Shown here: one piece after another, positions 1 through 64,000 of the stretch | Layout of the letters: every line of letters begins with the position of its first letter | Numbering within the stretch: position 1 is the first letter of the stretch | NCBI GenBank assembly: GCA_008632985.1 | Contig: QPGO01000206.1 | Span: 1 to 64,000, forward strand | From: Psammoneis japonica | Taxonomy: Eukaryota | Direction of reading: 5' to 3' | DNA length: 64,000 nucleotides | The notes under the pieces: generated by a model | The model's input: the letters and a program-made list of their open reading frames with translations, nothing else | Database searches by the model: none | What the model was told of the DNA's origin: nothing | Position numbers and translations under genes: made by a program

Positions 1-8
1 CGAATTCG

Positions 9-431
9 TTGCCTAGAAGCCAAAGGAAGCATATGCTCATTGCACGTCCTCTTAAGCTCTATGGATTTGAGTTGAGCCCTGCTGGCCATGCCTATGGTTC
101 AGCCTTGAAAGTGGGCAAATCGACGAAGTCATCCGAGTACACGGTACAAACTCGTGGGGTGTTCGGGTGGCCTGCCGCCGCAGCCTCATCTGGAAAGAGA
201 CTATTACCGTCATCTGGTCTCGTTGCCACACCCCAGAAGAAGAAGCCCGCCATTATTAGCCAGAAGAGTATGACTGCATTGCAGACATTCTTCAGTTCTC
301 CTCAAGGCAAGGAGATCCAGCATGTGGCCTTAGCCGTTTGCGCCGCTGCCAACACGAGTGAGGACCGCCAGCCACCTGCCGAGGACGACCGCAAGCCGCC
401 TGCCAAGCAGGACGAATGTGCCTTTGTTTAG
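9..431 (+). CDS. Hypothetical protein, probably the 3' part of a gene entering from the left edge
   Basis: 140-aa ORF ending in low-complexity EDRQPPAEDDRKPPAK repeats and followed by AT-rich, 3'-like DNA. No domain recognised. Confidence 0.3.
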   Translation: MPRSQRKHMLIARPLKLYGFELSPAGHAYGSALKVGKSTKSSEYTVQTRGVFGWPAAAASSGKRLLPSSGLVATPQKKKPAIISQKSMTALQTFFSSPQGKEIQHVALAVCAAANTSEDRQPPAEDDRKPPAKQDECAFV

Positions 432-794
432 ATTCATCCATAGCATCTTTGCTTCATCTCGCCCGTGCACTTTGGCAGTGTACATCAGCGAGCAGTCCTA
501 GCTCTATGCACTTTGGCAGCGTATATGAGCACACAGATAGTAATCCTCTAATGTAGACCTTTCTTTCAGAATACCGTATCATATCTAGAGTTCCTAAAAC
601 GCTATTGACGCTTCAACCTCAAAATGGCTACCCTGTTACCTCACGCATAGCGATAGTTAATGAAATTTGCTTTTGTAGACCGCTCAGCATTGCGTAGCTT
701 CTCGACTAATACTCCTTTGTAAATCTTATTCGAATATTATAAAGTTGGTATTCTAACACGTCCAAAGTTTTCTCACAATAAGGTGTTGCTCTCT

Positions 795-1010
795 CTAGAC
801 AACGTTGGCTGGTGGGACGACTACTGCTTCCGCTGTGATAACACTAGACCAAGCTTCACTCCATGTTGCTTGCATCTCCCGGTGCAGATCTGGGTGATTT
901 TCTTCAAACTCGGCCGGAGCCTCACAATACAGTACAACGATGGAGTCGACAGAGCTTCCAACAGCGGTCATCATGATCCCAGACGTGATGATCCCAGTCA
1001 GTATGGATAG
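795..1010 (-). pseudogene. Orphan C-terminal fragment of a choline transporter-like (CTL/PNS1) membrane protein
   Basis: GIITSGIMMTAVGSSVDSIVVLYCEAPAEFEENHPDLHREMQATWSEAW resembles the CTL/PNS1 C-terminus. There is no room for the upstream exons because the FYVE gene abuts it. Confidence 0.5.
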
Positions 1011-1329
1011 ACTTGCCAAGAAAACACACGGAAAAGGCTCGAACGTTAGCAAGCGCAAAAATCCACTACAACAACACTTACACAAACCATGGTCTGAGAA
1101 TCATTGTCCGTGTTTTCATCGTCAGCCGTCGAAGGGCAGTCTTGCGTGGGAATGTCAGCAATGGCGTGGGCAGCTGCCGTTTTCTCAAGTCTCGCTACGC
1201 CACCGTGATAATAATCGATCTAGGAGTAAATGCCCATCGACTATCACCATGCCAAGCGTCTGCACTATCTCATCACGTGCATTTTGTCCAATTAAAGTAT
1301 GTATTAATCCTAGGGCCCTACCTGTTTCA

Positions 1330-3226
1330 TGTTGAGGCTGATTCATTGGCAACACTTTTCCGGCAACAACTCCAACACAGAGGTGTAGTTTTCCAGAGTG
1401 ACTGATATATCCAAGTCACGTTCTTGCCGCCAGCGACATGCCCTTGCTCACGACAAGGTACCGCACAAAATCGAGTCGATGGTTCGACTGCGCAATTCCC
1501 AGCACAGATCGCCCCTTGGACGACACAAGCGGACCGCTCTTGCTTTTGGAAGTTGTTAAAAACAGGGAGCCATCCGATACAATGGGACAACAATGATCAT
1601 CGACCAACCACTTGAGCAGGTCAAGATTTCCGCCCATGACAGCACAATGGACAGGATACAACAGCTCGCCCTTGACATTGCAAAAGGGAGCGCTAAGGTT
1701 GAGATTGCCTGTCTTGTACAAGTCCATCACCTTGGAATAATCCCCTTGAAGCAAGGCGGCATGAAACGACGTGGGACAACCAGTCGCACGCCAAGCATAT
1801 ATTGAGACTGGAGCTGTTTTTTGCTATTGTAGGTTTCCGGCACCATTTTCGAGGACCACGTTGTAGCACACGACGAACAAATGCAAATACCGCAATTCCG
1901 GCAATGACACGGCCGTTTCAAAACGGCAAACATGGCGTGACAGATAAAGCAGGTGGGGTTTTCATCAAAGGGCATCATTCGTGGTGCCGCCAGCTGCAAT
2001 CCGACCCGACCGGCCTGATACTCACTCTCAAAGCTATAATTGATGTTCTGAACGGCACCTTCTTGATTGGTGGTGCCAATAGAGGCAATCCACATTTTGG
2101 TCGTTTTGTTTTGATAAAATTTCCACGGCAAGACCTGTCGTTGTTTAATCGCTTCCGGTGTGGATGCGATATCGATTCGCTTTCGTGGCTTGGAACCAAA
2201 CACTTTCTCCTTGATACCGCCGCCGGCGGCGGTGGATTTGGTCGTCGACTCTGTCGCTGGATAGATGTGTGTTGTTGTAGTACGCACAACCTCAGCGCGG
2301 ACCGCGTTCTGGACCATCGCACTTTGATGCAACTCTTGTTGGGCCGTTTGTTCCACTTGTTGTTCCAACAAGATGCGTTGCCTTATTTCCTGTTCCAAGG
2401 CTTCGTCAGAAACCACCTCGGCAACCACCGTTTGTTGATCCAGTGTAGCCATGTGTTCCTTTTTCTTGTCGTCTGGCTTTTGACTATCGGAAGGAGGACT
2501 CGGTGAAAGGAAACCCGTGTCTTGACGTTCAATAATGTCATCCTCGTCTCGTTCAATCACCGAGTAGGCACCCGGTCTGAAAAAATTCTCCTCGCCTTGT
2601 TCGTTATCGTGACTCTGTTGTCGATCATTAGGTGTGCTGTGAGTCGGCTGTGTAGCTACAACGAGAGCGGCGGTGGTGGCATGAGTAGGAGGAGTCCTAG
2701 GTGCAAGAGGAGGAGAAGGATTAGTTCTTGGATCTGTTGGCCTCCTTGCTGGAACAGAGGGAGGCCTTGTTGCTGTATCAGCACAAGGACGACTTCGACT
2801 CGTCGTGTCAATACGTGTTGGAGGAAGACTGCTTGATGGCGTTGTATCATCCGCGAGTCGCTTCCGTTGAGGAACAGCACGTCGTCTACCACTGCGATGT
2901 GCGAATTTTGTGACTTCGCCGCCGTCCACTTGAGGAGGCGCAGGAGCCGAACGGCGCATGTTGTTGTTTTCTGGACGGTACTTGTACGCCGAAACCTTGT
3001 CGCTCGATGTGGGACTTGCTGTTGCTTTTTGCGGTTGATGATTCCCCGATTCTTCTTCTCCCACATCACGCAACTCGCCACACATGTCGCATCTTAAATG
3101 GAGAGGATCCGAATTGATAAAGGTACAAGTGGAACACGACCATGGGCCCTTGTTCTCGCTCTCTCCCGGCGCGACCAGAGAAGGAGGGCAATTCACGGCT
3201 GCTGATGCCGGATTTTGCAACGACAT
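1330..3226 (-). CDS. RanBP2-type zinc finger + FYVE-like zinc finger + ankyrin-like repeat protein (frameshifted near 1770-1800 and 1420)
   Basis: WSCSTCTFIN..RCDMCG (RanBP2 finger); CFICHAMFAVLKRPCHCRNCGICICSSC (FYVE-like). Continues in the 1416-1754 frame with LYPVHCAVMGGNLDLLKWLVDDHCCP and GRSVLGIA..RLDFVRYLV (ankyrin-like). Confidence 0.7.
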
Positions 3227-3690
3227 AGTAGCACAATCTTATGATGGCGTCCAACTACGAGATGGTGTAAACACAAAAGCACAATCGTAGCTATGCGATG
3301 ATCTTGCTATCTGGGGCTGCAGTCACTCTGAATTCGAATTATGGTGAAGCCAAAGTGCGGGCGGGGAAGAAAGCACCGTCATGGCGTCACGAATGAGGCG
3401 CACAAGTCAGTCGTGTCTGTCTGTCCGTCTGACTGGTTGCAGCATCCAGCATCATGCGCATCGTTCTTCGGTTCTTTGCAAGAGGCAAGAGCGAGCGATC
3501 CGCAGATCGCGATGAAACGGAAGAGAGCCAGCTTCTGTTGCGAAGTTCCTTCTGTAGAGCTCTGCAGGCTCAGAGAGTGTCTGATTCCATCAAACTGGCA
3601 TGAGTCAACTCGAGGGAGCATGGAGATGAATGGCAGGGACACAAAGAAAAGCACTCGCCGTCAACGCTTGATGCGGCAGGTGGTGATCGA

Positions 3691-5199
3691 GTGCTTGCCA
3701 CAGTTAAAACTTATGATGGACACAAATGGGGATCCGAACGAGTGCTAGCGCGTGATGATGGTATCCGCGTCGATATTACACTCGACTCTCGCCAGTGGGT
3801 GCGACAGGCTATTTCGAAGAAAGAAGGAAGCGCCAGAAGTTACCGAGGAACTGCTGGGCCAACCACTCGGAGTCAACATTTTCCGTCAATACAGCATTCA
3901 AGGACTCAATCATGAAACGCGATTCCACTGCCAGTTTCATGAAAGCGCAACGCCCGACTTTGATCAGACACAACCTGGGTATCGATACAACAAACGCACA
4001 ATTGCAAATGCTCGTCCAACGCATTGGTGAGATTGCGGGGGTATCGAGGTGGAATATTGGTGTCACTGCTGTTTTGTGCAGTGGCGGAAATGATAAAATG
4101 GGGCAGCATGCAGGTGAGAAAGCGAGAAAATGTGATGTCTTAACGCGTACTTCGTTGTTGATGTATACGCGAGACCTTACGAGAATTCTAATCGAAATTT
4201 ACAGACGACGATTAAGGAGAGACGAAAATTGTGGCGCTTGTAGCCGATGCTCCTACCACTGAGCCACGTCGAGTCACAATCAAAAGCCGAAACTTGCCAA
4301 CAGGTCACTCCAAATGGGGGATCAGATAATCGAATTGATCCTGCAACCTGGTGATGCCTATATGATGGACGGTGCGTACTAACCCACCCTTCGTGCGCTC
4401 CGTTACTTCCTTGACATTATACCTCGCCATTTGAAACGTGGACACACGGGGTAGCTCGAGTTCTGCAGAAGAAGAAAGAGAAAGATGTTGCGGCTGCCAA
4501 TCGTAGACTTGCCATCATCTTTATGGATGGCGACTACGTAGAATTCGACAAGGATTCAGGTACTCCAAGCCCTGGTTTGGGGCCAATAAAGCCCTACGCA
4601 GGTCCAACATTCGGCCAAGTCGATGGCATATGTGAAGGGCATGATGTGTACACTAGAGCAGAGCTGGTGCGGAAACGCGGGCATTATGGTCATCATCGAG
4701 GCATTAGTGGCAACTCTAAGGCGGGTTGTGACACAATAATTGTCAGTGGGAATCGGAAAGGAGATGATCAGTTTTATCAAAATCATGTACGCCGCGGAAA
4801 CAAGTGTTGAAGCCTTGGCAATGGTCCTTAGCTATGAAAAGCAATTACCTATTCAAGTTTCCAATCCAAAAAGTACCCAAGCTCTTTCGTGTAATCTGCA
4901 GTTCTTGGCCCAAGAATAGTCAAGAAAGTTACCGGTATGATGGTCTCTATCTTATTCAGTCTTTTGTACCAAGCAGGAAGAAGGGTGGGTTGTTTCAGTT
5001 TCAACTCTGTCGTTGTGCTACAACTGCGGCGCCCGGCAAATCGACATGGCGTAATGCTGTTGACAGTTGTGCCTTCTACAAGGATTGTCTTGCCTTGAGA
5101 ACCATTCCGAATCGTGGACTCAACAGTATGGCAAAATATAAGAAGCTGGTATTCTTCTGGAACTTCAACGCGATATCACGGAAGAGACGCTGGGTGTAA
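3691..5199 (+). pseudogene. AlkB-like 2OG-Fe(II) dioxygenase fused to a C-terminal SRA/YDG domain, disrupted
   Basis: HxD motif MGQHA|DDD is split by an intron at 4114-4204 and followed by an in-frame TAA at 4213-4215. Also ELILQPGDAYMMDG, distal His (THGV ~4445) and RRLAIIF. SRA motifs: HRGISGNSKAGCDTIIVSG, YAAE..ALAMVLSYEKQLPIQV, YRYDGLY (4930-4950), FQFQLCR. Several frameshifts. Confidence 0.7.
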
Positions 5200-5414
5200 T
5201 GCAACTTCTGAGTCTAAGGCATTTGCATCCATCTCAATTACACGACTTTTCTGGCGACATCGTGCATGGTGGCGTGAACAGCACTCTTGCTTCTTATCAT
5301 CAATTCCCTCTACGAACCGAACCGGGTGTCGTCTATCAGCAGGTAAGTCGAGACCTTGTCTGTGTCGAGAACCTGATAGACCTCAGTGAGTTGGTTGTGG
5401 TAGCCGTTGATAGG

Positions 5415-5885
5415 TACAGTGGGCTGAATAATATTACAAGTACGCCGTAAAGAGTCTTCCAAACGCATTAAGGAGGAGCCCCGCCTTGCTCGGACCGTAC
5501 GCCGAATACACGGCGTGAACTAAAGAAAAGTCGGTTGCCCCAAACGCCGCCTTGTCGAACACTCCGCGTAGCAATTCGCCGCCTCGAACCAGGACAATGT
5601 GTTCTTGTTGATTCCCACCAAATGCGGTCTCGGGAGTCTTTGCCTTTCACTCTAAGGAAATGCCGGGAAGTTCTTCTTCTTTCCCGTCCACAACTCTCTT
5701 GGCTTCCAAATGGCAGGAGGCACGAGTGTAATGTCGATGTCGGACCGAATCATTTCGATCCCGGAAAGACCCGTCAAGGTGGCAAACAAGAGCTGCATAT
5801 ACTCCCACTTTTCCAAAAAGGTCTCTTTGCAAGTGAGCTTGACACCACTGTCAACGTGGTCTTGAATCAATCCTCGCAGCGGCGA
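5415..5885 (-). pseudogene. RPA1: Internal fragment of the RNA polymerase I largest subunit
   Basis: SPLRGLIQDHVDSGVKLTCKETFLEKWEY..PPAIWKPRELWTGK, then after a frameshift LPGISLE*KAKTPETAFG..EHIVLVRGGELLRGVFDKAAFGATDFSLVHAVYSAYGPSKAGLLLNAFGRLFTAYL*YYS. Contains in-frame stops and lacks both termini. Confidence 0.8.
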
Positions 5886-6249
5886 TCAGTGTTTCGTTTT
5901 TTATTTGAAGCCCTGGCAATCTAACTGATGAAGCTTGGCTTGGCTCGCGGCTGAGTATTGCAGGAGGGGATGCTCTGCGTCTTTTGCAATGCCGTTCACA
6001 CGATGATCAAATGTCATCCAAAACACGACGAGGAAGAACAACTCTAAGTTATTATCATAAAACAAAAAACGAAATTACTTCGACGTCTTCTTTCTTAGTA
6101 TCCGTTGAAATCGTGATGGTTTGGAGCCAACATCTGAGCGGGGTCTCTTTCGCGTAAGGGTGGGTGTCCCCTTCACAGATTTCCATTCCTTCAATGCCTC
6201 CTCGAGGATATCTTCGCAAGCCTCTGAAATCTCTTGGACAGGGCATTTA

Positions 6250-9125
6250 GGCCCTACAAGCTCGACGGTGAAGTCCCGGAGACAGCAGTGTCAGGACAGA
6301 CCGCCGACATTTTGCACATGTGCGAGCTCGGATGGTGTGACTGGGTCATGTTCAGGGACACGGCTGTCTCATTCCCTGAAGACAAGGAGGTCCTGGGGAG
6401 GTGCATGGGCCCCAGCAGGGATGCAGGACCGGCGATGACCACCAAGACACTCAAGGAAAATGGACAAGTCATCCACAGATCCTCTGCCCTGCCGGGCTCT
6501 TGCCCCAGAGGAATGGCATCACAAGACGCACTTGGCGTTACGGAACAAATTTGATGCCAAGGCAGAGGCCAAGCTTTGTCCCAGGATGACCATCAGCGAC
6601 ATTGACAACCCCAATGTGATCACTCCCACCTTTGATCCATGCAAGGACGACTCAGAACAAGACCCATCTGGTGCCCCAGAAGCTGACACGCCAACTGACG
6701 TGGCTCACAACATCTGTGTGAATGCAGAAGTTTTGCTGCCACATGGGCACACATGCCAGACCGGCAAGGTCAAACGGCAGAAGCTGAAGCCGGACAGAAC
6801 ACTGGCAGGACAAGCCAATGCCAAACCCATCCCAGACATGCGCGTCTGTGAGGTGGAGTTCCCCGACGGTCAGGAGGCAGAACTGGCAGCCAACGTCATT
6901 GCTGAGAACATGTTTGCTCAGTGTGACAACAAGGGCGACCAGCTGGATGCTGTCGTGGACCACAAGAGCAATGAGCATGCCATCCAGAAACAAGACGCGG
7001 TCTCCCAGGATGGCAGAGGGCACCGATTCACTTGGAAAACAACCAAAGGATGGCACCTTTGTGTTCATTGGAGAGACGGTGTTGCCTCTTGGGAGCAACT
7101 TGCAGATTTGAAAGAATCAAACCAGATTGAACTGGCTGAGCATGCCAGGGCGGGATCTGTTGAAGATGAGCCCACCTTTGCTTGGTGCATTCCACATGCC
7201 TTCGAGAAGCACACACAGATTGTTGCCGCTGTCAACAAGCGTCAACTCAAGCGGACACAAGTGCAGGACACGTGTTCCCAAGACTTGTGAAGAAGCCGTC
7301 AAGATTGATGAGGGAAATGAGGACCGACAATGGCAAGATGCTGTTGACAAGGAGATGGGCACAGTCAGAAAAGCCTTTGAGGTTGTTGACAATGATGAGA
7401 ATCTGGTGGGATGCCAGCATGTCAGATGCCACTTGGTCTTTGATGTTGAACTCCAAGACTTCAAGCACAAGGCCCGCCATGTGGCAGGGGGGACACACTG
7501 CTGAACCTCCGGCTGTGATGACATGTGCCAGTGTTGTCTCTTGTGAGAGTGCAAGGATTGTGTTCACTCTTGCTGCCCTCAACAACCTTGAGGTTAAAGC
7601 CGCAGACATCAAGAGTGTCTGCATCACCGCTCCCAACAGCGAGAAGATGACTGTGACTCTGGGACCAGAGTTCAGACCTGATGCAGGTGAGAGAGCGATT
7701 GTCCAGCATGCCCTTTGTGGATTGAAGAGTGCTGGCATGTCTTTCAGAAATCATTTGGCCCAATGCATGTGACACTTGGGATGGCTGCTGTGCCTGGTGG
7801 ACCCTGATGTCTGGATGATGGAAGAGGTCCGACCCAATGATGGGTTCCTGTGCTGTGCCTGCGCACTGTTGTGTGTTGATGACATTTTGATGGTGCACCA
7901 CGATGCCACATGTGCTCTAAAGGAGATTGAACAACACCTCAAGATGAAGCCCAGTTAAACGGGTGATCCCAAGATGCATCTTGGAGCCAAGATCCGCAAA
8001 GCAGAGCTGCCGAGTGGTGTCCATGCTTGGGACATGAGTTCCAGCAAGTGCGTCTCCAACAGGCTGTCAAGAATGTAGAGGCACATCTTCATGCAAAGAG
8101 CCTGGGGAGCAAAGACGTTGCCGTGCCGGGCAACGGCCCCTTTCCCATGTGACTGTCAACCCAAGGTTGACACCACGCCTGAGCTGGATGCCAATGAAGC
8201 CAAGTTTTGCCAGTCACAGGTGGGTGTCCTGCACTGAACAGTTGAACTCAGATGTGTGGATCTCATTGCTGAGGTTTCCAAGCTTGCCTCCTTCCTCACC
8301 ATGGCAAGGGAGGGCCACCTCGAGGCTGTCCTGCATGTGTGTGCAGGTGCCTCAAGCAAGAACAGGCACAACACCAGGCTGGTGTTTGATCTGACACATC
8401 CAGACACAGACATGTCTGACTTCAAGGAATGTGACTGCAAGTCATTTTGTGGGGACGTCAAGGAGGCGGTCCCCGGCAATGCGCCAATCCCTCCAGGCAA
8501 GGAGGTTGATCTGCACCTGTTTGTTGACTTTGATCATGCCAATGACAAGTTGACAAGGCATTCACACATGGGCTTTTTCATTTGCTTGAACATGGCTTTG
8601 GTCACATGGTTTTCCAAGTGCCAGAGCACCATTGAGATTTTGGTCTTTGGTGCCAAATTTGTGGCCATGAAGCAGGGCATGGAAGCCTTGCATGGTCTGA
8701 GGTGCAAACTGCGAATGATGGGCACACCATTCTTGTCTGGTCCGTCCTGCATCCATGGTGACAACATGTCTGTCATTCATGACACGCAGAGTCCTGAGTC
8801 TACTTTGAAGAAGTTGAGCTCGATTTGCCACACCATGCTGTTAGAGAGTTGGCAGCAATGGGTGAATCCCTCACTGGACACATCCGACTGGAATGCAATC
8901 CGGTGGACATCACCACTGAGATCATGTGCGGTGGCATGAAACAAGATGGACTTGTGAGCATGATGCTTCACGAGGGATTTGCAAAGTTCAGAAACCACTT
9001 CCCTCATCCCATTGGGTTTGTTGCAGGTCACTGGGGTTTCCTTGTTGCCTTTGTGCAGCCAAACATGACCAGACTGTAAATTGAGTCAAGGTGACTCAGT
9101 GTCTGCCTCATCAACTTGAGGGGAC
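6250..9125 (+). mobile_element. 5'-truncated, hypermutated Ty1/copia (CoDi-like) LTR retrotransposon: end of integrase, reverse transcriptase, RNase H, polypurine tract
   Basis: YKLDGEVPET..GWCDWVMFRD; TTKGWHLCVHWRDG..SWEQLADLKES; CHLVFDV..FKHKARHVAGG; HALCGLKSAG; LLCVDDIL (YVDD, 7872-7883). RNase H: FVDFDHANDKLTRHS, WFSKCQSTIE, GDNMSVI..PESTLKK. PPT-like TTGAGGGGAC at 9116-9125. Confidence 0.92.
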
Positions 9126-10190
9126 CAAACAATTTACCATGTGGAATTGTGATGCAGGAATTTGTGTGTTCAATGTAGAATTTTGTCAACAATGTGGACT
9201 CAATTTGTGTGCCAAGATGAGCTCACTTCTTGAAAACAGCAGCATGATGTCGACTCACACCTTTTCTTTTAGTCTGTTCCCCAGCTCTCACCTTCACAGG
9301 GTGTTTCATTCAGCGATCTTTCACTCATGCTTCCTCCTGTTGCACTCAGCCTCTGCCATGCTTCGTTGCTCACCGTTTCCAAAGCGCTGCTGTTTGTCAC
9401 CCTTGATGCACTCTCGTGCAACAGCAATGTCAAGCAATGCTTCCCACAACAGCACACAGAATGACACATTGTAAATCCATGAGTGGGGGCCAACTGCGCT
9501 TCTAAAAAAGCCTTTTCTTCATCACAGCTTTTCCCATGTGCAGCATGCTCCCCTGATCTGTTGGATGAAGATGACAAATTTGCTCGGTTGGAGGCTCTCA
9601 CAGCATGCCGCAAGGAAGGAGCTCCTCTGTCAGAAACTTGTTCCTGTGCCGTGGAATGGCGAGTCCAACAATCACCAGAGTTGTTCAAATGGCAAATGTT
9701 TGCAGTCCTCATGGGCGCGTCCTGTTGACTTGGAGCAATGTGTGATGACATGAGAGTTTGAAGCATGGAAGGCACAGAGGTCATTTTCATCCTGGTGCTG
9801 TTGTTGCCCTCACTGATGGTTGCAGCATGTCATGTTGTTCAGTGTCAAGCAAGTCACCCTCTGCTGACATCCTGAGCAATGCATGATGGCTTGTGGGCTG
9901 ACAGCAGAGATGGCCCACAGCAACCTTTTTTTGAGAAATTGGCAAGAAGCTGCTGCTTGAGACTGTTTGAGATTGTGCTTGCTGAGCTTTCTTTTGTCTG
10001 AGCTCCACTGCTGGCCAGTCCAGCACAAACGTGGGTGCTCCTGGCTGGCACATTTTTTCAACAACAAGCCGTGTTCTCCTGGCACCTCCCACAGCGGTGT
10101 TTGAAGAGATCGTGAGTGTGTGTGATGAAATTCTCTCATCCTTCAGCTCCCAGTCCACATTCTCATAGAGAGATTGCAGAATTGTAGAGT
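6260..10190. other. TpA-depleted hypermutated block 1 (copia relic plus unidentified decayed sequence)
   Basis: About 13 TA dinucleotides in 6260-10160 by eye, none in 6541-7594. For comparison, the 60 bp at 481-540 alone contain 6. Confidence 0.95.
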
Positions 10191-10475
10191 CGGTGAGAAC
10201 CCGGAGTTTTGCATCGCGCCAATTTCCTGCTCATTCCGGTTCATTCATTTTATAAGTCATCGAATATTTTTAAAAATGCAAAATGCTCTGAGATCGAGCG
10301 CGATATTATTGCGTCCATCTTCAATCTCAGCCACAACGAAGTGATATGCTCATCAAATCAACAGTGGCAACTCAACAAAGTTTGTTTCGCCCTTATATTA
10401 TCATCTCCCGCAGCCATCTCCCATCTCCTCCATCGAGATCTTTTACTTGTCTTTTGATTCTTGTGAAAATCACGT

Positions 10476-12714
10476 ATGAGTGTGAAAGAAGACATTGTTG
10501 GTGCCTTCTCCGATGTCGGTCTCGACGGGGTCGATGATGAAATTCTTAGCAGGTGTAAGTCAACCTCTGAACGTCTCCTATGATCGCTGTGTGTCGCGCT
10601 GTATGCATCTCTCATACTGTAAGTTGCTCCTTGGGTTTCACTATTTTGTGATCAGGCGTTTTATTGGCTTCCTCGCTACACACGACTCCAACGCAAATGG
10701 CAGAAGTATGGGACGCGTACAGTCTCACCAAGAACCTTACAGAGCTGACCGATCACACCTTTCAAGGCTTTCGCAACGAATTATTCAAGCAAATGGATGT
10801 AGTCGACAAAGTATCTCAAAGCGATGGCGCCGTTGTTGCACGTCCGGGATTGGGCAAACGCAACTTACCCATGGTGACACCTCCCTCCAACAAGCGCACA
10901 ACTCCACCCGGCAATGCCCAGTCTTCCTCGGGCGTGGATTCAGTTGCTACTCGAGTATCCGTCAGTCCAACTAAGTCAGTTGTGACGCCAAGTCATATTT
11001 CCAAGTACGACGAACGCAAGGATGCTGACAAGGTGGAGGTTTCCTACCAACCCAACGACAAACTGATGGATGTTACTTCGGAAGATGATGTGTCATCAGG
11101 TCCAAGGTGTGTCGTATCGTATGGCTTTGATACCAACGTGAAAAAGCCTTATCGCCATATGTTTACTACTTTGGAAGAACGGGCGGATGCGTTAGACAAC
11201 CGCTTGGTGAAGATGGGAGACTTGATTGTGGAGCGTTATGGTATTGACAGCGACGACGAGGAGATTGCCTTACAAACTGTTGGGGTACCGGGTGAAGAAG
11301 TAGTTCGTTGTGTAGGAAGGATCTGTAGTGAAGTAAGTCTTCCCAAGAACTCGATCTTTTGCTCTTGCAGTTCTACAATTCTTGATGTTGCGCTTACATT
11401 TCTCTTCGATTTTTATTTGTTCAGGCTCACATGGGCAAGATGAATGACACGTCGGTTGTGCTGGAGGGATGCCGTCACGTGTCGAACGGATGCCGCATCA
11501 GCATCGACTTGTCCAAAATCAAGGAGTCCAAAGCCCCCTTCTCTCTTTTTCCCGGACAGATCGTCGCGATTGAGGGAGTTAACCATTGTGGTCGCGATAT
11601 GGTGGCGCACAAAATTTGCGAGGGCGCTGCGCACGCCGCCAACAAGAGTACAGTGGAGGATTTGATTCGCTATCATTATGACGTGCAGAATGGACAGCCA
11701 CTCAAAATTGTATCGGTTTGTGGGCCTTATACTACAAGCGACAATCTCGAGTACGCACCGCTCTTGGATTTGATGCAGGCGATCCAGAGGGAAAAGCCTG
11801 ACCTTGTCATTATGACCGGACCATTTGTTGATTTGCGACATGAACAAATCAAAGAAGGCGATTTGATGTTGGACACGGAGGATGGTACAAAAATGAACGT
11901 TGACTATGATGCATTCTTTGCTAACAAGGTGGCTGCATATATTGAAAGTTTGTTTGAAGAAGAAGAAATTCACACCCAATTTGTCCTTGTTCCTAGTATG
12001 GACGACGCCAACGCTGAATGGGTGTAAGTCTTGCAGTTACGTTTTCTACCAGATTTTCTTTGCATTGACTTAACTTCTCATTTTATCTTCGTGCATAGGT
12101 ACCCTCAAGCACCCCTGACCGATCGAGTGCCAAATGGAGGAAAGCTTGTGTCTTTCCCTGGCTTGGACGGACTTGAGTTTGGAACCCTTGGGTTGCACCA
12201 TGTCGAGACGGCTGGAGAAACGTCAACGAAAAAGAGTCGCCGGGTTCATTGTGTATCCAACCCTTGTACCCTCAAGGTGAACGAGATTGTGATTGGCGTT
12301 GGCTCTGCAGACGTTCTCTTTGATATGAACAAGAATGCCACCAACGGAAACCTTGTTCCTGGCACCACCATTATGCGCATGGCGCAGCACTTGCTTCTTC
12401 AGCAATCTTACTATCCTCTCTTTCCGTCCGAAGAAGCAAATTTGGACTTGAAGCATATGCAGCAGTGTGATATGCCTTGTCAACCGGACGTGTTGATTGT
12501 TCCATCCAAGCTCCAGCGCTTTGCTCGTACCGTGTTGGAGCATACGGTCGTTGTGAACCCCGGATATTTAAGTCGGGGCCCTACTGGCGGGACGTACTCG
12601 ACCATGAACATTCATCCGATTCCCCGCGAGACACTTGAAAACGCCGCTGACGGTACCGTGGAGATGGAGCATAATGTTCATGATCGAATCCAAGTGGAAA
12701 TCAAACGTATCTAA
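10476..12714 (+). CDS. POLA2: DNA polymerase alpha subunit B; exons 10476-10554, 10656-11332, 11425-12023, 12099-12714
   Basis: GT-AG introns restore the frame. Motifs: YRHMFTTLEERADALD, VGRICSEAH, FSLFPGQIVAIEG, GPYTTSDNLEY, PDLVIMTGPFVD, VSNPCTLKVNE, QSYYPLFP, PDVLIVPSKL, VVNPG. Confidence 0.95.
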
Positions 12715-13622
12715 TGCCTGTCAATAAATGTTACGGAGAGCGGGAAATGGAAGGGATCTGGGAACACTGTGGATGTGTAGGATAAAGCAAAGTACTAGCA
12801 ACAATTGCGTTACCAGCATTGCGAAAAAGGTATTCATGGTCTCTTCGATGGACATAGAATTCAAGGTTTTGTCCTAATTTCTAGAAGTACTCTGGTAGCC
12901 AAGTCCGATTTCGCTCTTTCTTCTCGTCGTATTCTAGATTACTACCGGTATGGTTTATCTTCCAAAGCACGATTCAGAGCGTCGTCTCCAGCTTCCTACT
13001 TCTCCACTCTTCAGTGTTCCAAGATGCTGTTGTTGTTGGATGCATGTGACACCCGAAACGTTGGTTAATGCACCCTGAGGACGTACAACGAAGAGAACTT
13101 GTTCCTTCCCTGATTTTTCTTGCTGGAAACGTTAGAAAAGGTCAGTGGGTATGGCCGATAGATTTCTAAGGCAGCAAGGCGCTCCTATCAAATGGCTAGA
13201 CCATACTGTACTACAAAGAACGAGCGCTGCCTTATTTTTCTTCTTGCCTTGGTTGGTTGTTTCGGCCTCTGCATTTTGTGGCGAAAAATCTTTTTATACA
13301 AAAGCTCTGTGCTCGTATGTTTATTACGTTCAGGGCAGTATGATTTCTTATCTAGTTCTAATAAACCTCAATTTCATATATCAAATGAATATCGTTGAAA
13401 AAAATTCTCAACGGACTATTAGGATCTCCATTCATTATATACCTATAAAATTTGATGTTCGATCCAACGATCACGCAACGTCACCCGCCTCTTTCTTCCG
13501 TCTCGTTTCGTCCTCCACACGCAATGATCGGCAACACAGACTGACGGTTTTGGTGGCTTTGTCCGTCTTGTCCTGGCTGAGAAAAGTCTACAGCTTCTGA
13601 TATCGTGAGTGTCATTTCTAGA

Positions 13623-15217
13623 ATGGGAAATCGAAGAGCACTGAAACAGTCTCGAACAATCTTGAGAAAGGGGAGAATACGAAATGACCGACGCGAGGGA
13701 ATGACTACAGTTCAAAAGGTGTGGCTTTCACTTGCTGTGCTTTTGTTTCTTCAATTGATTGGATGGTTGTTTGTGATCTTTGTGTGGAGGCAGGGAGGCA
13801 GCAATGAGGCCAGTTCTGTTCCTCCCCATGATTTGCTCAGCCGTGGAGGACTGAGACGAATGTACGCGAGCAACAGGTTGAATCATCTGCTCGGCGCAGC
13901 CTACACCGTGGGCGGAGTCGACGATCTTTTGAAACTTGGATATGGCGTACGCCCCAGACTTGTGATCTACACCAATCATATTCTGGATGAGATCCTTGAG
14001 CCTGACAGACCGTCATTTCAGCGACTTCCCGACGACTACCCGGTGTATCCAAGCAAGAGGGAAATGAATATTTCCGCTGACGATTTGGAACGACGGAATG
14101 ACATTGTGAACAACAGCAAGCATTACGTCAGGCATGCGAAATATGCAGTTTACGAAGAATATCCAGAGTGCAACCAATGTACGAGTGGCAGTCCAAGTCT
14201 TTTCCGGCTTGCAACAATGTGCATGAGATCGACATGTCTGATTTTAACTATGAACGGAACAAGTATCATCGGCAGATTTACTACAAAGCACATGGATACT
14301 TTCGTGATGTCTTTGTGATTCGAGATATCAACCAGGAAAAGCGTGTATTAAAAACGCTGCGCTATTGGCACACGTTTGACGAATTGAATTTCGATCGACA
14401 CCGAAAAGATGCGGTAGCCATGGAGCGTTTGACGGCTTCGCCATATGTTATGGATATTTATGGATTTTGTGGGCAAACGGCCATCTTTGACTTTGGTGAG
14501 GAAGGCAATATCGATACGGCTCTCTGGGAATCGGACCACACCATGACGTATATGGAGCGACTCAAGGCAGCAACGCAGGTGTCTCAGGCTGTGACGAGCC
14601 TTCACACTTTCTTCGACAAGGCCCCTGCCATTGCACACACTGATATTATGACCAACCAATTCATTTATTCGAATGGAATGTACAAGCTCAACGACTTTAA
14701 TCGCTGTATCTTTCTCTATTGGAACACAACAAGCAACAGCGGCAACTGTCCTTTCAAGTTTCCTGACGAGAATGCTTGGACGTTCAGGTCTCCCGAAGAA
14801 TATATCTACGGGTTTCAATCGGAAAAGATTGATGTGTACAGCATGGGTAATATCTTTTTCACTTTGCTAGAAGACGATTTTCCTTTCCATGAAGTTGGTG
14901 ACGACATAAGCACCGAAACCGTTCAAACGTGGGTCAAAGAAGGGAGGCGCCCCGACTTTGTGACCAATGCTCACATTCGAAACACCACACACCCAGCGGT
15001 GCTTGCAGTCAAGCATGCAATGTATATGAGCTGGAAGCACGATTGGCGAGAACGAGCTTCTGCAAAGGAAGTGCAGGATTATTTGATTGCAGAGCTAGCC
15101 CGGATTGAACAATTTGAGTTGGACAAGAAGTGGCAGGAAGAACACCAAGAGACGACGATGCAGGTAGCGGCCAAAGACCAACAGAGCGACGAGGAAAAGG
15201 ATCAATCAGTAAAGTAG
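13623..15217 (+). CDS. Type II membrane-anchored protein kinase-like protein (PKDCC/VLK-like); 1-nt frameshift near 14172
   Basis: N-terminal TM helix VWLSLAVLLFLQLIGWLFVIFVW. Kinase motifs: VLKTLR, DAVAMERLT, IAHTDIMTNQF, KLNDFNRC, FRSPEEY, EKIDVYSMGNIF. Confidence 0.8.
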
Positions 15218-15662
15218 CATCTCTGCACTCAATCACGCTTACAGTTTCATTCTTGCGTTGGATTTCTTCCCTACGTACTAGTCTACCAAGGGATGATTCC
15301 AGCCAAGAGAGGCTGCTCTACCCAGTTTCTCCAGAAGATTCGTTGACACACTTGTGAGATCACACGAATCTTTCTAACACAGCATAAAGTAGATAAGACT
15401 TTAGAGATCACGGATATATACTAAAACTAAAACACACAACAAACGAGAAGGAGCGACTGTTTCCAAGACAACAGTAGACTTTTCGAAAAGACACGTCAAA
15501 AAGCTTATCGGCTGCGCCGTTTTGCTAACACCCATAACCTTTTATTTTAAATGCATGCCCTATCGCCGCGCCGGGCGCCGGGTACCGGTATCCATCATGC
15601 AGCACCAAAAATCGATGGCCATGAGGAATTCATCCGCTGAACGGGATCGTTCCATGACGCTA

Positions 15663-16618
15663 ATGAAAGTAGCCATGTTGATTGCTTTGCTGGGCAGATT
15701 TCGCGTGTTTCATCATTTGCAGGTCCACGTGGCAAGTCGTCTTTTCTTCCCGCTTGTTCGAGAATGTATGCCACTCCCCCTTCTGGCAGTAGTTGTACTG
15801 AGGAGGTAGCACATCATGAATCAAGCCCTTTGATAGTGGAGGAACCTCTTTTAAGATCAGAAGGCCTCCTTGCCGTCGTCAAGCCTCTAGAGTGGACCTC
15901 ACAAGACGTTGTAGCGTATGTTCGACGCATTTTGGAAAGCGATGCTCGTAAGCGGGGACTGAAGCCTGCCCGGGTGGGTGCACGAGGAAGAAACAAGAGC
16001 AGGATTGTCAAAGTGGGCCATGGCGGTACATTGGATCCTCTTGCAACTGGATTATTGGTCTTGGGGGTCGGGAAGGGAACAAAGCAGCTACAAAATTATT
16101 TGACAGGATCCAAGCAATACGTTGCCACTGCTGAGCTCGGGTTCGAAACCACAACTCTTGACATGGAGGGAAATGTGACCAAGAAAGAATCGTTCGATCA
16201 CGTCTCTCTTGATACTATTGAGAAAGTGCTTCCGAACTTTACCGGGACCATACAGCAAGTCCCTCCAATCTTTAGTGCCATTCGTAAGGGTGGGAAAAAA
16301 CTATATCAGGCGGCAAGAGAGGGCAAGACTCCAGATGATTTGAAGATCGAGCCGCGAGAGGTCGAGGTACACCGCATTAAAATATTGCACAGTGAAAACC
16401 TATCACTGCCGCATTTTGGGATGGAAATAGAGTGTGGAAAAGGCACATATATCAGGTCACTAATTCGTGACATTGGCCACAAAATAGACACCGTCGCCAC
16501 CATGACGGGTTTGGAAAGAACAAAACAGGGACAATTCACTCTGGAAACAGCCCTTGTTAAGGAAGAGTGGACAGCTGACAACATTTATGCTGCAATCGAT
16601 GCATTCAATGTTGACTAA
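15663..16618 (+). CDS. truB: tRNA pseudouridine(55) synthase, probably organelle-targeted (presequence joined across an apparent frameshift near 15695)
   Basis: VVKPLEWTSQDVV, KVGHGGTLDPLATGLLVLGVG, QVPPIFSAIRKGGKKLY, CGKGTYIRSLIRDIG, LERTKQG. Confidence 0.93.
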
Positions 16619-16687
16619 ATACTTTTGGAATTTTAGACTACATTTCAAACCAAACTTCAGTCAGACGAAAGCAACTCTGAGTAGATA

Positions 16688-19600
16688 TTAAGTTCGAGTC
16701 AAGCTCTTATAGGCTTCCGTGACAGCCTGGAATCTCGTCGCCGTGTCTGGCAACTTTGATTTGTCCGGGTGGTAGGCCAAGGCGAGTCTACGGTATTGGG
16801 CTTTGATGACGTGGACCGGGCAACCGGGTGGTAAACCGAGCCTTGCGTACAAGTTTGGCCACTTGTAATGATCCCAGCGTAGCTTGGAAATATCTTCAAC
16901 TGGACGAGTGAAAACTGGTTGTCTGCCGGTACTAGCGGCTGCGCCGCGTTGAACAGCTCGTGCACGTGCTTCTCTGATAAGTCGTTCCTGCTCCTGCTGT
17001 GCAGCGCTTTGAGAATAGTTGTAGTTGTACGCGGTATCGTTGGGAAATTTCGCCGCGCTTTGAGAATAGTTGTAGCTGTACTCGGTATCGTTGCGAAATT
17101 TTGGCTTTGAAAACACAAAATTAGTGTTCTGTGAGTTGGGTTTTGCGGCATTTTCGGGTCTTGCTGTGCGAAGATTAGGAGGTACGTTCGCCTTTGCTGC
17201 TTTCCGCTTGGCAGCCCCGGGTTGCGGACACGGCTTCGCAGCACTCGCACCATACACTTGCTGAGCCCGCGGTGCTCCTGAACAGAAACTTCGAAGTGGC
17301 CTTTTTGTGGGCGGGATGCTTTCTGATGAGGAGTGCAACGATCGCTTATCGCAATTGTCGTTCTCGCTCAAATCAATGACAGCAGCTCGTTTTGGTGCCT
17401 TCGGCTTGCTTTCGGTACATCTGGATGCAACATCATCAACGTCTTCACTCAAATCAATGATAGTCTTCTTGGTCTTCGAGGAACGATGTTGGGTACTCGT
17501 GACTTTGGGCTTCTTAAGCGTTGGTTTTGCCTTTTTGAGAACAGGAGAAATTTCGTCATCGCTGCTGTCGATCACGATTGGGTCATTGGGACCTACTCGT
17601 GCACGTTTTAATGCTGATGGTTGAGTCCCAGGGACTTCCCGTTGTTCCAACCTCGCTCTCTCTCCCTCGCTCTCAAGACGGCAGTCGCTCACAATGTGGC
17701 TGTCAATGTTGCAAGAAGTTTCTTTCCCATTCGCTTGATCAGTTGCGCTCGCTTTCTTGTTATCAGACACCTGCTGGCGGCCTGTTCCAATTTCGCGTAA
17801 CGACTTCGACCTCTCAGGGCCATCGTCGCATGCACTGCTATCCTTGGCATGCGCTGACGACGTCGTAATACGATCCATATTGTAATTTTGCTTCATTGGC
17901 ATTTCACTTCCTTTCATTTCTGTTGTTTGTCGTTTCATTTCTGTTGTATGTTGTTGCGGCTGTGCAATAAGATCGCATTCAACATCTCCCGCACTTCTGT
18001 CGAAAGTATGCTCCTTTGAACCCTCGCCGTTGGCAACACCAATATTGTGGCTCAGCGGGTGTGTCATCTGCTCCGCTGAATCTAAACCCTTGCTCGTCTT
18101 TCTAGATTTGGCAATGCAATCGTCTACATGCACTCGAATACCCATAGGTTCCCTGGAAGGCGCCAACGGCGAACTACTCCCATGGCCGACACCATTCGTC
18201 TGAAGTTCGGCCACGCTGGCTAGATCCACATCGCTAAACTTGGCTGTATCTTTGCACTCCCCGCTAGGTTTCTTTGCGACTTTGTCCATCTCTTTACATT
18301 CGAGATCTGTATTCTGGGAGGAGGGTGCGCCTGACGACGGAGACGCACGTTCGCTGGCCATTTCCGTGTCCTTTCTTAACCCCGCACCGCTGATGTCAGT
18401 CAAGATAGCGCGTGACGGTCTTTCGTTGCAATAAGTGTCCGAAGATAGTTTCGAGGACTTGACAAGCTCACCATCTGACGAAGCATCTCTCGTTGTGTAA
18501 CGAGATGACAAATTCTTCTGCATCTGATTTTCTCTTGGCGCTGCTTTAACTCGAGAGCTACCGGGATCAGAAGTTTGAATTTCTCCTAGTCGGGAGAACG
18601 AGGCACTTTCTCCGTTGTTTCCTTGATCCTCAGACTTGTTTATATCGATGCCGTTTTGATCTGCCGCCAGAGGCAGAATCTTTTCTCTCGATCCTTCGGT
18701 GGAGCTGACAGCCACCGAGCAACGGGCGCGTTCGCTGCCTATATCGACCACACCCGCGGATGCCACGTGCAGCCCTTCAGCTTGAGCCGGAAGTTTCGCA
18801 GAAATACTGAATGGTTCTTCTGCCGCTTTCGTATTTCGTGCAGCCAATGGATGCTGGGTCGTGTCTTCCGCATTAGCACCATCACCTTGCTTCTCATTCA
18901 CATTTCTCTCCGGCGTTTGCTTTGCGTTCGGTTTATCTAAAACTGGTCGATCAACGCTGCGCTTGTCATCCTTCTGCACAGTGTTAACATCATTCTGCTG
19001 TTTCTCTTCAATCACTGCTGCAAACGGACCTTCTCCCGCATCCATTCCCCGTGCATCTATCGGCTTTGCCAGTACTGGCTTTTCAGAACATCGGTCGGTA
19101 CTGACTGGCTTCCCTTCCTCGTCGATGCCTCTTTTTCCTGTTAACCCTACAGCATCTTCCTTTGCAGTTGCTTTGGGTGGAGCCTTGAACGCCACATCTC
19201 TCTTTTCACCGAATATTGCCGCACCCGGTGCTATGCGTAAGCCCTTTTCAGTATTCGGTTGGGCTGTACTCTTCGAACTCTCGGCTTGACCTCCGCTACT
19301 GTAGGATCCTCTGTTACCTTGTCGACTAGATCGCTTCGTTGAGCTAGTCTTTTGTTCGGCTTCGGGTTTCTTCTTGGTCTTTTCTTCCGCCCGAGACCAT
19401 GTTTTGTTGGGGAATAACTTCTTCTGTCGCCGATTCTTGGGCGATTGCTTTTTCCGTTTTTTTCCTTCGATACGATCCGGGTGATCCTTCCTAACCTCTT
19501 TACGCCTGCCAACGGCGCGCCTTTTATCAGTCAGCAGCACTTCTCTTTCTTTCGCTCGAGTCGTCTGTTGTTGTTTCCCTAACGTTCTCGAGACATATGC

Positions 19601-22331
19601 CGCACTGGCTTTCATGCAACTTTCCGCTGAACTCTTGTCTTCGGCCCGCACCATAGGCCGTGTCGTCTGCTCGACGGAATCTACACTTTCGCTCGTCTTC
19701 GTAGAGTCGGGAGTGCAATCGTTTACGTGAAATGGAGGACCCACAGGCTTCCTCGAAGAAACCGGCGGTCCCTTTCTGCCCAAAGCACTTCTCCCGTGAG
19801 CGTTGCCATTCTTGTGTAGTCTAGACACGTTGTCCTCCAGATCTACTGTGCAAGCCAATGCTGCCTTTCTACACTCCCTGCTAGGCTTCTCTGATATGCC
19901 GTCCACCTTCTTGCCTTCGATATCTGTACTAAGGGAGGCGGCGCCTGACGACTGAACATTAGACATACTTTCGCTCGCTCTCTTTGAGTCATCATCCTTG
20001 AGGCAACCACTTCTGGTCTCAGCCAACATCGCATGTTTCCCTTGTTCACTGCTGTAATTGTGAACACTCTGTCTCAGAAAGCTGACAGTCGCTGCCCCCG
20101 ACGAAGCCTTTCCCGTTGTAAAAGGAGGTGAAACGCCAACTCTAACACATGCAGGATTCCTTTGTATTTCGTTTTCTCTCGACGTCTCCTGCTCTCGAGA
20201 GCGACCGGGATCGGGCGTTTGAACTTCTGGAAGACGGGAGAACGAGGCACTTTTCCCCTTATTTTCTCGATCCTCGGACTTGCCGACTTCGCAGCCGTTA
20301 TGTTTGGCTATCGTAGGAAGTTTGGTTATCGTAGGAAGACTCGTTTGTTTCGGTCCTTCGGTGGAGCTGACAGCCACCGAGCAAGGGGTGCGTTCACTGC
20401 CCATAACGATAACCTCTGCGCTTGCAACGTGCAGCGCTTCAGTTTGAGCCGTATGGTCCGCAGAAACATTAATTCGCTCTTTTCTCGTTTCCTTTTTGCG
20501 TACAACAAAGGATTCTGGGATGCGCCTTCCCCGATGGCACTAACCGTTTGCTTTTTCGTTGCACTTTTCCACCTCGTTTGCTTTCCGTTCGCTACATCCA
20601 GACATGGCTGATCAACACCGCGCGCGACATTCTTCTGCATACTCCCGGACTGACTCTTTTGTTTCTTTTCAACCATCACTGGTGCCAATGGACCATCCCC
20701 TGCATCCGTTTGCCCTGTACCCATTGGAGTTGTGATCGCTGGCTTTTCAGAGCAATCGTCGGCATTGATTGGCTTCCCTTTCTGGACCGCTTTTGGAGGA
20801 GCCTTGAACACAACATCTTTCTTGTCACCAAATATTGCCGCCCCCGGTGCTATGCGCAAGCCCTTTTCAGCCGTCGTTTCGGTGATATTCTTGGAAGTCT
20901 TGGCTTGATCTCCGCTCTCGAGTGGTCCTCGTTTAGCATGACGAGGATGGCTCGTTCTAGCTGTGAGTTTTTGTTCGTGCTGGGGATTTTCCTTGGCATT
21001 CTCCTTCGCTCGAGACCACGTTTTGTTAGGGAACAACTTTTCTTGCGTCACATTAGATGACGACTGCTTTTTCCGTCTTTTCTGTACACTGTTATCTTGC
21101 GGTTCCAGTCGGCTTCGCTTTCCCCCCCTTTCGGTACTAGCTCTTTCCCGCTGATAATCTCCCCTGAAATTAGCATGGCTCTGATGATTCTTTGTTGAGA
21201 GCAAACCTCCTCTCCGTCTGACATCCCCACGACCTTCACTACGTACGCCATCTGCATTTGACCCGAGATTAGGAGGAAGCCGCCGTTGTTGTTCTCGAGG
21301 GAGACGCCTATCGATATAGAACGACTCTCTTCTTCTCATTTCATCAGTCTCATGTTGCATGCGTGTAGGAGGCGTCCCCAAGGGTTGTCCGTTGTCGTGA
21401 CGGAAAAAGTGGTGGGCTTGATTGTTACCCCTGTAATCGTTTCTTCCCAAGTCTCGTCGTATTGGAGGCAAATGACAAGGCCGCTGGAATTCTCGGCGAA
21501 AGCCGCTTTCTTTTGCTTGAAACCCGTTGCTGTTTCGTTCTCTTTGTGTATTACCTGCCCCTCGTTTATCGACTCTTTGTTTCTTTTGTTTCTTTGTTTC
21601 TTTCGCTTCTTCTTTTTCTTCTTCTGAGTAGAATGATCACCACCCGAATCTTTTTTTTCACATCGTGAATCAGATGCACCGAGCGACTTATCCATAATAT
21701 TATTTGTGCTATGATCCGTTTTTTGAACAGGAGGAGTGGCTTTAGTAGATGCCGCAGCAGCTGACTGAATTCGGTTGATATTTGCTTCATTCTTCTGCTT
21801 CTTCAGTTTCCGTTGCATACGTTTCTTTTTTCTCTTAGAAACTGGTGAGTCAGTAGATTTTGCGTCATGATTCCGAGGCTTGCTTGGTATTTGCTGAAAC
21901 GCATTGTCGCATGGGAGAGCGTCCAAGTCAACGCAGTCCCAGAAATCTCCGTGATTCTGTGGCAACTTTTGTGGCTTTGCGCTTCGTTCGTCGGTTTCTC
22001 CCTCCCAGTAAATATCAACGACGTCAGGCATATAGTTCGCACCAATAGGTTCATACTGATCCATATGCGCAACACCACCTGGCCGGGTTGGCTGCGTCGA
22101 TTTAGTTTCGCCTGTCAAGTCAATGACATTATGTTCACTCCGGTTCGCATCTGCCTGTATCGCTCCATCAGGACCAGAGAGACTGCGCCCTGGAACGACT
22201 GTCTCTCCACTTCCAAACGTCTTTTGGGTTATTGCCTCCATTTCATGTCTCCACGTTAACGTAAGACCACTGTCGTTTCGTCGTCGCCTTACTACTTCTA
22301 TGATAGCGGCACTGCTTGACAGCGTCGTCAT
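16688..22331 (-). CDS. Very long low-complexity protein with a C-terminal DnaJ (J) domain; frameshifts near 21470 and 20450-20520
   Basis: C-terminal LYARLGLPPG..IKAQYRRLALAYHPDK..RFQAVTEAYKSL. Three consecutive overlapping ORFs (21336-22532, 20326-21471, 16688-20404) share repeated peptides. Confidence 0.7.
18070..21050 (-). repeat. Diverged ~1.6-kb intragenic tandem duplication in the J-domain gene (about 19660-21050 and 18070-19430)
   Basis: KLFPNKTWSRA, EKGLRIAPGAAIFG.K.DV.FKAPPKA, GSER..CSVAVSSTEG and SASFSRL.E.QT.DPG each occur twice, about 1.6 kb apart. Confidence 0.85.
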
Positions 22332-22758
22332 TGAGCGAACAGAACACACGTGCAGAAAAACAAGCGGACGCACGGCAACGGACAGGCGCGCATTGAAACT
22401 GGACGGATGATGGACGGGCGATGGAGCTTTCTCGTGCACGCGCGCGCGCCTTGCGCACGCGAACAATGAATGGCCTGAGCAACATCCAACTTCAACATTT
22501 GCATGAATATCTTCATGATTGAGTAAAATCAATACTTATCATGATAGATTTGCCTCCACGTGAAACCAAAACTTGTTGGAGGGACATCATCCAACATCAA
22601 CCATCACCGATCGATCAGCGTGTGTGCATGTGTGCAATCTGTGTGGCGTACGCATGTTGTTTGTCGATACTACTGCATTACCAAAACCATTGCGAGAGTT
22701 GACGCTCTGTGGTTGGCATTGAGAGTGACGAGTACAGTACAGGATTATTGTAGAAAAC

Positions 22759-24225
22759 ATGGGAAAGAAGGCAAAGTCATCAAGTGGTATTGCAAAGGCC
22801 GCGAGTCGCAAGCTCGACAAATCAACTCTGCCAGAGCCGCCGCCTCCACCAGAAGAAGAAGTAAGCAACTTGCATTGCGTTTGGATTTTCTTTGTGCCGT
22901 GCAGTTCGATGACTGTTTTGACTGACTTCGAGGTGGCTCACTGAAGCTTTGTTATTACGCTGCAATCTCTCGTTCATCAGCACGGTTCATCAAAGCCTTT
23001 GGAAAAGCCTTCGCTTCCCGGTACCGGTTTTAAGGTTTTGGGTGAAGAAGCTTACGATGACGGCGGAGTGGCTGATTTAAGTCTGCTTATTGATTTGGAC
23101 GACAAAGTCCAGAGACGCCGGCGTGGAGAAAACGAGTACTTTACTGCGCTCAAGGCGGATCTGTTGCCGCGTGCCACTCGCGGTCCGATGGCCAACATGC
23201 CTCGTCGCGAACAAAAGGTCAGTCTTGCTCAGTTGTTATTTTCGGAAGACGACGGTGCAGAAGACAGAGGCCCATCCGAGGTTTACTATGATCAAGTGGA
23301 CGGAGAAGAAGATGAGGCCACGATGAAACAAAGAGCGGACCGCTTGACTCAGGCGAGGTCTGCTCTTCGATTGTCGCTCTTGTTGCGAGAGGCTGCTTGT
23401 GCCAGTCTCAGTCTTTCAGAGCTTTGTAAGAGGAGGCTAACTTTTTACGGCAAGGCGGGAGCCCCTGATGCTATGCGATGCGCAGATAAGGCCATTGAGA
23501 TTGCCGGAGATGGTTTCTGGGATGGAGATGAGATTGCTATTGAGGTGAGAAGAACGAGAAATTTCGCCCGTCCAGAATTAATTTCGTGCCTTGTTTGTTG
23601 GAACAGGATTCACGCGTGTTGCTGCGGATGCAAAATATAGGCCGAAGAAGAAGTAGTGGTGGATCCAAAGTACGAGAAGAACGCCACAACGCCTGGACTG
23701 GCGCATCCTTCAACTCTGAAGCTGCTTCCCATGCGCGTGTCGCACTTGTGCATGCGCTCCGCACTCCTGCAGCGAGGAAATGCTTTGGCTGCCCAGGGCA
23801 AGGAAGAAGAAGCTCGCGAGTCGTATGAAAAAGTTTTCCCGCTTGTTGAGAACGAACCCCGCTGTGCACGCGTCGATTGGGAGCGTCATTCGCTCTATAT
23901 TAACATTGGGAATACCTTTTCCAGGTCGGGTGATTACGACCTTGCTAATGAGCAGTATAAGATTGCTGAATCCATGGGCCAGGATCATCTGAACGAGGAG
24001 GGCGGCAGTGTTAATGACGGAAAAGGTATGATTAATGCTGCAAAACGCGCGAGAGCCTTCGCCCTCAGGAGAGCTGGTAAAGACGATGAAGCGAAAGCCC
24101 TTTTGAAGGAAGTTTTGGACGCGCAGATTAAGCAGGATCTTGAACAGGCGCAGAAGAAGAAAGAGGAAGCAGAGGCTGCTGCAGCAGAAGCTGCTAAAGA
24201 AGGTGCTACGCCTGAGGCATCTTAG
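22759..24225 (+). CDS. TPR-like repeat protein; exons 22759-22860, 22981-23544, 23641-24225
   Basis: Canonical GT-AG introns restore the frame. Helical repeats [25 protein letters not shown] and [25 protein letters not shown]. Confidence 0.8.
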
Positions 24226-25136
24226 GATTCTAGTAACGTGTCTTGGCATTCAATCCGTTGGTTAAATTATAGCGTAGGTTTTTCATCACGATTGAGCTTG
24301 AACGGGTTTGGAACCTGTGATGAGTTTTGTTCACCAAGACCTTCCGTTCTTTTAAACCAGTGGGAACAAACGCAGCGCATCGCCCTCCTGCCAGACATGA
24401 AACTAACTATAGAAACGCATCAAAGGTCGAAATGCATTCGAACAGTGTCGGGTTACTTTTCAGACGTTTCAAATGCTGATCCCGCACGCTCATCTTGCCT
24501 GACGACCCGCGCCCCAGTAATGCAACTGGCGGACAACATAGGATGTCGCATTCTTGCACTGCTGCATCCTGCAACTACGATGTTCCATGGCGAGTGTCCT
24601 GTGAACTCGAATGTACTTGTATCCGATGACCCCAGCGCTGCACGTCTCCGTCGACACTTCGGGCATCAGATGTGCTAATGCGACGAACCGTTGCGAGCGA
24701 AAATTGATTCACGGAAGAAAAACAGATTACTTCGATCATGGTTCAAACATCAATAAAATCTGGCAGCGGTCTCACACGATTTGGCTTGTTACTACGATAC
24801 AGTTAGGCTACTTCTCGTCTCACTCTTGGTAGACTTGCGTGTATTGAGTCAACGTTTAGCAAATACCAAATTCAGGGGGATGATTCATACCAGTACTAGT
24901 AGACCACATATAACACCATACAGCAATCAAGCCGTCTCTAGTTTGCAAGGGCAACTGTATTCCATAGTCATCGTTTGGGTGGCACACTTGTTGATTGAAC
25001 CACGTCGGTAGCATAGTATGTAGTTTTTTGCGCTTCGATTGGTCAGGAATCTGATTCATATGTCCAAACCAATTTTTCAAAGCAATACCCGTCAGAGTCA
25101 GATGGTTCCACCAAAGGCTAGAAAAATGATACGCTC

Positions 25137-25709
25137 TTAAAGATTTTTTTCAAGGATACGCCAGGTGGCCTCCTCGTTCCAAGGCAGCGGTTCCAATCGT
25201 TCCGGAGTAGTTTGTTTTTCGACTTGCATCAATTTCGCGTGAGTCATGGTTGCATTTTTGCAACCGTTCTCTTCATTTTTCACCTGCTTCTTGTACGATA
25301 TTGTCTGTTCAAACATAGCATGAGCCAACAAAGCAAGTCGCGATTGAGAGCTTGAGAGCGCAGCCGATCCAGAAGAAAAAAGGTGCGAAAGCGCTTAGTC
25401 GAAAACGTTATCGGAGCATTCTAATTTCTAACTTACGTAGTATGGGTCGTCAGGTCCATCGTCAAAGTGAACTCCTATAACAACTGCATCACAAGCTTTA
25501 CCGGTGGTCCGATTGAAATATCTCACACGTTGGTTCTTGACAAATCGATTGCATGCAGACGCCTCTGCTTCTCGTGCTCGTTGACCATTCAAGAGCTTCT
25601 CTTTTCGTTTCTGCCTTTCTTCCTCGCTATCTGTCCCCTGATGACTTTCCACTCGAGGAGCTACTTTGTCAAGAATACCAATGCGCTCAAAAAGCCTTGT
25701 GAGTACCAT
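25137..25709 (-). CDS. Hypothetical protein, two exons (intron about 25436-25304)
   Basis: MVLTRLFERIG..VIGVHFDDGPDDPYY|TISY..VEKQTTPERLEPLPWNEEATWRIL, with a GTAAGT donor and CAG acceptor. Confidence 0.65.
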
Positions 25710-26005
25710 GGTAATGAATGTGAATGAGCATGGTTGGTTTTTTGCTGCGTCGGCGGCACGACGTTTTTGTACTCTGTACTTTGATGCACAAGTAGAATTT
25801 CTACGCATGTCAGACTCCGGCCGATCGAAATTCCGCGATTTCGGACAGCACACGCACCAAAGAAGGAAAGAACTGACTTCAGAGCGAGACGATGAAGATT
25901 TCAGATTTCAAAGCAGCGCGAGGAGCGAGGCAGGTTCACAAGAGTTGGTTGCCGTATTCATAATAGAAATAGGCCTATGATAGAGGTATTTTCGAAAAGT
26001 AGAGT

Positions 26006-27019
26006 ATGAAATCCGTTGTACCAATTTCATTCCTTGCCTTGTGCCTTCTTTTAACATCGGAAATCGACGCCTTCATCGCCGGTTGCCGTGTTCAGTCGAT
26101 TGTCAAGACGCGTACACGCCACGGTTTCTTGTTTCAGACGTCGCCACCACCTACCAAGTCAGATCCACGAGGATAGCAAGCACGGCGTTGTTTGACAGTT
26201 TTGGTGGCAAGTACGTCGGCTTGGCTCTGACACCCATAAAGAAATTAACCGCTGTGGCTGTGTCGTTAGTTTCATGGGTATTTGAGGAAATCGTCTATGG
26301 GCTTAGCAAGAAGCAGAAACTTTTATTTGTTGGTGCTTTTCTTACTGGGTTGCTGTTTGGTCGAGTTCGTCCCTTCTGGCAACGGTTCTTATCGACTTTG
26401 GAAATACCCGCCCCATACTTTGATGCCTCGGGCAGCGCAACAGCACTCAAGGGCCGAGTTGCTTCTGTCAGTGACGGCGATACCATTCGCCTGCTTCACG
26501 TCCCAACCATGTTTCATCCCAAGGCGATTAACAAGAAGAAGCAAAAGCTTTCAGAGACAACACTACCTGTAAGAGTGTGTACGATTGACACACCTGAAAC
26601 GGCAAAGTTTGGTAAGAAAGGCCAGCCGTTTGGTGTAGAAGCCAAAGAGCATTTAGCAAGCATGTTGGAAGACAAGACGATCTTTGTCAAGCTTCTTCAG
26701 AAAGACCAATACGGGCGCATTGTTGGCCAGGTTTACACCAAGAATTGGGGGCGAAAGAAATATGTAGATGAAGAAATGCTCAAAGCTGGCTTTGCTGAGG
26801 TGTACCAGGGGGGTGGTGCAGTCTACGGGCCAAAAGGAAAAGAGTATTACGAAGAATTGGAGGCGGTAAGTGATTACATTCAAATCGATGCCTTCTCGTG
26901 CCTGTCGAAGAAAGCTAACCCATGGCTTGGCGTCGAAGGAAGCGAAAGGCAAGAAGATAAACATTTGGTCTCAAGGAAAGCGAGAATCGGCGGCGGAATA
27001 CAAGAAGCGAAACAAATGA
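26006..27019 (+). CDS. Staphylococcal-nuclease (SNase/LCL3-like) protein with a signal peptide
   Basis: MKSVVPISFLALCLLLTSEIDA-F presequence. Motifs: GRVASVSDGDTIR, IDTPET, GQPFG.EAK, KDQYGRIVG, MLKAGFAEVY. Intron 26866-26938; a possible intron at 26082-26137 would join the presequence. Confidence 0.85.
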
Positions 27020-27177
27020 TTGCTTTTGACGAGATAGAGATGCTTGCACCAAGAGTAAATTTACACTGCAGTACTCGAGCTAGAACACATAAAGAGAGGC
27101 AAACACAAAAACAAGCATAAGTAATAGTTCTTACTAAAGCCGCTCGAGAGCAAGAACAATTATCGTAACAAAGAGTA

Positions 27178-29050
27178 TTATCCATCATAACTCAAAACAA
27201 GCTTTCGGTTGTAGAAGAACTCATCCGAGTCCTTGACGATGTGCCCATGAGGCTTGCCTTGAGTCAGGGCAATGATGCGCAACTGCTCGTGGAAGCCGGA
27301 CATTTTCCCACCAATCACAACAATGGGATCGCCCTCTTGCAGCATGCCGGACTGGTACAACTCATAGTTCACCTCCTCCAAGAGTTCATCAGGATCGGAG
27401 AGCGAATCGACAACAATCGTGTGCATGCCCAATAGCAGCCCACTCGCTTGACGAGCAGAGGTGATGGTAGGCGTGAGACACATGATTCGAATTCCGGGAC
27501 GAAACTTGGCCACGTACTTGGCCATTTTCCCGGTATCACTCAACACAATAATGACCTTTGCTCCAATGTCAATACTTGTCTTGACAGCACTGCTTGCCAC
27601 AGACTCTCCCATGGTGAGTTTTCCGTATGTGCTGACAATAGAGTTGCGAACGGCATGGTACATTTGGTTGTAGTTTCGGCTCTGCTCAGCTTCACAGCAA
27701 GTGCGGGCCAAGACTTCCACAGCGTTCTGAAAATAAGCTCCATTGGCTGTTTCTCCAGATAGCATCACAGCCTTAAGGTAGGCAAAACAAGTGAGTGGAA
27801 GACTGATAATTTTGGTCAACACACACATCATAATTATCATGATAACTTACATCCGTTCCGTCGTAAACGGCGTTGGCGACATCGCTACACTCGGCCCTTG
27901 TAGGGCGGGGGTTGTTGATCATGCTTTCCAGCATTTGAGTGGCGGTAATGACGGGTTTCCCTGCGATGTTAGCACGGCGAATCATCATCTTTTGGGCCAA
28001 GAAAACCTTCTGCGGCGGAATCTCCATACCTGAACAAGAAGTAGAACAAACGAAACCAGATTGGTTGAAACGTAATCATTACATGGTAGATGCTCTCGTG
28101 CACTTGTTGAATCACCTACCCAAATCGCCACGGGCAACCATGACACCATTGGTTTCCTTCAGGATCTCGTCGTAGTTCTGCAAACCCTGGAGGTTCTCAA
28201 TCTTACTAATGATTGAGATCTGGGACCCGCCATTGTCAGTCAAGAGCTTACGAAGATTCTTAACATCTTGCGCGGTCCGGATAAAACTCGCCTAATGTTG
28301 AATGTTTAAACAAAAGATGTTGGCGTTCTTTGATACATGCTCGTGCTGAATGTGGGAACCACGTGATTCGCTGAAACTTACCGCGATGAACTCCACCTTA
28401 TTCTTGATTCCAAAGTTGACAATGTCATCGACATCCTTATCCGTGAAAGTTGGGAGGTCCACAACGACGCCGGGTAGATTCATATTTTTTCGCTCCCCAA
28501 TCACGGCATCGTTCTCGATGCGACACTCCACTTCGCCAGCATCCTCATCGACAGAAAGCACCGTCAATACCAGCGAACCATCCGCGACGAGAATCTGCTG
28601 ACCTTGCGTGACCGACTTGGCCAAGGTCGCGTAAGAACACGCGAGCTTCTTTTCATCACCTTTAAAGTCGTAGTTGGAGGTGAGCGTGATCATTTCGCCC
28701 TTCTTTAGGGAGATCTTACTGACCCCGTCAGCGAAGAAGCCGGTACGAATCTCCGGGCCCTTCGTATCCAACAGAACTGCAATGTTGCGAGACTTTTCAG
28801 CTGCAACCTTGCGGAGCCTCGCTAACGTCTCACCGTGAGTCTCGTGGTCGCCGTGAGAGAAGTTGAAGCGAGCCACGTTCATTCCGGTGTTCATGAGGGT
28901 GGCAAGTCCCTCTTCACTCCAGCATGCAGGCCCGAGAGTGCAAACGATTTTTGTACGGCGACTTTCGGTGGACGGCAACACCTTCTTGACCTTATCGAGA
29001 GTGATGAAGCCACCATGGAGAGTCGGGACGCTTGAAGTGTTGGAGATCAT
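27178..29050 (-). CDS. PK: Pyruvate kinase (multi-exon)
   Basis: [89 protein letters not shown]. Confidence 0.97.
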
Positions 29051-30371
29051 CGTCACGTACCTGGAAAACCCGTGTGGAAAGGTTAGCTTCGTGACTTGAC
29101 AATAACAACTGTAGCACGTTCCTTTTGCAACGTCGGAGGCAAAAGCAGTACTGTACAGAAGTGGAAGCCAACCTCCAACCGCTTCTTCCCTCTCGGTCAC
29201 GGAATTTTTGGAAAAAATGAGAAAGATGCAAAAAAGATCCGGATCTTTTTGTAGCACTATCGCACTGTACGTACAATGCTTACGTATCAATGTAGGGCGA
29301 GCCTGCCAGCCACGTGGACTGTTTACAGCAGGGCCTCTACTCTAGCTACCGTAGCTAGAGGGCCCTACATATTACGATTGATCCTACGTACGTCGATCCA
29401 TACCACCATCGACGTCAACAATTCGGCAATTTTTTCATATTCGTGGCCGGTTAACGGAAAAGGGAAAAAAGGAGGGGATTCAACCATTCGATGCACACAA
29501 AAATTGACCATGCAAGCAGGGCCAGAGATTCATTGGCTTCTTCTTTGTGGTCTGGGGTGGTTGCCGCAGGGGCAAAAGCTGGGTGCACATTGCAACTTCA
29601 GGGTGACCATTGGCTCAAAGGCTGCATCTGGGGAGGGCCAGGGAGAAGAAAAACACGCAAGCTTGGCTGCTTGCTTTTCAAACCCTGGTGTGTTGTCCTG
29701 AGCAAGCTCTTGAGAGAAGAGTGAGAGAGGTTCTGGCTGCATTGCTGTGCAGAGAGTTTTGTTGCTGGCATGTCTCAGGTTGTGCACTCAGCATGCTCAA
29801 TGACTCTTGGGCCCAACCTCACTCAGAGCTTTTTTGTGCCAACAGCAAGCTCAAAGTTGTTCTGCTGTGCCAACAAATGACAAACACGAGCTTGAGGAGG
29901 CTTGTGTGCAATTTTGCAGCTGTGGCATTGGGGGTGCCAATGACACAAGCTCCTGCCAGCTCCAACCTTGGCTCAGGGTTTTGGAGACACTGGTGTCTCT
30001 TGCTCAGCTGTGAAAAGCTGTGGCATGTGGGGTCAGCATGCAGCCCAGGAGCCAGGCTGCCTGCACTCCTTTTGCAGATGGTGCAAAGTGCTGTTGTGAC
30101 TGCACAAGGAGGGCAACTCTTGTGGTTGTGCTGGTGTTCTGAAGGTGTGGGTGTGCCCCTGGGAAGCTGCAAATGAAGAGCTCAGCATTGCCGCCAGCAC
30201 CAGATGTGCATTGCTGCCCTCTGTGTCTTGTGGTTCTGGGAGCCTGCAAACTCAAGTTGGGCATCTCAGCTGGTGCAGCTTGGCAGACCATCTTGATTGG
30301 AGCCTGGCATGGAGGAGGGAAACATGCAGAAAAGTTTTGCAGGAGCTATTCTGTCAATGGTGGCTGGGGCA

Positions 30372-30972
30372 GCCTGGGTTGTGGGAACTTTCTTTTGATG
30401 GAAGCCAAGCAGCCACAGCAAAAGAAGATGTTTTTGTGACTGAGCATCTGACAGACATGGTTTGCACACAGAGAGCTGTCCTCTGCTCAAGCTCCAGTGA
30501 GCAGCGTGCTCCAAAGGTGACATTGCACACGTGCTTGTGCATCAAAACATGTGCCTCTTGCTTCAGACCCCATGTGCAGCACGGCTGTGTGGAGAGGCTT
30601 GTTGCAGGCACATCTCACAGGAGGTCTCATGCTTGGCTCTCAACCTTGGTTTTAATTTCTCAGCTGGCAGCTCAGCAAACAGTCGTGACTGCAGCTTGGT
30701 TTGTGGGTGGCGCTGTTGCCAAGAACCACTCTGGGGGGGAGGGGACAAGCAGAAGGGTTTTGCAGGAGAGCTGTTTTGTCACGAGTGCTCAGGATGGCCT
30801 GGGCTGCTGCAGATTTTGTTGATGAAAGCCAAGCAGCCACAGTGCAAGAGAAGATGATTTTGTGATTGAGCATCTGAATGACAAAGCCCAGGCATGTGGA
30901 GAGCTGTCCACATGATCTCAGCTCCAGCAAGCAGCAGGCTCCAAAGGCAACATTGCACGGGCGAGCTCGTGT
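30372..30972. repeat. Diverged ~170-bp direct repeat pair (30372-30540 and 30797-30972)
   Basis: Both copies share TTGATG(G/A)AAGCCAAGCAGCCACAG, GAGCATCTGA, GAGAGCTGTCC and CTCCAAAGG..ACATTGCAC. Confidence 0.8.
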
Positions 30973-31436
30973 GCCAACAAGAAGCCTCAAGCTGTGAGTC
31001 ATGAAAAAGCCATCAACCTCCCAACCAGCTGCAGAGCCAGCCAAACCATGTGCCACTTGAGGGCCCAAGGTTCAAAACAAGAGGGGCGCATCAACTGTGT
31101 TCTTGTTTTGTGTGCTCAAGAGCCTTTTGTTCTCTCTGCAAGTCTTTGGCGTGTGCTCGCCTCTGTTGAGTGTGGATTGAAAGGATGCTGCAATGCCAGA
31201 TGGGTTGATTTGTCTTTGCTGCAAAAGGTGTGCATTGTCCACTTTGATTGGATGCCCATGCAGAGATCTGAAAACCAGCATTGTTGCGAGCATTGAATGC
31301 ATGGAGAGAACACCAATTGACGTTTCCAAATGAACATGTAAATGCTGCAGTCAACTGGTGCAGAAAACACATGATGATTTTGCATTTGACATCCTGTTTT
31401 GTCTGTTCGATTTTACTTGTGCCCACAACTCTACAT

Positions 31437-31560
31437 CGTCAACCATTTAGCTGTCTTTGTGCCGAAGTAGAAATTTTAATCAGGGGATTTCGTCAACCAT
31501 TTAGCTGTCTTTGAGCCGAAGCAGAATTTTTAATTGTGGAATGTCGTCAACCATTTGGCT
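31437..31560. repeat. 54-bp tandem repeat, about 2.3 copies
   Basis: CGTCAACCATTT at 31437, 31491 and 31545. Confidence 0.85.
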
Positions 31561-34470
31561 CACTTTGGCTCAAAGTAATTTGTCATGTGGGTCATGGGCT
31601 TGTCATTGACCAGCCACCATCATGAAATGACCAATGTTGCTGTTGCTCCAATGCAGCTGTTGCTGTTTGGTGTGTTGTTGCAACTTCAACACGGCACTTG
31701 CCATGGCAGATTTGATGCCTTTTCCACAAATGTCACACTTGACATGTCAATTTTGGAATGCAAGTGCTTTTTGGAAATGTGCTGTTGAGTGCTGCACTGC
31801 AGTGCAAGCAGCAGCATGTGCAAAATTGCTGCCGGTGCATCGTGGCTGATTTGAGAGCCGACGCACTCCCAAAAAAGATGGCAGTCCCCACACACTCACA
31901 AGAGCCACAGGTGCTGCTGCAAAACATGCAGCAATGTCCGTTGGAAATGAAAAGGAGCCTTGCAGCATTCTCAGCCTCACTTGCTTGTGCTGTGAAAGGT
32001 CTTGTTCATCATTGTTGTTGACATCATCCACAGCTCCATTGTTTGTTGAAAGAGCAAGCGACTCTTTTCCCACAAGCACACAGTGGCCAAGACAGCTCTC
32101 ACATGCAGGTCAGTCCATGGCATCAAAACTTCTGCAAGGTGTCACTTCTTGGTCACACCTGTTGCCTTGCCTCCATGAAAGTTGTTGTCCTTGCGCCTCC
32201 ATCATTCATGCCCTTGGTCATGGTTTTCTCCTTTTTCAAGTCAAACTTGGGTGGGACCTGGCACATTTGAAAGTTGAGTGCCAGGTGATCCTGAAGGTCT
32301 TGAAGCTGTTTCAAGAGTTTCTTCTGGATTGTCCCCAAACTTCTGCAAAATCCATGTGTTCACAACAAAGAACAGAACATGAGAAGGTTTGCTCAGCAAC
32401 AACTGCACACGTCCAGAGCAACAACAAGTGTGTGCATGGAGCTTCTTGCTCTGTTGCATTGAAATTCTGTTGTGGTGCTGGTTTGATCAACAGTGATTGT
32501 GGGGGCATCATTGGAATCTCAATGCCTCTCATGCTTGGCAAGGAGACAGCAACAGTTTGCACAGTCTCAATGCTGACAACGCCATCATGTTTTTTAATGC
32601 CGGTGATGGCAGAATGCAGAATTTGCTTTTTCATTGCACATGTTCAATGTCACAAACATTTTCACACCCTGGCAGTGAAGTTCATGCCACTGAGATCACT
32701 TGTGGACTCTTGCTCTGACTTGCTGTGAAAGACAGCACCAATTGTGGTGCACACTTTCTGCTTGCTTCACCTGCTGCATGCAGACTGCAAACTGCAGGTG
32801 CAAGAACAGGTCTGTGCATGTGGACCAGTGCCAGGAAAATGTTGCACAGACAGTTGCTGTGCAACAGCTTTGTTGCACACTGTTGCTCCACCCACTTGCT
32901 TGTGTGTTGCTGACTTTCTGGCAACACAGAATGTCTTCTCTTTCTTGCATGGTTGGACTCTGTCATCTTTGTCACAATGCCTGCATGGGCACCATGTCCA
33001 AGATTCTGACAGAACAGCAAATGACTGGCTGGTCTGGCACAACCTCAAGTGCAATGCAATGTGCCAAAAATTTCACTGTGCATGTCTGCCATGATGACAT
33101 GATGCACACATCCCAGACCCTTCCAGTGTGCTGAATGCAGCAAGATCAGCAGAGATGAATGACCCGGCATTGGCTGCATGCCCCACGCAAATTTGTCAGG
33201 TGTTGGCTCATTGCCTCATTGTTCATGAGAAGATCATTGTGCAAGCACTCCTCATGACGAATGATTTACTGTCAAAGTTGAGCAGGATTGGCTGTTTGTT
33301 GACTCTGCACTTTCACACATGGTTTTTTCATTTTAGATGCATCCTTGCATTCAGTTGGATGAGTTGGCGTTGTCACGTCATGCAACATTCATTGCCTGTT
33401 GTGTGTGTGTTGAGCCATGTCTTGGTCACAGAAATTTCTGGCAATCTGCAAACTGCAACAGCTGACACCAACAACTGTGCCATCCATCACAGACCCCACT
33501 CTCTGCTGTTGTTGTCCCTGTTGCAAGGATGTGGCGCTCCATTGCACCCTCTGTTCTCCCTCTCTTTGTCACAATTGACAAGCGTGGTTGCTGTGTGAGA
33601 AGTCATCCCAGAGGCTGTTTCAATTGTTGGAGTTGTGAAGCCACAGATTTGCTTTGGACTCTCAGAGGATTGGACATTGCCAGTGCTGAGATCCTTGGAA
33701 CTCACATCAATTGCATTTTCAGTGCTGGCAACAAAGAAGCCACCTGTCACTCTGTCCTGTGAAGCTTTTCCCCACATTTGGCTCATTTGAGGAGGTCCAT
33801 GGGAGGCAGGTGGCTTCAGTGGAGAAGAGTGACACATGTCCTCTTGGCCAAATGACGCTGGTTGTGGAGTGTCCCAGTGTTGATGCTCACCTGGGAAACC
33901 CTCTTTTGGAGTTGTTCTCTGTGGAAGTTGTCAAGAGGGCACTTCAGAATCCCTTGTTGGTGGATCCCCAAAGCCCCTAGACAGAGCTGACATTTGGCTC
34001 CTCAATTTTGCTTGAATGCACCACCTGCATGTTGTTTGCAGCTTTGGCTGCCTTTCCCAGACAAGGCATTTTGGTTGATGACACTGAGTTGTGCCTTTCA
34101 TTCTTGTGTGGCTGCAACTGCATGGAGTTTGTTTGTTCTCATCTTGTCCAGATGGACCATGAGTTCATGCTCAAGCTGCAATGTGGCATGAATCAGCTTG
34201 TTTTTTTCTTGCAATGTGTTTCCCTCCTTTTACAGACAGGGTCACTCTGCTGCAAAATCTTGTCATCACATGCAGCATCTGCAAAGTCACATTTGGCATG
34301 CCATCAAACTTCTTGCTGCCAATCTTCCTTGCTGCTGATCCCTTCAATTTGTCAGGTTCCTGCACCTCCATCATTGAGTTCTTGGTCACCAAACACCTCA
34401 AATTAAAGTCACTCACATCATCCAGCTTGGTGTTGTCACACAGGGCATTCCACCATCCATTTGCATGCTT

Positions 34471-34783
34471 TCTCTCTCTCTCCTCTCTCTCTCTCTCGAA
34501 CAACGAATGATCAAAATTGGCAAAGCCAATTTTCTGTCAAATGTGACAAACAACAGCAACACAAGTGGCCAAGGTGGAGCTGCTCAATCAGACATTCATC
34601 CAACCATTTCAGCAAATGGCAGGCACAACAATGTTGGCTGAAGTCAGGAGAATGAGACTTTTGTGGTGGCTTCATCAGCGGCCGGCTGTTGTTGTCATCG
34701 TGCGGTGGGCATTGTTGCATTAAAAAGATCCAAAGAAGGACAGACAGGTTGATCAAATCGATTCAATTCAAGTCAAGTTGTCA

Positions 34784-34817
<34 letters not shown>
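34471..34817. repeat. Two (CT)n microsatellites (34471-34497 and 34791-34817)
   Basis: Read directly from the sequence. Confidence 0.9.
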
Positions 34818-37516
34818 CAATTCTCTGGTTGGAAATTCCCTCATGTGCTCTGGTGCCATGTGCAGCCCCTCATGGCTTCTGTCCAAGTTGATGGAAGAAT
34901 GGTTGATTTTGCAGTCATGTGGAGCCTTGGGCCTGTGATCAACATGTCCATGGAGTGCTGTCCTTCAACAGGAGTCTTCTGATGCCTTGCAGGTTTCCCC
35001 ATGCTTTGTGGTGGCCTTGAACACCAAGCACTTTTTCTCTGCCTGCACAGGAACCACCATTTGATTGTTGCTGTTCATAAAAGACCTTCTGAAGTTGTGC
35101 AACTGGATCAAGAAAGACATGGGCATGCAACCATGCTTCTCTCCCACAGCTCCTGGTGTGCAGGACTGTTTGCAAAGTCACCAAACCTGCTGGCATCCTG
35201 ATGAGTGAGCTGGTGCACAGGTGCTTTGGTGTCTTCCAACACTGGGTGTCCACCAAACAGTGCAAAAATTCCATCAAACCCCAAGTGGTGTTTCTCAGGA
35301 ACCACTTGGAATCTGTCCAACCACCTGATGTCAAAGTTGCTTTCTTTGAAGGCTTTGTAAATCTGTTTTTCATCTGGCCAGTGTGGAGCTTGCTCCTCAC
35401 TCATGCTCAATGCATTTGACATGTGCAGCAGGGATTGTCTCATCAGCAGCACTGCTCTCCAGTGTTCCCTCTTGCTCTTTGCAGTTGTCCAATGGCAGAA
35501 ACTCACAAGCTCTGCTGTTGTCAGTCTTCACCTGTTGGACTCCAAAGTTGATGTGCTTTCCTGGTGATTGTGCTGCCAAATTCATGGCTTTGCACCTTGC
35601 AACTGGTTTGTCACAAGTGTCCTTCAGAATCTCATCTTTGTTGCATGGCATCACTTCACAACCATGGTTTTGCATGCTGGCAGATTGCTTCTTGTCACAG
35701 CAGAGTTTTTGTTCATTGCAAAATGCCTGGGTGGCCTCAATCTCTGCTGTGCTTTCTTTGTGATTGAACCTGTCACCAGCCACAAAAACCAACTTGGCAT
35801 GTTTCACCCTGGACTGCACATTTGCAAAGCACTGCATTGTCATCTCTCCAGGTGTTGCTGGGGAACCATTTCTCCTTCTCCTTGCAAGGGTCATTCTGTG
35901 AAGTGTGTTTGTGACAATGTGAACACCTTGGTGTGTGCTTCTTGGACAACGCAGCTGCGCAGTTGTGAAAGGACAATTGCTCAGCAGCAATTTCTTCTGC
36001 TGCCAACATGCACACCAATTTCTCACTTGTCTTTTTGTTTTGTTGCAACTTCTTCACCATCCAATTGCAAACAAACTCCATCACCAAATGTGGCTTCTGC
36101 CATGTCTGAAGCCACAGCTTTGCCCCAATTGGGAGCTGCATTTTCTTCAGCAGCAGCCACAGAAAATGCAGCCACACCCAATGCTGGGTCAGCAGCTTCT
36201 GCTGCATTCTCTGATGCCATTGTTTGTTGTGCACGCAACTGCACTTTGCTCCCTCACAGCAGCGGGTGGTGCTGCTTCCTTCCTCAGTTGTGTTTTGTGT
36301 GGTGGCAGTGAGTGCCAGTTTGTCTCTTGTTGGTGGTGGGTTGCTGAAACATTTTTTGTCAGATCAGGCCATTGCTGATCTGGCATTCAAGCACGCACAT
36401 TCCACTGCCAGTCATTTGTAAAATGATTTGTGGTCAACACCAGATCAGCCTTTTGCTGGTCTGGTGCTCCACTGTGGTTGCCCCCCAATCAGCCTTTTGC
36501 TGATCTGGTGCTTTCACTGTGCAGCACCAGCTGTGGGTCTCATGGAAGAAGATTTTTCATGTGGGTGAGCATGGCCTCTTCAACAGAAAACCCAGCTCAT
36601 TGCTGCTTGGGAAGAACCCCACTGCAGAAGAGTCCCATTGTCTCTTGGACAATGGCCATCTCTGGCTGTGTCTTTGTTTGACAATTGAGCTGATGCAAAG
36701 CACAATGCAAGGCAGCAGCACAATTGAGGCAGGAGTTGAGATTGCCATTGCCAACATGAACTTGGAAACTCCAGCTTGCAAAACATTCACAGCAAAACTG
36801 GGAAAACTTGCATTTTGAGTGCAAGGTGGTGTGGACTGCCCTCCTTGGCAAAAACTGACCAAGACACAGTTTTGTTGAGCATTTTGTTGTTTCCATCTTT
36901 CTCATTGGCCCAAACTCTGTCAGCACCTTCTGCCAACACTTTCATGAACCACAGTTGCCCCATTGTCACTGGAAGTTGCTTTCCATCATGGTGCTCATGT
37001 GCAAGATGATGCTGAAGAACCGCGGTTGAGTTGAGAGCTGCTTCCCCAACTCCTTTCTGTGAGCAAACACATGTTGCCTGTGAGTCTCTCCCATGCCTCA
37101 ACAACTCTCCTTGAACAGCAAACAGTGTGTCATTTGTCCTTTCAGAGGGGAAGATGAAATCACACATGACAATTGCCAACCTGTTGGAACACTCCAAACA
37201 GACACAGTGGAGTGAACTTCTTCTTGGGTTGATTTTAAGACCACACAAAGACATCCACCACAAAAAGGGCCATGTGGATCTGAGGGTCAATTGGAAGATG
37301 ATGATTTTCAAACAACAATTGTGTTTCTTGTGCTTCCTGAGGGTGAGCCTGGTCACAGTTTTTCTTGGAGATCAGCTTGAGTTCATTTGTGCTTGTTGGC
37401 AGTTCATGTGATTTAATTGCAAGCTTGTTTGCAATCTCTTTGTGCTGAAAACATGGAAGTGAAAACAATGACTGGCCTCATCTGCTTGCCAAAACACCGC
37501 TGCAAATGCACTTTGT

Positions 37517-38441
37517 GTTTGTCACATCCTCAGATGGCTGGCCCAGGAATTTCCTCATTCTGGCAGAAGCGTTGTGGTGCAAAAACAGACAACATCACAC
37601 CCTCCAAACATGCTGGGTGCTTTTAAAGTGTGTCCAAGGGATGGGGTGAGCCAGCCAAAGTCAAAAGAAGTCAGCTGCACATGTGTCCTTGGTGGCCCAA
37701 TGGGTGTTCATCACATCCTTGATGGCTTGCCAGGAATTTCCTCATTCTGGCAAAAGCACTGTGGTGCAAAAACAGGCACACTCTCCAAACACACTGAATG
37801 CTTTCAAAGTGTGACCCAGGGATGGGGTGAGGCAGCCAAGGTGGAAAGAAGCCAGCTGCACGTGTCCTTGGTGGCCTGATGGGTGTTTGTCAGATGCTCA
37901 GATGACTTGCCAGGAATTTCTTCCTCATTCTGGTGGAAGCATTGTGGTGCAAAACAGACAAGGTCACACTCCCCAAACACACAGAATGCTTTCAAAATGT
38001 GCCACAGAGATGGGGCAAGACAAACAAAGCAGAAAGAAGCTGACTGCTGTGTGTGTCCTTGGGGTGGCCTGATGGGTGTTCATCACATCTTCAGATGGCT
38101 CACCAGGAAATTCCTCATTCTGGTGGAAGCGTTGTGGTGCAAAAACAGACAAGGTCACACTCTCTGAACACACTGAATGCTTTCAAAGTGTGCTCCAGGG
38201 TGGGGCAAGTCCACCAAGGTAGAAAAAAGCCAGTTGCATGTGTCCTTGGTGGCCCAACTGGTGTGTGTTTGTCAGATCCTCAGATGGCTTGGCCAGGAAC
38301 TTCCTCATTTTGGCAGAAGTGTTGTGGCACAAAAACAGACAAGGTTGCACCCTCCAAACACACTGAATGCTTTCAAAGTGTGCCCCAGGGGTTGGGTGAG
38401 TCAACCAAGGTAGAAAAAAGACAACTGCATGTGTTCTTGGC
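37517..38441. repeat. Satellite-like tandem array: 5 diverged copies of a ~180-193-bp unit
   Basis: The CCAGGAA..TTCCTCATT anchor lies at 37543, 37730, 37910, 38103 and 38293. Copies also share TGTGGTGCAAAA(A)CAG, GAATGCTTTCAAAGTGTG and TGTCCTTGG. Confidence 0.92.
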
Positions 38442-41231
38442 ATCACAAGCAGTTGGCCATTTCAGTTTTTGGCAGGCAAAAGTCTGTCTGTCACCAAATG
38501 CACCCATTGCAAAGACCTTTGGACGTGCAGACTTTTTGGTGACACACAATGAATGATGCTTGCCAAACACAATGTGACAAGTCTGGCAAGGAGTTGCCAT
38601 TTTGGCTTTGACTGGAGAGCCACAGAAAACCACTTAAAGCCAACATTTAAAGCAAAAATTGTGGACAAGGTGATGACAAATGCAATCAAGCATTTTTTCT
38701 GGTCTGCTGTTCTGAAGCAAGGCAAATGTCATGATTAATTTTTTCCCTGAGGTTGAGCTTTTGATGATCCAGGAAACTTGCAATGGACAAAGAGCAACAG
38801 CTGAGAAAGCACTGGTGAAATTTGTTGCAGCTCTTCCTTCTGTTCCTGTGAAATGACTGAAACCAAACCAAGTCATTGGCTGGTGGTCCATCCCAATGGG
38901 TTGGAAGAACCAACCTGTGCAATGTCCATTGCCAGACCCTGCAACTCAATGGTTTTGTTGTGAAATTTCTGGCTGCTGAGTTGGCGAACCTTTTCCTTGT
39001 CAAGAGTGCAAGAACCTGCAAAGCTTTGCAAAAGAAAAAGGCTGCCTTGCACCACAAGTCAGGCCAGGTCCAGCCAACTGTTGTGCACCAACATTCGCTG
39101 GGAAAACATTGGGCAGAAAGGATCCTGGTGCCTGCAGGGGAAGGGTTGCAGGATGAGGTGCAGCAGCAATGATGTGAGGGCTGCATTGCACTGCAAGAGA
39201 TTGTTTGCAGCCAACTGCACTGCATCAATCCTTGGACAAGCAGTTTGATCACCCAATGACTGCACAAAGTTGAGAAGCTCAGCACAATGGGATGGATCAG
39301 CCCAATCTGTTGCCAGAAAAAACCTGCAGTTGGTTTTCAACAGTCTGACTGGAAAATGACATTGTGCAGCTTTTTTGCAAAAGGCACTTTGGATTTTTGC
39401 AGCTTGAATCACATGACAAAACAAGAAGCATCTCCTCCTCAAAGTGCTTCGCACACACCAGAAGAGACTCCTTTCATCAACCCTGTTGGTCATCTTGCTG
39501 TTTAGAAGGCTCTTGCTTTGTGCTCTGCTCTAAATTTGGTTGTCCACACACATCCATGTCTTGTTCCTCTGCCTGAGATGATGGTCATCCAAAATGTCAT
39601 TGGCAGTGCTTGCAGAGTTCTTCGGTGTGCTTCTCAGATGCACGCTCCTTCATGTCAGTGACAGGCAATCATTTTTGTGTCCTCTCTTTTGCCACCACCA
39701 ACAACAACTCACATGGGAAAGGCAAGTCTGGCTGGGAGAGTGACACCCAATGTCTGCTTGTTCACCTCTTCCACAATTTTCTTCTGGCCTTTCCACAAGC
39801 CAGTGTGAGACAGAGAGGTGCAAGCGGCAGGAACTGGAGGAGTGAGCTCCATGGTTTTTTCATGGACTGTGGATTGCCCAAGTTTTGCCAAAAAATGCTG
39901 TTGAATCTGCATCACAAGGGAGCAGGTGAACTGAGTCAATCCCTGTGACATGGGCACAAACCAGCAAGAGGTGCTGCAACAAATGAAGTTGTCACAAATC
40001 TCATCTTTGAACCCAGCCAAATGATGAAACCAACCACCATTGGTCTTTCCTTTGACTCTGAAAGCAAGACTCTTGTTCATGGAAAAGCGAGACAACATCC
40101 TCCAATCTTCAAACAAAATTTCAAAGTCTTCCACATGAGTGTCTTGGCAACCATCAAACAGGCTGCAACATGAGTTGCTGCAAAGACCTGCAGTGTGCAT
40201 CTGGCCAAACCATGAATGGCATGATTGACAGTTTTGCTCAGGACATGACGCGTGTGTCCCAAAGATCAGAAGAGAGCAAAGGTGGCTTGGAGTTGGCCTG
40301 ATGCCCACTGGCAGTGCTTTGTTGCTCAACCCATTTCACAAGGAGGTCTTTGTGTTTCTGCGTCAACATTGCAAGTTCAGTGTTCCAGCATTGTGGCATG
40401 AACTGGTGAAGGACACAACCCTTCCCCTGCTCTGACAAGTCAAGACAAGCTTTGCACTGGTCTCTGCAATTGCTGTTGTTTCTGAGCTTTCCAAACAGGA
40501 TTGAAAGAGCTCCTGCACAAATGTCAGCAAACCCCTTCTTGGTGGTGTTAGTGCAGCCCACACACTGAGCAGGATCACTGCTTGTGGTGTCAAGGACAGG
40601 TCACAAGAGATGTTGTCCACAAAAGAAGATTGCAAAGGCACTTTGAATGCCCTTCAACGATGAAAAACAAATCCTGGAGGGAGGGCTGTGAAACTGTGGG
40701 ACACTTGCTGCCACCTGGAGGGTGTGCCATGAAAATCACCATGGACTCACAATCACCCTTCATGGACAAAACCTGCCACAGCTTCTTGCACCAAACCTCA
40801 CAATTTTTCTCAGATGTGGGGGCACCTGAAAAAGCAAACCTGGGGAAAGCACAAAGCCTCCAAGATTTGTTGCCGGCTGCTGAGGATTCATTGACCTCAA
40901 CAAGTGAATCCCCAATGCAAGATTTGGCCCTGCAAAAGGTGTTTGCATGAGAGGAGCTGGGGTTGAGGAACATCTCATGATTGCCACCACAAGAATCAAG
41001 CCATTCCAAATCAAAGGGATAAAGGGAAAAACTGCACTTGGAGGCAACAGCTTGGAGGCCTTCCTTGACTGCATGCAAAAAGTCTGGAAGGCAAGAAGGA
41101 TTCCCATCATGAACAGACCACTTGCAACTGGGGTCATTTTTCCAGGGATGACCAGCCTGACATGCGATGGTTCCTTGGCATTGCAAATGCTGCTGCAGGG
41201 AAAGAGAACTTGCCTTGGTGTGCAGAGGAAG

Positions 41232-41235
<4 letters not shown>

Positions 41236-41269
<34 letters not shown>
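41236..41269. repeat. (AG)n microsatellite
   Basis: Read directly from the sequence. Confidence 0.95.
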
Positions 41270-41271
<2 letters not shown>

Positions 41272-41739
41272 GTGAAAGAGGAAGTGTGACAAAAGCAATT
41301 GGATCAGACATTCACTGATCTGGCACAAACAATCAGTGGGCTGCAACCGCATTAAAAAAAGAAGAGATCATCAAACCTCATGCATGGGTGATTGCACATG
41401 CAAATTGCCGTTGAACAAGAACACCAGTGCTTTTGTGCCAGACCGGAAGATTGCCAACTTGGTGCAACTCCATACGAAAATATCCACCTGTGCCAATGCC
41501 ACCATCGACGTCACCAATTCTCACTTGTCAGAGATTGGTCTTTGCCCCACTCAGTTCTTAGTCAAGACAGTGCGATGGGCCCAATCTCTAGAGTAGAGGG
41601 CCTGCAGAGAGTAGGGCCTCTAGAGCGAGTATTCTCTAGAGCAGAGACCAGAGCTAGAGAGATTGCCCCATACTGTATCATAGCTACTTGCTACAGTATC
41701 TCTAGCTACGAGATGTGGATGGATGAATCAAGATATGTG

Positions 41740-42163
41740 AAGTGCAATCTGAGCTAGAGCTGCTAGCATCGGTCCGATAGAGCAGAGAGAGTACCTCATC
41801 TTCTCTATTACAGGTAGAGACAGAGAGTTTTTGATCTATTGCCTAAAGGTAGCTGCTCTCTATTAGCTTCTTCCATCCGCGCTGCATGGCCCAACGCATG
41901 ACGCATCATGACGAGCAAAACGTGTGCAAAGTGAATTTATCACCAATACCATAACTAATCTCATCAGCCGTAGACAGTCATGAGCTCATCACATCGCTGC
42001 TGAATATCCAAGGAATTACACACTCACCACACACCAGTAATTTTCCGAACGTCCTTGAGCTTTGCGGCTTCCTCCAGGGCTCGATCCCACATGCTAGCCT
42101 CGCAAAACTTTCTTCGACCGAAATCACGTGGTCGATAAAACGCGTAGTGTAAGACACGTCTTG
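41740..42163 (-). pseudogene. Diverged duplicate of the VPS16 last-exon end and 3' flank (source 54242-54681)
   Basis: Colinear with the source; for example AACTAATCTCATCAGCCGTAGACAGTCATGAGCTC and SMWDRALEEAAKLKDVR occur in both copies. Small deletions. Confidence 0.92.
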
Positions 42164-42324
42164 AAAAGCAGCAAAGGGCTTCCCTCACCATTTTTGCTTG
42201 TGAAATGCTATTACAGGTTGGAGGTGACGGCATCTAAATTCTGACAGGAATACAGGTACAAAATACCCTGAAGTGCATAGAGTACCGCTGGCAACCCTAC
42301 CACCCCACTAGAGACAAAGAGAAT

Positions 42325-42790
42325 TACCAATGTCGTTGCTGCTCCAACGCAACTGCTACTTTTTGGTGTGTTGTTAAAATTTCAACATGGCACTTATGGT
42401 AGATTCGACGACTTCTTCCACGAACGTCACCCTTGATTTGTTAATTTTGGGATGCACATTCTTCTGAAAATGTGTGGTTGCGTGCTGTATTGTAGTGCGA
42501 GCGGCAACATGTACACAACCGCCATGGGCGTTATCGTGGCTGACTTGAGAGCCAAAGTACAAAGACGGCAGTCCCCGCACCGACAAGAGCCGTGGGTGCT
42601 ACTGCAAAACACGTAATGATTGTTGGAAAAAATGAGGAGACTTGTAGTATTGCCGGTCTTGCTTGCTTGTGCTGTGAAAGGCCTTGTTCATCGTTGTTGT
42701 TGCCATCATCCAGGCCTGAAAGTGCACACAATTCTCATCCGCCAAGCGCACCAAAGCCAAGATGGCTCTTGCATGTGGAAACATAGTTGT
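42325..42790 (-). pseudogene. Fragment of an unidentified, probably membrane-protein gene; unmutated paralogue of 31625-32110
   Basis: Colinear nucleotide similarity with 31625-32110. Peptides NNDEQ.LSQHKQ and CFA.AP.ALV occur in both copies. Confidence 0.6.
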
Positions 42791-43106
42791 CGGTGTTGTA
42801 GTACTGTACGGTCGTAGTTTGTGGAAAGGATGATAATAATGCATGCACAGCGAGAAATGAACAGGTCGTTGGTCGTTGTTATCCCCGTTTTTGTACATTG
42901 AGCCCTCATCTGCAAGTTCAGTTCAATCTGCAAAAAAGCAAAACAATGTACAGGAAGGTCCATGCACAGCGCTTCACAGTCAGTCTCTCCATCCTGTAAC
43001 GCGTTCCGTTGTTGTTAGCTGACAGAAACAACAAGCCTCCCTGCATTCGACACGGCGGCGTTCAGAAAGACGGGCCTCTGACATACAAGTTTTTCTCTGC
43101 CATATA

Positions 43107-43634
43107 CTATATTGGTTCCCTTGTCATAATTACGGCAGGAAACATCAAATCTGGTCCCATCGGCACATTATACTTTTCTTTTACCTCAAATCCGAGCGAA
43201 GTATAAAAGGTTTGTCCATTGAGGCTGGACCAGCACTCAAACTTGTAAACGCCGTCTTTCTTGGCGTCGTTGCAACAATTTTCAAAAATCAATCGCCCCA
43301 CGCCTCGTCTTGTGTAATTGGGATGAACTCCAAAATGACGAATGTGCCCAAGCCCAGATTCCATCTTGTTTGTCAGTGGATGCTCGTGCGTCCATCCCCC
43401 GCATCCAACAATGTTATCATCGTCCGTTGTTGCGACATAAAAAGTGTTGGTATCCAGTAGCTTTGGCTGTGCCTTTGTCATGGATGGCAAGGCTATTTGG
43501 AGAACCTTTTCATCATAGTGGCCAGCCATGAACTTTGGGTAACACGCTTCGAGCACTTTGTTGATTCCGGCCGTGTCTTGAGACGTTGCTGGTCTCACTG
43601 AGAATGCTGCTGCTGCTGCCATAGGAGGGACCAT
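43107..43634 (-). CDS. GNAT-family N-acetyltransferase
   Basis: Intact 175-aa ORF: FSVRPAT..D, IVGCGGW, HIRHFGVHPNYTRRGVGRLIF (motif A), SSLNGQTFYTSLGF. Confidence 0.92.
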   Translation of the reverse strand: MVPPMAAAAAFSVRPATSQDTAGINKVLEACYPKFMAGHYDEKVLQIALPSMTKAQPKLLDTNTFYVATTDDDNIVGCGGWTHEHPLTNKMESGLGHIRHFGVHPNYTRRGVGRLIFENCCNDAKKDGVYKFECWSSLNGQTFYTSLGFEVKEKYNVPMGPDLMFPAVIMTREPI

Positions 43635-46600
43635 TTTAAATTTTTATTTGAAAGATACTCTTTCGTTTTGTCTTTTTTTTGCCAGACGTGAGCCTTCTTC
43701 TTCAACCTTGCTTGCACACCTCGTTCAGTGTGATCATCGAGCGAGAGCGAAGAAGTCAAAAATTCTATTGACGCATGGACAGACCGTGTTGGAGGGAGTT
43801 TCTGAATTTTCGAAATCTTTAGTACGAATGCCTCTGTAGATTGTACGCGCGAGGTGTTTTTCATTGTGTTCGCCGTGCATCGAAACGCGTCTTTGATCGC
43901 TCTCGCAAATCGCAGAAACAGCGTTGCTCTCAGCTACGGCATCGTCTGAGCCCCAAAATAAAATACATCACAACAAACCAACAAGTGCACTGACATGATG
44001 TGCCTGGTCCCTTCTGTGGACTCGACTGACTGCTGTTGCAGTGACAAGCCTCGAGAGTCCACAAATGCGGTCACACCTGGCACATTGTTGACACACGAAA
44101 AAGGGCTCCAGTCCGATGAATTGATCACCCGTTGTTGCACGATTTGCCACATTGTAGACGAATCCAGTGTTGATGTTGAATTCTTTGTCAGTGGCTTCTT
44201 CCCCAACAAGGGACCAAGGATTGCTGCAATTCAAAAAAATTGTGAGGGATCAAAAGATGGAAGCGCTCACGCAATTGGGACCTGGACCTGACTTGTCACC
44301 TTTGGCGCGGGCTGCTTTAAAGGTGTTTTCAGTGCTTCTGAGCTGGGCACAATGAGGAGAAGTGGAGACTCCACAAGAAAGCAGAGGTTCAAATGTGTGC
44401 ACACACCTTTCCAAGGAATGACCATGAGCAACTGCAGCACACTTTGGCCACAGCCGGGCTGCAAAGAATGAACTCCATGCCGCAAAATTATGTTGCAGTG
44501 ATGCCTCATGTGGATCAAGCAGAAATGAGCAACATGCCAGCTTGAGCATTGCATCAAAGAACAGAAGGATTGGCGCTCCCCACCTCTGTTGTTGATTTTT
44601 CCTCTTGGTTGTTGCAGGGCTGACCCAGGAAGAAGAGTCACCAGAATGGGTTGTGGCCACTGTCTGTTTGGCTCACATTGATCCTTCAAATTTGCACCAC
44701 CAGTGTCTTCTGTTTTCAAAGAGGTGTTCAGGTCCTTGGCAAAAAGATGTGGACACAGAGATTGCAGCTGTGGTGCATCAGCTGGAAACTTGTCTGCAAA
44801 ATTTGTCAAAGGATGAGCCACAGACTCAGTGTGCAGTCATGCACCCCACTGTGACAGATTTGGGCTTCACAGTCTCATGGCAGGAGGATGCAATTGCTGG
44901 CTGCCATGCTGTCAAGTGTTGCATCATTGTGCACCCTGGGTGATGCCCGCAACCCACACATTCACAGGTGGCAGTTTCAAATTGATGCTTTTCAAACAAA
45001 CCTCATTTCACGCAGCAAAAATTTTTTGCACCTGTCTTGCAGCAACCCACTTTTGGTGAGGGTTGAAATGGAGGGCAAACCTCAAGCTTCAAAAAATCAC
45101 AATGCAGAAATGCACAGAATCAGTGCCACAAGTTTTCCATCACAGGAAAATCAGCTCTGCTGTGCTGAACTGCCAAGCCCTCACAATCCTCATGCTCTTT
45201 GCAGAGTTCCCCCCCTTGGTGCCATTGCAGCCATGCTTTTTGTGCCATCAACTCAACACATGCGCTCTTGCTCATGTGACCAACCCACCACCCAGCTTTG
45301 TTCAATGCATGATCTGAAGATGTTGTTGCGCATGATTGACGTTCATTGTCAAGGGTGTCTGTAAGAGCATCTAACAATGAGCACTTTTGTGGCAGGCGTG
45401 TTTGTCAGCCAATGTGCACATGCTTCAAACAACCTGCTTCTTGTTCCCATCACATTGTTCTTGACCAATGGTGACAGCGAGGGTTGAGTGTGGTGCATGT
45501 GACTGTGCAGCATGATTGCAAATGTGCTGTGTGTGCAACACACACAGGTTGGCAATGACTGATCACATGATTGCATGAGCTGCTGTGTGCAACATTCTCA
45601 CTCAGCAACCTCACAAATCGCCCACACATCTGCCTTCTCCAAGATGACATCAGCATGGAAACTGCACCCCAAATCCATTGGCAGTGCTCTGTGTTTGCAC
45701 ATGCATGATGCAAAACATGTCAGAATGGCAAGTGCTGTGGTCGTCAATGAGTGTCAAACTCAAGCTGATTCTGGGGGCATCTCACTCATCAAGCATGAGC
45801 ACATTTTGTGCTTGCAGATGTTTGCTGGTCATCCCTGACTCTCAGTTGGATGAAAACAGATGTTGCACATCTTTTGTGGACAAAGCCATTGGCACTGTCT
45901 TTGTCTCTGCATGCAGTGACAGCTCTGACAAAGTGAGCAAATTGTCCCATGGTGGCTGCACATGCTGGAGTGAGGCTGAAAGAAAAGCTGTGACAATGAG
46001 CTGCCGTTTTTCAAGAAGTGAGATCCCTGCAAGCCTCCTTGTGTGCAGAGCTGTGTCTCCAATGCACCATGCACATGGCCTCAACATCATTTTGTGCAAA
46101 GTTGTTTTTTCATGAATGTCGCGCAATCACATGGCAAACTCTTCAATTTTTGAAAACATGGAAAAGCCACATGAGCTGGTTTCTTGCCTGGCACATGGGT
46201 CCACTGTGTTTGATTGGTGCTGTCTCAATGCCAAAGATTTCCTCACAAGCATTGCACCACATTTGCTGCAAACCCACTTTTTCTTGCAGGTTGCTTGAAG
46301 CAGCTCCCCGCCCACCTCTGAAGAGAGCAGCACACTGAAATGAGCTGTTGCAGCAAGAAAATCACACTCTCTAGTCAGAGCTGTCTCCAGCTGCCATGTG
46401 CACTTCATCTCCCATTTCAGCTTGAACAGCAGCACTGCTTTTCTCTCACACAGAGCCTGGCTGCACTTCCAAGAGAAACCTTGCTGGAGGTGGCTGGAGG
46501 AGCGCATCATCACCAAACCATGAAAGAATGGCAAGAACTGCTGAAAACCCTTCTTGCTCTGTTTGGCAATTGCCTCTGACTGGTGTTCACAAATGAGCTC

Positions 46601-47309
46601 AAACAATTTGAGCACCAATTCAGCTGCTGCCTGGAATGCTGACAAAAAAGCCAATCTGGTCACTTGTGCTGGAACCTTGGAGAGGAGTTGCTGTGTGGCA
46701 CCACCCAAATTGCTGCCACAGTGTGGCCACATTTTGCCATCGTTTTTCCTGGGTGACACATTTCACCTGGCAGCATCCATGGTCACCACATTTTGCACAT
46801 CAGGCCACATTTGGAAACGTGTGTGAAATTGCACAATGGCAGTTCCTGTCATGCAGCAACTGTGTGGACCACACCAGATCTTGATCTTGTTGAAGTTGAA
46901 CTTCGGATGCATGATGTCATCATCTGCTTTGTGCCTTGTGAGTGGTGACACAGATCTGGTCAAATCCATGTGATCTCAGGGCATTTTTTGTTGCCCAACA
47001 AATGCCCCAATGCACAAGTTTCCTGATTTGCATTTGCTGCAGAAATCAAGCAGCATGGTGGCAAAACCAATGCAACATCAAACCAACAACATCAGCTGAC
47101 ACAACACACCAAGACACCATGAGTGTGAAGACCAGGAAGATGGTCTGGCAAAAGTCACAGACAAGGTGTCATCAGCAGACAAGCACTTCCGCTGCAACTG
47201 ACATGCTGCCAGATGTCTCCAGTGTGTGGGTGGATGAGTGCCTCTCCAAGGAGGGGTGGATTGGTGGTGTGGCTGGCACAACTCTCATTGAATGCCACAA
47301 AAGTCATTG

Positions 47310-47510
47310 CTGATTTGACAAAGGTGAAGGGCACGCACATGTTGCTGTGCAAGGCCAAGACACATGCCATGTTCTTTGATGGGGTGGCGAACATTCAGAA
47401 GGCCACAAGAATTGTCGAGGTGGAGTTTCCCTGGGTTTCCTGTCCACATGGTGCCAAGCATTGCATGGCACTTTTCTTTGAAGATGTGGCTTGGCTGAAA
47501 CCCGTTGATG
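47310..47510 (+). mobile_element. hAT-superfamily transposase fragment (DUF659-like)
   Basis: MFFDGVANIQKATRIVEVEFPWVSCPHGAKHCMALFFEDVA resembles the DG-A-N-x-K ... H-x-x-x-H-x-x-x-L-F-F-x-D segment of hAT/DUF659 transposases. Confidence 0.65.
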
Positions 47511-50500
47511 CAAGTGAAACAGTCTTTTCTTCATCCACCATGTCTTTCCCAGTTGTTCTTTGCACCACAGATGCTCACACCAAGGTGCAAGAGACAAAGT
47601 TCTGCTGAGCAACAAGGTGACATGCAAGAGTGTGCTTGTTTTGCAAAGCCACACAAAAGAGCACAGCAGCAAAGCAAGGGCAGATTGAAAGCCAACAATT
47701 GTGTGAAAACATGGAAAAGCACCAACATGAGTTAATTTCTTGTCTTGCACATGTGCACCAGCAGCACTGAAAATCTTTGACAGAGCAGCTGCACTGACAC
47801 ATCATTCATTGCAAACCCACCCTGTCAGCACAAGTTGAAACAACTCTCTGCCCACCTCCAAAAACCAGCGGTGCACCATGCAAAGCTGTTGCAGCAAGAA
47901 AGTGTCCTCTCCAGCCAGAGTGCTCCTTCTCAGCTGCCATTCAGGGGCTCCATCCCCTGTTTGCTTGAAAGCAAACCATGCTGCTTTGCATTTTCCATCT
48001 TTAAATGATGGTCTTCCTCTCTCAATCATTGAGTCTGGCTTCTGATCTGAAAGGATCTTGGAGGTGGAGCACTGTCAAACCAAGAAAGAATGACATGACA
48101 AGAATGCCCATCATGCAAAGACCCTTGCTCTGCTTGGCAGTTGCTTCCAACCACCAGCACCAGCTCTGGGGCAGCTTGAAGCAACAAAGAGGAAGGGGCT
48201 GCAGAGAAGCACTGCACACAATGAGAGGTGCTGGTGGAACATCTTGTGTGAGCCAAAGCTCAGCAAAAAATTGCCAAGTGACTGCATTGTTGAGCAGCTG
48301 ATGCACTGTTGCAGAGCAAAACCTGTGTGCCCGAATGAGCTGCAATTGAAACTTTTCTCTTGCATCTTTTTTGAAGCATCCCTTGCAAACATGATTTTGG
48401 GTTGTGTGTTTGGGCTGATTGTTTTGAGTGGCAGCTGCCACAGCACATGATGTGGACCTGGCATTGTTGGAGGCCATTTGTGGCATGAACTTGCTGACTT
48501 GACATGCTTGTGCTGCCAACAATGAAGGTTTCACCACTTTGAAGGATGTCAGAAGTTTGTGAATCTGGTGCTGACATTGCCAAGAGATGGCAAAGTGGTG
48601 CCTGTCAGCTCATGCAAGCAGTGCAAAAGGGAGGGCAAATCTTGGCACTGCCTGGAGCAGCTCTGGTGGGGGCCAGCAGCCACAGCCCATGCCGGTTAAA
48701 ATCAAAAGGGGCATCTTGGAGGCTTTGGCTGGTGGCTTGAATGTTTTGCATCCTTGGTGACTGTGGTGCACATGAAAGTGCATTCCTGCACTTGTTGTTG
48801 CAGAAAGTGGGGGAAATGGAGGCACCATTTGCAGTGTGTTGTGTGAACCCAGGCTGGTGCAATGGTGTTCACAAACAATGGGGAGTGTGGCATGGTGTCA
48901 GTTGCCACTTGCCAGCATGGTGGCATTTGATGGGGGTGCTTGTCAGGAGTGCTGTGTGCTGAAGAAGGGTTTTTGGCTGGTGCTCCAGGTTTTATGCCAC
49001 AGACTCATGGCTGAGAATGAAGCTGGCTGACACAACACAGCACAGCATCTGAAATGTCAAAAGATGTGTCATGCCTCCTGGAGTTTCACAGTCAATTGTT
49101 CTTCAGTGACTTGGAGAATGCTCACAATTTTTCTGTCATGGAAACAGCAGAAAGCTTTGCTGTTCTTTGCTGCAGCAGTTTCTGTCATAGACAGGGAAAG
49201 TCCAACCCAATTTGTTTGGAAGAAGACATGGAACTCCAGGCTGCTCTGTTCTGCAATTCACTGGCACTTGAGCATCAGCCCTGGACTTGGTTGGTGGTGC
49301 TGCAGCACTGCCCCAAATGACTCTGACAGAGTGTCCATCATCATTTGAGGATGATGTCAATGTGCTTGTGACTGAGCTGCCCCAGCGAAGCATTTGCCAA
49401 CAAGGTTCTGAGAGCAAGCTGTGCTGTGTGGGCAGCATGCACACCAAGCTTGTCACAGGATGAGCTCCTTGAATGGGCTGGCCACCATGTCATGTTGCTC
49501 ACAGTGGCTGCTGTGGTGCAAAACAATGTCAGTTGTGTCTCGGAAGCAACAAAGATGTGCAAGAGAAAAACAAGCACAGCCACACAACTGGCAAGTCACA
49601 CCATGGCTTCACTGTAGCCAACCCAAACTGAAGCTGTGAAATGTGAGATGTGTTTGGGTTGGTCTGTCTCAAGAAAACAAAAATGCAAAGGTTTGTGACT
49701 TGTGAATCTTGTTTCTCTGTGTGCTTGGGCAGTGGCAGAGATGGGGCCCTGAGCCTTGGTGCAGAGCTGGTTTTGCAATGACAAAAGGATCATCACTTTC
49801 TCTGGTGTGTTGCAACAAGGGGACAAAATGTTGCCTGGCCAAAATGAAATGGAGTGTCCAGCAACTGAAATGTTTGATGTTGTGTTCAAGCAAATGACGC
49901 AAAACCAGAAATCACACAAGCCAGCAACAATGATGGCTCCATTCCAAATGACAAGGTCCTGACTTAGAGACCATGTCAAAACAAGAGCAGGAACCTTTTG
50001 TGCAGCCCAGCTCTCATGCTGTTCAAGAGCAGAGGTGGCACCTTTGACTGTGGTCAGCAGAGAATCAACACCTCCACCTCTGGCAAGGGCATGAGCCATC
50101 AGTCAATGAAGTTGACAAGGTGCATGCTTCCCATCTGCAGCCTCCCCAAACCCATCTCCTGGGGTTGTGTTGGGAATTGAGAGGATGGTCATGACAGCTG
50201 TGCCCTTGCTCTGGCTCAATTTTGGGGTCTCCATTGATTGTGAGCATGCTGCTTGCATCAAGAGATGTGTGAATGTCTCTGGTTGATGAGCACCACTCCA
50301 CCACAGGCCAGTGTCCAGGACAACTTGGTCAAACCAGTGTCTGCTGGCAAACATGCAGCACTTTCTGAAGCCTTGCCCTCTCTTCCTGAAGTTCCTCTTC
50401 ATTTGTGAGTTGGAGATTTCTTTGGTCTTTGTCAGCATCACAACACACTCCTGCCCATTGTCAAATTCTCATGGCTCAAATTTCATGTTGAAATGGTGCA

Positions 50501-52544
50501 TCAGAATCCAATCCTCTTCAGATTCTTGCCTCCAAAATGAAGCTGGCCTCACACTCACACTTGATGTCATCTTTGGAGCCATGGGTGCATGTGACCTGTG
50601 GCTTGACACTGATGGTGTGAGAGAGCTGGGTCTCCAGCATTGAGTGCTTGGCAAGAAGCTGCTTGAGCCTTTCAGTGCGTGGGTGTGTCATGGTGGCAGT
50701 CCTCTCCCTGCCACACAGCAGCATCCACTCGTTTTTGCTCAACACCAGGCCTGGATTGGTGGGCCACATCACCACATCTGCAACCTTTGGGAGCAACTCT
50801 TGGTCAGCTGGTTCAACAAATTGAACAGCCACATCTTTTTCTTTCATGACTTTCTTGACCAACTCAATGGAACCAGACAGACAGGCAGCTCTGAGAAGAG
50901 CAGCTTTCAATCTTTGCTGTTTTGCAAAACTTTGAGCCCACCTTTGACCAATCAATGCAACTGCAGTTGAGAAGACTGACTTTGAACAACTCAGTTGTTG
51001 CACAATCAACCTCCTTGGAATGAAAAAAAAGCAGCTTTGATTGCCAAATCAATGACTTCCTTTGACTTGAGGCACCGGCAAAGTCTCACAATTTTGATCA
51101 GTTTTCCTTTTTGAAATGGTTTTGGAATGTTTCATCTGGTCTTGAATGAAAAGAGTTAATTTTGGCGACCAGCATTTTGACAAAAGTGTTCTGGCATGAC
51201 ACCCTCACAAGCTTCTGCAACAAATCTGCAGTTGTGAAAAGCAAACCTTGCTTGGCACCAAACAAAATCTCAGCAATGCACAGCTCATGATGGTTTCACA
51301 ATCAATCACATCCATGATGTGCAAACAAACAATGAGGTGCAATCACTCCGCCCACACCATTCCAATGGAAGCCATGGGCCAAGCTTGAATGACATGGAAG
51401 ACTTCCAAGGGGAAGAAAAAAGCAGGCAGCTGACGGGTGCGGAGCTTGAATGCAACATGCAGCTTTCAAGAACATCTCCAATGGCATCTGCTTGTTCAGG
51501 TGGCTGCCATTCCAAACAAACATGGTGCCCCCAACGTGTGTTTGCTTGACGAGTTGACAGAGTTGACTGGTGCCTTGGGACCACACACACCATGCAAAGG
51601 CATTTTGAGACTGTCACATTTGCCAGTTTTGCCGGAGCTTTCTGGATGGTTGCCAATTTACATGCATTCAAATGAATCAAGACTGCTCCAGTGGTGTCAG
51701 GGTGAGTGCTCCCAGCACACTCACTGCACAGGTGCCATGCAACAGATTGCCAGCCAGTCTTCAAATGAGTGGCTCTTCGTCAATGAGTGCTCAGGTGACA
51801 AGAGAAAACATCCAAACAACAGGGAGTGCAATTCTTGGAAGTGCCGTTGCACATCCTGCTGTCACATTGTTCCCAATGTTGTGGAGAGCAGTGGCCACAG
51901 AGAAAATCATCTTTCTTCCATGTTGGGTTGCAAGCATCAGAACCTCCATCCAAAGACCATTTGTGGTGCTCCAAGGAAAAGTCGAACGAATGTTCACTCC
52001 AAACCCGGTCATTCCTTGCACTTTTTGGAACACTTTGCAGCACAGGAACCTTCAGATGGACATTTCACAGACCTGTTTTCTGGCATGACAAGAAAATCCT
52101 CAAACCAAATGCTGCATCCTTGGAAATGACACCCAGTCACATGTGACAAAGCTGATGTGAGTGATGGCCTTGGACTCAACTCTGGTCCTGTGAGGGGCAG
52201 TTAGAGAGTGAGTGTTTTTTTTCATTCTCAACATTTTTCATCCAACGTCTGTTGGCAATTGACTCATGTTGCTGCTTTTGCTCTGTGATTGTGGCATGCA
52301 CCTGAGCAGTCCATTCAACATGAGGCATCTGCCATTGGATCCACAACTGCGAGAGAGATTCCTTCTGATGGGAGAAATGCGTTCGTCTCAGATGAGGATC
52401 ACGTCCAAGGCAACGGCACCCAAGGTGGCCTCTGCATTGCAAGATGCCTTTTTCAACTCTGATGCATTTGCTTCAAATCAACACAGCGAGGTGTGTGCAC
52501 AACAACTGGAGGAGGATCATGCAAGTGTTTCCATCCCAGATGAT

Positions 52545-53175
52545 CCCACTCACGAAACGGCATCAGCCATGGTGCCTGTGGCACAAGAGACTTGTTCCAA
52601 TGAAGAAACTTCTGCACCAAAACAATGCATTGGCTGGCATGGTTGAAGAGTGCATGCAAGCACGAGAGTCCCTCATTGCAGGTGCCAGTGCTGCTGTTGT
52701 TCTTGTCATTGTTCCAAGGCAGTCCACTCAGATGGGAAGTGGTGCACTCAACAATGATGCCATTCAGAAGAGGGCATCAGCCGTGGCACCTTTGGTGCAA
52801 GAGATTCCTTCTGATGATGATGCTTGCACTGGTGTGGTTGAATCGTTGGCGGAAGAATGGGTGGGTGAAGAATGCGTGCAAGCACGAGGATCCTTCATTG
52901 TGGATGCCAGCGTTGCTGTGGCTGCTGTCGTGGTTCCAAGACAGTCCCCTCTGCTGGGTGATGGTTCCTTCAACAACCATGAGACGGCATCAGCCATGGT
53001 GCCGTTGGTGCAAAAGGCTTGGTCAAACAATGGCGCTGCTCTTCCAAATCAATGCAGTGGCTTTGCTGAAGCATTGGCAGCAGAGGAACAGGTGGAAGCA
53101 GAAGGCATCCAAGTGCCTGCATCCCTCATTGCAGATGCTGGTGCTTCTGTCATTCCAAGGCAGTCTGCTCAGCTT
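52545..53175 (+). repeat. About 3 diverged ~220-235-bp coding-type tandem repeats
   Basis: EEC.QAR.S.I...S.....VPRQS at ~52645, ~52867 and ~53101; ETASAMVP occurs twice. A separate 108-bp-period duplication (GGSDVEAFKQ.QECFQ) lies at 53420-53575. Confidence 0.75.
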
Positions 53176-54471
53176 GGGGAAGCTCTTGGCAGTGTGCATC
53201 TTCTTGCCACTGATGGGCAAACTGTTCAAAGGTTGGCCAGAATCTTGAGCTGTCGGGGAAGAGTCATGCGGCAGTTGGAGTGCTTTCGGGAGTTTAGAAA
53301 CAGGAATGCTTTCAAGCTTGGTGGGCAACTCAAGGTGCACCCAAGGAGTTGCAAATGGTTTCCAAAGGCAAGAAACTTCTCAAGCTTTGTGTGTGTCTTA
53401 ACAACTCTGATGCCCCATGGTGGCTCTGATGTTGAAGCTTTCAAGCAAAAACAGGAATGCTTTCAAACTTGGCTGGCAACTCACAACTGCCATGATGCTT
53501 CAATCCACTTGCCCCACATGCACTGTGGGGGCTCTGATGTTGAAGCTTTCAAGCAAAGACAGGAGTGCTTTCAACACATGTTGCAGATTGTTGCAAACAC
53601 CAAAATCAGTGCTCCTGCACCCCTTTTGTTGAAGCTTTCATGCCAAAGGCAAGAAGGTTCTCAAGCTTGGCAGGAAATCCAAACAACTCTGTTGTCCCAA
53701 TCAGACCATTGTCATCATGAAGAGCTGTCTGACGTTTTGTTTGTGAGGAAAGGCGGTGCAATCATCCAAAAAGGTCATTTTTTGTTGAAATCTTGCGATG
53801 CGTCGGCATGAGTTGCTGTCACGAGAAGGCAATTTCCTTTGAAAACAAGGATTTCTTGTCATTTCTCGTGCATCACATCTTTTCTTAATCGAAGTAGAAA
53901 GAACGCCTGCACCTTGAATTGCACCAGAGGATGTTGGCCGCGTCGCAAAGACGATCTTGGAGGGTGACAAGGGTCGTTTCTCGACTCGCCGCGCGATGAT
54001 TGTGCGGGGATTCGGAATTTGTCGCAAATTTTGACATGTCGCAAATTAATTTTTCGATTCGGTAGCTAGCTCTCTACTACCTACTAGCTAGTAGAAGTAG
54101 CTACTACTAGCTAGAGGGCCCTACATGACTCACCTCCGGCCGTTCCGCCATTGCCCCGCGTCTGTCCCTCCCCCCGCGCCACTACCGGTACATAGGTGAC
54201 GTTGCACGTGAACTTCTCACGCGCGCGTACTGCTACATGTCAAGTGCAATTCTGTGCTAGAGCTGCTAGTAGCGGCCCGATAGAGCAGAGAGAGATACCT
54301 CGTCTTCTCTATTACTGGTAGAGACAGAGAGTTTTCGATGCCAATAATGTGACTAAAGTAGCTTCTCTCTATGAGAATCTTCTATCCGCGCTGCATGGTA
54401 CCACGCAGTACGAACATGACGAGCAAAACGTGTATAAAGTGAATTAACCACCAATACCAAAACTAATCTCA

Positions 54472-57400
54472 TCAGCCGTAGACAGTCATGAGCTCGTCAC
54501 ATCGCTGCTGAATATCCGAGGAATTACACACTGACCGCACATGAGTCATTCTCCGAACGTCCTTGAGCTTTGCGGCTTCCTCCAGGGCTCGATCCCACAT
54601 GCTAACCTCGCAAAACAGATCATATCTTTCTTCGACCGAAATCACGCGGTCGATAAAATGCATAATGTAAGACACGTCTTGCTTTCCACGAATGGCAGCA
54701 ACAGCGAACGGCTTGTACCCGATTGGAGGCTTTGTCTTGGAATCAGCAAGAGCTCTGAGGTGGTCCCATTGTCCACTTTGTGCCAAGGCGCGCACCTTGA
54801 TGTGCCACAAAATCTTTTCCGGTACTCGAAACTTCTTTGCCAGCTTGTCAGCATCACTCAAGAGCCGATTCGACTCGCGCTGGTTCACTGAAGCGTGCTT
54901 GATTACAGAAATAATGGTGGACGAAACCGACGAGCTTTCAGGAAGAAAGTCACTGGAGCCATACTTTTTTCGCAGTATCTACATACAACAGCAGCAAGAA
55001 TTAAACGTGAGCATACTGGTCCGTGACTGCTGGAAAACAGCGGCTGCCCTTACCTCTTGATCGTTTCTTAACTCAAGGTAATCGTCGGTGCATGACTTGT
55101 GGAATGCGGTTTCTTTTCCAAGACCAAAGACACGGGAGGCTTCCTGGAAACAAAAGATTGCAGAAATGAAAACAGCTGTGAGGACAGAGTTCTAACGCAA
55201 ATGCCCGCCACCATGCATGATCGTCGAATGCTTACAATTAACATGGCTTGCTTTGCTCTTTTGTCGTCTTTCGATTCCAAAGCTCGTTGCACCACAGCTA
55301 TCCCCGCATCTCCAAACTTTTGTCCCCTCAAGAGCAAAGCCTTGACACTTGCGACATCAGGGAGTGTGGCTAAATACTGCCTCTGCAGATTGAAGGCTTC
55401 GAACGTAAACTTCGAAACGACAGTTCCCAAAAAATTAGTTGGACCGAGATCCATCGATGAAGCCATGCACACTTTTTCGTATTCCATGAGGGCGTAAAAA
55501 ACAAAATCACCATCCCTAAGAGGAGAAGCAAAACATTTGTGCGAGTTGTATGAGCAAACGAGAGTAATTCATTTCCCCCTTTTGAGAAAGAAACGTACCT
55601 TGCTGCCGTCGCAACAGCCACTGCATCAGCGTATGATCCAATCGAAACCAATGCTCGAACCTTGTCGGCAACACTCGACTCTAGCATGAGCAAAAGTTTA
55701 GCTACACCAGGACGACCTGCAGCGTTGGCAGCCAGAGCTACTGCCGCGTACCCACCGCGAGTTTGTAGAGGACTACCGCTTATGTCGACATTTGCATTTT
55801 CATTGATAATTTTGATGGCGTTTTCAGCAGTTTCCGCGTCGCTGTGTGACTTGTCATTGGAAACGAGGGCTATGGCCTTGGAGGAGCGAGCCACCAGTTG
55901 CACTGACTTGGGAAGAGAAAGGTATTTACTAATGCAAGTTGCAAGTGCAGGGCGTTTCATGGCGATTAAGCGAGCCACGACGCCAGTGCGGTAATCGCGT
56001 CGTGCTGAGAAGCCGTAAGAACAAACCCGACAGCTGGATGTCTCAAAGCATTCAAGATTCGTAGTTTCCTCGCCGCTGCAACAAACTTTATGGCCGTGGG
56101 AGACGGCATGGTTCGCCCGTCGCTTGCAGTGGTCGATCCACCCATGATTTTCCGCTGCTCTGCAGTGTCCTTGTAGCTAAAGTGCATCCCATACGAAGCA
56201 GCACGCAAAAGTCGCTTCTGCGTTAAAATGTCAAACTCCAGCGTTGCAGCCTCTGTGCAAGTTTCAATGGCTTCCAACAACATACCCGTCTTTGTAATCG
56301 CCCGGGCGGCTTCATCGGATGATGGCGACCCTGCTGCAAACGCATCCGAAGCGTCAAGCAACATTGCCGACGGTTCGATTGAACCAATCCGCATAAGTGC
56401 CGCAGTGGAAGGTGGGACTCGCTGCAAAAGCTCAACGGACGAATCTGTGACAACTCGACAGCAATCAATCTCTGGCACAATATACAAGTGATCGGCATCT
56501 TCAAAGGGGAATCGAAGCCAGTCACCATAAGGTCCGACCATTAAAACGCCCAAATTCTTCCAATGCAGCACAACACTGTCTTCCCCACACCATTTCATTT
56601 CAGCAGGAGGTGCCGATGATCCTTCGGATGTATCAAAGTCCAATACCTTGGTTTCAAAAGACGTGGAAATGACTGTTAGAATGGATGCCTGTGTAAAGCA
56701 TGCCAAGAACCGTCCGTTTGGAGCAAAGGTCATCGATACAATCGGAGATGAAATGCGTGACCGACAGTCCACGTCAACAATATCCATATTGACACTGTTT
56801 ACAACCACGACGGAATTATCCGACGTTGAAAGAAAGATCTCAGGGTGTCGGGAGTTTGTGTGAAACCGGGGTAGCACGGCCAAGGCGACATAGGAATAGT
56901 AATTCTCACTAAAACAAGCATTATAGCGAAAGAGGGCGACGCGTTCAGTTCAAGAGCAATGACGACAACCGACCGAATGTCCACACGATTTACCTTGCAT
57001 GAGCCGCCGTCGCCAAGGGCGTCACAATAGCATAATGCGGGGGCAAAGTGTCCGTTTGACTGGACGCGGAACCAAACATTTCGTCGCTGACCGCCGCGCC
57101 ACCAGCATTCGAGACTATTTTTCGAGAAGCCAAATTGGCGCTGTCTGCATAGCTGGCATCATCGTGGTCGTCAAAGAGTTCGACAAGCGCACACTGCATT
57201 GACGATGCCAATACGGCGACTCCACCTTCATACACACATGCCTGAAGCAACTCGGTGCCTCCACCCTTTTTCCCGGAAGGAATAATGTAGAATGGTGGCA
57301 GCACCATGGCACCCCGCAAATCGTAAGTTATACAAAGTGAATCACGCATGACCACGACAATGGTCATTCGGTCGGTAAAGCCGAGAGTCAATACATTGGA

Positions 57401-58060
57401 CGCCAGCACATTCTTTTCCAACAATTCCCTAGGAGGAAATTCGACTCGTGCCAAGGGTCGACCGGCATTGGTAGCAATGCGCAATTCAGTACAAGCCATG
57501 GCTCGCGTGGTGGTATCTGCACCTAGAAGCGGGATAGTCATGGCGCATATGGGACCACCATGAGGACAACCAGCCACCTTGGTCGTAGTTGTTGTATTCA
57601 ACAATTCGCGAATGTCTCGGGCATCTAAGAGACTTGAACGATGCTGACTGACAAAAGCAGGAGGAAAGGCAGCCAATCCGTGATTGAGCGAGTCCATAAT
57701 CCTATCGTCGTGCTCTTTTTCTTCCTTATCAGTCTCTTGCTCTCTGTGGTTCCAGCTAATGTTGGAGTAAACAGGGACCCGGCGGTACGGCAAATCTCCA
57801 AGGTACTGCCACGAAGCCTCAACCGGAATGTCATCCTGCGGTGTTTCATCCAGATCCACCTCCTCGTCGTCATCTGGTACGTCATAATCGTCTTTTGTTT
57901 CCTCGAAGTAATCGTCGCTGTCGGTCTCGAACGGATTTGTCGTTGCGGCTGCAAAGGGTTTGCTGTCAGATTCCATCATGGGCGACGCAGAAACATCAGG
58001 ACTTGCCGCTGCTGGATCGTCGTCGAACGAGTCCTCAAACGGATTCGTCCCACGAGGCAT
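54472..58060 (-). CDS. VPS16: Vacuolar protein sorting 16 (HOPS/CORVET subunit), multi-exon; 1-nt frameshift near 55989
   Basis: VAGCPHGGPI, FAPNGRFLACFT, WCGEDSVVLHW, PEIDCCRV, QKRLLRAASYG, LRILNALR, KKFRVPEKILWHIKVRALA..GQWD, PPIGYKPFA. Confidence 0.93.
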
Positions 58061-58480
58061 AGTGAATAAGGTCAATTAGGTAATAATAAATACAGAGAGA
58101 GCGTCTTTGTGATGTTGGCGAAACGTTCCGCATAAACTGAAGCAGTGACAGCAACGGTGCGTTCTGCGGCGACTTCCAGGCAGAAATGAAATCGCCATCG
58201 CGCAATGCAATCACAAGAGCACCGGTAAAAACGACGTGCTGGTTCGGCCGCCCACCCGTCATCGAGTTCGGGCCGCAGACCGCAGGTTTCGATTTCGAAA
58301 GATTTTCATTCTGGGGGAAGTCTCCAGCTGAGCTCTCTGCAGTCGGCTCCACTGTGGAAACAATGAAAAAAGAAACACGCACGCGGAACCAACTCTCATC
58401 ATCAAACAAAACTGGAGGCCGTATGATGGTCAAGAAGGGACCAATTCCCGCATCGGAACTCGAGTTCGGCACAGCACAAC

Positions 58481-59150
58481 TTGACCCGGAAGAGCTCAGT
58501 GCCATTGCTTGACAACCAAGGAACAATGATCAATGGCTTTTGCACAACCTTGCACTTGAACTCATTGGCAAACAAGCATCATGACAGCGGGGTGCAGTGC
58601 AGTGCGGATGACTTTGTTCGCTCTCTCCATGTTGAGCTAAAAAGGCATGGCCCGGAAGGGGGTTGGGCATCATTCCTGAACAAACTGCAGGAACAAGAAA
58701 AAGTGGAAACAGATGTTGAGAAAGACAAATTTAATCTTCACACAAGTCTTCCACAGACCGCACGAAGCTGGCCATTGGGCTTTGTTGGTTGTTGACCGAG
58801 CCAGACCTGGACAGGATCTGTTTTTGTGTTTGTTGACTCGGTGCCAAATTTCCACAAACGGTCGCTGCTTGACCTGCAGAACATGGTCACCTCTGCACCT
58901 TTCATCAACACCCAGGCCAAGCAGATGAGGGCTCAAATGTCTTGACAAGCAAGGCACACAAATGATTGTGGCACACGGATGTGTTGCACTGCGGCAGCTC
59001 ACACGAGAACTCTGAAGCTCCAAGGGTTTGCAAGCAAAGAATCTGCTGGAGCAAGAAAGGGCATGACAGAAACAGTGAGCAGCATGTCTGTGTGGCATGC
59101 ACCTGACATGTCAACAAAGGATTTGGGTTGTGCGGGGCAGAAGCACATTT
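58481..59150 (+). pseudogene. Ulp1/C48 cysteine protease relic (a domain often carried by DNA transposons)
   Basis: TMINGF; LIFTQVFHRPHEAGHWALLVVD (His 58773); VFVDS (Asp, ~58835); Q..TNDCG (Cys 58967). Frameshifted and hypermutated. Confidence 0.7.
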
Positions 59151-60148
59151 TGGATTGCCTCAAGCATGACAAACTTGCCGTTTCTTTTGATTGACAAGTC
59201 TGCAAACTTGCCATTCTTCAGCTTCAAAGCATCACAAGCCACTGTGGCTTGCTTGCATTGTTCTAATCTGCAAGCATGACTTGCTCTCATGTCTTCAGTT
59301 TCATGGCACCACATGAGATGAGCCCGTCTCCTCCATGCTTGCTCACCTGGCCCGTGCAAAGCGATGGAGATGAGTCCGCTCCAACCTGAAAACAGAATGG
59401 GAAGTTACGGATGATGAGGAAGATGCTGCTGCTCCCAATGAAGAGGCTGAAGGCAATGTGGAATTGCCCAGCGATGTTGAATGAATGCTCAGATCAATGC
59501 AGTCATGTTGGACTCACAGTTGACACCGAGGATCATTGCAGAGTTGCAATCAATCTGAATCAACAACAGCTTGTGGCATGTCAATCAACACCTCAACACC
59601 TGCCGGCAGCTCTCTGACATTTGATCAGAACACAAAGATGTTCTCTTTCACCGTTGTAAAGTCACTGGCCATGTTGTTGTTTGACAAGTTCATTGTTGAT
59701 CCTTCCTCTCTCGCGACAACTTTTCGAAATGCCCTTTCATTCAACTGACAAGCGTGAACAAAGGCCCATCAATGGCGAAATTGCCATCCACGTCACTCTT
59801 GAGTGCCAGTGTGAGGACTGTCTGGCAGATCTTTTCAGCTGTCGATTGTTTCATCTGACCTGTTGAACTCACTCTCATGTCTTAGAAGCTTTTGAGAACA
59901 TCACAAATTGTCCAATGGCAGTGCCTCGCATTGTGATGGCAACTGTCAAGAAGAATCGGCGTGCGACAGAGGTTTTTGGGCCTGCTGTCGTTGTTCACCT
60001 GCAATGGGGACAGCAACAGTTCGATCTTGAAGGTGTGAGGGACTCAACAATGGAGCACCATGGTTTGGGATCAAACAATGCCCACATGCTTTGTGCTTCA
60101 TGCCAATGCTAACTTGTTGCTGCAGATTGGCACCTCCAATGACAGCAC

Positions 60149-62460
60149 TCAACACCCGTTGCTTGCAACAATCTCCCAGAAAAGAGACTGCGCAATGCAC
60201 CTCACAATCCCGCCCCTCAATGGAGTGTTTGAGAATTGTTCATCCCCAGAGCCCTCTTCGGTGCACTCGCAGCAGTCGAACCTCCAAAAAGGGCAAACTG
60301 TCGGTGCGGCTCGAATGAAATCGAACAGCAGACAACTTTCATTCAAACTCGCCAACCGGAGATTTACAATCTCCTCCAGCACCTTAGAGGACGACGAATT
60401 TTTGACATCCTTCAACCACTCCCAATGTCCGACCTTGTTCCTTTCACAGAGACAACCAATTTCGTTGCGCACCTTGGTCATCTCGGCAAGAGCGTAGTTC
60501 GGATGCCCAAGCCAAACTTTGCAGAGGGAGCGATTTCGACCCTCACTCAACAAGGTCTTGATTTCTTCGGCGGTGCCAAACGTGTCGAAAGCACTTCCGA
60601 ACCCAAGAATCAGGGTTTTCAATGTCGAATTGTCCGTCAATGCTTTGACAATCACATGGGCACTCTCTTCCAACATTTTACATTCCAGCTGGAGTTCCTC
60701 AATTGCATCGTTTGCCAAAAGCATCGCCTTGAAGCAATTTGCCGCTTCCAACCCAATCGTGTCACCCGGGGTGTCCTGAACAATTTGCAAAGTCTTGAGA
60801 GTCCTGTTGTGATGTTCAAGAGCTGTCGCAATGAGCTCAAGATCAACACTGCAAGAGTCTTCCATGTAGAGATTCAGACGCAGCTCAGTGAGAACCGCGT
60901 TGTCCGCAAGTCCCTCGGCAATTGCACGACAAAGTTCAATGGTCCACTCACTGTTGACAAAGAGAGCAAGTTTCTTGATGGACCTGCTGGCCAGCAGAAT
61001 TGATCTCAAGTGAGTTGCGCCCACAGGCCCAACTTGTTGGTCACAATCGATCTCCAATGTCTCCACAGTTTGATTGTCTCGAAAGGCCGTAGCGATCTGT
61101 TGACCTTGATTCCATTGAAGAACTTTATCTTGCCCTCTTCATTGTTGCCCTCGACAGCAACATCAGCGTGCACGTCCCCAACTTGTTGGTCACAATCGAT
61201 CTCCAATGTCTCCACAGTTTGATTGTCTTGAAAGGCCGTCGCAAATGCCTCAAACCCTTCCATTTGGAAGGGATCAAATCCAAGCACGAGGTGCCACAAT
61301 GAAGTGTTGTGTCAAAGACCTCGTCCCACCGGATGCAAGAATCGATCGTGAAGACTAACTTCATCATGTAAAAGCTCGAGCCTTTCGAGCGTTCCATTCT
61401 CAGCAATGGCATCACCCAATGCATCTGCTGCATTTGGGCCACAAGCAGCGTACGAAATCATCAAGTTCTTCAGCGATCTGTTGACCTTGATTCCATTGAA
61501 GAACTTTATCTTGCCCTCTTCATTGTTGCCCTCGACAGCAACATCAGCGTGCACGTCCCCAACTTGTTGGTCACAATCGATCTCCAATGTCTCCACAGTT
61601 TGATTGTCTTGAAAGGCCGTCGCAAATGCCTCAAACCCTTCCATTTGGAAGGGATCAAATCCAAGCACGAGGTGCCGCAATGAAGTGTTGTGTCGAAGAC
61701 CTCGTCCCACCTGATGCAAGAATCGATCATGAAGACTGACTTCATCATGTAAAAGCTCGAGCCTTTCGAGCGTTCCATTCTCAGCAATGGCATCACCCAA
61801 TGCATCTGCTGCATTTGGGCCACAAGCAGCGTACGAAATTGTCAAGGTTCTTCAGCGATCTGTTGACCTTGATTCCATTGAAGAACTTTGTCTTGCCCTC
61901 TTCATTGTTGCCCTCGACAGCAACATCAGCATGCACGTGCAGTTCCTGCAACCTGCGACAGCTGCCCATTCCATCCCCGAGACCATGCCACCCTTCCTGC
62001 ACATGAGCCCACACCAACCATTGGTCAGTTCCCAGTGCTCGATCCAACACAGAAGCGCCGCCAGGGCTCAAAGCGGAAAAACATTTCAAACGGGGCACTT
62101 TGCAATGCTCCAGAAGTGTGGACAGAGCCACCACGGCCACGTCGTCAAGCCGTGCATTATCGCCACTGTGTTCGCGCAGGTCGATCGTGACAATTGTTTT
62201 GGGGGTCGCATCGCTGTGGACAATGTCCACCATGTCGCAGAGCACTTTCGTGGTTTCCTGGATTTGGTCCTGAGGGTTGTCTCCGAGGGCAATCCAAATG
62301 GTGCCGAAACAACGCGCGTTTCTGAAGGCATCAAGAAACACTTCTTTGCCATCTGGACGACGCAACACCAAATCCCATTTGCTCGCGTCATCCTCTGTTT
62401 GATGAATCTCAAAAGAGGGAGGATCGGGCCCGAAAAAGTGTCTCACCAAATGAGTCATGT
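60149..62460 (-). pseudogene. RNI-like leucine-rich-repeat protein gene (NLRC3-like, diatom-type), disrupted
   Basis: Repeated L..N..L..L.L units (GLADNAVLTELRL, LEHHNRTLKTLQI, LTDNSTLKTLIL, IAENGTLERLEL, LRHNTSLRHLVL) and a C-terminal LLFDFIRAAP. TGA at 61312-61314, frameshift near 61846, and an internally deleted repeat copy. Confidence 0.8.
61028..61938. repeat. Young 381-bp tandem duplication: two full copies (61177-61557, 61558-61938) plus one internally deleted copy (61028-61176)
   Basis: The ORFs at 61125-61442 and 61506-61823 are near-identical. The two full copies differ by about 9 substitutions and 1 indel. Confidence 0.95.
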
Positions 62461-62819
62461 TTGCAAAGTGACGGAACTGAAGCAGTAACAACTGGGGGAA
62501 CGACGACGGTCTAAAGTGAACGACTAACTTCAAACTGTATGTCGATAGCTTCGAAGGTACAGCACAGGGCGCCGCCGTAATGTTACCGGTGCTACCGGGA
62601 CTACCGGTAGGTGCAGCGCGCTGTGCTGCTGTCCGCTAGCTGAAGATTTTTGATGAACGCTGGACAGACACGTCTTCTTTTGCAGCAGGCCAGCGCGCTG
62701 GCTGGAGACTTCCCAGTCTTCTTCCGTACCACTTACAGACCTCCCAGAAGGGAGTGGAGATCTCGAGACGCTTTACTTCCCCAATTCCATACCGGTACAT
62801 CCAACAAACTTTCACCACC

Positions 62820-64000
62820 ATGACGCCGAGACTTGTGTATTCGTCGACGTTGCAACGATTGGCACGTAGTATCCATGTTTCTCGCTCTCGTAGCGTGAAT
62901 GTGAGAGCACTGAGTGCAGTTAGTCCGAGTTTCAGTTTCACGGGCCAAGAAACGAACTCCGTGCTTGAGGATGCAACCTACCGCTACTATGCGAAGCAGT
63001 GTTTCTCGACCGCAAAGGACGACAAGAACGAGCAGACGGAAGCAAAACCCGATAAGGAGGTAGCCCCCAACACCAACACGACATCCATGGAGTTCCAGGC
63101 AGAAACTCGACAGCTCTTGGATATTGTGACTCATTCTCTCTACACGGAGAAGGAAGTTTTTCTACGTGAATTGGTGAGCAACGCGAGCGATGCTCTGGAG
63201 AAACTCCGACACCTCCAATCAGGAGACCAAAGCACCATTGAGGCAGACTTGCCACTGGAGATTCATATTGAAACCGATGAAGTGAACGGAACTGTCACCA
63301 TTCGTGATACAGGAATTGGATTGACTCGCGACGAAATGATGACGAATCTGGGAACAATTGCAAAGTCAGGTTCAAAACAGTTTGTGCAGGATATGGCGCA
63401 ACAAGATACCGACATGCTGGGTGGAGGCATTATTGGAAAATTTGGTGTGGGCTTTTATTCTGCATTTATGGTCGGAGATTCAGTTGAAGTACGTTCCAAA
63501 TCGGCTCTTGCAGAGAACAATGACGAAACAACCGTGCCGCAAGTGTGGACGTCCACGGGCCACGGAAAATACGATGTTTCAGACTTGTCACCTGATATCC
63601 GCCAAGACCGCGGATCTTCTGTTGTGATTCATCTCAAGGATGATCAGCTTCAATACAGTGACGAGAAAACAATCGAGAACATCTTGAAGAAGTACTCAAA
63701 CTTTGTCGGCTTTCCAATATTCCTTAATGGGAAACGCGTCAACACCATGGAGGCAATCTGGACGAAAATGCCATCCGAAGTCAAGGATGAAACATACACA
63801 GACTTTTACAAATTTGTCGCTCACGCCTATGATGAGCCGCTGGACAGGCTGCATTTCCGTGCAGACGCTCCTTTGGAAATTCAAGCACTGCTCTTTATCC
63901 CATCGTTTCATTCGGAAAAGTATGGAATGAACCGTATGGAACCGGGGGTTTCGTTGTACAGTCGCAAAGTGCTGATTGAATCCAAAAGTCCGGATATTTT
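62820..64000 (+). CDS. TRAP1: Mitochondrial Hsp90 (TRAP1/Hsp75), 3' part runs beyond the window
   Basis: Arg/Ser-rich presequence MTPRLVYSSTLQRLARS; MEFQAETRQLLDIVTHSLYTEKEVFLRELVSNASDALEKLR; DTGIG; NLGTIAKSGS; IIGKFGVGFYSAFMV; KKYSNFVGFPI. Open to the window end, which is why it is absent from the ORF track. Confidence 0.95.
   Translation, partial: MTPRLVYSSTLQRLARSIHVSRSRSVNVRALSAVSPSFSFTGQETNSVLEDATYRYYAKQCFSTAKDDKNEQTEAKPDKEVAPNTNTTSMEFQAETRQLLDIVTHSLYTEKEVFLRELVSNASDALEKLRHLQSGDQSTIEADLPLEIHIETDEVNGTVTIRDTGIGLTRDEMMTNLGTIAKSGSKQFVQDMAQQDTDMLGGGIIGKFGVGFYSAFMVGDSVEVRSKSALAENNDETTVPQVWTSTGHGKYDVSDLSPDIRQDRGSSVVIHLKDDQLQYSDEKTIENILKKYSNFVGFPIFLNGKRVNTMEAIWTKMPSEVKDETYTDFYKFVAHAYDEPLDRLHFRADAPLEIQALLFIPSFHSEKYGMNRMEPGVSLYSRKVLIESKSPDI

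Follow-up and report, generated by a model that had tools for sequence, protein, structure and literature searches.

How does the DNA between two ordinary genes come to lose nearly all of its TA dinucleotides while keeping much of its CpG, and why does the loss end where it does? The 64-kb stretch of diatom DNA analyzed here (the window) contains such a block between VPS16 and TRAP1, and its composition, internal copies and edges appear to reveal, in this diatom, a mutation process that targets TA and is distinct from the ordinary decay of methyl-cytosine.

Limits and composition of the TA-poor block

Segmentation by a two-state HMM on TA positions delimited four TA-poor blocks in the window (B1 to B4). 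The block considered here, B4 (58134..62485, no strand), has the same limits as in the original prediction and is TG/CA-rich by the dinucleotide table. It holds 23 TA, an observed/expected ratio (o/e) of 0.08 as compared to 0.58 in normal DNA, and 23 or fewer TA were found in none of 675 normal windows of 4352 bp; its 180 CG correspond to an o/e of 0.68, and TG and CA together are raised. The edges of the HMM blocks are sharp to within one TA spacing, with TA o/e in the flanks of 0.53-0.63. Across the blocks, TA o/e is 0.03-0.08, a depletion near saturation, and CG o/e ranges from 0.11 to 0.68 vs 1.00 outside, with G+C unchanged (0.47-0.52). The estimated losses in B4 of 138 TA and 85 CG are roughly equal to the 198 TG and CA gained; losses and gains balance likewise in the other three blocks.

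The right end of B4 (61835-62485) contains one TA (62158) and 35 CG, bearing out the single TA and dozens of CpGs first read there. Its CG o/e is 0.79 and its TG+CA o/e is 1.49, a value reached by 0.4% of normal windows, and one or fewer TA occurred in none of 1217 normal 651-bp windows, for which the minimum was 11. The left edge (58135..58480), with 2 TA and 28 CG, is likewise TA-poor and CpG-rich as claimed, and two or fewer TA were found in 2 of 1278 normal 346-bp windows. Its CG o/e (1.13) and TG+CA o/e (1.17) are both normal, the latter being close to the normal median of 1.18 with no gain of TG/CA over the 346 bp, and TA conversion is for that reason not positively shown in this edge. 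Between them, the segment 58481..60148, which has no recognizable ORF and is partly dispersed repeat, retains 7 TA (o/e 0.06) with a CG o/e of 0.39 and a TG+CA o/e of 1.74. The earlier view that the center had lost most of both dinucleotides holds for this segment but not for 60149-61834, where 13 TA (o/e 0.12) accompany a CG o/e of 0.79.

Separable losses of TA and CpG

When o/e values were profiled in 500-bp windows, nine windows combined a TA o/e of at most 0.16 with a CG o/e of at least 0.5, and none combined a CG o/e below 0.5 with a TA o/e above 0.16; TA-poor windows can keep CG, and the converse was never seen. The estimated losses in the LRR part of B4 are 84% of TA vs 20% of CG, and those in the other three blocks are 90-95% vs 66-88%. 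The two losses are uncoupled, as proposed from the sequence, and because CG is largely kept where TA is gone, the loss of TA is not a by-product of completed CpG decay. TA conversion that is complete where CpG is still largely present is, by the same token, independent of finished 5mC decay. Two companion claims, that TA conversion runs faster and spreads further than CpG decay, fared less well. The first is plausible but unproven: since a 381-bp duplication within B4, 4 of 19 CG and 1 of 4 TA sites have changed, a similar per-site frequency, although this comparison understates the TA rate because the remaining TAs are mostly in refractory contexts. The case for the second is weak, the left edge being CpG-rich with few TA but lacking any TG/CA gain.

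These profiles bear directly on whether a single process, such as a deaminase that accepts both the A of TpA and the C of CpG, could hit both self-complementary pyrimidine-purine steps, with B4 caught early, after the preferred TA had been exhausted. TA and CG losses always share domains, every window with a CG o/e below 0.5 is TA-poor, all differences between the tandem copies described below fall at CG or TA, and enzymes of the ADAT2 type have a reported deaminase activity on DNA toward A as well as C (cited in the accessible part of bioRxiv 10.64898/2026.01.13.699255). Such a process is nonetheless unlikely, as TA loss is 80-95% throughout, whereas CG loss lies anywhere between -13% and 88%, and 250-bp windows within B1-B3 show no correlation of TA o/e with CG o/e (Spearman -0.02 to 0.11). 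CpG decay in methylated repeats, moreover, requires no special enzyme, and the portion of PMC12344493 available to us describes diatom 5mC as DNMT5-type and restricted to TEs in the model diatom. The loss of CG to TG or CA in the window resembles such decay in being found only in repeat or insertion blocks, with a CG o/e of about 1.0 in neighboring genes; it differs in that TE decay, as described there, leaves both the TA loss and the TA-poor, CpG-rich LRR part unexplained, and methylation of this locus is presumed.

An LRR pseudogene and its copies

The right part of B4 is occupied by an RNI-type LRR pseudogene (60152..62458, minus strand), recognized by ORFs and homology in three frame pieces (62458-61796, 61851-61315 and 61138-60152). 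Using phmmer against the PDB, the pieces matched LRRC34 (9.5e-8) and the NOD2 LRR (5.9e-6). HMMER returned 244 matches to the LRR gene, the best at 5.7e-17 and 35% identity, with RanGAP-like and NLRC5-like proteins among the named ones; the gene also matched Atlas LRR_6 clusters, some from diatoms, which we treat as a lead only. No Pfam LRR model rose above its gathering score, and no LRR family was found for the three pieces even at E ≤ 1. Pfam also gave no credible family among 15 ORFs of 58.0-60.5 kb and no viral domain in B4, and a word-based homolog search with the LRR C-terminal ORF gave no match. The ORF is broken by a 1-bp insertion near 61846, an in-frame TGA (61312..61314, minus strand) and a frame change near 61093-61138. 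What had been called a host-type LRR gene hit by the process is therefore eukaryote-type and RNI-like, but it is a pseudogene within a 4.34-kb, repeat-bounded segment with related copies in the sample. On its coding strand TG outnumbers CA (224 vs 161, as compared to 974 vs 1067 in normal genes), a hint of transcription-strand bias that Leu-rich codon content could also explain; the other blocks are nearly symmetric.

The pseudogene includes a 381-bp unit in tandem: copy C (61091..61471), copy B (61472..61853; 382 bp, with the extra G near 61846 that shifts the frame) and a partial copy A (61854..61938). Copies B and C differ by substitution at seven positions, four of them in CG (three transitions and one transversion), one in TA and two in a single CA-vs-TG dinucleotide, with no difference at the other 333 positions. 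At the position of the in-frame TGA, located from the ORF end and the copy alignment, CG is retained in copy B and CA is found in copy C, and the TTTATC of copies B and C is TTTGTC in copy A. We assign polarity to such single TA/TG differences by parsimony and the zero background, and the assignment is qualified to that extent. A repeat shared between B2 (31626-32030) and normal DNA (42322-42712) gives the same pattern: of the 14 TA that the normal copy contains, 13 are replaced in its B2 counterpart, 9 by CA and 4 by TG, and 16 of its 19 CG are likewise replaced by TG or CA, with 38 of its 47 TG and 21 of its 25 CA kept. CG to TG/CA transitions are concentrated in the blocks, these 16 being joined by the three between the tandem copies.

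Duplication might itself have been the trigger. A RIP-like, homology-triggered defense would have edited B4 because it is duplicated, through its LRR paralogs, tandem copies and dispersed repeat, and not because it was inserted or silenced. The 381-bp tandem duplication fits such a defense, as do the many same-sample contigs that match B4 at 80-95% likeness: of 177 contigs aligned to B4 in run X1, 47 did so at 99% or more, 18 at 95-99%, 51 at 90-95% and 61 below 90%; diverged contigs of the sample also aligned within the dispersed-repeat part (58425-59026). Against it, a duplicated pair outside the blocks (41735-42163 and 54237-54681) is untouched; its members share 87% identity across 447 aligned bases and lie in windows whose TA o/e values are 0.98 and 1.25. 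All 14 TA are intact in the repeat copy that lies in normal DNA (42322-42712), and its B2 partner has none. TA loss is also even over the whole of B4, including parts without internal repeat. We regard this explanation as improbable. In fungal RIP, C becomes T chiefly in CpA, which generates TpA. RIP and the process seen here are alike in that transitions accumulate within limited regions, inactivate DNA that is repeated or inserted, and can strike duplicated genes, but here TpA is destroyed and G+C preserved, whereas RIP yields a TpA excess and a fall in G+C, and RIP mutates every duplicated copy, unlike the three unmutated copies just described.

A direct repeat at the block edges

On the left, B4 is adjoined by the first exon of VPS16 (56993..58060, minus strand; ATG 58060), identified from the ORF list and from Pfam matches to Vps16_N and Vps16_C on neighboring ORFs. 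On the right is TRAP1, the mitochondrial HSP90 (62820..63998, plus strand; ATG 62820), whose best homologs are diatom proteins (at most 71% identity), which places the source of this DNA among the diatoms. Both genes have normal composition, and their ATGs are 74 bp and 335 bp from the respective edges, so the block does stop just short of the two divergent starts, as first observed. The edges are crossed by independent assembly contigs from one sample, with one difference over 57563-58538 and none over 61901-62742. The runs listed as containing this DNA numbered three, all from that sample, and no RNA run was among them. In run X2, a contig matches 57563-58190 without difference; the run also holds spliced VPS16, on a contig that may be RNA-derived because it lacks an 85-nt stretch that begins with GT and ends with AG when read on the strand of the gene.

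A repeat search identified a 16-nt direct repeat bounding B4, a feature that is new here. The left copy, AACTGAAGCAGTGACA (58135..58150, plus strand), is in the TG state, and the right copy, AACTGAAGCAGTAACA (62475..62490, plus strand), is in the TA state, its TA at 62486 being the first beyond the block. When 2971 pairs of 50-bp windows were drawn at random, one gave a 16-nt match with at most one mismatch. B2 is flanked by a 22-25-nt repeat, with an equally good match in 0 of 1492 random pairs. Because the direct repeat bounds it, B4 has the appearance of DNA inserted into the VPS16/TRAP1 promoter region and not of a resident host gene; together with the related copies in the sample, the repeat points to an inserted, repeated segment, and the simplest reason for the block stopping near the two starts is that it was inserted between them. 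We could match a 16-nt target duplication to no transposon class, and searches of B4 for a terminal inverted repeat, a poly(A) tail or a mobile-element domain found none. Metagenomes were scanned for orthologous TRAP1 loci that might show an empty site or a conserved VPS16-TRAP1 pair. A first scan revealed no such locus; a profile scan yielded 80 loci, of which about seven were diatom-like and short, tblastn matches to VPS16 or LRR were 0 of 80, and the TA-poor block was absent from all nine loci profiled.

The tandem copies and the flanking repeat differ by TA/TG state, which suggests that the TA change occurred in place, after duplication. ADARs are an animal enzyme family that acts on RNA and hyper-edits the double-stranded RNA of repeats. 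Editing before integration, ADAR- or APOBEC-style on the RNA or cDNA intermediate of a retroelement, would explain why the block equals the insertion: the limits of the block fall at the flanking direct repeat, and the changes resemble ADAR hyper-editing in being A to G with a preference for a 5' U/T neighbor (ADAR preference per the accessible text of bioRxiv 10.64898/2026.01.13.699255). This history is very unlikely, given that TG and CA are nearly strand-symmetric (1438 and 1300 in B2, 1192 and 1127 in B3; the strand check in B4 gave 375 and 456), that copies made in place by tandem duplication differ in TA/TG state, and that the flanking repeat, which derives from the host, is converted in one of its copies. 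The change here is fixed in DNA, on both strands and continuing in place, unlike ADAR hyper-editing, and the mutations described for Bigelowiella natans in the available part of the same preprint arise in integrated DNA during culture.

TA loss as mutation

The number of TA per kb in the LRR frames is 1.8, 2.3 and 2.7 for codon phases 1-2, 2-3 and 3-1, vs 8.8, 8.8 and 15.8 in 11 normal ORFs. Tyr makes up 4 of 729 residues in the LRR pieces vs 123 of 4685 in normal ORFs (Fisher P = 1e-4), and Cys 3.57% vs 1.96% (P = 0.009). The phase counts and the shortage of Tyr give an indirect answer to the objection, raised with the original prediction, that unmutated LRR paralogs might be just as TA-poor through codon usage. 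That the LRR gene and its surroundings are natively TA-poor by codon usage or foreign origin, with no mutation process, is scarcely credible, for although Tyr is at or below 0.69% (a threshold slightly above the pseudogene's 0.55%) in 11 of 150 LRR homologs among the matches listed and the left edge lacks a TG/CA gain, all codon phases and 2 kb without an ORF are equally TA-depleted, the TG+CA o/e of 1.43 in the LRR part is reached by 0 of 912 normal windows, and recent copies differ in TA/TG state. Judged from these sequence comparisons, the loss of TA in B4 is mutational, rewriting TA to TG or CA.

The TAs that survive are also distinctive, in a way not previously noted: 70 of 90 lie in TTA/TAA contexts vs 500 of 1305 in normal DNA (OR 5.6, P = 2e-13), where random back-mutation from TG/CA predicts 47.6% (P = 8e-9 vs observed). 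Such a bias would be an enzyme-like footprint.

Proposed explanation

B4 is probably an LRR-pseudogene insertion that subsequently underwent an in-place, TA-targeted process and a separate, slower CpG decay. A 4.34-kb segment, comprising the RNI-type LRR pseudogene and a dispersed-repeat fragment, would have landed in the divergent VPS16/TRAP1 promoter region of approximately 420 bp. After insertion, a region-limited process would have changed A:T to G:C at 5'-TA-3' on both strands (TA to TG and TA to CA), saturating quickly, sparing mainly TAs in TTA/TAA contexts and going no further than the inserted or silenced segment itself. The decay of CpG to TpG/CpA would act within that domain as a second and slower process, presumably because 5-methylcytosine of the TE type deaminates, and is far along in the older blocks and the repeat fragment and approximately 20% complete in the LRR part. 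Candidate causes of the TA change would be an adenine deaminase acting on DNA or thymine oxidation, which sequence cannot separate because TA is palindromic. The order of events, the methylation and the enzyme are what we infer from the patterns described above.

B4 offers three handles on the mechanism: TA conversion with CpG still largely in place, a domain that ends at an insertion junction, and the sequence preference of the surviving sites. We tentatively extend the explanation to the idea that diatoms and chlorarachniophytes might share an old, insertion-delimited DNA-editing defense. It would turn TpA into TpG/CpA on both strands, earlier than cytosine-methylation decay and independently of it, would stop at insertion junctions and would leave a footprint in which ATAT and (A/G)TA(C/T) are erased and TTAA is spared. 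If so, TA-free, CpG-rich segments such as the LRR pseudogene would be its youngest victims, usable for dating insertions and in the search for the enzyme.

Comparison with Bigelowiella natans

In a full-text literature search, TpA to TpG/CpA hypermutation was found described only in a 2026 preprint on B. natans, with no report from a diatom. There, integrated NCLDV and virophage DNA is subject to TpA-targeted hypermutation, with the signature measured in mutation-accumulation lines (Mettrop et al., bioRxiv 10.64898/2026.01.13.699255). As far as the accessible portion of that text goes, the two systems have in common that TpA changes only to TpG or CpA, on either strand; that discrete genomic regions alone are affected, with normal DNA on either side here; that TpA depletion with CpA+TpG enrichment in window clusters forms the long-term footprint; and that many affected ORFs are unannotatable, some having host-type domains. 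They differ in host, a diatom (Stramenopiles) here and a chlorarachniophyte (Rhizaria) there, and in degree, with TA o/e of 0.03-0.08 here vs a Rho of 0.45 in the B. natans NCLDV region. In B. natans viral DNA is targeted, whereas no viral domain was found here and the process is known from its sequence footprint. The same portion of the preprint has no mention of CpG, diatom, boundary or context; the accompanying CpG decay, the flanking direct repeats and the TTA/TAA survivor bias go beyond it.

A near-saturated footprint in a diatom suggests that TpA hypermutation is widespread in the SAR supergroup, and the process may help to form the 'dark' DNA that resists annotation in ecologically dominant algae. 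In B1-B3, Pfam placed none of 92 ORFs of 90-149 aa in a family above cut-off, the longer ORFs gave one sub-threshold RVT_2 match, and a word-based homolog search with a 471-aa ORF in B3 (52396-53808) gave no match. TA-free DNA loses the stops TAA and TAG and so acquires long spurious ORFs on both strands, which can mislead gene callers.

TA-poor blocks in the window

The window is nuclear DNA from a eukaryote, with ~48% G+C (the top homologues of its TRAP1 gene are exclusively diatom proteins, at ≤71% identity), and in 500-bp steps it splits into normal DNA and four blocks. Normal DNA, that outside the blocks, has observed/expected dinucleotide ratios (o/e) of ~0.58 for TA, ~1.0 for CG and ~1.16 for TG/CA; in the blocks, whose base composition is as in normal DNA, TA o/e is 0.03–0.08 and TG and CA reach up to 1.5–1.9. 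Block limits were defined by a two-state HMM using TA positions only, which returned 6256–10165 (B1), 29453–41472 (B2), 43965–54046 (B3) and 58134–62485 (B4, the block under study), the last base-exact with the original prediction. B1–B3 total 26 kb, with TA o/e of 0.03–0.06 and CG o/e of 0.12–0.34; the sole Pfam signal in them was a sub-threshold Copia-type RVT_2 match at 7170–7769, and Pfam recognised no family in B4. The outer 250 bp of most block edges are richer in CpG than the interior. A tandem array of ~190-bp units with 78–82% identity lies within B2 (37515–38440). A large internal repeat, 18061–19462 and 19660–21081 (66% identity over 1.4 kb), lies within or beside a long minus-strand ORF ending in a DnaJ domain.

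TA loss in B4 is mutational

With normal DNA as the baseline, B4 has a deficit of ~138 TA and ~85 CG and an excess of ~198 TG+CA, and loss and gain are balanced in the other three blocks too (1047 vs 999, 854 vs 879, 291 vs 289). Tandem copies of 381 bp have seven substituted positions, each at a CG, a TA or one CA-versus-TG dinucleotide, and no differences at the remaining 333 positions; a partial third copy carries TG at a site that is TA in both others. In a repeat pair with one copy in B2 and the other in normal DNA, 13 of the 14 TA and 16 of the 19 CG of the normal copy have become TG or CA, and its TG and CA are mostly retained in the B2 copy. Editing solely before integration is an unlikely source of these changes, since conversion is symmetric between strands and differs among copies that arose in place. 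TA loss in B4 is thus mutational, and the coding frames speak against codon usage as its source: the leucine-rich-repeat (LRR) reading frames show ~five-fold TA depletion in all codon phases (1.8, 2.3 and 2.7 TA per kb vs 8.8, 8.8 and 15.8 in normal ORFs). Of the 729 residues of the conceptual LRR protein, 4 are Tyr, compared with 123 of 4685 across 11 normal ORFs (P = 1e-4), and Cys is elevated (P = 0.009); Tyr codons are not removable by codon choice.

The surviving TAs are biased in context. TTA/TAA contexts hold 70 of the 90 in the blocks (17 of 23 in B4 alone), compared with 500 of the 1305 TAs of normal DNA (P = 2e-13), the share expected under random regeneration from TG/CA being 48%. 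ATAT occurs 0 times in the blocks and 103 times in normal DNA, and TTAA 23 and 62 times; across all four blocks, TTAA is 5.4-fold and CTAA 2.6-fold over-represented among survivors. This bias may represent the sequence preference of a putative enzyme.

Uncoupling of TA and CpG loss

Nine 500-bp windows combine TA o/e ≤0.16 with CG o/e ≥0.5, and no 500-bp window in the whole 64 kb has CG o/e <0.5 with TA o/e >0.16, which upholds the predicted uncoupling of the two losses. Estimated loss of TA and CG is 84% and 20% in the LRR part (the right portion of B4), 89% and 61% in the B4 centre, 90% and 66% in B1, 95% and 82% in B3, and 93% and 88% in B2. Together, these windows and this series indicate that TA conversion proceeds without waiting for CpG to decay. 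CpGs in the LRR part are decaying as well: its CG o/e of 0.80 ranks within the bottom 0.3% of normal windows, and the 381-bp tandem copies differ by four CpG changes. The simplest reading is that the TA process would be fast and saturating and the CpG process slow, the LRR part being the youngest material. Per-site change since the tandem duplication is alike for CG (4/19) and TA (1/4), in small numbers and with the remaining TAs a refractory subset.

Within B4, 61835–62485 has, as predicted, one TA (62158) and 35 CG, all 1217 normal windows of equal length having at least 11 TA; 58135–58480, the left edge, likewise has 2 TA and 28 CG, a TA count this low occurring in 2 of 1278 normal windows. 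The expectation that the centre had lost both dinucleotides holds for 58481–60148 (TA o/e 0.06, CG 0.39) but not for 60149–61834 in the LRR part (TA 0.12, CG 0.79). TG+CA o/e is 1.49 in the right 651 bp, 1.43 in the LRR part and 1.74 in the centre, all at or beyond the normal range. At the left edge it is 1.17, vs a normal median of 1.18, so TA conversion is not positively demonstrated there, and the claim that it spreads further than CpG loss was too strong.

B4 as a probable insertion with a dead LRR gene

A 16-nt direct repeat, AACTGAAGCAGT[G/A]ACA, lies at both edges of B4 (58135–58150 and 62475–62490); an equally good match occurred in 1 of 2971 random window pairs, and its sole mismatch is TG within the block and TA outside. 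Both edges are spanned by contigs from an independent assembly of the one sample that contains this DNA. Without the segment, the divergent starts of VPS16 (ATG 58060) and TRAP1 (ATG 62820) would lie ~420 bp apart. From these features we read B4 as an insertion between the two genes, which would explain why, as originally noted, it ends just short of both; no transposon class was assignable to it. B2 is flanked by a 22–25-nt direct repeat, CCACCATCGACGTCA[A/C]CAATTC (29400–29424 and 41496–41520), ~28 bp beyond each TA-poor edge and equalled in 0 of 1492 random window pairs.

RNI-type LRR ORFs run from 62458 to 60152 on the minus strand, with matches to LRRC34 (9.5e-8) and the NOD2 LRR. They have 244 library matches (top 5.7e-17 at 35% identity), the named ones being RanGAP-like, NLRC5-like, rotifer and dinoflagellate proteins. 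An LRR gene is affected, as predicted; taking it for a resident host gene was mistaken, as B4 looks like an insertion. The gene is dead: near 61846 it carries a 1-bp insertion, at 61312–61314 a TGA that arose at a CpG, and near 61093–61138 its frame changes. No convincing ORF was found in the 2 kb to its left. Diverged contigs from the same sample match portions of the left part of B4 and of the LRR part; related copies therefore exist.

An exact 19-nt repeat with GCTAGAGGGCCCTACA lies just beyond the B2 left edge (29352–29370) and the B3 right edge (54108–54126), embedded in CTAG/GTAG-rich stretches, with 41575–41620 noted alongside. Windows immediately beyond blocks are exceptionally TA-rich (o/e 0.98 and 1.25). 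A boundary element is one possible reading, the remnant of a larger nested insertion another.

Comparison with known processes

RIP can be excluded, since it generates TpA and since, outside the blocks, duplicated stretches are unaltered here. A ~430-bp duplication with 87% identity, flanking B2 (41735–42163) and B3 (54237–54681) on their right, overlaps the VPS16 3′ end; both copies are TA-rich and unmutated, so duplication by itself is no trigger of TA conversion.

TA erasure of this kind has been described only once, in another phylum: a full-text literature search found as sole relevant work a 2026 preprint on Bigelowiella natans (10.64898/2026.01.13.699255). According to its text, 231 of 302 mutations in mutation-accumulation lines fell within integrated NCLDV and virophage DNA and were, with one exception, A>G or T>C at TpA; 124 genomic clusters show depletion of TpA together with enrichment of CpA+TpG, and an ADAT2-like deaminase is the proposed enzyme. 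That text, supplements aside, makes no mention of CpG, diatoms, boundaries or flanking context; the B4 locus adds the relation to CpG, a junction-limited domain and a sequence preference. In a model diatom, 5mC is reported to be limited to transposable elements (PMC12344493), consistent with the CpG half of the pattern here.

Reading frames and VPS16 transcripts

TA-free DNA, having no TAA or TAG stops, contains long ORFs on both strands, such as 60233–61000 (+) and 61733–62485 (+), of 251–256 aa and antisense to the LRR gene, and many in B1–B3. Such ORFs arise artefactually from the mutation process and would lead gene prediction astray. A contig from X2, one of the sequencing runs of the single sample containing this DNA, omits 85 nt at 56908–56994, bounded by GT..AG in the orientation of VPS16. 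This is the splicing-out of a VPS16 intron; X2, despite being recorded as 'DNA?', therefore probably derives from RNA. A second X2 contig covers 57563–58190 and reaches 56 bp inside B4; the VPS16 5′ UTR or promoter may thus lie within the CpG-rich left edge.

Follow-up and report, generated by a model that had tools for sequence, protein, structure and literature searches.

What does a young tandem duplication tell us about the mutation process acting on the DNA around it? The window analysed here, 64,000 nucleotides of Psammoneis japonica contig QPGO01000206.1, holds stretches that have lost TA and CG in favour of TG and CA, and inside one of them lies a 381-bp tandem array with slightly different copies. 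A preliminary description read these differences as a sign that the process is recent or ongoing. We asked whether the array and its differences are real, and which part of the process they record.

Regional depletion of TA and CG

Elsewhere in the window there is clear evidence of a regional process by which TA and CG become TG or CA. Four blocks of 4-12 kb with sharp borders, adjoining normal genes, have a TA rho of 0.03-0.08 and a CG rho of 0.11-0.64, compared with 0.58 and 1.01 in the rest, and TG/CA stands at 1.54-1.88 in them. GC content is 0.480-0.512 in the blocks vs 0.484 in normal DNA, the YpR total is unchanged and the purine/pyrimidine pattern is kept. The array lies in the fourth of these blocks:

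58250..62500, no strand: block IV, TA rho 0.08, CG 0.64, CA/TG 1.54 (250-bp and 1-kb dinucleotide tables, block table)

Block IV holds a leucine-rich-repeat (LRR) gene and occupies the gap between the 5' end of Vps16 and the promoter of TRAP1 (neighbours identified by Pfam). Its TA rho is near that of the other, mature blocks (0.03-0.06). The best named matches of the TRAP1 fragment are diatoms, at 53-71% identity.

Duplicates within the window record the same changes. Where 31626-32105 (in a block) is paired with 42322-42775 (in normal DNA), the 17 CGs of the normal copy correspond in the block copy to eight CA, eight TG and one CG, and its 13 TAs to nine CA, four TG and no TA; in all, 29 changes go toward CA/TG in the block copy and 4 go the other way. 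In a 190-bp array, 12 of 28 conserved YpR columns vary, nine as pure CA/TG alternations, with 242 transitions and 67 transversions. Duplicates in normal DNA (18512-19462 vs 20156-21081) are separated by 113 transversions, 52 non-YR transitions and 41 YR transitions; here transitions are about as frequent as transversions, and there is no YpR excess.

A self-BLAST of the purine/pyrimidine-coded window, in which long matches alone count since shuffled controls yield many short ones, ruled out that the blocks are copies of one another. When 97 ORFs of 110 aa or longer, drawn from all four blocks, were scanned against Pfam, the only matches were a faint RVT_2 at 7170-7769 (E=0.0079, 16 bits, below cutoff) and two others at chance level; the protein search that followed gave no match. 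Strand-coherent conversion clusters were assessed by counting TG vs CA per 300 bp. Blocks I and II, with chi-square values of 13.8 on 11 df and 37.2 on 37 df, showed no over-dispersion, and blocks III and IV were only mildly over-dispersed; no sign of single-strand bursts of conversion was seen in blocks I-IV. Our literature searches turned up no report of such TA-poor blocks.

A tandem array in a broken leucine-rich-repeat gene

Block IV holds the remains of one gene:

60149..62458, minus strand: broken RNI-type leucine-rich-repeat gene, ATG at 62458-62456 (ORF list, phmmer relatives, composition)
61793-62635, 61312-61851, 61006-61311 and 60149-61138, minus strand: ORF pieces of this gene (ORF list)
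61312..61314, minus strand: premature TGA in copy 1 of the array, CGA in copy 2; a CpG transition on the sense strand, in a read contig (61266-61387) with 0 differences

With phmmer, 2454 proteins were related at E<=1e-3 and 226 at E<=1e-10. They match as repeated stretches (2-31 each among the 150 relatives listed), and LRR_6 was present in all six relatives scanned, at 63-261 bits; in the window's own ORFs 60152-61138, 61315-61851 and 61796-62635, no Pfam LRR family was found at E<=0.01. Tyrosine makes up 4 of 729 residues (0.55%); its share is 2.11% among the 150 LRR relatives and 2.87% over nine ORFs of housekeeping genes in the window. Cys, Trp and His are raised. We judge that the gene is already dead, because of the frames of its four ORF pieces, the CGA>TGA stop and the near absence of Tyr codons. 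The stop had been noted in the preliminary description as a difference between the copies, and the reads bear it out.

The 381-bp (127-codon) unit is present in two full copies; a third piece of 85 bp and an older one of 63 bp complete the array, which covers 61028-61938 with the minus strand as sense:

61028..61090, minus strand: A', an older copy of segment A (63 bp), sharing the frame of the downstream ORF (repeat comparison, family D8)
61091..61471, minus strand: unit copy 1, 381 bp (B1 61091-61176, A1 61177-61240, C1 61241-61471)
61472..61853, minus strand: unit copy 2, 382 bp in the assembly (B2 61472-61557, A2 61558-61621, C2 61622-61853)
61840..61847, no strand: a TG-for-CA pair and one extra G within 8 bp, shifting the frame of the assembly there
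61854..61938, minus strand: B3, third, partial copy of 85 bp, in frame with the gene's unique N-terminal part, to which it is joined

TRF (period 381 bp, 2.2 copies, 97% matches, score 1626, at 61091-61938) and self-alignment agree with the preliminary description that a 381-bp tandem array is present. Its count of nine substitutions and one indel is likewise confirmed in the assembly over 380 aligned positions (61177-61556 vs 61558-61938), and every coordinate and dinucleotide class that it gave is correct there: TA/TG at 61357/61738 and 61508/61890; CG/CA at 61296/61677, 61314/61695 (the stop), 61348/61729 and 61549/61931; CA vs TG at 61459-60/61840-41; and a transversion at 61331/61712. Seven of the substitutions and the indel separate copy 1 from copy 2. 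The indel is the extra G, near 61846/61847, which gives copy 2 its 382 bp. B1 and B2 are identical, and B3 differs from them at 2 of 85 positions. The junction of A' and B1 is out of frame, offset by 149 bp, and A' differs from A1 and A2 only at 61080, where it has CG and both full copies have TG.

Three smaller points concern individual sites. The C (CG) vs T (TG) at 61080 is a further difference of the same kind, overlooked in the preliminary description; the transversion at 61331/61712 also lies within a CpG (CCGG vs CCTG); and 61840-41, the extra G and 61890 fall in a stretch typical for consensus error within a repeat.

Read support for the copies and their differences

Our read contigs (X1) are the assembled contigs of the sole public DNA run, which is possibly from the assembly's own sample and hence not independent, and the evidence rests on the contigs listed, 8 of 30, which are short and none of which spans the array. 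Over copy 1, contigs 61199-61295, 61266-61387 (the variant arm) and 61358-61501 have 0 differences from the assembly. The corresponding arm of copy 2, 61647-61768, has one, a G instead of A at 61729; the A of the assembly is most likely a residual consensus error, in a repeat beyond polishing. Contig 61901-62700 has 0 differences and carries the A at 61931 (CG>CA). Altogether, five of the nine substitutions are supported by read contigs, namely three CG/CA differences, one TA/TG (61357/61738) and the transversion inside a CpG; one (61729) is contradicted, and three, along with the indel, are without support.

Contig 61358-61501 crosses the junction with CA and without the extra G unbranched, at a mean depth of 128.4 vs 58-75 in single-copy contigs. 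The X1 contigs listed give no sign of the CA/TG pair at 61840-41, the extra G or the G at 61890, and about 61769-61900 is without an X1 contig, a gap that proves nothing in itself with 8 of 30 contigs listed. Bin depths of 10.7 at 61753-61839 and 19.0 at 61840-61926 are explained entirely by the ends of contigs 61647-61768 and 61901-62700. The pair, the extra G and the 61890 G are probably consensus errors, on the indirect evidence of one unbranched contig at twofold depth. In the preliminary description the CA/TG site was an ancestral CG or TA resolved in opposite directions, but the TG state is absent from the X1 contigs listed.

Mean word depths, which as contig means from one run are not copy numbers, are 60.6 for the variant arm 61266-61387 and 58.4 for 61647-61768, with 63.7-75.4 in flanking contigs and 128.4 and 149 in the contigs common to both units. 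The two units are true paralogues, not haplotypes, because the variant arms lie at flank depth and the shared contigs at about double, the pattern of a duplication. The preliminary description had named haplotypes or read errors as what would undo its claim: the single-copy depth of the arms speaks against haplotypes, whereas error is most likely at 61729, with three further substitutions and the indel unsupported.

Among the other sources, X2 gave just 33-46-bp pieces at 90-95% likeness over the stretch and X3 none. A basecalling artefact of modified DNA was ruled out as the cause of TA loss in block IV at 60100-61010 and 61901-62700, where X1 contigs have 0 differences.

Changes between the young copies

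YpR steps contain 47.4% of unit positions, and all eight transitions fall in them (p=0.0025; p=0.011 for the six single transitions). CpG accounts for 10% of positions; at least four of eight transitions at CpG has p=0.005, and at least three of the four read-supported ones p=0.0037. The copy differences thus agree with methylated-CpG decay on one point, an excess of CG>TG/CA. Some 3-4 of about 37 CpG sites were lost after duplication, and the comparison shows that CpG decay went on in the copies.

The TA side is different in count. A transition would create or abolish a TA at about 20% of positions, and TA/TG differences number two of eight transitions (p=0.50), or one of four if only those supported by reads are taken (p=0.60); no excess of TA/TG or TA/CA over chance is found between the young copies. 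The TA/TG differences are also unpolarised, and all six single transitions are equally readable as sense-strand C>T, creating TA. Protein relatives in the representative library are 23-36% identical and therefore too distant for polarising nucleotide changes; an outgroup search with the 329-aa ORF as query, confined to longer proteins, gave no homologue, and none of 208 pattern matches in metagenome contigs was confirmed, so that these contigs yielded no close relative. The rho values of block IV imply that TA decays about 4.3 times as fast as CG, from which a loss of 31-39% of TAs since duplication is expected. One or two TA/TG differences among about nine TA sites fit this, so continued TA loss in the young copies is compatible with the data.

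The earlier statement that eight of nine changes fall at the two target dinucleotides therefore holds for CG and TA taken together, which do exceed chance, and fails for TA by itself, the CpG effect having been pooled in. Likewise, "recent or ongoing" stands for CpG decay after the duplication and not for TA loss, where the TA/TG count equals chance.

Interpretation of the differences

We think it probable, with room for doubt, that the array is a young in-frame duplication inside a dead RNI-type LRR gene, whose copies remained subject to the CpG arm of the regional decay. The 381-bp unit would have been duplicated in tandem, in frame and fairly recently, with unequal exchange between LRR modules as the likely cause. 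Its host gene would sit in one of several sharply bounded diatom domains in which TpA and CpG turn into TpG/CpA by transitions. Since then the copies would have gained a handful of changes, of which five appear reliable: three transitions at CpG, a transversion also within a CpG, and a TA/TG difference. Most simply, the CpG arm may be deamination of methylated cytosine in a silenced domain. LRR genes are known to change repeat number by unequal exchange, to which their arrays are prone. The in-frame 127-codon unit, made of whole LRR modules placed head to tail, resembles such changes; the present array differs in lying within a pseudogene and in having an out-of-frame B1/A' junction.

Taken in full, the reading of the preliminary description would have both arms, TA>TG/CA and CG>TG/CA, still acting on the copies at roughly historical rates. 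We consider this unlikely, even though every difference touches a CG or TA step in a block with a TA rho of 0.08 and just four TA sites in the unit. Two hits in about nine TA sites would mean that a TA site is hit at least as often as a CG site (3-4/37), matching the 4.3-fold ratio from block IV, and the 12 of 28 YpR columns that vary in the 190-bp array are better accounted for if TA and CG were both resolved following amplification (p=0.39) than if CG alone was (p=0.025). Against this, reads support one TA/TG difference only (61357/61738), the unpolarised two of eight are what chance predicts, and the supposedly doubly resolved CA/TG site does not appear in the X1 contigs listed. Block IV's TA is also near the level of mature blocks, hence close to an equilibrium in which TA gains are about as frequent as losses.

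An equally unlikely account is that the differences are old: gene conversion or unequal exchange would have kept the units alike outside a patch of about 60-100 bp, or one copy would have received a short tract from a third, more diverged LRR paralogue. The four read-supported differences between full copies span 61 of 381 bp (p=0.014 over all positions, p=0.017 over the 23 CG/TA sites), and outside this patch the unit is identical between copies, including all of A and B1 vs B2, as might happen in exchange-prone LRR arrays. Steady independent hits do not predict such clustering, so the differences may mark an unconverted or converted patch instead of steady recent hits; a local mutation burst, however, would cluster likewise. 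All four patch differences are in CG/TA steps, and the target preference thus holds under patch or burst.

Plain deamination of cytosine on the sense (non-transcribed) strand, with C>T at CpG (four) and CpA (two) and TA created, not destroyed, strikes us as quite improbable. A single mutation type would then account for everything: on the plus strand each of the six single transitions replaces one purine by the other, and coding sense gives the direction at two, CGA>TGA (the stop) and probably CGG>TGG. Yet a strand split of six to none is only modestly unusual (two-sided p about 0.03), the read-supported sites split 4 to 1, 61080 is on the opposite strand, and none of the many C without a following G or A is affected.

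It is very hard to believe that the array arose by mis-assembly or from two haplotypes collapsed or expanded, with read errors for differences, for although one of nine substitutions (61729) is contradicted by read contigs, three others and the indel lack support and the gene is out of frame in two places of the assembly, both variant arms are error-free 122-bp contigs at depths of 58-61 (64-75 in single-copy flanks), the shared parts reach about twice that where haplotypes should show half depth, and the contig ends at 61199, 61295, 61358, 61501 and 61901 are the exact branch points expected of a two-copy graph.

Comparison with known systems

It is well known, from vertebrate bulk DNA as opposed to CpG islands and from the mosaic methylation of invertebrates, that methylated CpG decays where DNA is silenced. 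The blocks share with this decay the change of CG to TG/CA, sharp-bordered domains, active neighbours that keep CG at about 1.0, and continuation after duplication. They differ in losing TpA too, and more fully than CpG, which 5mC decay does not predict; such decay should deplete CpG alone, but TA rho is 0.03-0.08 in all four blocks.

RIP in Neurospora and its relatives turns CpA into TpA, so that TA rises and GC falls. Transition-only hypermutation of non-essential or duplicated DNA, dinucleotide specificity, sharp borders and the killing of genes are common to both. The outcome in the blocks is the opposite, with TA destroyed (0.03-0.08), CA/TG doubled (1.54-1.88) and GC unchanged. Furthermore, RIP mutates both duplicates, whereas in the pair described above the block copy alone was mutated (29 changes vs 4 outside).

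Two further systems bear a partial likeness. Escherichia coli loses CTAG through very-short-patch repair of T:G mismatches, which also amounts to a net TA>CA/TG change by biased T:G mismatch handling tied to cytosine methylation; it is, however, bacterial, limited to one tetranucleotide context, genome-wide instead of in blocks, and far weaker. ADAR-type A>G editing of double-stranded RNA prefers a 5' U, and hypermutation of this type would produce TA>TG/CA where it struck UA on one strand or the other. It differs from what the blocks show in requiring an RNA intermediate, in never affecting as many as about 95% of sites, in changing A in other contexts too and in leaving CG untouched, and the 190-bp array was resolved after amplification in place.

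Implications

As they stand, the copies document CpG decay after duplication in a diatom gene that is silenced, as known biology would lead one to expect. A bolder reading is that the blocks reflect a previously undescribed, domain-restricted and still active regime that takes TpA and CpG to TpG/CpA near completion in silenced DNA, with the young LRR copies caught mid-process; we offer this tentatively and rather doubt it. If true, the regime would act in dead genes, repeat arrays and possibly retroelement relics, and a second, TpA-aimed chemistry would be needed, because deamination of 5mC at CpG cannot remove TpA. Candidates would be adenine deamination, or thymine oxidation with T>C miscoding. 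Such a regime might be a counterpart of RIP, serving genome defence or tied to heterochromatin, whose effect on dinucleotides is the reverse.

According to one study (PMC9998398), diatom transposable elements are methylated through DNMT5a, and the methyltransferase-like RIP factor RID groups with diatom DNMT4, whose function is given there as not established. A system resembling RIP but with another chemistry would be relevant to how transposons and gene duplicates are silenced and eroded in diatoms. Young duplicates are a natural clock for the mutation process, and TA loss in them would make a compositional oddity into a testable active mechanism. For annotation, it should be borne in mind that the blocks, being without TAA and TAG, contain many long meaningless ORFs.

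A mosaic of TA- and CG-depleted blocks

The most striking result, which merits separate study, is that the window is a mosaic. Its normal DNA has dinucleotide ratios (rho) of 0.58 for TA, 1.01 for CG and 1.16 for CA/TG; in four blocks the ratio is 0.03-0.08 for TA and 1.54-1.88 for CA/TG.

TA-poor blocks, approximate coordinates and CG ratio
Block I: 6250-10250, CG 0.34
Block II: 29500-41250, CG 0.11
Block III: 44000-53750, CG 0.14
Block IV: 58250-62500, CG 0.64

GC content is the same in the blocks (0.48-0.51), as is the sum of pyrimidine-purine (YpR) steps; the change is limited to transitions within YpR steps. Block borders are sharp at 250-bp resolution, and one edge of block IV lies about 40 bp upstream of the start codon of an LRR gene. 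Normal non-coding DNA is rich in TA (e.g. 41500-42000 and 62500-62820), so the depletion follows domains and does not reflect neutral drift across the genome.

Between the blocks, TA and CG are normal in coding and non-coding DNA alike. Counting ORFs of 110 aa or longer, 97 lie wholly or partly in the four blocks, many of them long, overlapping, on both strands and without Pfam hits (e.g. 35397-36311, 52396-53811 and 60233-61003, + strand). With so few TAA and TAG codons, such long ORFs are to be expected, and they can easily mislead gene callers. Block I may be a retroelement relic: 7170-7769 (+) has a faint match to a copia-type reverse transcriptase (RVT_2, E=0.0079, 16 bits, below cutoff), and a protein search with it gave no matches. 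Two microsatellites are present, (TC)17 at 34784-34817 and (AG)17 at 41236-41269, the latter on the right edge of block II.

Direction and possible causes of the change

A 480-bp paralogue pair has one copy in block II (31626-32105) and one in normal DNA (42322-42775). The 17 CG sites of the outside copy read CA (8), TG (8) or CG (1) inside, and its 13 TA sites read CA (9) or TG (4), with no TA left. Overall, 29 sites are CG/TA outside versus CA/TG inside, and only four are the reverse; this comparison shows the direction, CG/TA to CA/TG.

Block II also holds a 190-bp tandem array (37515-38442, about five copies), whose identity is 79% in bases and 91-95% in purine/pyrimidine code (242 transitions versus 67 transversions). 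Of its 28 conserved YpR columns, 12 are variable; in nine the copies alternate between CA and TG alone, and one column retains CG, CA and TG side by side. This means that the array amplified first and that each copy then resolved its ancestral CG or TA sites separately. Assuming an ancestor of normal composition, the variable-column count fits resolution in place of both TA and CG (p=0.39) better than of CG alone (p=0.025).

The dispersed repeat 41735-42163 versus 54237-54681 is 91% identical; its TA/CG is normal, and transversions are as frequent as transitions. Both copies lie directly right of a block edge. The Vps16 gene overlaps the second copy with its 3' end, so the first appears to be a partial duplicate.

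The window is nuclear DNA of a eukaryote, a diatom, with housekeeping genes including TRAP1/HSP90, Vps16, pyruvate kinase, TruB and a DNA polymerase B subunit; the best named relatives of the TRAP1 fragment are from diatoms (53-71% identity). RIP is ruled out as the cause of the whole pattern: TA drops, GC does not change, and of the pair only the copy within the block is mutated. The CpG arm looks like ordinary methylated-CpG decay in silenced DNA. In P. tricornutum, methylation and TE repression are described as requiring DNMT5a (PMC9998398), and an earlier report mentions a retroelement with CpG-context methylation (PMC2806351). Full-text literature searches gave no report of TA and CG being lost together in diatom DNA. 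The TA arm might involve deamination of adenine in TpA steps or oxidation of thymine followed by T>C miscoding, both guesses from general chemistry.

The 381-bp tandem array in block IV

TRF reports a 381-bp period at 61091-61938 (2.2 copies, 97% matches, score 1626). Offset plots and alignment give the following layout.

Array layout, plus-strand coordinates
A' (partial): 61028-61090
Copy 1: B1 61091-61176, A1 61177-61240, C1 61241-61471
Copy 2: B2 61472-61557, A2 61558-61621, C2 61622-61853
B3 (partial): 61854-61938

The unit is 127 codons long, with its sense strand on minus. The nine substitutions and one indel of the preliminary description (61177-61556 versus 61558-61938) were exact in position and class. 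B1 and B2 are identical, both B differences separating B3 from them, and A' differs from A1/A2 only at 61080 (CG versus TG).

We compared the array with contigs of X1, the one public DNA run containing the stretch (0.90 of sampled words) and possibly from the same sample as the assembly. One contig matches copy 1 without differences (61266-61387, mean depth 60.6), and another differs from copy 2 at one position, 61729, where it has G and not A (61647-61768, 58.4). A third (61901-62700, 63.7) contains the A at 61931, and the flanks at 60100-61010 match exactly (70-75). Contigs common to both units are deeper (149 at 61199-61295; 128.4 at 61358-61501), and contig ends coincide with the branch points required of a two-copy graph. 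Because of these depths and ends, the array is not a haplotype pair, collapsed or expanded.

The described differences are accurate for the assembly but survive the reads only in part, with 5/9 substitutions backed and one (61729) contradicted. There the assembly has A (CA) and the single contig that covers copy 2 has G (CG) at full depth, the sole explicit mismatch in 2.6 kb and itself a CG/CA site within the repeat. The CA/TG pair (61840-41), the extra G and the G at 61890 have no support among the X1 contigs listed, none of which covers 61769-61900; contig 61358-61501 crosses the C/B junction unbranched, in the CA form without extra G. If CA is the true state of both copies, the proposed process, under which CA stays untouched, cannot account for a CA>TG change and a G inserted within 8 bp. 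A consensus error in a repeat that cannot be polished would explain them more simply, given the error habits expected of long reads.

Is the decay ongoing?

YpR steps cover 47.4% of unit positions and hold 8/8 transitions (p=0.0025), or all six outside the CA/TG pair (p=0.011); the sole transversion also falls in a CpG. The source of this excess is CpG, which covers 10% of positions and holds 4/8 transitions (p=0.005 for four or more). Positions where a transition makes or breaks TA make up 20%, and 2/8 is the chance expectation (p=0.50), so the proposed pile-up at target dinucleotides stands for CpG but not for TA. No YR bias of this kind appears in duplicates from normal DNA of the window (18512-19462 versus 20156-21081: 113 transversions, 52 non-YR and 41 YR transitions). 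This control, chosen because transitions about equal transversions, belongs to an internally duplicated stretch of about 1.6 kb (18060-19464 versus 19659-21083, minus strand; 74-81% identity) in or adjoining a 1283-aa ORF that carries a DnaJ domain at its C-terminus.

About 3-4 of 37 CpG sites have changed since duplication, so CpG decay continued after it; the claim of an ongoing process holds to that extent, but ongoing TA loss is unproven. The block IV ratios imply TA decay about 4.3 times faster than CG decay, predicting loss of 31-39% of TAs present at duplication. The 1-2 TA/TG differences among about nine TA sites are compatible with this, but background transitions explain them just as well, as does C>T at CpA on the sense strand, a change that would create TA. 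The six single transitions are all C/T on the sense strand, while the A' difference at 61080 lies on the opposite strand.

The four supported full-copy differences lie within 61 of 381 bp (p=0.014, or 0.017 with only the 23 CG/TA sites considered). The pattern is not one of recent hits scattered evenly, and it suggests a patch left unconverted, a tract converted from another paralogue or a local burst.

A broken LRR gene

The gene containing the unit is on the minus strand (ATG 62458-62456, final ORF piece ending at 60149). The unit translation has 2454 relatives in a representative library (E<=1e-3), repeat proteins with 2-31 matched stretches each; LRR_6 (RNI-type) was found in 6/6 scanned, and none of the window's own ORFs exceeds the Pfam LRR threshold. 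Four lines of evidence show the gene to be broken: an offset of 149 bp puts the B1/A' junction out of frame; 61312-61314 is TGA in copy 1 versus CGA in copy 2; the assembly's extra G (about 61846/7) shifts the frame after B3; and Tyr is scarce. Tyr makes up 4/729 residues (0.55%), versus 2.11% for 150 LRR relatives and 2.87% for nine housekeeping ORFs from the window, and Cys, Trp and His are up, as TAY>TGY/CAY and CGN>TGN changes would produce.
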